Shown: positions 1 to 64,000 of the stretch, piece by piece
Layout: the number at the start of each line of letters is the position of its first letter
How positions within the stretch are numbered: position 1 is the stretch's first letter
NCBI RefSeq assembly: GCF_964355755.1
Contig: NC_092672.1
Location: forward strand, 4,154,001-4,218,000
DNA length: 64,000 nucleotides
Direction: 5' to 3'
DNA from: Antedon mediterranea
Lineage: Eukaryota > Animalia > Echinodermata
The notes under the pieces: model-generated
Told to the model about the DNA's origin: nothing
Databases searched by the model: none
The model's input: the letters and a program-made list of their open reading frames with translations, nothing else
Translations under genes and position numbers: made by a program

Positions 1-1440
1 ATACAAAATGTGATTTCTACAGAGTACAGTACAGCCTACAGATACAGGCCTTTGCCTTGTTTTTGTGGGATCACTAACAATTAAGTAGGTATAATTAAGT
101 AGGTATAATTAAGCATAAAATAGTTCAAAACATAGATTATTAGATCTAAAAACACACAAAAACATTTTAAATCAAAATTATGCTGATAATTTTATTTGAT
201 TAGGTGGTCTAAATAGTAAAATTAACCAACGGCAGTTTTACATAGTGAGCATATCACATGCACTTTGTTCACTCGTGGTAGCTAGATACAGAACCTAGAA
301 ATTCGGTTCGGTTGTTAGGATTTATTCAAATTAAAGTTACCATATCACCTGGAATAGTTAGTTAAAGACATATATTTACTTAAAATGTAATATTAAATTA
401 TAAAACAGTAATTGTGCGTAAGTTGGCGCAATTTTCAAATAGCCCTCATTGTGCACGATAGTTGAATCCACGAATTCACTTCACTTGTGATGAAAACATC
501 ACGCATTTTTTAGATTTTTTCTGTTTTCGTTTTACTTTGATTAATTACAAATGAGGCAGTTAAGTCATAATAAAATTGTTTTTGCTTTCTATTAAACTTT
601 TAAGATAAAAATGTCATTTTATGAAAAAGTCAAGGAGAATTTTAGTTGTAAATTGTGAAGCGCCGCCGAAACGTTTGAGTTGAATAGGCACAACAATGCA
701 AAAATGGCTAGTTATTCATGAGGACTCCCATATTCACACAACCGAAATCGTTGTTTTTACATTGAAAAATGACTATTACAAACCAATGAACGTCTTGTGT
801 TTGACTCGTTAGACATGTCTGAGTATAGGCCCATACAAATTGCAATCAAAAACAAGTCAGGAAGAAATCTAAAGTTAAAATTTCAAACGCCATTAATCCA
901 GAATAGTCACGTCTATTTTACTGTACTCGAGCAACTTCATTATGCCACAAAACTACTCATTAGCATATCAGGTCATATCAAGGTCACGACAAAATCCCAG
1001 CCTTTGTCAAAAATATGCTGTAACAAAAGATTAATTATTGATATGACTACCGTTAGAAATTTATTAAATAGACAAATATAATATATTTAATATCCAAAAT
1101 TTATTTTACAAAATATTTGATTAATATTATTTAGAAATGTATTTTTGAAACTTACAGTAAAAGGTCATTAAATCCTAAATTCTTCCGTAAACATTTGGTA
1201 CACACACCGCCAGTGTTTTGTGTGGACCGTTTTGTGTACGTGCAATCAAGGAAACATATTAATATTATGTTGAAATTGTTTATTTTGTACAATATGTTTA
1301 ATTTAATGTGTAATTCTTTATATCATTAGTTAGGTAATCGTTCATCAAAATAGTACCACTTGAGTTGCTTTATTCTATATATAGAAATCCTGGCGAAAGT
1401 TAGTTATTCAGATTGGATGTTCAAGCTATATGTTGAAGAA

Positions 1441-2538
1441 ATGTCGAACCAGCACTCGGAGCAGGCTCTCTCATGGAGAAAATTATACCTCAGCCGGGCT
1501 AAACTAAAAGCTTCTAGTAGAACATCAGCTCTTCTAGCTGGCTTCGCCATGGTATGTTTTTGAAAATAAAACATATACTACTAACAGTTTAATTGTATTA
1601 TATTTAAACAATTAATAAATAAACAATTTTTACTAGATTTGATTTTATTTGGTTTCAACATAAGATTACAAGACAATCTGAATACAAACATTTTACAAGT
1701 ACTGTAAATACATAAATAAGAAACCAAGGATAGCCAAGCCCATAAAGAAAAATCAACTTGATTCCAATGGGGTCCTTTAAAAACAGCAAAGACAATCACA
1801 ACTAACAGCATAAACATACAAATCAAACGCGCATGACAATAATATATTTTAATGGCAGATGATATACAGTTTAAAAATATGAGACAATCGTCAATAGCCA
1901 GTGGATGACCTACTGTACAGCATGAACCTAGATTGGAATATAGTATTTGTTATAATGGCATAAGACCTGGCATAAGTGCTTTTTAACAGCATGTTTAAAA
2001 ATATTTTTTCATTCTATTTTATTATTAAATTTCTATTTTTTAGGTGGCGTTGGTTGAAATAAGCCTCCCTGTTGGTCTACCGACAGCTCTCATTATGTGT
2101 TTCAGCGTCATCACTATTCTACTCATAGTGACACATCTGTTTGCGCTACTCGTCAGTACGTGTATACTACCAAACATCGAAGCTGTCAGTAACATTGAAA
2201 ACATTAACGCTGTCAAAGAATCGCCTCACGAGAGTATGAGCACGTACATTGAACTATCGTGGATTGCTTCTACCGCCCTCGGTATCTTGCTATTCCTTTT
2301 AGAGATTATGGTTTTAATCTGGATTCAATTTTATGAAAACTACAAATACGCAGGGTATGTGGCGACTGCGCTACTAATACCCGCCTTGTTGGCTGTTTGC
2401 GTTTTTGCATATCATTTTTATCATAAGCTAGTCACGCATAAATACAAAAGTTATAATACGACGATTGATGAACTGGATGGACTCGCAACCGAGTTAGAAA
2501 ACAATACAGAAATGCATGGTGTTACACTAGAAGTGTAA
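1441..2538 (+). CDS. ORAI1: Orai calcium release-activated calcium channel subunit (2 coding exons: 1441-1551, 2044-2538)
   Basis: [30 protein letters not shown]|VALVE matches the Orai ETON/TM1 signature, with selectivity Glu and TM3 Glu (LFLLE). Phase-0 intron ATG|gtatgt...tag|GTG. An in-frame upstream ATG near 1417 is an alternative start. Confidence 0.95.
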
Positions 2539-5500
2539 AATAACCATTGGTAGAAATGGGTGAAAACGGTTCTTGCCCAGACACCATGGCAGTTTTTTGT
2601 AATCACAATTCAAGTTTTATACTATTTGTAATTTGTAATACTTTTTATTCAATAAGAATCAATCATTACAATTTTGGTGCTAGGTTTTATTGAAATATAT
2701 TATTTTTCTGGGGTCTTAACAAACACACACACTAATTCATAATGTACTAATTGTACTCTAATGAATTAAATTCAATTTATTCTGGATTTTACAAAACAAA
2801 CAATAATAACACATACATCACAATGCAAGACCTGGGGGATGTCCCATTGTGATTAGACATCAATAAACAGACACTTTGCTGGTTTGTTTTTTAAAACTTT
2901 ACTTTACCTTCATTATTTTATTTATTGAGATAATTTTTAATGAGATATTAAAAACATATATTTACAGTATTTTGTATTACACATTTAAAAATGCTTTTAA
3001 ACAATTTATCAGCAATTGGAACTTTTATTCCAATTATAAAAGACCAAGTTGTAATCCTATTGTTCATTTACACTAGAATTACAGACCACTGCTATATCAT
3101 AGCTGGCTAAACACTATTTAGTATTATTATTATTTGTCCTCCCCCTTCAGATCAGGCCTTGAGAGCCACAAGCACCGATTACAACTATAACCCCATTTCT
3201 TGAAACATTGTTTAAGCAGGGAGTTGTCAACTCCCTGGTTTAAGGTGGTATTTTTTAATTTTTTACTGGAATATAATAAATTCTAAACTGGCCAGTGATA
3301 TAATGGGAATTAATAATATGTCTCTTCAACTATGTTTAGTAATGTAATTGGGTTGGTTTGAATTAATTCATGTTTTATATTACGTGTTTATTTGGCACAA
3401 TTGCAGCTAACGTTCTTCAGTATTCACTTTAAAAATATTAAATGTGCAATGCCTATCGCTATCAATAAAATGTTTAAATACAAGTAATTCATGATTTTCT
3501 GCTTGTTTTTTTTAAAAGTTTATTACTTCATTATCCACTGTCATATTCCTCTCAAGGTTTCTCTCTGCTTAGTGATTCCATGGAGATTCTGATCCAGGCT
3601 GTCCCAACCTATCAAGAAAAAAAAAGGAAGACAAGTTATTCTATTAATAGAGGGCAGCAAACAACAAATACACAAGCAATCATTGAAAATGCAAAATAAA
3701 ATATCACATCTAATTATACTTCTCCATCCAAGTCTATATGTATTGTCTTTTTTACGTTAGTCCACCAGTCAGCGTTTCAATTTTTGTCTGAAACGAGCTC
3801 AAGTAGTATACGTATGAAACGCCATATGTGCCAACATATCTTTTTACTAATATTAAGTCGAAACTACATTTAGAATCTAGACTAATTTCTAATTTTCTTT
3901 TCTCTTCTGTTGGAAATTTAATAAATGATATATATTCCCTCTTTTTATGAATTGTTAAGAATATCAATATATGGCCTGATGTGTAGACTTAATGCAAGCA
4001 AAAATATTTTAATCTCAACGATTATAAGCAACGTGTTAGTTAAGTCAAAGATGCTCTCCAGATGGAAATGCCATCCTGAGATGAGTAGTAGTAATTTTGT
4101 TTATTTTATTTATTTCATTTATATGTAATTTACTTTCTATGGACCAGAGTTTCCAAAATAAAAGATTGAATGAAATGAATGAATATTTAATAAAAATTTT
4201 ATCTAAATTCTAAGTGTATATAGTAACAATACATTCATTCAATAGGACCTTTGAGAAAAAATGAATTCTCACCAATAAATATTTAAAAAGCAAAAAAATT
4301 AAGTATGAACTTACTTTGAAGCTGTATTTTTGTTTCTTTTCTAAATTAAAATAAAACAAAGTCAAATCATTTTGTTATAGTTGACATTTATTCCTGAATA
4401 AAACTTTATAAAAATTGTGAAAAGAAAAAAAAAAGCTTTTCTTTCTTATACTATTTTTAATTTCTATACTATGCAAGTATTGTTTAGTTGGTTTACTGAA
4501 AAAACAAATATTCCTAAGTTAAAATGAATAATAATAGCATTTTGATAGTATTACAAAAATAATGATAATAATTTGTCATGCTAGCACATCTGCTTTGTAG
4601 GCCTACAGTACCTGTTAATGTCGTCGGCATATTTCTTAGAAAAAAATTACATGCTATTTGTCCATTTACATTTTAACATACTGGACGATATACATTTTAA
4701 AACATGAATATTTAATTGAATACTGATAAATCATTTGGAATCTAAAAATAATCTCGATTTTAATAAAAAAAATTATAAAGAAAATAAGTAGATAGATATT
4801 AACATACAGGTGGCATTTCTACGAAAAGTAAAAGTTGTGTAAATTTTTCAAACTCAAAAAGAAAAAAAATAGATTGTTAAATTTATGTGAATGCAGATTT
4901 ATATTTCAATTAATTATCTATTGGAATAACTATAATACTAATATATATTTACAATTTACAAGCACAACATGTAGAATTGTCCTTAAATTACTTTTTTAAC
5001 CAATCATAAAACCTTATCCATATAAGGTCATCATAGTTTGATTGTTATCAGTTGTCTTAACCAGATCCTCTGCTGGGACAGAGGTTCCCATTAAGAACAC
5101 AGACAAATCACAGTAAAATAGAAATAGGTTTAAAAGAAAAATATGATTATTTACTAGGTAAGATTTTTTATTATAACACTTAAAAGTGATGAAAAATATA
5201 CAATGAATTGTCAAATATTGGCTATATGACTTGAACCAATCACCCTAAATTGGAAAGGCAAACTTGTTACAGCTAAATAACCGCCTTGTACTCAAATTTT
5301 AGAAACTGTATATGTACAATTGAGCATTTTCAAGCCAATAGTTTGAAAGAATTTAGTGCACAACATTATCCAGAACGGATCATTATAGTATGATTGTAGG
5401 ACATTTGTTTCATAATTTGTCATAAACTACTTACATACATACATATTAACACAAATTGGTCTTTATTTACTATATACTGTATTTTTAAATCTATCTTTAA

Positions 5501-5751
5501 ATAATAAACAACAAACTATCAATAATTAGGACATAAATAGAACAACGATTACACTTATACATTGTTTTTTTAATTTAATGTAAATTTTTTTGTTTTCAGT
5601 TTATAATAGTATTTTTTATATGCAAACTTCTTACTTTTTTTTTGTATTTTATTAAATTTATCAAAATAAAATTTACCTTTAAAAAAAAAAGAAAGAACAG
5701 TAAGCGAAGTGCTCAATCCACTGCTAGATGGATAAAATACTTTGATTAAAC

Positions 5752-8700
5752 TCAAATACGGAAGCTCTCGTATTTGCCGTCAATATGACGTAATCTTAAA
5801 TAGATATCAGTGCCTAAACCCTGCATGGTCTGAAATGTCAGAGATCCGCCAAGGTAAGTTGCGTATGCCCGAGATGTAGGTAGTCCAAAGCCAAACCTGC
5901 AAAAAAATGCATATCAGTATAATATACGAACACCACAGGAGCAGAACAAATTCTAAACCGTCTGCTGATATACTGAAAATGTATTAATTAATTTGAGATG
6001 AGGAAATCTGTGAGAATGAGAAAAAGTCACCCCAAACGAGATTCGGACCCGGAACCTCCTGCTTGATATGCAGATGTCTTAACCATTATACCACTGGGGC
6101 TTTCATGATATTGTTTAAAACTCTTTAACACGCTCGGCATGGTACGGCGGAACAGCACTAGTCCCTTAATATGCATGTGCAGCAGAGATAAAATTGATAT
6201 GCCCTCATATATATTTCGGGCAATGGGGGAAAGGGTGAAGTTATCATAAGGAATCAAGCTTACCCGTGCATTGGCCCTGCTCCTGGTCCAAGATGGTCCG
6301 AATTCATAACCTCTCCCAGAATTCCCCCAGTCACTCTAGAGTCAGTGTTTTGTCCAACAGTTGTAAAGTGATACTGGAACACTCTGTTCACTATAGAGTG
6401 AGGGCATCCACCACCCTTGTCAGAAATTCTGAAAATCAGAAAAAAATGTTAATGTTTAGTGTTATTTCTAAATTAACAAAAGCACATGATGATGATGATA
6501 TAGTAAATATAAATAATCTTGTTAAAAGATAAATGTAAAAGAAAAAATAAAGATCTTGTTTTTATTTTATGTAATAGGATATTGAAAAAATGAGTTGTGT
6601 GGCTGAGAGTCTAAAGTAGGGGACAACTTAAATAAAACGGTATAGTTGTTAAGGTTCTCTCCTTCGACATTCACCAATCACACTTAGGCTAAGGGAAACG
6701 CCCATAAAATTAAGAAAATCTCCTATCTAAGTGAATAGAATTTAAGTTAAGTGAAAAGGGAAATACAGTATCTCACTTAAGTGTGATTGGTCACTAATCT
6801 TTCAATCAGCGCTTAAGTATCAATGTGAAGCTATGGCCTTAGGGCAAATAAAAAAAAATCAAAATATCCATTTACAAATAATTATTTGGTTGATTCAGTT
6901 ATGAAATAAACATACCTGATGATAAAGTCAAGATCATTATTAGTGATGGTAACGTCAATGTCTGGTAAACTGTGAGGGGTATCTAGATGATGTTCGATAG
7001 TAGCCCTGTATGAGAATAGAAAAGTTAAGACAACTGAAGAATATAAAATGACATTTCCCAAGTGGTGATGAGCGCTCACTGGCTAAACCCAGTGGCCACG
7101 GAGCTTATAGGGGCCCTGACCAAAAACCTGGGAAAATGGCATTGGAATATGTAGAAAAGAGCTAAAAACGTTTAAAGGTCTCCAGCGTTGAAGAGCAACA
7201 AAACCAGGGGCTTCATGTCTCTGCGTAACACCACTGCATATCCTATGATTTATAAATTTTAAATAGGCCTATCTTTGTTAATTACTAAATTACCCGCAAA
7301 TTCAGTTAAATGTTTGCGGCAGTGGCCAGAGTGCTATTTTGGTGTCTTTGAATAACCTCACGGATTATACCAAGGTAGACAGATAAACAGCCTGGCTTCC
7401 TGACTTACCTCATAGCATTCTTAATGAGTTCTGGCAAGATATAGTCTAGTGGTTGAGGAATGTAAGGAAATGTAGCTGCATGATGACCTTTGACCTTGAC
7501 CCTTGGTGCATGTCCATACTTATGCATACACAATTCACTGTAACAATAACAATTGTGTTAACATGAATTGATAGAATGTATTCTGCTGCTTTCAGTCTGT
7601 TGCACGTTAGTTTATCCATGGAGGAAATATATATTTCCTCCATGGTTTATCATACTATAATGCACAGGTTCTTAAAGAAAATGTGCTATAAAGGCTTTCA
7701 AATATTTGAATGGTTTGAAATTAAACTTTCTCTCTTTCTCTCAATACTAGACTTCTTCCTAAAACTATCTTGGGTTCAAAAGGTCCAAAATTCTTCTCTT
7801 CTATTGAAATTGCATTTTGGAAACATTTTGACCGATAACGAGAGATTTGACTGCACACACATTTTCTGGCTTATCAAGAAATATGTGATTTACTGTTGTT
7901 TGTACTACGTGACAATCAATGCACAAGTTGTGATCGGGGCAACCTAATTAAAACAAGATAATGAATGATGAATATAATTACGTAGCAAATTCGGCCCATT
8001 TCTCAATGATCTTCTTGAGTGATAGCTTTGTACAAATCATACCAATGAAGTGAGGCTGAAAAAATATACATGAAAAATGAGAAATGAAATGATAATTTTA
8101 TTGAATTTCCTTGTGTATGTATCGTTAAAAGATATATTATCTTATAAGCAAGTATGGTAGCATACTGAATCTTGTGATTGGCTGGCAAGAAAATGAATAT
8201 TTATGATTGGCTAGAGTTAAAATATAAGCAGATTTTATTGGTTGTTGCATTGTATGTTATGCTCCATTAACCTATTTATATGTTTAACAACTTGAAGTTG
8301 AAAAGTCCAGGATATCAGATTCAGTGGAGAACTGCAATAAGATTACGAACAAAAGGTCATCACAGGTCAAATGTAGGCTAGAATCATTGTGTCTTTCAAG
8401 CTCTGTCTACACTTCAAACTAGTTAACAAAAAAAGTATGATGTGCCCAAATATGGTAGTGATATGATGTCATCGTGTGCATATATGGGCACATCATATTA
8501 AGTTTGATGGTATATATAGAGCTTTAAGCCAAAATATGTGATTTGAATATATATGTGGTATGCAAAGTTTTGTATCAGGAACATTTGTTGAATAATCTGA
8601 TTACCTTCTCTTGGTGCAGTGCCAGGTGGTGTTCTGCTAAGATTCGTATGCCAAGACGAGATGTTAACATACGATCTAAAAACTGACGTATCATATCTTC

Positions 8701-11700
8701 ATCCTTAAAAAAAATCACACATATTGCCTATTTAAAATACAATAAACAAATTACCTTATTGAGTTAGAAGATGTATTTCACTGAGCTAACTATGTATGTT
8801 TACTTTTTTTATTTTATTTCATACACATCCAAAAGCGAGCACAAACTCGCCGGATAACTACTTTATAATTTATCGTGCTTATAGACTAAGTCTCATTTGA
8901 GGCTAAGGGAGCGGAGTTGAAAGAGTCATGAGTTATAACCCTGGCACTAGTTCAGGATTGAACCCGTACATTGGGATTGGAAGGCAACCATGTTAACCAC
9001 CAAGATACAGCTCCACTACAATTACACTTACTTTTATGTCATGTTCTCTACCTTCAGTAAATCCCTGAGCTAACTATGTATGCATACTTTTTTAATTACA
9101 CTTACTTTGATGTGCTTTCTACATTCATTAAATCCCTGAGCTAACTATGTATGCATACTTTTTTAATTACACTTACTTTGATGTGCTTTCTACATTCATT
9201 AAATCCCTGAGCTAACTGTGTCACAATGTCTTTGTGATCATCTAGCAATCCTTTAACTAAACTACAGTATTCCTCTTCAACTTTAAAGTCTTCAATCTGA
9301 AATAAAAATAGAATATTTTATTATTACCATAATACTCTAAATCAAAAGCCTCGATCGCACTGGACTTAATTTGGTCAAATTAATCGAGTCGCCGGCTAAA
9401 GTGACCAGAAAAAGTCCAATCCGAACACTCGCCACAGGGTTTGTCCAAGTTACAGTTACCGACCACTGCCTGCCCAGTAGAACTGAAGATGGTCTTGGTA
9501 AAAGTAACAATCCAAATTAAATTTAAAAATTGCCAGACCTCTACAAGTCTTCCCAAAATCTAATCCCTTCCAAAGATCAAATTCCATTTCTAAGATTTAA
9601 TCTCTTTTCAATATTTAAGCTTGTTAGGGTTTTTTGTGATAATTTACACTACCTTAATTTTTTTAGAATTGTTAAACTTTATGATTTGTAAGCTGGATCT
9701 AGGCCAGACAGCTCATAAGGCTGTAGATGTTTACATTATGCCCTAATAAAACCGTCCTTAAATGTTCATGTTATAGTTTACTAAACTAAAGCTTTGGGAT
9801 TTAAAATAGAAATTAACTCAAACATGACGCATTATATTTCATCATTCATGCATACTATCATTTTTCTAAAATGACCTCCGTTTTATTTATTTTGACAGAT
9901 AAAATGACCTGGGATACACTCCTAATAAACTACTAATATTTACAAGGAAGGGAAGTCTTCTGTCACTGCCAAGTTTATCAGCGACACGACACACGACTGG
10001 TTTAAACCAGTTTCTATTACACTTGCCCCCACATCCTGTGCAATCAAATGAACAGTGTAATTTTTAAATTAGCTAGTACTGTAGTTTATTGATAGGTTGA
10101 GATTATCTTAAGCTCTGTCTACACTATCAAACTTCATGTGACAACAAATGTCATACCACCACCATATTTGGGCATATCACCACCATATTTGGGCATATCA
10201 CCACCATATTTGGGCATATCACTACTATATTTGGGCACACCTTTTTTGTCAAAATAATTTGATAGTGTAGAGAGAGCTTTAGATATATATGTGTAGGGAC
10301 ATATTTAGTTAAAAATTAATGGGTATTATATTATTCTATGCGAGTTTAGACGTTGATTTCCACATTGTATAAATATCTGGATAATTTCATAAATAAGATC
10401 ATGGCAAAGATGTTCATAATTTTGTTGATTATTATCATGTTTTTTAACATCCATTTATTAACAATATATTCCAAAACGCATTTCTTCCCCTGCTATGGCT
10501 ACCGCATATCAGCTAAAACATTACCTGTGGAAACTCGGACAGCAGGTGGAAAGACCGAATGTAGAGTTCGTGTACACTGAGGATCGTGGGATTGCATCCA
10601 ATGATGAACGGAAGATTTCGAAATTCAGCAATGCGATGGGCAACCCTAACAGGCAGCTCCTTGTGGAGATATTGGGCACTACGCTGTGAAGGGAAAGAAA
10701 GTTACTGTTAAGCTCTGTCTCCACTATCAAACGTTATGTGACAACAAAATGTGATGTGCCTTATGGACATGATGATGTCATATCACTACCATATTTGGGA
10801 ATATCACTACCATATTTGTGTACATCACACTTTCTTTTGTCAAATTAGTTGATAGTGTAGACAGAGCTTTATATTAGCACAACACATTCTAATTAAAAAT
10901 AGAGTCGCTATCCAATAAAATTTGAACCATACCATGAAAGCCTTAGTGGTCTAATGGTAGGGTGTCTGCATATCAAGCAGAAGGTTCTGGGTTCAAATCA
11001 GCCTTTGCTAATTCTCACATATATTATACAAATTATCCTCATTCAACTCATAAACATTCATTATTTCTATCACAGAATATATCTACAGGTAAACAGCTGT
11101 TATTCTTGATAAATAATATGTTAGTTAATAATTAAGTCTGAATTGACTGTTGTATTTGGAAACCAAATGAATTCATTGCGTTTAATTAAATATGCATATT
11201 TAGTGTTTTGTATTTACAAAACCAGAACTACATTTACCAGTAGATGGTTGCCATCTGGTGATTTACCCGTGTACAAGAGTGTTGCCGGTGTTAGTCGAAC
11301 TGAAGGCTGAAAAATAAAAACAACGAAAAAACAATTACTCGAAACCCTGATGAAAGCTATGCCACAGTAGTTACATTTACAATCCTGTTGGTTCAGTACC
11401 CGCTACTTATTTGGCCTCAAACCCCTAGCCATCAGCACAAGCTTGGTGGTCTAGAGGTATGAACATCAGGCTAGCGATCTGGAGGTTCGAATCCCCTTGT
11501 TCTTTTAATGGGAAACTGTCCCCTATAGTGGTGGCCCCTGAATAGGGGTTGGATGTAATGTTCAAATATATTACTTCTTGTTATTTTCATGGGAAAAGTT
11601 CCCTAAAGTGGTGGCCCCTGAATAGGGGTTAGATGTAGTGTTAAAATAAATTGTTCTTTTCATAAGAAAATGTTCCTTAATAGTGTCCCAAAGGAGTGAA

Positions 11701-14700
11701 ACTATAGAACTGAATCTTAAATTACATCACAACATGTGTACGTGTGTTAGTGTACACAGCCAGTGTCAGTCAGAGTTTAAGTATTGATTGTCAAGTAAAG
11801 TACAGTTCAGTCCAGTGACCTCACAAATGAATCATAATTATGTATTTAAATAAATGATGGTTTATCATGCATACCAATGCATGCAAAAGGCCACACAGTC
11901 AACAGTTTGAAGAGAAGAGTGGGGATATGGTACCTTAAAAAGTAATAAATATCATGTAAATAGGTACAGGACAACTATATAAAATATAACAGTTAATTAT
12001 ATCTCAACTGTAGGTTGTGTAACAATACTATAACAATAATATATATCTTATTTCACAGTTTTTGTATAATTCTGATATTCATAAAATTTTAGATTTTACA
12101 ATAATGCTTATTTAAGTTCTTTGAACAACAAAAAAGATTCGTACAATCCAGCTTCCTTCAACAAAACATGCTCATTCATTGCCCCCCCCCCCCCCCAACA
12201 GAGCTTGTTTCCCCCTCAATTTCATTGGCGGACCTAGGATTTTGAAATAGGGGGAGAGTGTAGTGCCCAGGGCCTAAAAAAGGCAAATTTTAGGTGGTCA
12301 ACTGAAATTTGTGTCCTACAGTATGAACTTGTTTTCATATATTTTCCCCTTAAATTTTGCCTACAGTACTTCTCTCCTTTCTAAGCTTTGTTATGTTTAT
12401 ATTGTTCTCAGGTACAATAATTATTATCAATAGAATAAATTAATTATCCACATACTGTAATGGGATTTGCTGCAACCAGAAAATAACAATTATTGTACTT
12501 TAGAATAAGTTCAATAACATGTAACAGGGGTCAACTCAAACTGAATCAAGGTTAAACTATAATGGGTTATTTAATATTGAAGCATTCAAATGCTGATTCG
12601 GAACATTTTACTGGTAATACTTTAGTATTGAGAATGCCTGGTGTTGTGCCACCTTGAAACCATGGAGTAAACTCCATGCTTGAAACACAGCTTTTTTCAA
12701 AGAAAAAGTTTACAATTTAGTAATTTAATATTCGACTGACCAATTAATTAACATTTTAAATGTTTTATAAATGATGATAGGCTAATTAAAAAACAATTTT
12801 AAAACATTCTTTAAAAAAAGCTGAAATACACAGTATTGAATTATTGGATTCGGAGTAATAGGCCTCAGCGTACCAAGAATATTGAATAACTCAAGGCTGT
12901 ATTTTGCAATAACGGTATGTATTGTTGCACTAATGATTGCAGGTCAAAGTTTATTCACGTCTCAGCTGGGTAGCGTTTGCACAATGGGTAATAAAAGGAG
13001 ATAAATCAAGTATCAGTATTGTGTAAAAAGATAAAAAGAAAAATTAAGAAATATAGTCGAAATGTATTGTTATTTAATATAGGCGACCATTACAAAATAT
13101 GTAAATATAATAATGCTGGTTTGTTATTTATTTGGGAGACATAAAACATAATGTCCGAGTCTATAAAATTCTATTGGTCTCAAAAGATGTGTTGTTTGGT
13201 AGCTGTGGGTGTGGCCACTACCAGTACCTGCCAAAATACAGATGGTTTTCACCGATAAAATGCAAATCGCTGATTACTTTCTTTAAGATTAAAAAACAAT
13301 GCATTAGTAGGTTTCTTTTACCCAAACAATTTAAAAATCACTGTTTAGTTTTATTTTACAGACATGTAATGTATTTAAATATTTTAATTACAAAATTAAT
13401 CAATTTAATTTAATTTTTTATTTAATTTGACTCAATAAAATATTTTGTTACATGTACATATGCCACTAGAAACTTTATATATAAAAATCTGCTCATGATG
13501 GCTTGTTTGCGTTTTGTAGCATATTATTGTTGAAGAATTTTATATATCTTTATTTATTCCAATTATTGTTAAAGTTTACCACTATACAGTAGTACATTAT
13601 AAACCTTACTGATTCACCATTTGCTATTTTAACCATTCTTCTGTGATTGATGACTTGGACATACAACGCACGACATTTTATTACCCCCTTAAATGTAACA
13701 TTCTAAACCTATATTATCTTTTGCCGCTTAGATAACAATGGCACATATAGCACTGCACTACTGCATAATAATAAGAAGAAAGACAAGACACTTCATGTTT
13801 CCAAATGTTATTATTATGAATTCATGAAATTGTGTGACTAGTGTTGAGTCATCAGTGTTCTGAGAATGTGAGTTATACTGTATGATCATTTTTTTTTGTA
13901 AAACTCAACATCGTGTCATACTTTTTAAAACAAATAGTAAATACACTGTAGTACTCAGGTACTACATACAAAAAACAGTAACAATTTTGGGAAAAATATA
14001 GTCTTGTGTTTTTCTGATAAATGATCACAGTAAAGAATCGGCAGTACATTAAAAAAGGTTAAATATTATTAAATAGTGGGTGGATGTCAAATCGACAAAA
14101 CCTGTTAAAAATATTTATTTGGGTGCCAAGTGAAAAGGATAGTTGTTTTGAAAGAAGGCCTTAGAATAAATAACGAATCTAACTTTATGCGAGATTTTTT
14201 TTCCCTAAAATGGTATCAAAGAATTGCTTGCATATAAAAAATATATATAAACATATAAAATTAATAAAACAATAATAATATGAATTTGTAATGCACCAAT
14301 TCCAGCAGTAAGTGATCAAAGGTGCGGTGTATGAGAGAGCTCAATTTGAAAGAAAAAGATGAGTTTTCAAGATGAGATGATGAAGATGAAAGGCAAAAGT
14401 AGAAGAACATGATCTAATACTAATATAGTGGTGGGTAAGGTCATTCCATAAGCGAGAGGAAGCAGAAATAAAGGTGCTTATTAGGTCATACGTTTTAGTG
14501 TTAAAAGTCGGAATGGAAAGGAAAATGTTTTGAAGACGAGCGAAGGGAAGGTATGTGAAGAAGAAGGTGGTCAGAGAGATATGAAGGGGATTTAAACGAG
14601 AGAGCTTTATAGGTTAAGAGAGAGTATTTTTAAAAAGTTAGAGGCGTTTAATTGAGGAAGAAGGAAGATTGAACAATAAGGAGTTACCTAACCCTTAGAC

Positions 14701-15159
14701 GACTATAATCAGTTTAAAAAACATTTAAAAGCACTATATTTCAAAGAATGTTACGATACTAATTGATGTGAAGCGCCGCTGATTATAATTAAATGTTGTA
14801 TAAATGTGCGCTATACAAGTAATAATAATAATAATAATAACCCTAACCCCAATTTAATAGTATATTACAAAAATTTACTATGTATAATTTATTTTACATA
14901 CACATTATTTTCATACCTTTTTGGCTGCTTCGTCAATGGCACTTTGATTGTAAAATGATACAACCGATCGATTGTTTAGGTCTCTTGCCGGGCTGAAGTC
15001 TGTCACTGCAGAATACCTCCGCTTTGGATCTTTCTGGTCTGCTGTACTTACTGAAAAGTTCCTAATCTTTGGTTTAAAGTGTTGTTGTAATGTTACGTTC
15101 ATTGCTCGTGATTTCGCAACAGAGTCCTTGATACATTGTATTCGTTTGCACAGAGACAT
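5752..15159 (-). CDS. BCKDK: Branched-chain ketoacid dehydrogenase kinase, mitochondrial (10 exons: 15159-14917, 11306-11238, 10683-10525, 9296-9177, 8703-8605, 8055-7982, 7537-7409, 7005-6916, 6428-6264, 5896-5752)
   Basis: Spliced translation [14 protein letters not shown]|PSVRLTP...|[18 protein letters not shown]...GCNPTIL|...LLDDHKD...|SRLGIR|...ELIKNAMR|ATIEHH...|ISDKGGG...GPMHG|[12 protein letters not shown]...[16 protein letters not shown]. All junctions are GT-AG with consistent phases. Confidence 0.95.
6026..6100 (-). mobile_element. tRNA-like SINE head or tRNA pseudogene (Asp-like, anticodon ATC)
   Basis: Cloverleaf-like GCCCCAGTGGTATAATGGTTAAGACATCTGCATATCAAGCAGGAGGTTCCGGGTCCGAATCTCGTTTGGGGTG followed by TTTTT. 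The B box is degenerate. A related copy lies at about 10935-11015 (+). Confidence 0.55.
8398..8525. mobile_element. MITE family A (TIR AAGCTCTGTCTACACTATCAAACT)
   Basis: Degenerate copy of the terminal-inverted-repeat element that recurs more than 10 times in the window. Confidence 0.7.
8806..9017 (-). mobile_element. tRNA-derived SINE in BCKDK intron 4
   Basis: On the minus strand: tRNA-like head (TGGTGGTTAACATGGTTGCCTTCCAA...GGGTTCAATCC), a body, and an A-rich tail AAATAAAATAAAAAAA. Confidence 0.55.
9020..9216 (-). repeat. 71-bp tandem triplication of the BCKDK exon-4 3' end plus 5' splice site
   Basis: TTAGCTCAGGGATTTAATGAATGTAGAAAGCACATCAAA-gtaagtgtaattaaaaaagtatgcatacatag is repeated. 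The third copy is diverged. Confidence 0.9.
10110..10279. mobile_element. MITE family A copy with internal 21-bp subrepeats
   Basis: AAGCTCTGTCTACACTATCAAACT...TTTGATAGTGTAGAGAGAGCTT; internal CACCACCATATTTGGGCATAT repeats. Confidence 0.85.
10710..10869. mobile_element. MITE family A copy
   Basis: Both TIRs present; lies about 26 nt from the BCKDK exon 3 acceptor. Confidence 0.85.
10935..11015 (+). mobile_element. tRNA-like SINE head (same family as 6026-6100)
   Basis: CATGAAAGCC..AGTGGTCTAATGGT..TCTGCATATCAAGCAGAAGGTTCTGGGTTCAAATC. Confidence 0.5.
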
Positions 15160-16515
15160 CGTAATATTTTAATAACTACAGTAAACTTACAATTTATAGG
15201 CCTAGATGGTAATTTAGATTTTCTACTACAAGAACACAAATTTGGTCATATGCATGGTCAGTAATAATAATATGGTTTTACAATTTGTATTCTTAGTTTT
15301 TTTAAAACTATTAACTAGGCCTAGAACAAAAGAAAGAACAAATCAGACTTAGCAAAATTCAATGTAACATTGCTTGTCATTAGACCTTCTCCTTGTCCTT
15401 TTTGATGGTATGATTAAGGTCGTCCACTTTTCCTTGCTCACAAAACAGTTCATCACAAATGTAGGCAATATTTGCTGTGAGATTGACAATAAACTCAAAA
15501 TCAGAACTTTGCCTTGGCAGCATCCGCATGCAGGCTAGGCCAGGTGTACTGTTTCTCCTCTCACCGCCTCTCTACCTCAAATCCTGAAGCCAATCCGCCT
15601 ACTTTACTAAAAAAAAAGGATCTCGCGAGGCCTCGTTGTGTAGCAGCCTCTTCACTGTTCTAACTCTCGGCTAACGATTGCGAAGCTATCTCTCAGCTGT
15701 CCAAACCAAATACGCGAAATTAATATTAATGTGTTTATAGTATGTAAAAAGTAAGTACATGTATTAACTAACACAACTTAGCCTCAAACCACTCATTCTA
15801 CGGCGAATAAACATCGAACGACTTGGAGAGCGTGCATCATCCCATATCAGCTGCTCTTCTTTCTTTTTTTTATAAATTTTTATATCGAGAACAAAAAAAA
15901 CAAACAAAACATTGCACAGCGCCCTCAAGGACTGACAACCAATCATTCAAACAAACTTAAAATACTGTAATATTTTAGTCGATGAAGAAATAAACAATAA
16001 ATTTGTTTTTTTTTAAATTATAAAGCAACAAAAAAAATTCTTTGTTCTAAAAGTTCTTATTCAAATTTTATTTACATTTTACAATGTGACAAGACAACAG
16101 TTTCTCATGATAAAAGTTTCTTTTCGTATAAAAAATGCAGAAATCAATGCAAAAAGTACTACATTTTAATATTGATGAAAATGTTCAATAATGATATGCA
16201 TGCAAATACACACATACAATCAAATGTAACAATATATTAGAACACCACATCAAGGGGACACTTTTCCTTGAAAAATAAATGACGGGAAACATAATTTGTT
16301 ACGGCCAAACCTTATCTAGGACACCTCTACTGAGTGGATATTTCGTGAAGTGTTCTACTCTATGCAAAAAATGATAAATAATTTATCCTGCCTTGCATAC
16401 GTGTTTGCAAGAAAGTGTAATGTCTGTCACAAACTTCTTTCTTTCTTTCCTGTACAACCTGAGAAAGGGTTTCAGAGTTTTCATCTTCCCTCACTCATGT
16501 CTGTAAATATTAAAC

Positions 16516-16763
16516 TACCTCAAATGACCACTCAAAATAGGCAACTCCCTCAAATGACCACTCAAAATAGGCAATATCCCTCAAATGACCATTCAAAATA
16601 GGCAAATCCCTCAAATGACCACTAAAAATAGGCAATATCCCTCAAATGACCACTCAAAATAGGCAACTCCCTCAAATGACCACTCAAAATAGGCAATCTC
16701 CCTCAAATGACTACTCAAAATAGGCAATCTCCCTCAAATGACTACTCAAAATAGGCAACTCCC
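16516..16763. repeat. Minisatellite, 30-31 bp unit x about 8 (CCCTCAAATGACCACTCAAAATAGGCAA..), downstream of the POLR2J stop codon
   Basis: Directly visible tandem copies. Confidence 0.95.
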
Positions 16764-16917
16764 TGGCTGTGGCTGTTACTGCATGAGTCAGGGTTTACAA
16801 ACCAAATTCTTCCAATTGAGTAACAAAATGCAATATGGAATGTATTATACCGCCTTAACGATTACATGTTTATTTCAGTTTTTATTTTAATTGTCCATTC
16901 TGTAATTTTAATCTTCA

Positions 16918-18499
16918 TTAAAAGCCTTCCTGTTTTTCTTTGACGCAAACCTAGTAAACATAAAACAAATTTCATTCAGGTTTGACAGATACAAAAATTA
17001 ATTGTAAAACTACTATATATGTGTAATAGTTAATAGCTCACCCACCAATCATAATAATATTTTTTTTTGTATAGCGCTTAACCAGAATAAATTTTCTGTA
17101 AAGCACTACAACCACAAGGCTCGAACTAGGTGGAGATTACGTCATTTAATATGCTATACGAAAGAGCAACTGTTTGAAGATGTCAATAGAGTTGGCATTC
17201 TAGATTGATTGTGGAAGAGTTTTCCAGAATAAGTTTCAGTGACAAACCTTAAACCTCTCTTCCAAGAGAGAGACCTCACTAATAAGATCAGTGATGGCAT
17301 TGGTAAAAGCCTCTTGTGGGCTGTAGTCATTGCTTGTTTGTACTCGCAAAACAAACTTGTGTTCTAGAGGATGAGGAACCTTGTAACCAGCAAACAGTAC
17401 CTGTGGGTCTTTTAGTAGCTGTCTTAAAAATACAAACATAATACATTTATATGAAAGGACATCATTTGACACTGAAATTATTGTACCATTGGAACACTCG
17501 TAACAAAAGGGACATCCTATTTCGAGGATGTTTCCTCATGAAACGAACAATGGGAAATGTTTTATCACTACATCCAACCCCTACTCAGGGCACAGCCACT
17601 ATTCCGGCCACTTCCTTCTTTGGAGAGGGGGACGACACCTTTTATTAGGGGGAGGGGCAACCTTATTAGGGGAGGGGGAGGGGGGGGGGAGAAAGACACT
17701 TTGTTGGGTATTAATAATAGGGGTTCTATTCATACTACATAGTTCATATTCTATTATTTACAGAGCAGCATAACTCTGTAAAGTATTGTGTTATTCTGTA
17801 TTAAGTATTTCATTTAACCAGTGACAATTAATAATTTCACTCTTCCCTGTTTTAACTTACTGTCGGAGCATGTTGCCTAAGGTATGATCTTCTTTGTTGA
17901 CTGTGAATATTGCAGCATTTGGTACTTTGGTGTCCTTTTCAATTGTTATCCTGCCAAAAATAATCATTTTTCAATATTACAATACATACTAGTTTTACTA
18001 CTTAATAATATACAGTAGTAGGTCTATGTACTAAAAACAAATATTTAATAAATATAGTTATTATAGAGCCTAGCTAGCCTTGTTTGGTCTACCTAAACAT
18101 TCTTAAAAAAAGTTAATATAAATAATAATATTTATTTATATTAACAAATAGACCTAGGCTAGTAGTAGGTCAAAATAGCCTAGGTCTAGTCTATAGACTG
18201 TTAAACTAGATTATCTAGCCTTTAGTAAGTAGTTACAGTTGACACAAAAAAAACTTTAAAATATTCCTAGGCCCTAGGCCGAATCTACATGCAGATTTAT
18301 GGCAACGCAACCGCGTCCGTGCCGTGATTGATGTGAATGTCTGGCTTGTTGTTTAGACCTTTCACTAGCCTAGGCCTAGCTTCAAACCAATTGACGAGTC
18401 CTTAACTAACTAGAATTTTAATAAATGTACTGTTTGAAATACTCACTTTTTTTCTCCTTCAAACAGAATAAACGACTCAAATGTTGGAGGTGCATTCAT
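16918..18499 (-). CDS. POLR2J: RNA polymerase II subunit RPB11 (4 exons: 18499-18447, 17950-17861, 17422-17248, 16950-16918; 116 aa)
   Basis: [18 protein letters not shown]|[30 protein letters not shown]|[22 protein letters not shown]...LEERFK|[10 protein letters not shown]. Confidence 0.97.
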
Positions 18500-19979
18500 T
18501 GTATATTTTTTAATTGAATTTTTGTTTTATTATTAGAAACTAGGCCTACCTTTGATTTGAGATAATGGATTCGTCAAAAACGTGAAATAATCCAGCGCCC
18601 TCATTTAAAGTGTGCTGGTTCCCGGGGCACGCACTCGGAAAAATAATAGGATGGGAAGAGTGTGAGGAGTGGCAAAAAGTGCGATTTATAGTCTTTGGCT
18701 ATTTGGCAAATATTTAAAGAAAAATAATACAATAAAAAACAATACCAAAAAAACAAAATACAATACAAACAATGCTTTCGCAATTTAAAATTGTCTAGAC
18801 GGGAAATCATTTTTATAACAGTAAATTGCTTAAATTAATCATGGATTAGAACCCGGCTGATGTTTTTGACAGCATACTCGCCTGTCACGTTATTTGGAAG
18901 CGACATTAACTCAAACTTGCATAATGTTTTATTAAGGAAATCATATCTTCCGTATTTGATCCAGCAGTGAACCTATTACGTCTCCAGGCAGTCTGATCAT
19001 AAGCCAATCCACCCTTCACCCATTACAAAATATCCAAATTAAAGTCACTAATCTACACAATCTCCTGATAATCACATTCGATCTTATACGACGTCACAAA
19101 TACCCCTTACATCACTTACACACACATCTATAATTTGACACATTTGCATACTCGATTACACAGACGTAACGTGGCTGTGACGACGGACTCTGCCAACAAG
19201 AAAGGGTAAGTCAGATATACACGGAACAAGGGGAGGGGATGATTTCTCTAGAAATATTTCTTTTGTAAAGAAACACTTCAAAACGTTCCCTGTTTACAAA
19301 GGACGATACCGACTAATTGTTTATTTAACTACAGTAGGTAGGCCTAATTCCTAATTAAAGAAAAATACTACGTAATTAAGTCGACATCTTTTAATTTAGT
19401 AACCAAAGATAATGTTATGAAACGATGCGATAAATGCAAGTTTGTTTAATTGTCTTAAGGTCTGTCTACACTATAAAACTAGTTTGACAATATGATGCGT
19501 GATGCCAAATATGGTAGTGATATACCCAAATAGGGTAGTAATATGTCCATATATGGGCACATCACAGAATTTAAATCTAGGAAAAACGATAGTCTGGCTA
19601 TTATAGTTTTAATGCATTACCGTATGCCTACATCAAATAATAAATATCTATTGAAGCAATGTTATTGTTATTTTCAGTGAAGTTGTTCAAACACTCACAC
19701 ACACTGGCAACGTTCCAATGTTTCCATTTTATTATAATTTTGTAACGCATAATTTATCTTGTCTGGTTTTATAGTTGACCTAACGATAATTTTTGAAATA
19801 CTTGATAATAACGATTAATTGTGTTTATTTATTATTTTACAAAATGTGATTGTTAATTTATTAATTATTAATTACAAAATGACATTTAGAATGTTATTAT
19901 TGTATTAACTTCCAAATTCAATTTACTTCAAAAAGCCACAATAAAGAGGAGAGAAAAAGAAGAAATTCTTAGAAATCTG

Positions 19980-20116
19980 AAGCTCTGTCTACACTATCAA
20001 ACTAGTTTGACAAAAAAAGTGTGATGTGCAAATATGGTAGTGATATGACATCATCATGTCCATATATGGGCATCACATTTTTTGTCACATAAAGTTTGAT
20101 AGTGTAGACAGAGCTT
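19980..20116. mobile_element. MITE family A, complete copy
   Basis: Perfect TIRs AAGCTCTGTCTACACTATCAAACT / AGTTTGATAGTGTAGACAGAGCTT. Confidence 0.9.
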
Positions 20117-20811
20117 AAGAGTAAAAAGACTGAGATAATGAATGTTTTGGTTACGTTATTGTTCAGCGAGAGGTGTCTTCAATTATCGTATTACTGTATA
20201 ACAGTGATGATCATTCATTTTAATACATTTTTGTTAATTGTTAACAAACGATTACTTAAAACTCATTTCAAGTTTAATGAGGTTTGATCTTGAAATAAAG
20301 TGATACCATGTTTAATGTGTATTATATAAAATCTACGGTAAAGGCCATTTTATTGACCAGTAGCCTCTTACTTAGTCTCATGGGTCTTTTTTATCTCTTT
20401 TTTCCCGATTCAGTCCCGGTTGTAGCGGCAATCTATATTATAAGTGAGAGAGTTTGTACGTTTGTGTGTTTGTTCGTTATACAAATTGTTGTTACTACAC
20501 GTAACCTTACATAGGGGTATCAAAATGACCGCAATTGTACCGGGAAAGTTCTAAACTATATTTGAACATCATCCGCCATCTAGGTCCAAGTTAGGGCCAA
20601 AATGGCTAACTTTTCCCACTTTCGATGTTTGTTCGTTCTGTTTCTGCACGTTTCTTCAATATTTAAATTGCAGTTTAACAAATTTAAACCTTTGTTTAGG
20701 CCTATAACAATAACGTATTCTGTCCAAATAATAGTGAAATATTTCAATTCTATGGTTAATTTATTCCCTTATAGGTTAAATAACGTGAATTTGTGATACA
20801 AAGTGTAAAAT

Positions 20812-22499
20812 ATGGCTAATCTAAACGAAAAGCTTCAAGAGTTACAAAACCGCAATATGACATTGTACAACGAGGGAAAGTACAGCGAATTAGCTGAAGC
20901 AAGTTACACTAGCGGTTGTCGTGTCATGCTGCAGGGGATGGAAACTCAGACAGGAAGAAGTTGTAAGTTCCAGGATGTTACTTCATTTCCATAAGGGGGT
21001 GTCACGTAATTGTCAATAAAACTATTAATCTTTGGTAACTTACCCGTCCCCCTAAAGTATTCGAGTTTAATGAACTAAAAAGTATATAAAGTTAGTTCAA
21101 ACTGTTGCAATGTTAGACCTTTTGCCTTTCATGTTTCGACGATAAAAAAACAATTATTATTATTATTTGCATCAGCATCGCAGTTAGGCCTACTGATTTT
21201 AACAAGGCCATATATACATGGCTGCAGTCGCGTGCGCAAATTTGAGTTAGTGTTTACCGATCGCGACCGACCGACCGACCAATCGATCAAATGTATATTT
21301 TAATAAAATAATAATAAAAACAAATTTCAAATAAAATAAAAAGTATTTAACAAATGGTGAAGACCAACAAATGGGAAAAAGTTATTTATTTGATTTTTTA
21401 AATTTGTAGAGACAATACTTTCAATGTGTTTTTTTCATTGTTTCAAAGAATTTTAAATATTTTATACGTATTATGTGGACCTAATCTTTGTATTAAAAAT
21501 TATTAGTATTAAAATTACAAAATTACAGTAATAAACTTCCAAATTAAAAAGGCCCCATAAAGCTAAGCAGAGCAAAACACTCAATATTAAATCGGAGGCC
21601 TACACATACTTTCTTTCTTTGGACCACAACAACTTTTTTAATTAACAAAAAACAGTTGGCAAGGTTTTTAGAAAGTTTGTAAAAACCTCATTGTTAGTGC
21701 CAAAACATTATAAAGTCAGCGCCAACAACCTGTTTGTCACTAACATTAAAGTACACATGCATTATCTAATGTCAAATCTACTAATTCATCAGCATGTTCG
21801 TGTTTTCTGTCAAATGTTCTCAATCAAGATAAATGTCATTGTACCTTAAACGTTCAACTTTTTTAAAGATGTTGTTTCCAAAATGTCTATCAATCTAATT
21901 GGTTTTCATAATGTTCTGATAAAGCACGTTTTATTGGTTGAACTTTTCTCTTAATAATCTATTTTTTTGCATAGTTGTACCTTCCCAAGTAGGCCTGCAG
22001 GCTTTTTTTATTCTTTCTTTTAACATTTTAATTTTAGACAGATTGCTGGATTGCAATAAGTAGAGTTTTTTACTTTATTCAACAAGTCTTTGGAAGTGGT
22101 GTTGTTTTTTCATGACATGAGAACAAATCCTAGAATCTTACAGGATTTGAACCCAATGCCCTGGGATCCAAAGCACCGACTCAATCGACTCATTAAAAAA
22201 ACTTGTACAAGTAATTTATGAAAGAAAAAAAACACAATCAAAATATAATAGTTTTGTTGCATTCTGTAGTTTTACCTGGATTGTGGGAAATGGAGAAAAA
22301 CTCTGGTCACCAGAAGATCAAACACACAACTGTGGAAGCTAGTCAGATGGATGGTGATTGCCGAGTATATGAGATTGGCAAGTACCAGGCTTATACATCA
22401 GATGGCGCAGAAGACGAAGTTGGTAAATATCTTACCATTTGGATCAAAGAAGGAGAGAATTATATGATAGATGTGACTTGTATCAACAGATCAAAGTAG
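20812..22499 (+). CDS. SnoaL-like / DUF4440 (NTF2-like fold) small protein, 126 aa (exons 20812-20962, 22270-22499)
   Basis: Phase-1 GT-AG intron joins MANLNEKLQELQNRNMTLYNEGKYSELAEASYT...GRS to FLPGLWE...VYEIGKY...GKYLTIWIKEGENYMIDVTCIN*. The YEIGxY and GKYLxIW motifs are typical of DUF4440/YybH proteins. Confidence 0.75.
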
Positions 22500-23338
22500 A
22501 TTCTAAGTATTTCTAATTGAATAGTTTCATCAAGGCAATCAAACAACAGGATGCTGATCTCCGGAGATCAAAGGGTTTATCTATGGTTGCGACAAGATCA
22601 GTTCCAAGCCCCTTAAACATGTTCATAGTACAGTACTGTTTGTATTTGTCGCAGTCAGACATAAGATCAAAGAACTGTTACGAGTTCTTATCTTGCGAAG
22701 GCGAGATCAGTGTCCTGTTGTTAGATTGCCTTGGTTTAATCTTTGTAATATAGTTTCACAAACAGACTACAAACAACTCAAACATCGATGGTACTTTTTC
22801 GTTGGAGCGAGAACATGAATTGATTGGAATGGGCATTTCCCCCCGATAACTGCAAGCTACTATCGTTTTATGAAACATGATTAGCCCTTGATTGTAAAAA
22901 TTAGCCCTTGTACTAGAACAATTACCAGTACTGTATTAGAGGGTAGTTTATCCCCTCTTAGTTTGGCAATAGCAGTTTTTTAAGTCTACATAGCAAACTT
23001 TGGCAAGCTTTTCTTGCTAAACGCCGAGTTAGCTTAAGTTTGGAAGTTTTCACGTAGACGTAGCTTTAGGATTATGTAGTATTAAGTAAGGAAAAATAAC
23101 TGCGCTACACCTAAGAGTGCAAATAAAGCGTGTTGAGTCACCATTGTGACCATTTATTTTGCTGTTGTTTACCATTATTAAATATATCCAACCAACACCA
23201 CAGCAAAACGAACACCAACAAACCAACATCACCGACCTACGGTAATTTAACATTTTATTTGGAATGTACAGTACGCTATATAATATTCAATAAATTATCA
23301 CTAGCAATAAAATATGTGTTTATATCTGTATGAAAGTA

Positions 23339-23680
23339 AAGCTTGGTTCCCACTAGCGACGGAACATAACGCGACCTACGCAACGTAAGAAAATGTCCTT
23401 CTGATAATTGTGTTTGCCCCGCCTGCGTGAAATCAAACCTGCGATCATTATTGCGTCGTCGGTTCCGACTTGTGATTACGCAATACAGCACTTTGCGTCA
23501 ATACGTCGTTGCGTTGCGTCCTAGTGGTAACCACGCTTTAAGCTTGGTTCCCACTAGAACGTAACGCAAGGACGTAAACGCAACGCAAGCGAATTGACCA
23601 ATCACAAGCGATGGCTTATTCGCTTGTGATTGCTAACCGTCTATAACTTCGCTTGTCATTGGTTAAAACGTTGCAGGACT
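23339..23680. mobile_element. MITE family B (TIR AAGCTTGGTTCCCACTAG), two adjacent copies
   Basis: AAGCTTGGTTCCCACTAG...CTAGTGGTAACCACGCTT, immediately followed by a second left end. Confidence 0.8.
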
Positions 23681-23986
23681 AATGTAATGTCTATGGCCGA
23701 ATAATAACAGGGTATCTGATTGGAGCAGGAGACACGAAGTTTACAAATTATCTATAGATTCCTATTCTACTTGGACACAACGCAAGCGAGTTGACCAATG
23801 ACAAGCGACAGTTCGAATAATTCATCACTTGTGATTGGTCAAATCTCTTACGATGCGTTACCTCGTTGTGTTGCGTCTCAGTGAATTAAATGGAACCCTC
23901 ATATCACGAAATCAGGTTTTGGGAAAACTAGCCAAAACCATATTGCATTGAATAAGATTGCTTGATCCGCATTTGAATTATCATCA

Positions 23987-26900
23987 TCAAGGTAAATAAT
24001 TATAAAAATGCCATTCCATATTAACGACTAGGTCTGTTTCGTCTACAAACTCCTTTCCGATTACGCAATGATTTGACTTCCAATTGTAGGCGTATCCGTT
24101 GCATAGTATATATCTGTTGCACATGATTGCGCAGTCGTACATGGTTCTTACGGCTGTAGTCTCCGTAACGTGTTCACTGGCGAAAGTCGCTAGTTTGAGG
24201 AATCTGAAAATGCTGCCTTCTTCTTCAGAATACAGTTTGCTGATCAACGACGCTGCAGTTTGTTTCTGAATTGTTTCTAGAATAAAATAAAACAACTTAG
24301 GATGCCACAAAAAAGCAGGCGTTTATATATTTTACAATATTACAATGGAAACTGATTCACGATTTAAGGTATTGTGTTACAGTCGATAAAAAAATGTAAA
24401 ACCACACTTATTATGCTAAAGTTAAATTTGTCTCAATTATTGAACGAAAGAGATGGTATACGGTACCTTCGGAAGGAATTGTAAGAGCTGCCATCAGTTC
24501 TTTTCGAGTCATCGCTCGGTCGTAGAAGTGCATGTTCCTAACATTCCCCGATGCACCACCGCTAAACCCAATATCTACGCCGCTCCACGACATATCCGGT
24601 GTCTGAAACATTACCTTGCTGACAAAGAACCCATTCCTCCACAAAGACACAGTACCACCACCATCCTGAATAATGGCGATGGATGTCCAGACATCTGGTT
24701 TGAAGACCACACCGCGGAGCTTTCTAGCATGGTTACTAAAAGTTACTTCTATCTCGGACGCGTAGACTTGAGTTCCTGAATTTGTTTGTGTAATGTTAAT
24801 ATGTCCAGCAAAGAGTATTTCACCAACCGAGTTAGGCTCTGGTTTAATATCAAACATCAGAGTGCAGATTCCATCTTGAAATAACTGGCCGCGGTTTGGA
24901 ATTGAGATACTGCTGGGTATGCCATCGACGGGTAAGAGATCTGCGAATGCCACTCCAGTCGTGCTAATAAAATGAACTCTTGAGGCGCTGTAATCATAAT
25001 CCCTAACACCAGACAGATCATGGATCGTGTAGATTGAGTTCAATGGCCAAAAACCACGTGGGTTTAGTGGTAGGTCGTTTTGGTCAGCTTCTATAAAACA
25101 GTTTCATAACCATGTACAATGTATTATTTTACAGAAGTAATAACACAACAGAATCAATGATAGCAGCGTGCAAGCCATCAGACGTAATGTTAACGTGACG
25201 CGTTAGACCGGTTCCTACTGAACGTTAAACGAACAATTTCAAATCAACTTGTGTCAATTTTGCCCATTACTTTGCTTTGAAATTGTGTACAGTAGAAGAA
25301 TAGTGTATATCATGGAAAAATAAGCCTCTTTTTATCCATTGTCTAATATTAAAGCATCACTTCATACTACACAACGATTAAACTGTTTTTATTTATGTCA
25401 TTTGATACTCCCCAAAACAATTTAAATATAGTTCTAAGGATGTTTGTCTTTTGTAGTAAACGTGTATATTTATAGTATCTATAAAAATGTATATATTTAT
25501 CGTCGTTCGTTATCGTTCCAGTATATAAACAGGCCATAATTATATTAGAGTAGTGAAATATGAAACACAAAAAAATGATAGGCCTACCTTCCTCAGAGGA
25601 ATAGACAAAAACTTCACATATTGCAAGATTTCTATCTGACACTGACGTAATAAACACGTACGCACCGTTGATTGGTGGAGAACATAATACGTCAACTATC
25701 GCGCTAGAATTATACTGCTCAAAAGAAATAGTTTGACCACATTGAGTATTCTGAGCAGAATCAACTCCGTCATTGCCAATCAGAACTTTGGAATCATGCA
25801 AACTGTATTGCACCGGTGCTGTAAAAAATAAATGTAAATACAGAGAACTCATATTAAGGGGACACCTTCAGGACCCAAAAGAGGGTCTCCTGAATCGTAT
25901 CCGGATATTCACCCCCTGGACATTTACCCCCGGAAAACTACCCCCCGGACAACCACCACCTGGACCACTACCCCCTTAGGACAACTACCCCTTTAGGACA
26001 ACTACCCCCGGACAAATACCCCCCGGACAACTACCCCCTTAGGACAACTACCCCCTGGACAACTACCCCCCGGACAATTACCCCCGGACAATTACCCCCC
26101 CCCCCCCCGGACAATTACCCCCCCCCCCCCGGGTAATTACCCCGACAACTACCTCTGACACAATACTCCCCGTAGGACAACTACTTCCTGGACAATACTC
26201 CGAGGGCAAATAATCTTTTAGGACAACTACCTCCGTAGGACAACTAACCCCTGGACAACTACCCCCGGACAATTACCCCCTAGGAACAATTACCCCTGAC
26301 AATTACCCCCGGAGAATTCCCCCCCCCGGGTAATTACCCCGCGGACAACTGCCTCTGACACAATACTCCCCGTAGGACAACTACCTCCTGGACCTGGACA
26401 ATACTCCGAGGGTAAATAATCTTTTAGGACAACTACCTCCGTAGGACAACTAACCCCTGGACAACTACCACCCAGAAAACTATCCCTTTAGAACAACTAC
26501 CCCCCGAACGGACAACTACCACCCAGACCATTCAACAACCTGACTCTGCAACAACAGCGTATAATAGGAATTAATAACTATATTTTAATTCGTTACTTTG
26601 ACGAATTACTATTCATTATTGTAAACAAAAGTAAAAGATTGAACATAAATATAGCCTGGTATAAACTGAAGATTGTCACACATGATCATAGGATAGTCGA
26701 ACGTATTATATAGTACTCCCTGTATTTACTGTAAAGACTGGGTTCGCTAATAATAATAATAATTTTTGCGTCAGGACAATGCTTCGATAACCACTGGTCT
26801 TAAAAGAATTAATTTTTGTCTCAAATTTGTCATTTGTATTTTTGTACACTTGAAGAATAATATCACTTTTGATATTTGACCTCAATGTTCACTCACCGAA

Positions 26901-29222
26901 TAAACGGCGATCTTTAAATAAATTCCCCTCAAATAAACGGTGACCATGTCACTCCCATGATACATCATATGGAATAATCGGCGTCTATTTCCATTAGATT
27001 ATACCCCCTCCCATTGAATAAACAACTTTCTTCCAATAAATGTCCACCTAAAAACCACCTGAACAATAAACAGCCCAGGCCGTTTTTTCAATAAATACGG
27101 TACTTTAAATCTAGCACATCTAGGGTGGTCTAGCGTGCTGTTAAACAGAATAATCGGTTAAAAACGGGTGTTTCGAAACTAGAGACCCGAGACCAGAGAC
27201 CAGAGACCCGAGACCCAATACGAAAAGGGAGACCTAAATATACGAAAAGGGAGACCCACGTACGAAAAGGGAGACCCCACTTTACGAAAAGGGAGACCCC
27301 ACTATACGAAAAGGGAGACCCTAATATACGAAAAGGGAGACCTAAATATACGAAAAGGGAGACCAAATATACAAAAAGGGAGACCCAAATATACGAAATG
27401 GGAGACCTAAATATACGAAAAGGGAGACCCACTATAAGAAAAGGGAGACCCCACTATACGAAAAGAGAGACCACACTATACGAAAAGGGAGACCCTAATA
27501 TACGAAAAGGGAGACCCAAATATAGGTCTCCCTTTTCGTATTGGGTCTCGTGTCAGGTCTCTGGTCTCGGGTCTCTAGTTTCGAAACACCCGTTAAAAAC
27601 AGATGATTTCATTTTTACAGAAACCGGTCCTATATATTTGTCTACTTTTGGATTGGGGGGGGGGGAGGTAGTTGACCGGGAGGTAGTTGACCGGGGGGTA
27701 GTTATCCTAAGGGGGTAGTTGTCCTAAGGGGGTGGTTGTCCGGGGGGTAGTTGTCCGGGGGGTTGTTATCCTAAGGGGGTAGTTGTCCTAAGGGGGTAGT
27801 TGTCCGGGGGTAGTTGTCCGGGGGGGGGGGGGGTAGTTGTCCTAAGGGGGTAGTTGTCCGGGTGGTAAACATCCGGGGGGTAACTGTCTAGGGGGTAGGT
27901 GTCCTAGAACCCTCCTGAATAGGAGAATCGATCCTCTGAATATAGGGGTGTCCAAAAGGAGGTGTTTTACTGTATTCCGGCAATATAAACAAAACAATCA
28001 CATTGAATGTTATCTAATAAGAAAGATGTCTACAATCTATCCTTCCTTAATCATACAATATGGCCTTACTATCATCAATGGCTGCAATGATGGTAACTTT
28101 GACAATCTCGTAGTCTTGTTCCAGGTCTACCCTCCACCAACGGTTTACGCCTTCATCTACAAAGATAGTAACCACTATATAACCACACAATTCAAATTGT
28201 GATTAATTAATCAATCGGTCCTCCAATTCAATTCAATTCAATTCAATTCAATTTATTTCCACAATATTATAACATACATACAGGATAATAAATGCAATGA
28301 AGTATTCATGTGGGGGTAGAGTCATATAAGTCAGAAAGACTTTAAGTTTGACCCACCCAAAGATATAACATTAATAAATACGAATATGAAAAAGAATAAA
28401 TAAATCAATAATCTTTCCCTTTCATCTTGAACATATCGGCCTTTTCACAGTTTTCTAAATTATCGATAAAACAATAATAGAAACTTAATTGCACGATATC
28501 TAGTCACATGACTGGATAAGAGCCAGTGGAAATTGAGATTGGCAGAAGGAACTGGAAATGGATTGCTAAAACACAACATAACTTGGCATACCCTAACATG
28601 GAATCCCCAAGGAAAACGAAATAGAGGACGCCCAAGGAACACATGGAGGAGAGAACTAGATAAGGAGGTGAAGGATGCTTACCTGATAAATAACAGCTGC
28701 CTTTTTCAATATATGGCACGTCATTGCCGTCTAAAGCATTTTGTGGAGGAACAGTGTTTGATAGACTTTCAGAACCGGTGGCAGTTTTGTTGTTAGAGAC
28801 TAACTCTAAAAGATACAGAAGCGATAATTATTATGGGCTAGTCATACCCCACATTACATTTTCCAACCAACAACAGTACAGATTCCATAACCAACGGACA
28901 ATGATGAAGCACTTCATCATTTCGATTACAATGACAATGTTTCTTTTTTTTTGTTTAAAATAAAATAATTGGTTATATTCCAACACCTGATCCAGAATCA
29001 AGAGTTGTTATCTTCAAACCTTCCATAAAAAATATCAGATGCAATAATTCTATTTAATCTTAAAATAACATGCGAGTTATTCGTATTTATAAAGCAGTTT
29101 TTAAAAAGTTACAGGCCTAAATAATAAAAATTATCGATATTGTAAAAAACACACTTACCTGCAATTGAGGAAATAATAATATGACTTTGAATAATTAGCA
29201 AAGTTAACATGAATGTGTCCAT
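23987..29222 (-). CDS. Secreted mosaic lectin-like protein: signal peptide + F-type lectin domain + ConA/LamG-like domain + PAN/apple domain (exons 29222-29159, 28805-28683, 28156-28070, 25818-25588, 25090-24467, 24276-23987)
   Basis: Phase-1 exons join in frame: MDTFMLTLLIIQSHIIISSIA|ELVSNNKTATGS..NALDGN..SCYLS|DEGVNRWWRVDLEQDYEIVKVTI|..QCG..CSPPINGAYV..LAICEVFVY|..GFWPLN..WTSIAI..LWRNG..FYDRAMT|..DCAIMC..CNGYAYN..HCVI*. An in-frame ATG at 29240 is an alternative start. Confidence 0.8.
25896..27911. mobile_element. Foldback/MULE-like non-autonomous element with arms of GGACAACTACCCC subrepeats and a 9-bp TSD
   Basis: Left arm 25896-26525 and inverted right arm 27660-27911. The direct repeat CTCCTGAAT flanks it at 25887-25895 and 27912-27920. 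Confidence 0.85.
27166..27591. mobile_element. Nested MULE-like MITE with a 9-bp TSD and internal 20-23 bp tandem repeats (TACGAAAAGGGAGACC)
   Basis: TIR GGGTGTTTCGAAACTAGAGACCCGAGACCAGAGACC. The TSD GTTAAAAAC is at 27157-27165 and 27592-27600. Confidence 0.9.
28490..28675 (+). mobile_element. RTE-clade LINE 3' ORF fragment
   Basis: LTWNPQGKRNRGRPRNTWRRELDKE is the characteristic C-terminal motif of RTE retrotransposon ORFs. Confidence 0.75.
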
Positions 29223-32053
29223 CCCGTCAGCTTCTCGCATCCAACCTATCACAAAGATTATCTGTAATAAGTATGTTCGCTTATCATTCGGTCACGAGGT
29301 GGTAGGCTGTGATTGGAAGTCAACAGCGCCTTTTAAAATGTGCTTGCTGTTACCATAGCAATCAGCGACATCGTTTATCAACGGAAGACGAAGTTGTTAG
29401 GATAGCTGATGAAGATTTACATTATGATAAATTGTGATGATACAATTTTGTTCTTCATAATATTAAAAATATATAATAGTTACTGTGTGATGTATGGGAT
29501 GTGCTATAAATTAAATTAAATTAGCAAGAAAAACGATTTTAATGTATTATTACGAAACTCTAAAATGCATTCAACTGTTCTGCTTACTCCGTATTGGTTA
29601 GGGGCTGTTTTCTGTCAAAGCTAGTATATAGATAGGACTACTTAATTAACGAACAATGCATCTTAAGTGCAATCGACTGTACATTTATTTTGATCAAAAT
29701 ATGTTTTTTTCTTCTTTTTTTTACATAATGTACTGTAGCCAAGTGCGATATTTATTGTTGATTAGTGACGTCACAAAAACATAACAATTACGCGCGCGTT
29801 CCATTATCTTGAAACATGATTAATTTGAGACTGGAACTGCAGACCTCTTAAAAATCCATCGATGTCGACTACAACTAAACGGATAAACTATACTCACATG
29901 TTAGCCTGGGCCTATAGAATCAAACCTAGAATGGAACCTCAATGGGCGGAGTAGTTATTAACGATGCCAAAGGGCCATAGGATGAGTGGCGCGGTACATG
30001 AAATGGAATAATGTATCGCCTACATCACGATTCATTAAAAACATTAAGGACGGCTCCATGTTAATACATTATCATTGATTTTAATAGACTCAATTAAGAA
30101 ATGTAATAAGTAGGGCAGAGTAATTATTTTTTTAAAGATGTATATCAGTCATTTTTGGGCAGAAACGGATTTTACTAATATAAGACTTACAAATAATAGA
30201 GCAACCTGTGTGGTTGTTATTCGTAAATAAAAAACAAAACTTTAGTTCTGGCCAGGTCTCGAATAGACGCATACAAAAATAATGGACTCGAGCGGAATAT
30301 GCAATGTAATCGTCTTTAAACCCATTGTACATGGAAAGCCTTCGGAGCACAACTTGATGATAAAGAGTATGATAGTTAAATACTGAGTATGCGTCCAACA
30401 CGTAGCGCTTATAAATTGGACAAAAATTGTACTAAGATGTGACTTAAACGAATATCAAAACTTCACACAGCAAAGAGTCAAATCAAAGTCCATACTGAAA
30501 TAAATCGAATAATGCCGGAAGCAGAAAACCCACTAGATAGTAATTAGTTCGCTTTTTAGGAATCCTGTCTCTGTCTAGTTATGTGTCTTGTTGTTCTTTG
30601 TCCACGTTCTGTGTCGCATTTTATGTAGACAAATAAATGAAATGAAATTATTAAAATGGCCATCTAATTAAAAGAGGTAAATCTCATCGAATCAACGTAC
30701 AATAATACTCTACCGTATGTTGTTCTTACAATAATTAAAACGTGCCGCAAAATACTCAAAATGAGAATCGTGAATAGAAGAGCAATGTTGACACGGCTGT
30801 ACAAACGTTGATAAAACGTAATATAACATTCAATTCAATTCAATTCAAAATTCTTTAATCATCCCACACGGGGCAATTCAAATAAAAAGGTCTGGATTAA
30901 AATGATCTTACAAAATAAGATTACAGTTTATACTGTACTAGACTACTGCTCGCGGCGCTACGTACGGCCAATCAAAGTGTTTCAATATTATTTCAGCAAA
31001 AAGAGCATTGTACTATATGACAGACGAGATATTGTTTATTTTTTTTACCATGAATAGCTACTATTATACTGTATTGTTTTTATGGCAATTAGACGTACAG
31101 TGGTATGTGACCGGACCTAGTTTTGATCATGATAGGTCTACGTAAAAATGGCTTTCAACGAGTTTTATTAAACGATATTTGATGTGGTTCTTCCAATTTC
31201 CGATTTTCATTCAAGCTTGGTCCCCACTGACGCAACGCAGTTGACAAATCACAAGCGAAATTTTGGATAACCCGTCGCGTCGTGATTGGTCAAATCAATG
31301 CGTTGCGTTCCAATGGGAACTAGGCATTCGGTTCACACAATCTATTTCTATACAGGTACTACAACAACGCTGTGGTGGATACAGAAACGACTATTCAGTT
31401 CAAATTCAATTGTGTGTGGCCGTAGCTCTAATATGATTCAATTGTAGATGAAGGGCCATGTATTACAGCACGATGTGCATCCACAGTGAGAAGAGCCAGG
31501 CCAAGTTCCCCAGTGTAGGATGCAACGCATGGACGTAACGCAACGATTTGACCAATCACAGGCGATGGATTGTTCGAACAATTGCTTGTGATTGGTCAAC
31601 TCGCTTGCGTTGGGTCTATGTGCTGCGTCTCTATAGTGAGAACCAAAGCAAGCATTACGCGAGAGCGATTTGCATCACCAGTGACCAATGCACACAAGTC
31701 ACAGAACGACATCACATTGATTTGCTCAAATTGACGTAAAAACAACAAGCCATATCAAAAGTAATCACGATCATAGGAAAGGCTTTTAAAGTGCATTCTA
31801 TCAAATTACTGAACGTTTAATATTGAAACAATCGACCGAATTAATTGCGTGTTTAGGTACGCGACTCTGTCGCACTTCTTCTTGTTATCGATAATAATAA
31901 TGTTACCAAACAATAAGCAAATAAGAGAATTCGATTTCACAGATATGTTGACCCGGATATTCTATGAGGCGTAGTTAAATGTAAACCGGTTTAAATGTCA
32001 CCTAGATTGAACGCAACAAGGTTGTTAAACGTAATTGGGAGGGGTTAAATGGT

Positions 32054-32298
32054 AAGCGTGGTTCCCACTAGAACGCAACGCAGCGACGTATTGACGCAAA
32101 ATGATGTATTGCGTAATCACAGGTTAAAACCGACGACGCAATAGTGCTGCAAACATCGCAGGTGGAGAAAATACAATTATTGGAAGGACATTTTCTTACG
32201 TTGCATCGTCGCTAGTGGGAAATAAGCTTTATTGGAAGGGCATTTGCTTATGTTGCGTAGGTTGCGTTACGTTGCGTCGCAAGTGGGAACCAAGCCTT
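32054..32298. mobile_element. MITE family B copy
   Basis: AAGCGTGGTTCCCACTAG...AGTGGGAACCAAGCCTT, with a partly duplicated right end. Confidence 0.75.
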
Positions 32299-33562
32299 AC
32301 GATATATTTTTCGAATGATTGTAATAGTTTCAATCAACATGATGATGTAATATAAGCACACAGTATTCATTTTGTTTAACTAGTAATTTATTCGTATCAC
32401 AGAAAGACATAACAGTACTAAATAGCATGGAAGCACGTTTATTATTTTAAAATGGTTGTCAGTGTGGCAGAGCTTCACTATTGTCTATGCATAACCAAGG
32501 CAATCTAACAACATGATGCTGAGCTCCAGAGATCACAGGGTTTATCTGTGGCTGCGACATGATCAGTTCCACGCCCGTTAATAGACACCGCGCCACGGAG
32601 AAATGTACATAGTACTGTTGCTATTTGTCGCAGCCAGACATAAGATCAAAGAGCTGCAGAGAATTGGAACTGTGTTATAGGGCGCGTTCAGGCTTTTACC
32701 TGGGTACCAACATTAGTAGTTTTACAATTAAACTAAATCTGAACGGGCCCTAGTCATGGATGCCACGTTATGCAAAAAACCCTATACAACCTTCATATTA
32801 AATTTTTTTTTCGCGAAAATAATGGCACGTATAAATAACGGAGCTTAAATTTCAGCAAAACAATAAACTATATTTAAATTCTTCACATTATATTTGACAT
32901 CTATCAACAATATAATATATATAATTATAAAATGACTATTTTCTACTATTATTTTCTTTTTACTTTACAATTTGATCATTTATTTTAATCATTAGCATTG
33001 GATACTGCCCACATGATATTTTCGCTAATTGGCACATAATATTGCATTTATAAAAATTAATGTCTACATTTTGGTCGTCTCATTATCATTCTTTATATAC
33101 CTATACGTGCAATACAAACAAAAACTAAAAAATTAGAAAATAAAAAATTAAGTTTTTAAAAATAATTAAGTAATATATTTCGTTGAATATTTGTTATCCT
33201 TTATATATACATTTTAAAACTTGAGTACTAAAACATTTAGTTGCCCTTCTAACCTTTGTAACGAAAAAATAAAAATTACTCATTAAAACATTACTTTTTA
33301 AAGTCTTTTTTAAACGCTGATCAGTGTATCTTATTTAAATATCTATTAACATTCTTTGGTTAAAATTAATAAAATTGCTAAAACTTCCTTTTCAGGAATA
33401 ATATCAAATTTTGGATACAATCTATCAGTCAAAAGGTGTTCACACCCCTGTATGCCACACCATTGTACCTCCCAGCCCACCCCTTTCCCCAAAATGGATC
33501 AGTTTCAGACAATAAAAGCCCACATATGCAGAGAATAAGAAAACATCTGAAAGCTGACAGCG

Positions 33563-36500
33563 TTACATGGGATCAATCAAATTTGGTTGACCCGAGGTCA
33601 ATGCGCCAGCATTCATAGAGACTATTGGTTGTGGTTCATCAGTGAATTTCTATAAAAGAAAAATTAAGTCACTTTAATTAGGATTTTGATCGTTATAGCT
33701 TTTGTTGCATTCAAATTCGTTATGTTATCATTATTACTATATTTTATAAATCCAACGGCATATTACTGAAAAAAAGACAATACTGTGGGTATCAGTGGCT
33801 AGATCTCAATGGAGATACAAAATAAAATAAGCACTGAAAATGACAATGCTGTTGGTTTCAGTGGCTGGATCTCAATGGAGATACAAAATGACAATGCTGT
33901 TGGTATCAGTGGATGGATCTCAATGGAGATACAAAATAAATTAAGCACTGAAAAAATGACAATGCTGTTGGTATCAGTGGCTGGATCTCAATGGAGATAC
34001 AAAATAAAATAAGCACTGAAAATGACAATGCTGTTGGTTTCAGTGGCTGGATCTCAATGGAGATACAAAATGACAATGCTGTTGGTATCAGTGGATGGAT
34101 CTCAATGGAGATACAAAATGACAATGCTCTGGGTATCAGTGGCTGGATCTCAATGGAGATACAAAATGACAATGCTGTGGGTATCAGTGGCTGGATCTCA
34201 ATGGAGATACAAAATGACAATGCTGTGGGTATCAGTGGCTGGATCTCAATGGAGATACAAAATAAAATAAGCACTGAAAATGACAATGCTGTTGGTATCA
34301 GTGGCTGGATCTCAATGGAGATACTAAATAAAATAAGCACTGAAAAAATGACAATACTGTTGGTATCAGTGGCTAGATCTCAATGGAGATACAAAATAAA
34401 ACAAGGCTAAATCAAAAAGATAAAATAAAACAGCCAGAACAATTTGCAGAGCCTTCTGTAGGATAATCAAGCCTTCTAACTACTCAGCTATCCAACTCTT
34501 ACATTTTAAAGAGAAATTCTGGATTAAAATTATCAATAAAATATAATCAAACAATTTGGAATACAAAAATATTTGTAAACAACAGAAATGATAAAACCTA
34601 CAGTTGCACTTTAAATATTAATAATAAATCTCTGTTATCTGGGTTACGATTCAATTTACGTGGACAGACAAATCTCTCTCAAGGAAAAAGCAACAAATGA
34701 GGACAATATACCATAATGTTATGTCCATTATGTTACAAAAAAATCAAAGAAACACAAATGCTTTAAACATTCATGACGCAAGTAATTAGAACTTTAAGTA
34801 TCTAAATATCAATTTAACGAGCAATAAATAAAAATATAGAAACACAAAACAAAATAATAGCGTGGAAACATGAGAATGTAAGGGAAGCCGATAATGAAAT
34901 ATGCTGGGATGTAAAATGACTTAGCAATATTGATTATGCATTAAATGTAAATACAATACCAAGATAATAGAATAACCATAGACCTAATTTATAGGTCCAT
35001 GGAATAACGGTGAGAATTTAACCGATTTTCTATGATGCATTGTGGGATATCCGACAAGAAAGTTTTAGTAGACTTTGTTTCTATATATTTACTCCAAATT
35101 TTGTTCAATTAGGATGTGTATAAACAACTTAGGATGGTGTTCCATCTTCTGAATTTACACAACTTTTTTGGTTGTGGACGAAAACACCCTTTTGCTCAGC
35201 TTATTAAGGTAAATTTACACTGATGAGCAGTAACGGTGTGACGCGGAAAAACCAAATATAGAATAGTCATTTACACAAAACGCGGTGTCGGTCGGGCGGT
35301 TGAGCAGAAACCCGCTCAGGATAGAAACAGATTCTTAAAGCCCCATTCCCTACGTTTTTTAGATCTAATTTAAGATCACAAACTATATTTAATGTAAAAA
35401 TAATACTATATGGTCCTATTGCGATAACTTTTTTCGTCTTTAAACGGTTAAAAATGTGAAAAATAAATCGATTTTAATAATTATAGCGGCCCGCTATAAA
35501 TCCCAAAATGCATTGCGCGCGGATTGATATTTTTGTTTTTCACCTGTAATTCGCCCACTTTTCGATCGATCGTGAAGCCAAAACAAATGGAAGACTCCTA
35601 ACTTTTCAGCGAAAATACCGGGTGTTCCCCAATTTGTATCAACGGAGTCTGGCAAAAATAGAAAGACAATTAATGCAGCAACTATACAACGTCAGGCTAG
35701 GTATATAGCTAGCGTACGATGTTCGTACGTTACCGATGTTTACCAGCTAGGCCTACAAAACTAAGCCTAGCTAGGCTAGGCCTGAGACCGTCCACGAGAG
35801 TTCGATCGCCGGAGCTACTTAGGTAGTGCATTGTTTCTCACTTTTTATCATAATTTACCATAAAACGTACATTTAAGACAAGGAATGACATGGTTTAATG
35901 TTTTTAAAGTGATATATATGTATTATTTTCCAAAAAACGTCCAAAATTGCAGGGAAGGGGTCTTTAAGTTGTAGTGCACAATGAAAGATAAATATAAATG
36001 GGTACTATAAAGCTCTGTCTACACTATCAAACTAGTTTGACAACCAAATTTGGTATTTATATGCCCAAATATGGTAGTGATATATGACATGCTTCTGTCC
36101 ATATATGGGCAAATCACAATTTTTTGTCACATAAACTTTGTTAGTGTAAACAGAGCTTTACTAAATGAAAAAAAAAATGTATTCGTGAAGCAACATGCAA
36201 TCCCATCATGCAACAAAATAATGTCATGGACCAATTTCCTGAGTGACCTTTTAGTAGTAACCTATTTTCTTTTAGTATTTCTGTAATCTAATAACATAGC
36301 TCTTTCTCTGGTAGTTTCAGACAACATTATATATGGGATTCAATAACTGGATACTTGACTGCCAGTGACGGATCCAGGATTTTTCAATAGGGGATGGAGC
36401 GTGGGGACATGGCCTAAAATGGTAAAAGTAAATGCTGAACTTAAGCATTGCAATTTCCAAAAATTAGTGGGTGGGGCATTCCTTGAAAGTACATTAATAA

Positions 36501-39500
36501 TTGTAATCTTCTATGTTAAAATTAATATACCTCATCATTTTTAAAAAATATGATTGACAAATATTACTGTAATTTTCAAAAATTGATAAAAACAAAGGTT
36601 CAACTATTAAATTATGAAAAAATGAAATTTTAGTAAAAGTCAATAGATAGCTTTAAAGAATAAATTAAATGAGAATTTGTTTTGAAGAAAGAATAAATTT
36701 AGAAGTACTAGATCTTACATGGTTGTTGACTAATGTTCGTCTTGAGACCAGAGCTGCATGTCAGACGACTAAATCAAAAAACAGAGCAATGCGGACAAAT
36801 CAGAAATGATACTAAACTATAACCATGACATTTCTAAATACTATTTTACTTTTTTTTAGGTGCATATCCATGATTTTTACTATTTACTTATTTATTTAAG
36901 TTTGCTTCATATGGAGTATTTATTGAATCTGTTTTCTGTTTCACACCTTTAAGTGGCAACCTTCGTTGCTGTTGGTTTTGATGAAATAAAATAAATTAAT
37001 TAATGATAAGCAAGAGAGTGAACAATTTGGGTGTGGACGGGGAGTTGGCCATGTGCGGGCGGCTGATGACTGAAATGCAGTAAAACCTCTATTAAGGGGA
37101 CACTTTCCGGACCCAATCAAGTATCCCCTAATGTCCCCTGAATTGGGGTTGGCCATAGTGATAAAACATATAGGCCTATAATTGTTTGTTGTTATTTTCA
37201 CAGGAGAGTGTCCCCTTGTTTTTGCTATAGTTTATGGGCTTATGTCACTTTTGTTTAGGATTTGACATTATTTTGGGTGGATTTTTGGAATATATGGTCT
37301 AGAAGGAATAGTGTTTACTCTGTACATCAATTTTTTATTTTTTTTTAATTCTAAAATAATATATAAACAAACATGAATACAGGAATTTTCGGTTGAAGGC
37401 GTTTTCGCCTGGTAATCGCTCTGAAAAGACAGAACTAGAAAATATGGTAGAGGGCGGTGCAATGTATTATGTATTATGACAAAATTGTGAAATTTTATTG
37501 ACTATTTGTACGGTTTTGAAGACCAAAATTTGTCCAATTTGTTTTTAAAACTATATATGTACTGAGCATTAATGTAAAGAAATTTTTCCTTGCTCTAGTC
37601 TTAAAAAATGGTTTATAGATTTGGTATTTGTGTCCCCTCGTGGTAGCAAATGTATTTAAAAAAAAAACGAATTTCCAATATGTTTTATTGGACCAAATAA
37701 ATGTTGTGAAAGCAGCGCATTATTATTATTATTGAGTTCAAACAAGCTTTTGTAATATGCTGTAATCTTGCAATATAATAATATTGTAAAATCACAGTAA
37801 ACTAGCTGATTCACACATACAAACATTGACCAACAATAACCAAGTGTATCATTGCATTATTTAAGGGTCTTTCACACCTGTTCCGGCAAAATCCTAGCGA
37901 ACGTCAATGTTTCGTTTTCATGTGACTACGCTCATATCGATTGGCGCATAGCCGCATGAAAACAAACATTAATGTTTAATTCACCGGACCAGAACCGTGC
38001 CGGAACAGGTGTGAAAGACCCTTTAGAGCGTTGTAAACGTCCCAAGACCACATGCTAAATTTTAACACGTGAGGAAGGGCGCCAAATTCTACCGTGTTAA
38101 TAATTGGATATTGAATTTAAAAACTGAACACAATTTTCATTTATGAATCACTGTTTGTTTCTAATTCCTCACACGCTTTTTGAAAATAAAAAAAAAACAA
38201 ATTTTGTTTTTTAAATTAAAGAAATTTATTTTACCAAATTTCTCAGTAACAACTAATACTTTGATTGTATGTGTGACTATGGCATAGTTTGAAGCTTTGA
38301 TTACAACTAGTTTGTCTAGGTGCTAGATTATTTATATTTAAACCAAATGTTAAATACAGCAATTTAGGCCTATATAAAAATTATGAATTTGGTATATTGT
38401 ATGTTTTAAACATGCCAGACTACCTTACATTTTGAACAAGTAACCTGCATTGTTTGATAAACATTTACCAATAAACACAGTTAGAAAGAGGAATTGGATC
38501 ATAATTCTGCAAACAAATAAATAATCAGTTAAGCTCTGTCTACACTATCAAACTGTATGTGACAAGAAAATGTGATGTGCCCATATATGGGCATGATGAT
38601 ATCATGTCACTACCATATATGGGCACATCACATCTGTTTGTCTAACTAGTTTTACAGATGCTATTTTAAGATATGTTTAAATGTAGTTGTGATTACAATC
38701 ATCCTCATGTTAAACTGAAAACTAAGGAAATTTGGATTAGGTCATTTACGGACCCACAGCAGCAGTGCAGCGTCTACCATGATCACTGCACGAGGAGACT
38801 TACCACCTACACTTTTCAAATAGTGTACCAAGCAAATTCAACAAATTTATGTTCATCTGAAGGACGAGGCAATGAGAATAAAGAATTTTCACACAATCAA
38901 TATGGCACAGACATAGACAGGCTCGAATCCATGCCTGTCAAATGTTAGTTTGATCCCTTACCAATATGTCATATCACTTTCTGAAAGGTCTATACAGCAT
39001 CAGATTTTTTAACGACATTTTTAGTATAATATATTTAGCTTTTGTGTCTAAATACAATAATATAGTCATCAAATAATTGTATCATATAAACAGTTTTATA
39101 TTTATAATTTTCATGCATGTCACAGCCGTTCTATTGCATGTCACAGCCGTTCTATTGCATGTCACAGCCGTTCTATTGCATGTCACAGCCGTTCTATTGC
39201 ATGTCACAGCCGTTCTATTGCATGTCACAGCCGTTCTATTGCATGTCACAGCCGTTCTATTGCATGTCACAGCCGTTCTATTGCATGTCACAGCCGTTTT
39301 ATTGCATGTCACAGCCGTTCTATTGCTAATAAAAAATAAATTCTACTAAAGCTGCAAAAAGCGATGAGAAAGTAAACCAGTAATAATTATTTATGACCCA
39401 ATTGTGGAATAAACCTTGTCTTGGTTTTGTTTTATATTGTAACCAGAGTTTGATCAAACCAAATAATTGTCTATATTTTGTATTATTTTCAATGTCATTT

Positions 39501-42500
39501 GTAGTTTGTTGTGTGAAATCTATTTTTGAATTGTAAATAAGACATTTTTGTGTACAGCGCTTTGGGCTTTGGCAAAGGAGCTATAGAAATCACTATATAT
39601 AAAACAAATTAAGCAAAATCAAGGTTATAAAGTGTGTATACAAAAGTGACTGTTACACACGCTATATAGAGGGCTTCTACAATCAAAGTCAGTCAACGGT
39701 AAAAATACATTTAAGAACAAAAAATAACGCGACAAAGGTATGCCGTAAAACCTGGAATGAAAACGCAGACAACTGAAAAGAGTGACATGATTTTCTTTGT
39801 GATTTTGGTGCAAGAGGGCGCTCTACCAGCTAAAATAAAAGTATGAGCTATTATCTATTTTGACAGACTATACTAATATTCAAAGTTAGCGTTTAAAAAT
39901 GACTGGATCAACGTGTAAGCGGCTTCTATTCAAGGTTTTACGGCACGAGTGAAGAATGACATTTGACCTACATTGCATTATGATGAAACAGGTTGAGGAG
40001 GTTGAGATTTCGATGCATCATGAATGCGATGATATGGCTGTAAAAAGATGAACGCGTAATACATAGCATGAACAAACAATGAATTTGCTCAACTATCGCA
40101 AAGAACAAATAAATGAGACTTAAGCTCTGTCAACATTATCAAACTTGTTTGACAAAAAAGGTTTGATGTGCCCAACCAGTGATATTCCCAAATATAGTAG
40201 TGATATGACAGCATCATGTCCATATACGGGCACGTCACATTTTTTTGCCACATAAAGTTTGATAGTGTAGACAGAGCTTTATGGTGTGCTTATAAATTAT
40301 TTTGAAAAGAAAATTTGATGGGTACTATAATATGCAACATATTATTGTAATGTAACATTTTTTAAAGCTATTTGAAAATGTTCTTTTAATTTTCATACCA
40401 ATCATTCATTTATTTAGCATTTACGTTAATGCCAAATACAAACAAATACAATTATAATCTGTTGAGCAAATTAATTGAAGAGATAAATTTATCAAAACAA
40501 CATTCCAAAGGTTAACAAAAAAGGGAGGGCAGAGGGAGGGAGGGTTAAAAAACATAAAGTAAACATTTAAATAAGGTTTAAAAGTAAATAATAAACCCAA
40601 AATCTAAAAATAAGAAAATTATATTCTTTGAAAATTATTATTATCATAAATCAATACTATGTTTTCAAATACAGTAAAGGCTCTGTTAAGGGGACACCTT
40701 CTGGACAAAATAAAATATCAACCTCAATAGCGGTGTCCCCCAAATAGGGGTTGATAATAGTGATACAATTGGCAATTGTACTGGAGAGTGTCCCCATAAA
40801 AGGTGTCCCCTGAATGCTCCAAATTAGGGGTTATATTTTTTAATGTTTTTTTATGATGCTGGATATTTTTTCAAAAAAATAATATGTTACATTGATATGC
40901 AAAGCATGATATCGACATAGCTGTAGCAATGTATAATAGTATAGTATTCTACTGAATAATAATCATCATGTAATATATACAGTATGTATTTTGAGAAAAT
41001 AAAGTTGAAAGATGAAATTAACTTACGTTATACTCATCGCTATCAGCATTCTCAACATACAAGTACTTCTTACTTTTATAGTAATTGCCCTTCTTTAGGA
41101 TGTAAAATGTGATGATGTCACACATTACAGTTGCCTAGTAACATGAAACAAAAGAAACTTTATAAAAATCCATGAAAACTGGAATCCAATCTGAATTACT
41201 GTAGAACATTTAAGATTGGGAACTTTTGTTGTCAACATAAATATTCATTGAGTATTTTTTGTAATTCAAATAGTAAATTGTAAACGGATTTTGCTCAAGA
41301 GAAAGTCATTTGAATAGAAAACGTTGACAATGCAAGCTTTGCCATTAAGAACAATTTCAACGCTCAAAATAAATAAGTACTTAACGGAAAAACTATATTT
41401 AACAGTAAATTCGCAATCGAATACAACAATTATAATAGATACAAAATTATAAATCTGTTATGTATTTATTGCTTATCGACATTTCTTTAAATTCATTAGT
41501 ACTCATGTGTCTACTGACTGCCCTAGTAGACAGCATGATTTCATCAATATCCTGTAATTTTAAAAATTTGACCAACTGGGGAGTAGGCACTTGTTTGGCT
41601 ATAAATCTAGTCCAGAATATAAGGTTACAATTCTAAATGAATGAATCTGTAAAACGTTACCGAATAGCCATTTAAACAACTTGCTTTTGTTATGCTCAAC
41701 ATTTTATCTCTTTTGTTTTTTAACTTACTAACTAACTTGTTTTATACAGTATTTTTTTTAATGTATTTTTGCATATTTGTATTGTAGGGGCCCTCATGAG
41801 ACAAGCTATTGCTTCTAGCGCTGGACAGAGTTATTGTCAAATAACTGAATAAATCTGTATGAATGAACTATATTTAACAGTAAATTCGCAATCGAATACA
41901 GCAATTATAATAGATAAAATATTATAAATCTGTTATGTATTTATTTCTTGACATCTTTAAATTTATTAGTACTCTTGTGTCTATTGTATTGTGTCTTCTT
42001 TTTGTGTATTTTTGCATATTTGTATTGTAGGGGCACTCATGAGACAAGCTATTGCTTCTAGCGCTGGACACAGTTATTGTCAAATAACTGAATAAATCTG
42101 TATGAATGAATGAATGTTCAATAAATAAGCTATGCAACTAGTGTAAACTCACAATAGAGAGCAAAGCCAGCCCAGCTCCCAGGTTGGTAGTCAGTGGAAT
42201 GAAGTTAAATTTTCCTGCGGTTCCTGTAACAATGACCTCAAATAAAATACCATACGCCTTTGTTAACGTCCTGTATTCTGTATGGTTCTTTACATAGAAT
42301 TTTCCAAACCTGAGAAAAATAAAAGAATAAAACATTATTGAAAGTTTGCATGGTGAAATCAAATGTTGACAGAAAGTCCAGGAAACTGGGAATATCAGTG
42401 AAATAGGGTGGGACTGGTGTGAAAGCTAAAAACAATAGCAAGTTTACAGTGGGAGGGATTGAAAAACATATTTAATTTGAAATATGACATAATAAATAAA

Positions 42501-45500
42501 ATCAGGTATTAATTATTAGATCAACCTACCTAAAGTTATATCCTTTAGCAATTTTTGCATTTTTATTGTCCAACCGCCTAAAGGAATATTTGGGTCGACA
42601 CGCATCCCAACTTTTATCCAAGTTACAATCCCAGTTAACAAAAATTGCTATAACACCTCCCTACAAAACAAAATGATGGTACTGCAGGTTATTATAATTT
42701 ATAATGAATATTTTTATTTTTTTATTGTAAAAATCACTGTAAATACACATTATTACGATTACCATCATAATAATTACCATAATAGTTTAGTGGGTACAAT
42801 GGTGGATATCAGGTGCTTCTTGTATCTGTATTTACATTTTTTACTCATTAACCATGGATATAATTATGATGCCTTGGCCTTTAAAATGAATATTGACCTC
42901 TTAACTCATGAATAATTCATGAAGCAGATACAAACATTTTTAACATGGATAAAATTATGATGTGTAAACTGTATTCCATTCCACTTTGGGCACAAACTGG
43001 CATTATAATATAGTGACCCATCAACCATATTAAACTCTACATAATGGTATTTAGTATATTTTAACATCAGTAGCGGATTCAGGATTTTGAAATAGGGGGT
43101 GGGTAGGGGCCCAGGCCCTAAAAATGGCAAATTTAGGTGCCATACTGAAATTAGTGTCCTATTTTTGCATTACAATTTGCAAAATTTAGAACTTTGAATC
43201 TGCCTATGAATATTCATGCCATAATAGTCTCATAATCAGAAAACTTCATTTGTTATTACCTGGTATGCAATGGTGTTGAAGTCTTCGTTGGTCTCTTTAA
43301 CAATATCTCTCAAGCGAAACACTGGACAGAATGGATCTGTTACACTGTTGTATTTACAAGTTGTTAGGTACGTCTTGTTGTCACTTTCAGCTATATTTCG
43401 TCTATCATGATAAAAACGGAAAATACATTTTATAAAGCTTGTACAGTGACCCTGGAATTAACATAACATATAATGTACATGGAATTAGGTTTGTTCGGGA
43501 TGAGAAGACCAGCGTGGTTCCCCATTTGGACGCAATGCAACGAACAAGGAACCACTAAAAACGTATTGACGCAAAGTGCTGTATTGCGTAACCACAAGTG
43601 GAAACTGACGATGCAATACTGCTGCAAACATCGCATGTTTGATTTCACGCAGGCGGGGGCAAATATGATTATTGGAAGGGCATTTTCTTTTAATGTTTTC
43701 GATGTCAAAAAATTGGATGGAGTAAAAAAAAGAAGACATACTTCTCAAAATTGAACTTTGGATAACTAACACTGTTCTTGATAAGAACAGTAAAATGTTG
43801 TGCATCGGCTAGAATGGCTTCATCTTCTCTATGGAAACAAACAATACAGATTATTTATATTATTTATACTCCTTACACATCATCATCTAGCATAACTCTG
43901 GAATTTAACATTGTAAAAGCAGATGTAGATGCTTCAGTGTGTTTAGCACTGTCTACACTATCAAACTATTTATTTATTTATTATTCAACATTTTTTTGTT
44001 TTGTTTTTGACGTTATCAAATTTTTATTTTCTTTTAAGTTCTGTTATTTATTTGTTAATTTTGTAGCATAAGTTAGTTAAGATAAAAGGTACCAAGCTTG
44101 ATTAGCTTCGGCTATACCTTGGCTACCTGTTGTATTAAATTGTTTTTTTGTTTGATACAATAAAGAAGAGAAAGAAAGTTTGACAACAAAAAAGTGATTT
44201 TTTTGTAAAGTTTGATAGTGTAGACAGAAATCTATCTATGTTTGTGAAACTTTGCATGATGTCTGAACCAAGTTCTTACACAAATTATTTATGTAATTAT
44301 TACTTACAGAGGTGGTACGTCGTATTCTACTGGACACCACGCCTCAATTTCGCATGTTTTTGTTGTTTTACCATCTGGGTACGTATATGTAACGCAATTG
44401 CCCGTTTCTATACCTAAAAAACAAAGACAGTATCTTGATATTAACTATGCAATCGAAAAATGAATAATTTAGTTATACTGTAGTGTAGTTTAGTTAATTC
44501 TTAAGCTCTGTCTACACTATCAAACTTTATGCGATAACTAAATTTGTCCATATGGACATGATGATGTAGTATCACCACCATATTTGGGCATATCGCTACC
44601 ATATTTGGGCACATCACAGTTCACACTTTGTTTGTCAAAAAGAGTGTAGACAGAGCTTAACATACAGTAAAATTAAATCCAAGAAGTAGCAAATATACAG
44701 GAAATTAATAGTCATTTTATTTATTTTTTGGTAGTTTTGCAACATTAACCAGAATTCATTTATATCCTGGTACTTTACATTTAGTATGAATGTTGTAAGA
44801 TTTAATGACTTTATAAATATTAAATAAATATTTTCTATTACTTCCTATTAAGAGTAAACCCATTAGCAGACTGTGAAACTAGATCAATAATAAATCAAAT
44901 CTGTTTATATCCCTGCTGTGTGTGTAAATTAAACAAATCACATTTTATCTTATCTTTCACTTCTGCATAATATTAACCTTTGACCTGAAAAGCTCACAAT
45001 CTCTTGTTGAGAGTGCGATAAATATAGACTTACCATTTCCGTTTACTACAGGTTGACCTTTGCGACAAACATTCGGGTCATCTTCACAGTTAACATTGAC
45101 CATAAATGGGTCCTAAACAATAAAACCACATTAGTAAATAATCATAATGTAAGCTTTGATAGCCTATGATATTACTGTCATGCATTTCTGTCTTACCAGA
45201 GGAAACACAGAAATAAAAGTACTGTATACATTTAATTTTATTAAAGATGTATTGTCCCTCAAAAACATGAAAAATGATTAATTTAATCAGACTTTGAATA
45301 TGTTATTTTGAAAAAAAAAGGGAAAAAAAATGTTTTCACTTATAAAATGACAAAATAAATAGTTAAATTCAACCAAAAACCCATTGGATGCTAGCCAATT
45401 TGACCATTTTTTTGCTTAAAATTAGTTTTTTCAGGTAAATACATTTTTTTTCGATCCAATTTTTTGTCAAAGTGGATAACTATTATGTTACATTAAAATG

Positions 45501-47002
45501 GCATATATTCAAAAAAAATTTTTTCAGGGGGACAATACATCTTTAACTAAGAAACTAACTAACTAAGAATCCAATGAAAATATTGTTTAACTTACCTCTG
45601 CACAAACTCCCCTGGTCTGTTCAGGGGTTATAACCATGTTTGTCATAACAAAAAAGGCATTATCCATCTGAAAAATAAAGAAACAAATTATTATTCTACA
45701 ATTGCTATTCAAACCAAGAGTGAGATCCCTAATTAGATACTTTACCAGTACATAGTTAAAGCCTTGTCCACACTATCAAACTTCATGTGACAAAGTGTGA
45801 TGTGCCCAAATATGGTAGTGATATGTAACACTGTGGTCAAGGGTCAAATCTTGTCCACAAGCACACAGATATGTTAGAAGAGAAATCTCTCTTCCAAACA
45901 CATTTAAACCAAGGCATCACCAAAGTTTTGTTTTATGTCAATCCAAATGTAAAATTGGGTGGGAGGAGCAATACACTTTCGGCTTGTAGTAGTGTCTAAG
46001 GCTGTGTTTGTGTTTCTGCAAATTATACAGTAGGTTAATTGTGTAAAAGTGTCAGTCATTACCGAGCAACCAGTAGCCCAATCGCAACGCAACAATTTGC
46101 CCTTCAGTTTAAAAGTTAAAAATTATCGCATTTATTGGATAATTATCTGATTTGAATTTCTGCGCAGAATTAGAAAGAAACTTTATCGGTTAATTATCGA
46201 TTATTTGAAACACGGCTTTAGTAATATTAATATTAAAGTGTCTCATTAATATTAATATTTTTTTAATCGGGAGAAATTGCATTTAGCGGTAGATTATTTT
46301 AAATATCGGTAAACTCCTGTGATTATCGGGAGAGTGTGGAGGTCTGTAAAATGAATATTTTTATTAAAATACTATTTATTAGCAATACCATAGGAGGAAT
46401 GACATAGTCTACTGGATCCCAGATTCTGTTATATGGACCAACATCTTCTATCGAGAGATTTGGGTTGCCAGTAATGTTTGTGTAAGCAACTCCTTTTAAC
46501 TTGGTTGTTACTGCACTAACAACTTCATCTTTCTCCTGGTAACCCTTTTGCAGAATAATGGCCCATCTGTAAAACAAAAAATAAAGATTTAGGCTAGCAT
46601 GAAAGAAGTCAATATAGGATTTTTTTAAATAATAAAACAAATATCACAAATTAATAATAAATCATTTGTTTGGGTAATATTAGAGCATGGTCCATGATTA
46701 GAGTCAGAGTAGGCAAAGTGGGCCGAAACGTCCCTGATTTTTAAAATACCTAGGTTTATATGGCTATGTCACACGCATCATCACTGCAGACTGGCCTACT
46801 CTTAACCGGCTAGGCTAGCCTACCCTACTACTACTAGGCATTTTACTTACACGACAACATAGACGATAACACCGATTTGAATCAAACGATTTATAAAGCC
46901 GACTTTCTTGCTTTTTATGTGAACAACTTTAGGTGTATCATATTCAAGCGCGGAGTCTACAGCTATCCTACTCCAAGAGCTTACAGTTTCCTTAAACGGC
47001 AT
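33563..47002 (-). CDS. P2RX4: P2X purinoceptor, P2X4-like (exons 47002-46851, 46566-46389, 45667-45596, 45112-45034, 44413-44308, 43828-43742, 43401-43260, 42660-42530, 42309-42153, 41134-41027, probable terminal exon 33649-33563)
   Basis: EYDTPK, TTKLKG, WDPVDYV, WCPVE, FTVLIKN, FCPVF, WDCNLD, GYNFRF, LTKAYGI, TM2 ..VMCD and YxxKKY motifs, with all 10 ectodomain Cys. The terminal exon assignment is less certain, and the symbol reflects similarity, not proven orthology. Confidence 0.92.
33765..34400. repeat. Compound minisatellite of 48-bp and 66-68-bp units (GATCTCAATGGAGATACAAAA..TGACAATGCTGTTGGTATCAGTGGCTG)
   Basis: Directly visible; produces spurious repetitive ORFs on both strands. Confidence 0.93.
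35335..35967. mobile_element. Non-autonomous DNA transposon with TTAA flanks (Kolobok-like)
   Basis: TTAA-AGCCCCATTCCCTACG ... TGCAGGGAAGGGGTCT-TTAA; imperfect TIRs. Confidence 0.6.
36010..36158. mobile_element. MITE family A copy
   Basis: Both TIRs recognisable. Confidence 0.8.
37861..38024. mobile_element. MITE with about 27-bp TIRs (AAGGGTCTTTCACACCTGTTCCGGCA)
   Basis: Inverted copy TGCCGGAACAGGTGTGAAAGACCCTT at the right end. Confidence 0.85.
39113..39326. repeat. Minisatellite, 21 bp x 10 (CATGTCACAGCCGTTCTATTG)
   Basis: Near-perfect tandem copies in a P2X intron. Confidence 0.97.
40122..40279. mobile_element. MITE family A copy
   Basis: Both TIRs recognisable. Confidence 0.8.
43510..43690. 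mobile_element. MITE family B partial copy in a P2X intron
   Basis: AGCGTGGTTCCCA...GTATTGACGCAAAGTGCTGTATTGCGTAACCAC, shared with the other copies. Confidence 0.7.
44503..44658. mobile_element. MITE family A copy
   Basis: AAGCTCTGTCTACACTATCAAAC...AGTGTAGACAGAGCTT. Confidence 0.85.
45241..45546. mobile_element. MITE with TTAA TSD (Kolobok-like)
   Basis: TTAA-AGATGTATTGTCCC ... GGGACAATACATCT-TTAA. Confidence 0.8.
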
Positions 47003-48027
47003 TTTTAGACTCTAAAGCTAGGCCAGGCTTGGAGAGGCTCCTGTGGGCTGCTCTGCTGGCTGGTTGATTGGCTCGCTTCTCCTCTCAGGCTCGGACGGAC
47101 GGAAGCTCTTTCGGATCAGTTGTTGTGGTGGCTGCTCGTGACGCTGTTATTCCTATTCAGCAGAGCGTCAATTCGACGATCGAGCATTCTCTACTTCTAC
47201 GGAGCGCCATTTATGTCTTTATTTACTTCCGAAATAGAATAGTACTACGGTAACTGGTTCAGTGGACCAAATTTAGCACCAGTGGAGCACAATTCAGATA
47301 TAAAATAGAAATAAGTCACTAATTTTAATATCTTTTCGTATGTTAATACACTGTCCTCAAGTGCACCCAATTTGGAGCCAGTGGAGCACAGTGATATTAT
47401 AAATAGAAATAAGTCACTGAATGTTCTATCTTTTCGTATTTTAATAACTGTGCTCAAGTGGACCCAATTTGGCGTCAGTGGAGCAAAGTGATATAAAATA
47501 GAAATAAGTCACTGAATGTTAATATCTTTTCGTATTTTAATACACTGTGCTCAAGTGGACCCAATTTGGCGTCAGTGGAGCACAGTGATATAAAATAGAA
47601 ATAAGTAACTGAAGTTTAATATCTTTCGTATTTTAATACAATGTACTCATGTGTACCCAATTTGGCACCAGGCGAGCACAGTGATATAAAATAGAAATAA
47701 TTCACGGAATTTTAATATATTTTCGTATACACTGTGCTCAAGTGGACCCAACTTGGAGCCAGTGGAGCACAGTGATATAAAATAGAAATAAGTCACTGAA
47801 TTTTAATATCTTTTCGTATTAAGCATATTTGAATACCTACCGGTATGGTACCATACATGTTCGACAATACAGTGTCACATATCTCTATTAAAAAAAACCC
47901 CAATATTTAAATTAAAAAAAATATCCGTCGAGGTTGACTGAAAAGCTGATAATAGTCTATTTATACGTGTATTACGTAATTGATCATTACGTCATAAATA
48001 TCCTATTAACCTTGCTAAAACCAAAAC

Positions 48028-48099
48028 GATCAGTTAGCTCAGTCGTCTGAGCGTCGTGTTAACACACGTATGCCGTGGGTTCGATTCCCACGCTGGTCG
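48028..48099 (+). mobile_element. tRNA-derived SINE head or tRNA pseudogene (Ile/Val-like)
   Basis: A box TAGCTCAGTCG, intact T arm GTGGG-TTCGATT-CCCAC and a pairing acceptor stem. The anticodon stem is defective, and the element continues into non-tRNA body sequence. Confidence 0.55.
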
Positions 48100-49949
48100 G
48101 TGGAATAGAGTTAAGGCTATGCGAGCCACTGTGTTTGGGGTTCACAGATGCATACGTCCCCCTTTCCACCACACATCATGAGGCGACAACATCAATGCAT
48201 CTGGTGGAAACGACCCCATTTTGTAAAAATACACTATAATGTGTAACGGTAGAATTATAATTATAATGTAAAAGATTAACAAACGTGAATGTATCTCTCT
48301 CATCATGTTTGGTATGCCGTTCCTGTTATACAAATTAGTTTGTGCAGGTGCATTATGGTAAAGATGGTATTGTTAGTCATTCGCGGTCAACGCGCCCCAC
48401 TGTTAAATTTTGATTTTGTTAATCAATGTTGCAACATTGGTAGCGAAATGTCCGATTCTTCATAGTACAGTAGTTGGTGTGTATGGCCGCACCGCCCCAG
48501 AATAAACATGTTTTAAACAGATAGTTTGTCTCCGATGGTTTTTGTATGAGGTTAATGGAGAGTGGAATAAGATCAAATATAGAACATTTGCAAAGATGCC
48601 GATTTCCAGACCAATTTCGAAGCTTAGACTAATTCTGCCGCCGGGCTAGGCCATAGGCATATACGAAGTCGAGTTTTTAAAGTAGAAAACCCCACCTAAA
48701 ATGTTGAAGTGCGCATCTGGATAGTTGCAATTTTAACATTATCATAATTATCATAGGTGACTATGTATAGTAATAAGTGGATGGGCTAGTACTGGAGACT
48801 TAATATTTAATTTTATATTTCAATGAATAGGTGCACTTTCCCAGTTCCGGGGACAAGCTCATATATTGTCCTGGTGAGTTTGTTTCATTCAAATCATGTA
48901 ACGCCATTTTTTCGGGCGGGAACCTACTGTATAGAGCTCTTTTTTTTTTCAAAATTGACTTTGCTCAGCCCGAAGCATGGTGGGGTACTGAAGATTCTTA
49001 TGCATGTTGTTTGAAAACATACTAGATGTCATTTTCGGGTACCTTGTAGCTCTATTTTAAACTGTTTGGTATGCGTGCGTTGTTATGCAAATGAGTCTGT
49101 GCAGGTGCATTATGGTAAAGATGGTATGTTAGTCATTCGCGGTCAACACGCCACACTGTTAAATTTTGATGCTGTTATTTATTTACATTAGAAGATTTTT
49201 CAAATCATGTAAATAAAATATTTTCCGGGCGGGAAGCTAGCAGTTCCTCTCGTTTAGTTTGCAAAAGTAATCTCGAAACGAACTCCATGTGGAAAAGAAG
49301 CCCACCCAAGAGTACTAAAAATGAAGGAGCACATGGGCTTCTCTTCGAGGTTTTATGGCAGTCTATTTAATGGAAAATAATGCCATGCAACTTTGTTTCT
49401 GATTTAAAAAAAAGTTCCACTTGACATTTACAATCCTCAAAATATCTCTATTTCAAAATAAAAGAAAAACAATATTCATTATTTTCCATTTAAAAAAAAA
49501 TCCACTGGCGCCAAATTGGGTCCACTTGAGCACAGTATATTAACATACGAAAAGATTAAAACTTGAGTGACTTTATTTCTATTTTATATCACTGCTCCCC
49601 TGGTACCAAATTGTGTCCACTTGAGCACAGTGTTTTATACGAAAAGATATTAAAATTTAGTGACTTTATTTCTATTTTATATCACTGTGCTCCACTTGGG
49701 CCAAATTGGGTCACCACTTGAGCACATTGTATTAACATACGAAAAGATATTAAAATTTAGTGACTTTATTTCTATTTTATTTTTTTATTAAACCTTATTT
49801 TGTGAGGGTGACCCTAAACAGCATATGCAGAAAGTCAAAAACATAGGAAAAAACGGATGAACTATGTTAAAAAAATATAAAAATATATAATATATATGTA
49901 CTTAAATACAAAAATATAGCCTACAATACTATACAAAACGTTGAGTTTT

Positions 49950-50720
49950 TTCTTTTGAGATTAAATATTTTTTTAGAGCAGACTTAAAATTATTCATTGT
50001 TACCGCATTTCTTTTGGTGGGTAGCAAATTCAGGTATGTTGGTGCTCTATAGATGAAACTGTTCTTAAAAGTTTCAGTTTTAGGGAAAGGGACGACAAAT
50101 TTCCTCTCACTGACACTTCAGGTACATCGATGATTTGGAATTCTGGCAAGACGCAGAGCAAGAAGGTATTCCGGAGCAAGATCATTTGCAGACCTGTAGG
50201 CAAGATAGCCCAGTTGTAGATGCATGCAATCTTGGACTGTATGAAGATTTAAGGTGTTGTTAATGTTAGTTCGTGGTTAGACTTTGCTCCAAGTCTGTAT
50301 TTATTGTTTTTTTATGTCATTCCACACGTCGTCGTTTTGATTTTTGTCTGAAACAAGTAATACACGTATGAAACGCCATATTTTACTTTTTACTAATATT
50401 AAGACAAAACTCCGTCTGGAGCCCAGACTAGTTGGTGGTGTGAGAGGATGAGCTTTAAGGATAATGCGAAGTGCTCTATTTTGAATGGTCTGTATTCGGT
50501 CAATATTCGATCTGATTCCCCAAACACTATCAATAGTCAATGTGTGGGAGGATTATAGTGTTATAGAGGAGTATGGATGTGTGTTTATTAATTAAATTAC
50601 CGAGCACGCGGTAAGATGGAGATGGACAAGCTTGGAACGGAGTTTATTTACATGAAAAGAAAAAGATAAATTTGAATCAATGTGAATGCCAAGATGTTTC
50701 TGTTTGTCAGTTCGTGATAT
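49950..50720 (-). mobile_element. Degenerate LINE (CR1/L2-like) reverse transcriptase C-terminal fragment
   Basis: Fragments KHLGIHIDSNLS, DSVWG...IQTIQNRALRII and a FPKTETFKNSFIYR-like motif, with frameshifts; it interrupts the right arm of the foldback element. Confidence 0.65.
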
Positions 50721-51616
50721 GGGTATATACGAAACGATATTAAAAGTAGTGACTTTTATTTCTATTTTATATCACTGTGCTACCCTGGTGCTAAATTAAT
50801 AATAATAACAGGATTTTTATAGCACACATACCACTCAAGAGTGCTCAAGGCGCATAGAATTGGGTCCACTTGAGCAGTTACCGTAGTACTATTTCTATTA
50901 TTGAAGTTGATAAAGGTATAGTAGAGAATGCTCCAGTCGTCAGAATGACGCTTTGGCTCAATATACCTCGCGGTACCAGTATAACTAAATGCTGACCTAG
51001 ATGAGGGCGTATTTCAAGATACGTCATGCATGGATGCCTTCTTTTATTTGTGTTTTGTGTGTAAAACTTCATAAGAGTTTGTATTGTACTTTTCTTCCAT
51101 CTGTGTAGGTCTTATGTATAAAAGTAAGGCTATTTCTGTATTTAAATACTTTTTGAATAAGTTTTGAAATCGTAGGTAGCCTAGAAATGTTCATTTTAGT
51201 AAAAGGGGCTTCTAGGCCTAGTAGCCTAGGCTACTACTAACTAGTACTACTCTAGTACTAGCTAGAGGTAGGCTAGTAGTAGTACTACTTAGTAGTAGTA
51301 GTAGCCTACTAGCTAGGCCTAGAAGTCTACTAGGTAGGTTAGGGAGAGAAATCAGCCAGTAGTACCAGTACCGGCAGTAGCCTAGTACCTATATAGTCCT
51401 ACTACTACTATTTTAAAGCCTACTTGTAGGCTGTACTATACGGTGTCACTAAGTGCATTTCGGCGAGGTAGACATCATCGACTGTTTGGACTCTGTTCAG
51501 CAGGGGGTTATAGTTAGTATATGAAAATAACCAGAATATATCAATAATTAAATATGTGTGGATTTTTGTAAATGAAGTTCTTTTATTCCAATTTTTTTTC
51601 AGAACTGTTGCATCAA

Positions 51617-54600
51617 ATGGCAACCGCAAAGCGTGTGCAAAATGTGCTATTACTCGGAGGAACCCATGGCAATGAGATGTCTGGTGTATATGTAGCTAAA
51701 CAATTTCTAAAAAACCCAGCGCAAATTACAAAAGATTCATTTAAAACTACAGTTTTGATGGGAAATCCGATGGCTGTGGAAAAATGCACAAGATATATTG
51801 ATGTAGACTTAAATCGACAGTTTACTAAAGAGAATTTAAAGTAGGATATTATATACTTATTATATACTATTTTACCGATACTATTTAAAGATCATTATGA
51901 TGGGTAATGAATACAAACTTTGTTGAGAAGCACTTGCTTCCAGTGGCGTAACACAGAGGCATGAGGCTCCTGGTTTAGGGCGTGGTCTCAAGCGTTTTTA
52001 GCTATTTTCAACATATTTTAATGCCTGTTTTTTCCTGTGGGCACTGCTCAGGGACCCCCATAAGGTCCGGGACCCCTGGGTTTAGCCAGTGAGCACTCAT
52101 AGTCGTTACGCTACTATTAGCTTCCCTCCTCCATCAAACACAAATGTAGATGAATTAATAATCATCATAATGTTTATTTGGTTTCTAACAATTAATAAGT
52201 AGTGAGAAACATATCTGCATAAATAAAACATAATGGTTTTTCCGAGACATTTCAAACTATTATTAAATCAACATAATATCTCACTTTATATTTGTTTCCC
52301 TTTCAGTGGTACCAATCCCAAAACAAATTATGAAGTCAAAAGAGTAAGAGAAATGTGGGAGACTTTATCAACACATTCTACAAATCCTGACGTTGTTTTA
52401 GATATGCACAATACTACAGCAAACATGGGCAATTGTTTTATAATTAAAAACCAAAATCAGATTTTTGACTTGCATCTTATTAACTATGTAGTGAAAAAGG
52501 CTACATTTTCTGCCCCTGCTCATATCCTATGCATTAGCAGTCCAAACCATGCATACAGCTGTAGCAGAGACATTGCACCAAATGGCTTGGGTAAGATATT
52601 AAGGCATTCAAAATTATATACTATAATGCACAGGGTTTTAAACTTTGTGCCCTAATTCTGTTGAACCGTGCAGTGGATTGAAATGTCAGTTTAAACATAC
52701 ATTTTTTTTGTTCTAATTAATACAGTAGAATAGTATTATGGGATGCCTTCTGGACCCAACAAAGTGTCCCTTTTAATTGGGGTTGGGTGTACAAATAATA
52801 TTACCCATGTTTGTTTTATGGAAAGTGTTCCCTTAATAAAGTGTTCATCAAATAGCTGTGTCACACTCAGGAAGGATTCTACTGTATGTGAAATCATCAT
52901 TCTTTTTTTATTTTTGCCTTCCATACCTGACCTGTTTTACTGGCTGATTGACCTTCATGACCTATTTATTAATTCCTTTTTCTTCAGCGTTAGAGCTAGG
53001 CCCGCAACCTCAGGGTATACTACTTTTTTTATTTTTGCCTTCCATACCTGACCTGTTTTACTGGCTGATTGACCTTCATGACCTATTTATTAATTCCTTT
53101 TTCTTCAGCGTTAGAGCTAGGCCCGCAACCTCAGGGTGTACTACTTTTTTTATTTTTGCCTTCCATACCTGACCTGTTTTACTGGCTGATTGACCTTCAT
53201 GACCTATTTATTAATTCCTTTTTCTTCAGCGTTAGAGCTAGGCCCGCAACCTCAGGGTGTACTACTTTTTTTATTTTTGCCTTCCATACCTGACCTGTTT
53301 TACTGGCTGATTGACCTTCATGACCTATTTATTAATTCCTTTTTCGTCAGCGTTAGAGCTAGGCCCGCAACCTCAGGGTATACTACTTTTTTTATTTTTG
53401 CCTTCCATACCTGACCTGTTTTACTGGCTGATTGACCTTCATGACCTATTTATTAATTCCTTTTTCTTCAGCGTTAGAGCTAGGCCCGCAACCTCAGGGT
53501 GTACTACTTTTTTTATTTTTGCCTTCCATACCTGACCTGGTTTACTGGCTGATTGACCTTCATGACCTATTTATTAATTCCTTTTTCTTCAGTGTTAGAG
53601 CTAGGCCCGCAACCTCAGGGTGTACTACTTTTTTTATTTTTGCCTTCCATACCTGACCTGGTTTACTGGCTGATTGACCTTCATGACCTATTTATTAATT
53701 CCTTTTTCTTCAGCGTTAGAGCTAGGCCCGCAACCTCAGGGTGTACTACTTTTTTTATTTTTGCCTTCCATACCTGACCTGTTTTACTGGCTGATTGACC
53801 TTCATGACCTATTTATTAATTCCTTTTTCTTCAGCGTTAGAGCTAGGCCCGCAACCTCAGGGTGTACTACTTTTTTTATTTTTGCCTTCCATACCTGACC
53901 TGTTTTACTGGCTGATTGACCTTCATGACCTATTTATTAATTCCTTTTTCGTCAGCGTTAGAGCTAGGCCCGCAACCTCAGGGTATACTACTTTTTTTAT
54001 TTTTGCCTTCCATACCTGACCTGTTTTACTGGCTGATTGACCTTCATGACCTATTTATTAATTCCTTTTTCTTCAGCGTTAGAGCTAGGCCCGCAACCTC
54101 AGGGTGTACTACTTTTTTTATTTTTGCCTTCCATACCTGACCTGGTTTACTGGCTGATTGACCTTCATGACCTATTTATTAATTCCTTTTTCTTCAGTGT
54201 TAGAGCTAGGCCCGCAACCTCAGGGTGTACTACTTTTTTTATTTTTGCCTTCCATACCTGACCTGGTTTACTGGCTGATTGACCTTCATGACCTATTTAT
54301 TAATTCCTTTTTCTTCAGCGTTAGAGCTAGGCCCGCAACCTCAGGGTGTACTACTTTTTTTATTTTTGCCTTCCATACCTGACCTGTTTTACTGGCTGAT
54401 TGACCTTCATGACCTATTTATTAATTCCTTTTTCTTCAGCGTTAGAGCTAGGCCCGCAACCTCAGGGTGTACTACTTTTTTTATTTTTGCCTTCCATACC
54501 TGACCTGTTTTACTGGCTGATTGACCTTCATGACCTATTTATTAATTCCTTTTTCGTCAGCGTTAGAGCTAGGCCCGCAACCTCAGGGTATACTACTTTT

Positions 54601-57412
54601 TTTATTTTTGCCTTCCATACCTGACCTGTTTTACTGGCTGATTGACCTTCATGACCTATTTATTAATTCCTTTTTCTTCAGCGTTAGAGCTAGGCCCGCA
54701 ACCTCAGGGTGTACTACTTTTTTTATTTTTGCCTTCCATACCTGACCTGGTTTACTGGCTGATTGACCTTCATGACCTATTTATTAATTCCTTTTTCTTC
54801 AGTGTTAGAGCTAGGCCCGCAACCTCAGGGTGTACTACTTTTTTTATTTTTGCCTTCCATACCTGACCTGGTTTACTGGCTGATTGACCTTCATGACCTA
54901 TTTATTAATTCCTTTTTCTTCAGCGTTAGAGCTAGGCCCGCAACCTCAGGGTGTACTACTTTTTTTATTTTTGCCTTCCATACCTGACCTGGTTTACTGG
55001 CTGATTGACCTTCATGACCTATTTATTAATTCCTTTTTCTTCAGTGTTAGAGCTAGGCCCGCAACCTCAGGGTGTACTACTTTTTTTATTTTTGCCTTCC
55101 ATACCTGACCTGGTTTACTGGCTGATTGACCTTCATAACCTATTTATTAATTCCTTTTTCTTCAGTGTTAGAGCTAGGCCCGCAACCTCAGGGTGTACTA
55201 CTTTTTTTATTTTTGCCTTCCATACCTGACCTGGTTTACTGGCTGATTGACCTTCATGACCTATTTATTAATTCCTTTTTCTTCAGCGTTAGAGCTAGGC
55301 CCGCAACCTCAGGGTGTACTACTTTTTTTATTTTTGCCTTCCATACCTGACCTGTTTTACTGGCTGATTGACCTTCATGACCTATTTATTAATTCCTTTT
55401 TCTTCAGCGTTAGAGCTAGGCCCGCAACCTCAGGGTGTACTACTTTTTTTATTTTTGCCTTCCATACCTGACCTGTTTTACTGGCTGATTGACCTTCATG
55501 ACCTATTTATTAATTCCTTTTTCGTCAGCGTTAGAGCTAGGCCCGCAACCTCAGGGTATACTACTTTTTTTATTTTTGCCTTCCATACCTGACCTGTTTT
55601 ACTGGCTGATTGACCTTCATGACCTATTTATTAATTCCTTTTTCTTCAGCGTTAGAGCTAGGCCCGCAACCTCAGGGTGTACTACTTTTTTTATTTTTGC
55701 CTTCCATACCTGACCTGGTTTACTGGCTGATTGACCTTCATGACCTATTTATTAATTCCTTTTTCTTCAGTGTTAGAGCTAGGCCCGCAACCTCAGGGTG
55801 TACTACTTTTTTTATTTTTGCCTTCCATACCTGACCTGGTTTACTGGCTGATTGACCTTCATGACCTATTTATTAATTCCTTTTTCTTCAGCGTTAGAGC
55901 TAGGCCCGCAACCTCAGGGTGTACTACTTTTTTTATTTTTGCCTTCCATACCTGACCTGTTTTACTGGCTGATTGACCTTCATGACCTATTTATTAATTC
56001 CTTTTTCTTCAGCGTTAGAGCTAGGCCCGCAACCTCAGGGTGTACTACTTTTTTTATTTTTGCCTTCCATACCTGACCTGTTTTACTGGCTGATTGACCT
56101 TCATGACCTATTTATTAATTCCTTTTTCGTCAGCGTTAGAGCTAGGCCCGCAACCTCAGGGTATACTACTTTTTTTATTTTTGCCTTCCATACCTGACCT
56201 GTTTTACTGGCTGATTGACCTTCATGACCTATTTATTAATTCCTTTTTCTTCAGCGTTAGAGCTAGGCCCGCAACCTCAGGGTGTACTACTTTTTTTATT
56301 TTTGCCTTCCATACCTGACCTGGTTTACTGGCTGATTGACCTTCATGACCTATTTATTAATTCCTTTTTCTTCAGTGTTAGAGCTAGGCCCGCAACCTCA
56401 GGGTGTACTACTTTTTTTATTTTTGCCTTCCATACCTGACCTGGTTTACTGGCTGATTGACCTTCATGACCTATTTATTAATTCCTTTTTCTTCAGCGTT
56501 AGAGCTAGGCCCGCAACCTCAGGGTGTACTACTTTTTTTATTTTTGCCTTCCATACCTGACCTGGTTTACTGGCTGATTGACCTTCATGACCTATTTATT
56601 AATTCCTTTTTCTTCAGTGTTAGAGCTAGGCCCGCAACCTCAGGGTGTACTACTTTTTTTATTTTTGCCTTCCATACCTGACCTGGTTTACTGGCTGATT
56701 GACCTTCATAACCTATTTATTAATTCCTTTTTCTTCAGTGTTAGAGCTAGGCCCGCAACCTCAGGGTGTACTACTTTTTTTATTTTTGCCTTCCATACCT
56801 GACCTGGTTTACTGGCTGATTGACCTTCATGACCTATTTATTAATTCCTTTTTCTTCAGTGTTAGAGCTAGGCCCGCAACCTCAGGGTGTACTACTTTTT
56901 TTATTTTTGCCTTCCATACCTGACCTGGTTTACTGGCTGATTGACCTTCATAACCTATTTATTAATTCCTTTTTCTTCAGTGTTAGAGCTAGGCCCGCAA
57001 CCTCAGGGTGTACTACTTTTTTTATTTTTGCCTTCCATACCTGACCTGGTTTACTGGCTGATTGACCTTCATGACCTATTTATTAATTCCTTTTTCTTCA
57101 GCGTTAGAGCTAGGCCCGCAACCTCAGGGTGTACTACTTGCTGAAATGTACCAAAGAATGCAAGAACTTGTCATCAATTCTATGATTTTTATAGAAGACT
57201 TTAACTCAGGTTTTTTTTTCATTTTTTATTTCTTATTTTATTAATCACAATTTTTATGTATTTTATGCTACATGGGTGTATTACTGTATTATTAATTATT
57301 CGTGATAATTAGACGTACCATTTATTTTGTATCACCAGAATATATATATATATACAGTATTTCTTTTACAAGAATATTTCTTAAGCATGGAAAAATAAAC
57401 CCATGGGGGAAA

Positions 57413-57443
<31 letters not shown>

Positions 57444-58182
57444 TATAAATTAAACAAAACTAATAATATAATATTTTGGTTTTGCTGTTCTATGTAATTC
57501 TTTTATGTTTTTTTGCACAACTTTTCATCAATATAATTTAACAACAAAAAAAAGATTTTTAATTTATTTTTTTTATCATAGGTGTCATCTCAGACTCATT
57601 TCAAACAGATGCCTACAACATAACGGATAAAGTAGACTTCCCACGAGACGCTGATGGTAATATAACAGCCATGATACACCCACGTTTACAGGTATATTTA
57701 ATGAAAATCATTGAATAAAACTACTGTAAACATATCTATATAATCTTGTATTTTTTAATTGCCTACACTACCAAACTTTATGTGACAAAAAAATGTGATG
57801 CGCCCATATATGGACATGATGATGTCATATCACTATCATATTTGGGCATATCACTACCACATTTGGGCACATCACACTTTTTTTGTCAAACTAGTTTGAT
57901 AGTGTAGACAGAGCTTAAGAAATAAAATGTGAATGTTTTTTACACTAAAAATATGCAAAAATTAAACATTAATTTAAAATTTCATTTTAGGACAGAGACT
58001 GGGAAGCAGTCAACAAGGGTGACCCCTTATTTCTGACCTTTGATGGTAAGACGATTACGTATGATAAACAAGAGACGAGATATCCAGTTTTTATAAATGA
58101 AGCCTCATATTATGAAAAAAATCTTGCTTTCTGGCTAACACGTAAAGAAACATTAAATATACCATCATTGAAAATGGAGTGA
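51617..58182 (+). CDS. ASPA: Aspartoacylase (exons 51617-51840, 52307-52590, 57102-57209, 57582-57691, 57991-58182)
   Basis: GGTHGNE, RYIDVDLNR, LDMHNTTANMG, YSCSR, ALELGPQPQG, VDFPRD, IHPRLQ|DRDW and NEASYYEK. Zn ligands and catalytic residues are intact, and the GT-AG junctions are in phase. Confidence 0.95.
52902..57139 (+). repeat. Tandem array, 35 x 121 bp; each unit is the intron 3' end (branch point, polypyrimidine tract, AG) plus the first about 35 nt of ASPA exon 3
   Basis: Acceptor-proximal exon starts at 52988 + 121n up to 57102 (n = 0-34). Only the last copy runs into the rest of the exon. Confidence 0.98.
57760..57916. mobile_element. MITE family A copy in the last ASPA intron
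   Basis: Right TIR AGTTTGATAGTGTAGACAGAGCTT intact; left TIR degenerate. Confidence 0.8.
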
Positions 58183-59202
58183 ATAAAAGGTCTGGTGTTA
58201 ACTTTTAAAAAAAAAGTATTTATTTTAAGGGGTTGGTGGCAAGGAAAATTTCCTTTAACTGAACTAAAATGGCAAAACTCATTTTAATATGACATTAGTA
58301 AAACTTGGATGAAGCATTTTTTTATACCTCCATGGATGAAGTATACAACCATCAACTTAAGACAAACCTAACCAAAATAAAAGATATAATAATATTGGTA
58401 TTACTGTATTATTAATGCAATGAAATGAAGTTGATGTCATTTACATTAGTAAGCTAATATTAATAATTTCATGATCATGTTGGCTTATGCAATATTAGAA
58501 AATGTTTATAACATGCACCCTTCCACTCCCACTGGAATCATGGCGGTTTTAAATATACTTCACTTTTGGAATAATACATTTATGACTTATTTTTGTTATT
58601 TATATTAAATAATATTATAATATAATATCTAAACAGGGTTTACAACTCCCTGATCTAAATATCTTTTGGTTACTATAAACATGTACACCTGGGCATATTC
58701 GCTAAACAAGGGTATATGATTATCTCAGAATTAAAAAGGGGAAGAGTTACTTTTATGACTGTGTGACTGCTAAGTTCAATTAACAACGACGAGTGGTAAC
58801 GGTAAGCAGAAAACCGCGTGGCTTGTTCCATGTAGAATCTGTATCTATCCCGAGGCGAAACCGCCCGTCCGCTCCGTGTTGTGTGTAAATGGTCATAAAG
58901 GAATAACATAGATTCTATATTACCGTTACTGCTCGTCTGTGTAAATTGGCCTTTATGGTGGTGAGTGCGCCCTCTAAAAGAAACGCTACTCATTCTTTTG
59001 TATTGATTAATAGATGATATTAAACAATATATTCAGTTATTTTTCTGCGTTATTGTTTTAAATCTTGAGTGTGATGGAATAAATTGATAATAATCACTTT
59101 CTAACAATTAACAAAATATTGAATAATGTACCATACGCCGCTACATAAATTCAACTGTTCAGTATCAGTTCACCACTCGCTTCCTAAATATTACTAATAA
59201 TT

Positions 59203-59387
59203 AAGCTTGGGGGGTCCCACTAGCGACGCAACGTACGCAACATAAGCAAATGCACTTTCAATAATTGTGTTTTCCCCAGCCTCCTGCGTGAAATCAAACC
59301 TGCGATTTTTTTTCCCACTTGTGGTTACGCAATACAGCACTTTGCGTCAATACGTCGCTGCGTTGCGTTCTAGTGGGAACCACGCTT
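59203..59387. mobile_element. MITE family B copy
   Basis: AAGCTTGG..CCCACTAG ... CTAGTGGGAACCACGCTT. Confidence 0.8.
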
Positions 59388-60964
59388 TAGTGTGTAAGTA
59401 CTTCTTTATTAACTGTGTTAAATGCCATCGTCTATCTTTTTTTCACAATGATATAGTAAACGCTAATTAATGTGTCAATTATTATTGAATAATATTAATA
59501 TGAAATTGAATTGAAAAAAATATAATATCGATTTGTAACGAAAACGAACTTGCATTACAAATATTAACAGCTTAATGCATGAACTCATGGAACATCGCAG
59601 ATGATTAGTTAATCCTTATAAATTTGATCAATATTGATAAGTAACAAATAAACTGATGAAAGGACATACTACTAATCTAGTTACCTTACAAAAACACTGA
59701 TTTTCAGACATTTTAAAGCCTCAGTCTGGACGTAATGATCTCGGAGGGTTTTACTTTCAAAACATCGTATCAAAATTGCTCGTGCAAAAGATATATAATA
59801 TGGAAGGCAAACACCGCCAAACAATACAAACGAACATGGTAGGGGAGGCCATGATGCTTATACTATACTGTACAATATAACAACATGATGCTGAGGGTTT
59901 ATATATAGCTGCGACCCAATCAGTTCCACAAAACTTAACAGCACTGAATATGTAGGCCTACATACAGTACTGTGGTATTTGTCGCAGCCAGACATAAAAT
60001 CAAAGGACTGTTAGTGTTACCGGTAAAATGTCAACAGAAATCATTGCCGCTTTCAACTATTTGATTTGTCACGTATGATTCACGGCCATCAAATTACAAA
60101 CTCTGCTGATATCTCATTTTAACGTCATAAATTGCATTGTAAATTAATGAAATGAGAAAGCCAATGATGCTATAAAACACCCTTTGTTTAAATAATGGTT
60201 TTAAATAATCCAATATATCAATTTGTGAGGGAAATGTTGTAAAAACGATCAGTGTCACTAAACGGAACTGATCCTGTAGCCGATTGTCGGTACTGTATCA
60301 AACCTGTCCAGTACACTAGGCGCATTTTGTGATACAGCATCACATGTGTTTTTATTTCATAATGTAACACCTGGTATCATAACCTAACTTAACCTAATGA
60401 TGCAGGCACGGGGCTATTATAATAGTATAGCTACATGATACAGGCACCACGTGTGATACACATACAATCCCGTTTTACGAATTACGAAATAGTGTCACAT
60501 TATGGAGATAGGCCTACAACACTAAACATTGTGTGCACAAATGAAAGATAGCACATTTAGCTTTGTCTTCCATGCTATTTTATGCTTTATTCAGCTTTTG
60601 TCAATTCACCTTTAATACAACCACGGGATGAACATTAAGCCTACATTCATGATAGACTGAATTTAATTATGTTCATGGCGGAACTCCAATTTTCCAATAA
60701 TTATAAATTACATTTTACCAAGAAAATACATAATACATGCTGCTAATTAAGTCTTATTTATTTCAACCTGCTATTCCATAATTAACGAGACTATGATATC
60801 ATAATATAGTGAGGAGAGCGGTTGTCGAAATTACATAATATATTTTATAGGCAAGAATGTTTTAGTCTTTTTTATATGAGACATAGAAAATGTATCCATG
60901 AACAATGAAGAGCAGTGATTTGCTGATGAAATCACGCTTCAAACTCGATTGTTATAGGATGGTT

Positions 60965-61114
60965 AGGCGTTGTCTACACCATCAAACTAAGTGTGATGTG
61001 TCCAAATATGGCAGTGATATTCCCAAATACGGTAGTGATATGACATCATCATGTCCATATATAGACACATCACGTTTTTTGTCACATATAGTTTGAGCAT
61101 GTGGACAGAACTTT
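60965..61114. mobile_element. MITE family A degenerate copy
   Basis: TGTCTACACCATCAAACT...AAATATGGCAGTGATAT...GTGGACAGAACTT. Confidence 0.65.
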
Positions 61115-62429
61115 AAGTAAGTTTTCTCTTCTCGTCATGCCTAAAACTCATATTGTCACATTCAAGGTGTACCGTAAACATCTCTATGTTAAGCTGTGTT
61201 CACACGAAGTCAAAATCCCGTCCTGTGAGTAAATGTGTGTGTAGGCTGCCTTTACACCGGATTCCGTACAAAACGTACGTGTAATCGGTGATCGGGAAAA
61301 TGAATATACTCTAGAATTTTCTCCGGTTCACCGGGTACCGATACGGTCTCAGTGTGAACGCATAGCTATCCTAACTTTTTCTCCATGGTGTAACTATACC
61401 TTATGAACATTTTATATATAAAAAAATACAGGTGACTTATTCTATAATTTTATTCATCTTTTAAAATTATTCTAAATGACCAACTTCAAAACATTACTTT
61501 GTTCGTATTTTTCTCGAGGATTCACGTCACTGGATAAAAAAATAAAAAAATAGGCCTACAGCGATAGCAATATAGGCCAAGATGACGTCACACGACCTTG
61601 ACATTTACGTAAGACGTAATGACGTATCACATTCGAATGGGTATACACGAATTATGATTAGAAATGTTTTATGCCTTTAAATTAAAATATTAATAATTTT
61701 CTCGTTTCCATACTAATTTATACCATTATTCAATTTGTGTAATGAATCATACACGACATGGCGACAGGAGAACGTACTATGTTCCAATTACTCTCTATAT
61801 CCGTAATCACAGTCTTGTTATCTTTCGGCGTTTTGAATTATGAATTGATACATTATAGTATTTATACATAATATCAATAATGACATCAAGATGACGTCAT
61901 TCATCTTAGTAAACGTAAATAAGGTCAAATGATTACATACTATTTTAAGATAATGTATTACATTATAAGCATGTAATAATCCACAATGCATGCTTAAATC
62001 AGTGTTTTCGTTAGTGATGATTTTCTTAGACAATAAACTGTTTACAACATAAATCATAAATTATTACCGAATTATACTATTTTATAGACAATGACGTAAG
62101 TAAAAATAATACTTTTAAAGTCTAATTTGATGAGATAGTAATCAATAAATCGCTCGTTACAGATTCAAGATTATTTCCAAGGAGAAACATGCACATAACC
62201 ATAGTGCTCATCTGTGTTCGTGTAAACTGTCATCATACATGATGGTAATCTCTTTTAAATCTACGTTCAGACGACGGAAGAATTAGTCTAGACTGAATCA
62301 TAAAGTCGGGTGTAAATAATGGCAGCTGGACAGTGGCGTAATGGCTATGACAATGAGCGCTCATTGACATTATAATATGTCGAAAAGGGCTAAAGCCGTA
62401 CGAGGCCTCCAACGTTGGAGGGCCACTAA

Positions 62430-62570
62430 TGCTTGGTTCCCACTAGAGACGCAGCACAAGGACGTAACGCAACTTAAGTGAGTTGACCAATGACAAGCGA
62501 TTATTCGAACTGTCACTTGTCATTGGTCAACACGCTTGCGTTGCGTTACGTCCTAGTGGGAACCAAGCTT
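62430..62570. mobile_element. MITE family B (short subtype)
   Basis: GCTTGGTTCCCACTAG ... CTAGTGGGAACCAAGCTT. Confidence 0.8.
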
Positions 62571-63154
62571 TAGGGTTCCTAATCCCTGTGTTACACCACT
62601 GCTACTGGGATTTTTTGCCAATATGTCTATCGGTTGTGCATATTTTATCCAAATACATATCTTAGTTTATTTCACAAATATAGAATTGCATGCAATAATC
62701 AAGATTATATTAACTTGACATTATTATTAAAAGACGTTAAAATCGTTTCCTAATAATTTATCGTTTCCGGATCCGTGTTTGTTCCGGTTCTTTTATTGCT
62801 TATCACCACAAAGCTTTAAATAAATGTATTTAAAGATACAGTATTAACAGATCGCTTTAAAGGTTAAACACAGTCTTCTACTAAAATAGTTATTTTGGTT
62901 GGTTTATAAGGTTGACTTGGTGCAAAAATAGATTTATCAAAAGCAATTTGTGATACCGATGGCTATATTTTGTTGAGTGAGTTGATTTGTGTATCGCACA
63001 AAGCAACAGTGGAGGCGTCATTGCCACAATAAATAACAATGGTGGTCACCCGGGCCTCTTATTCATGTTGTCACCATATAATCGACGGTAACATTATCCC
63101 ATTCATTCAATTAGGATGCATCCTTCGCTGTCAACCTCTCATTGTTCATTGTCA

Positions 63155-63490
63155 CCATCATCAATCGACAGCAACATTATCCCATTCATTCAATTACCAT
63201 CTCATTCATAGTCATCATCAACAATCGACAGCAACATTATCCCATTCATTCAATTACCATCTCATTCATAGTCATCATCAACAATCGTTAGCAACATTAT
63301 CCCATTCTTTCAATTACCATCTCATTCATAGTCATCATCAACAATCGACAGCAACATTATCCCATTCTTTCAATTACCATCTCATTCATTGTCATCATCA
63401 ACAATCGACAGCAACATTATCCCATTCTTTCAATTACCATCTCATTCATTGTCATCATCAACAATCGACGGCAACATTATCCCATTCATC
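63155..63490. repeat. Minisatellite, 60 bp x about 5.5
   Basis: CATCAACAATCGACAGCAACATTATCCCATTC(A/T)TTCAATTACCATCTCATTCAT(A/T)GTCAT tandem copies. Confidence 0.93.
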
Positions 63491-63870
63491 ACCATGAGTA
63501 CCTTCAATAAAATCCTCATCTTCTCCACTGACCTCTGTTCATCTCATCCTCGGTCAGCTTCTGTCACTCTCTTCTCAGTATCATCAATTAATACCATCCT
63601 TACTACAGTTGCTTGTGCCTCATTCTCGTCTTCTTGTGATCACATACTACCACCCCCATGAGTCACCATCAACACAATCCTCATCCTCAACTGTCCTCTA
63701 GTCAGTCATCTTCTTCTTTCTCATCCTCGGTCAGTTTCTGACACTCTCTTTCAGTATCATCAAAGATCATCCTCACTACAATTGCGTGTGCCTCCTTCTC
63801 CTGATCACATGTTAATACCAACATCATTCACAACATTTCTCCGAGTCATTGTGCTTTCTCATCCTCACTA

Positions 63871-64000
63871 AAGCTTGGTTCCCACTAGCGACGCAACGTA
63901 ACGCCATCTACGCAACGTAAGAAAATGCCCTTCTAATAATTGTGTTTGCCCCCGCCTGCGTAAAATCAAACCGACGATGTTTGCAGCACTGTTGATGCGT
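63871..64000. mobile_element. MITE family B copy, truncated by the window end
   Basis: AAGCTTGGTTCCCACTAGCGACGCAACG... Confidence 0.75.

Follow-up and report, generated by a model that had tools for sequence, protein, structure and literature searches.

A 35-copy minisatellite at an intron/exon junction of an ASPA/ACY3-family gene in the feather star Antedon mediterranea, probably a silent mirage

Minisatellite-like duplications of intron-exon borders, so-called mirages, are described for the amphioxus globin, Adh3, troponin C and PGBD5 genes. As far as the excerpts of these reports go, the splice signals are kept in the duplicates and the mRNA is undisturbed (PMC3087553, PMC3902484). Human junction minisatellites are, according to the excerpted account, mostly silent, with the nearest pseudo-sites sometimes used (PMC1557585). 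Here we describe a 35-copy minisatellite in a crinoid ASPA/ACY3 gene, the unit of which derives from the border between the catalytic exon and its preceding intron. It is located in a window of 64,000 nucleotides from Antedon mediterranea (the whole stretch of DNA analysed; all positions refer to it). Among the literature matches listed no paper on this locus was found. As in mirages, all 35 units span the boundary (86 nt of intron plus 35 nt of exon) and all 35 have preserved splice signals. Probably the array is a silent mirage, i.e., a junction minisatellite which is likely recent and likely removed together with the intron.

The host gene and the anatomy of the array

The coding parts of the host gene are the following; exon numbers adhere to the scheme of the first-pass annotation, to which a further short coding exon near 51114 has to be added upstream.

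51110..51123, + strand: short upstream coding exon (ATG at 51114) with which the RefSeq protein would begin, placed according to the N-terminus of protein P0001
51603..51840, + strand: exon 1, ASPA/ACY3 family (PF24827), with an in-frame ATG at 51617
52307..52590, + strand: exon 2 (PF24827), whose 3' end appears in contigs of runs X5 and X8 as the loose end connected with the acceptor
57102..57209, + strand: genuine exon 3 of 108 nt, containing the Glu equivalent to E178 (alignment, contigs, RefSeq splice)
57582..57691, + strand: exon 4, 110 nt (contigs, RefSeq splice)
57991..58182, + strand: exon 5, up to the stop codon (PF04952)

A high-copy element is present at 57763-57919.

Four of the five exon peptides match PF24827 or PF04952; the 35-aa peptide of exon 3 is the one without a domain match. 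When aligned with ACY3 and with residues 177-210 of human ASPA, this peptide places its Glu at the position of E178, the catalytic role of which is well established in the human enzyme. With AstE/AspA catalytic and hybrid domains and the catalytic Glu motif the gene is a member of the ASPA/ACY3 family. Joining 51617-51840, 52307-52590, 57102-57209, 57582-57691 and 57991-58182 generates an open reading frame of 305 aa, which is identical in 305 of 305 positions to P0001, i.e., RefSeq XP_071944003.1 (Antedon mediterranea), a computed annotation. The active-site motif is present once in this protein and once each in P0002 and P0003. The first-pass annotation had correctly proposed both the identity of the gene and the presence of the catalytic Glu in the copied motif.

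The intron between exons 2 and 3 carries the array.

52591-52901: unique 5' part of the array-bearing intron
52721..52886, strand not given: small MITE-like element bounded by terminal inverted repeats, with its end 15 nt upstream of the array
52902..57139, + strand: tandem array of 35 x 121 bp (TRF, unit alignment, DNA contig depth)

TRF reports a period of 121, 35.0 copies and 98% matches for 52902-57139, and the spacing is exactly 121 bp in every one of the 35 units. Each unit consists of the last 86 nt of the intron followed by the first 35 nt of the catalytic exon, and the exon part encodes the E178-equivalent glutamate. The CAG acceptor and its pyrimidine tract are kept in 35 of 35 units. 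AG dinucleotides occur solely at unit positions 85, 91, 93, 97 and 111, which leaves about 93 AG-free nucleotides, and branch-like motifs are positioned 58 to 16 nt upstream of the acceptor. The acceptor is followed by CG in 24 units and by TG in 11. A Val base is present in 11 of the 35 units; this site, at which Ala and Val alternate, is two residues ahead of the catalytic Glu. Indels are absent from the exon part of all 35 units, and neither of the polyadenylation signals AATAAA and ATTAAA is found on the + strand of the unit. Solely unit 35 extends into the 108-nt exon, and it is the only copy of the acceptor with a real donor after it. A 3-nt microhomology is common to the 5' flank junction of the array and the exon sequence at the end of the unit.

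Five variable sites define six unit types (A through F), which are arranged in the order ABBCBDEBCBDEBCBDEDFEBCBDEBCBDEDFDFE. In pairwise comparison the mean difference between units is 1.7 of 121 positions, and the largest is 5. Higher-order periods of 5 units (17 of 30 type matches) and 13 units (14 of 22) emerge. This combination of near-identity and periodicity indicates concerted evolution within the array, and the two periods point to repeated unequal exchange.

Near-perfect identity of the units is also what a spurious expansion during assembly would produce. We compared contigs from five of nine listed sequencing runs, X1 and X5 from organism A and X6, X7 and X8 from organism B. X1 is probably the assembly's own sample and tests the assembly rather than the population. 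Seven X1 contigs on the unit were used (of eight among the matches listed; one contig at 2.6x was left out). These are allele-specific, and their depths follow the 31-mer multiplicity in the assembly with r=0.995 and a slope of 250x per copy, the flanks being at 283 and 294x; a shorter second haplotype or bias could account for this difference. At unit position 34 the T:G ratio is 4479:4452 compared to 17:18 in the assembly. Because contig depth tracks copy number in this manner the array is not an assembly error, and the unit-to-unit junction is present in a second sample (X5) as well. As an explanation for the existence of the array an artefact is already refuted, and we regard it as the least probable of all readings. 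Depth proportional to multiplicity, the read-depth check suggested by the first-pass annotation, has upheld the array, and its description of the locus stands: 35 tandem copies of a 3' splice site plus exon start, an AG-free stretch of about 90 nt with branch-like motifs, pyrimidine tract and CAG, and only copy 35 continuing into the real exon.

Splicing across the array

The runs X5, from a second sample of organism A, and X8, from organism B, were judged to be RNA-type solely from their spliced contigs, as none of the listed runs is recorded as RNA. For organism A the RNA-type data are from one run, X5. X8 contains one contig of 1578 nt spliced through exons 2-5. In X5 a total of four contigs match 57016-57290. 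The first (580 nt, 29.2x) joins exon 2 to the acceptor, the second (828 nt, 51.2x) is spliced through exons 3-4-5, the third is a shared node of 39 nt at 95x, and the fourth is a loop of 142 nt at 88.8x which connects the exonic portion of a unit with the intronic portion of the unit that follows. The two spliced contigs and the identical RefSeq protein demonstrate a regular mRNA, next to which minor forms are possible. Contig depths are crude, and, with 38 shared nt, contigs assembled from 31-mers do not reveal to which identical acceptor exon 2 was joined. The uncovered bins in X5 (57244-57300 and 57415-57528) and X1 (57146-57205) were not used alone as evidence. In X5 only the G allele is seen at 57049, as would be expected if the last seven units were used; this was rejected as evidence because assemblers collapse variants.

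The array likely leaves with the intron because only the last acceptor has a real donor after it. The spliceosome would define the exon across this sole acceptor and the donor 108 nt downstream, the other 34 acceptor copies would be discarded with the intron, and stray read-through messages would be cleared by nonsense-mediated decay (NMD). The array itself would have no selected function. With 35 units in the X5 animal, a loop depth of 678-1189 would be expected if the first acceptor were always chosen, and 339-594 for random choice; in this rough comparison the observed 88.8 is far lower. The first-pass annotation had left the spliceosome two options, skipping 34 decoys or generating microexon isoforms. 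Skipping fits the data; for microexon isoforms no support was obtained.

Some X5 RNA-type sequence nevertheless contains array units, which counts against a fully silent array. The loop depth of 88.8 exceeds that of both mRNA contigs (29.2 and 51.2), whereas across the neighbouring intron a spliced contig is present. It is conceivable that in a minor part of the transcripts exon 2 is joined to an acceptor further upstream, and that these transcripts read through the following units, encounter a stop and are degraded, so that a longer array would lower enzyme output. Read-through from an upstream acceptor resulted in a premature stop for all eight acceptors tested. From acceptor 34 the product is 223 aa long with a stop 67 nt before the exon-3 donor; from the seven others it is 230 aa with a stop at least 167 nt before it. 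The NMD rule sets a threshold of 50-55 nt between stop and junction. Since they are 67 nt or more before the exon-3 donor, these stops satisfy the rule. The decoy acceptors and the frameshift upon unit read-through had been correctly recognised at first pass. Use of nearby pseudo-sites has a precedent in the junction minisatellites of human CBS intron 13 and gene 6-16, according to the excerpted report (PMC1557585). If the X5 animal has 35 units, the loop amounts to about 3.7x per copy, i.e., at most about 7-13% of the mRNA contigs. However, unspliced pre-mRNA, excised intron or DNA carry-over (about 3.7x per copy times 35) gives the same contig. Further, the X5 depths do not sum cleanly, as the array alone predicts the whole shared node (95.1 compared to 95). 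Leakage of this kind is unlikely.

An extension of this thought is a copy-number dial. Up to about a tenth of the transcripts would end on decoys and be lost to NMD, array length would set the aspartoacylase dose between individuals, and through exchange of units Ala could be replaced by Val at the site two residues ahead of the catalytic Glu. We consider this proposal quite unlikely.

The first-pass annotation had suggested a potential array of in-frame microexons, with the internal GT of each unit serving as donor such that the mRNA would gain 27-nt pieces and the protein would gain repeats of the active-site peptide.

52988..53014, + strand: copy 1 of the suggested 27-nt microexon, the use of which as an exon finds no support (frame arithmetic, contigs, donor score)

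The arithmetic is correct: the piece has 27 nt, which is within the limit for regulated microexons (27 nt or less), preserves the frame with phase 1-1 and is separated from the next by a spacer of 94 nt. The exon part is free of indels in all 35 units, and a slightly better donor variant exists in 6 of 35. The donor, however, is at background strength. Scored by a simple count of Watson-Crick pairs with U1, using the U1 consensus and not a trained model, the proposed donors form 3 or 4 pairs and do not qualify as a functional 5' splice site, whereas the four real donors scored form 5, 6, 7 and 8. Of 3326 other GT sites in the window 82% and 68%, respectively, score as well as the two proposed variants. 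The genuine exon-3 donor, which had been called weak, has 7 of 11 possible pairs; weakness is a property of the microexon donors. The claimed likeness of one donor variant to the exon-4 donor fails because the latter has a full exonic CAG and a T at +6. Further, the proposed GT belongs to the conserved motif, where it is the Gly-Val codon pair, and X5 as well as X8 read through it in genuine exon 3. A junction from the 27th exon base to the acceptor would create 28 new 31-mers; the search recommended at first pass detected it in none of the four X5 contigs. As contigs drop rare variants, this argues only against microexons as the main form. The Srrm3/4 motif is a TGC near the acceptor; TGC is absent from the last 25 nt before the acceptor. 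In addition, organism B has no copy of the proposed microexon, and P0001 through P0003 each have a single motif copy. Taken together, in-frame microexons are highly improbable, and the array is likely a tolerated repeat. Recursive splicing sites were considered separately and rejected, as the acceptor AG is not directly followed by GT in any of the 35 units.

Age and meaning of the array

Organism B is a close relative, represented by the DNA-type runs X6 and X7, both samples from one study. Each of these runs has one contig that traverses a single unit and extends for >800 nt beyond it into unique upstream sequence. In X6 this contig has 1248 nt at 36.9x, compared to 39-42x for the flanks; in X7 it has 1041 nt, and its loose end by eye resembles the flank directly before unit 1 of the window. 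The end of the MITE-like element is present in organism B as well. A recent amplification is probable, since organism B has one acceptor in two DNA samples and the assembly has 35. Judged from these sequences, amplification in the lineage of organism A is the simplest reading, the less likely alternative being loss in organism B. Three Anneissia proteins are devoid of a motif repeat; together with the single acceptor of organism B this speaks against conservation of the proposed microexon among relatives. At the same junction, isoform X3 of Anneissia carries an insert of 34 aa; it was rejected, as it does not repeat the motif. The array may have originated by a microhomology-mediated duplication, followed by unequal crossing-over.

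The same window contains a second junction array at 9020-9221, on the donor side, with three donors, in a PF10436 gene. Its presence in the same window suggests that such arrays are not rare in the feather-star genome.

As a tolerated mirage the array is of little importance alone, yet it widens the class known from amphioxus so as to include crinoids. It shows that splicing can proceed past 34 near-identical decoy acceptors spread over 4.1 kb. As the single-copy state is available in a relative for comparison, the locus constitutes a natural test of exon definition versus first-come scanning. Its importance would be greater if array length did change the enzyme dose or if microexons were included.

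Comparison with described junction repeats

While right about the decoy acceptors, the first-pass annotation did not recognise that amphioxus mirages and human junction minisatellites constitute a known class. As in the mirages of Adh3, the globins BflGb6 and BflGb9, troponin C and PGBD5, an intron's 3' end together with an exon's 5' portion is repeated in tandem, specifically as in BflGb6; the unit size is within the reported 10-160 bp, the splice signals are intact, the units are homogenised, and the normal mRNA is the form seen (PMC3087553, PMC3902484). Differences exist, as far as the excerpts of these reports go. The hosts are cephalochordates on one side and a crinoid on the other. The haplotypes of BflGb6 have 6 and 3 copies, the feather star has 35. 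In BflGb6 the boundary units are excluded from homogenisation, whereas the last feather-star unit is not set apart. Finally, unlike in the amphioxus mirages, the repeated stretch of exon codes for a catalytic residue.

Human CBS 844ins68 likewise is a duplicated intron/exon junction in which, in the excerpted account, the distal site is strongly favoured and the mRNA is normal; it has one extra copy of 68 bp compared to 34 extra copies here, and it was tested experimentally in human cells (PMC2630376). The minisatellites of human F7 IVS7, CBS IVS13, LMNB2 and gene 6-16 share with the feather-star array many identical pseudo-splice sites across an exon border, yet in the excerpted report they are donor-side arrays, whereas the feather-star array is on the acceptor side (PMC1557585). 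Thus, the feather-star array likely belongs to the known class of mirages and is notable only for its copy number and for the catalytic motif that is copied.

Units of the aspartoacylase array

The 35 units of the 121-bp array (52902-57139) are not uniform at the first exon base, 11 of them carrying T in place of C. A T-bearing unit, if it came to stand in the last position, would replace Ala by Val two residues ahead of the catalytic Glu. In X5, a run judged to be RNA-type from its spliced contigs, one contig (record 9, matching 57016-57136 of the window) reads through from unit to unit; at 88.8x its depth exceeds that of the spliced mRNA contigs.

Neighboring elements and genes

The window has two small MITE-like elements, of inverted-repeat or very high-copy character:

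52721-52886, stopping 15 nt upstream of the array
57763-57919, matched by tens of thousands of contigs

The window holds 13 arrays, together about 8.2 kb of its 64 kb, among them these further minisatellites:

33765-34405, 48/66-bp unit
39114-39326, 21 bp x 10
63145-63489, 60 bp x 5.8, inside open frames

The aspartoacylase gene is arranged head to head with a P2X receptor gene. Other genes were located as follows, the P2X receptor gene included:

2044-2535, plus strand, Orai-1
17239-17535, minus strand, RNA polymerase Rpb11-type exon
23990-25103, minus strand, PAN / laminin-G gene
42141-42425 and 46326-46643, minus strand, P2X receptor gene

Exon junctions in a kinase gene and in another crinoid

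A second junction repeat of the window is located at 9020-9221 (minus strand, 71-bp unit) in a gene for a BCKDK/PDK-type kinase (PF10436). Its unit combines about 40 nt from the end of a PF10436 exon with the GTAAGT donor of that exon; the exon-end copies measure about 39-43 nt each and are bordered by AG and GT. Three such donors are present:

9176, minus strand, GTAAGT donor
9105, minus strand, GTAAGT donor
9031, minus strand, GTAAGT donor

As for the aspartoacylase junction, residues 170-203 of Anneissia japonica isoform X3 (P0003), in which no repeat of the catalytic motif was found, constitute an annotated 34-aa insert at the corresponding exon junction.
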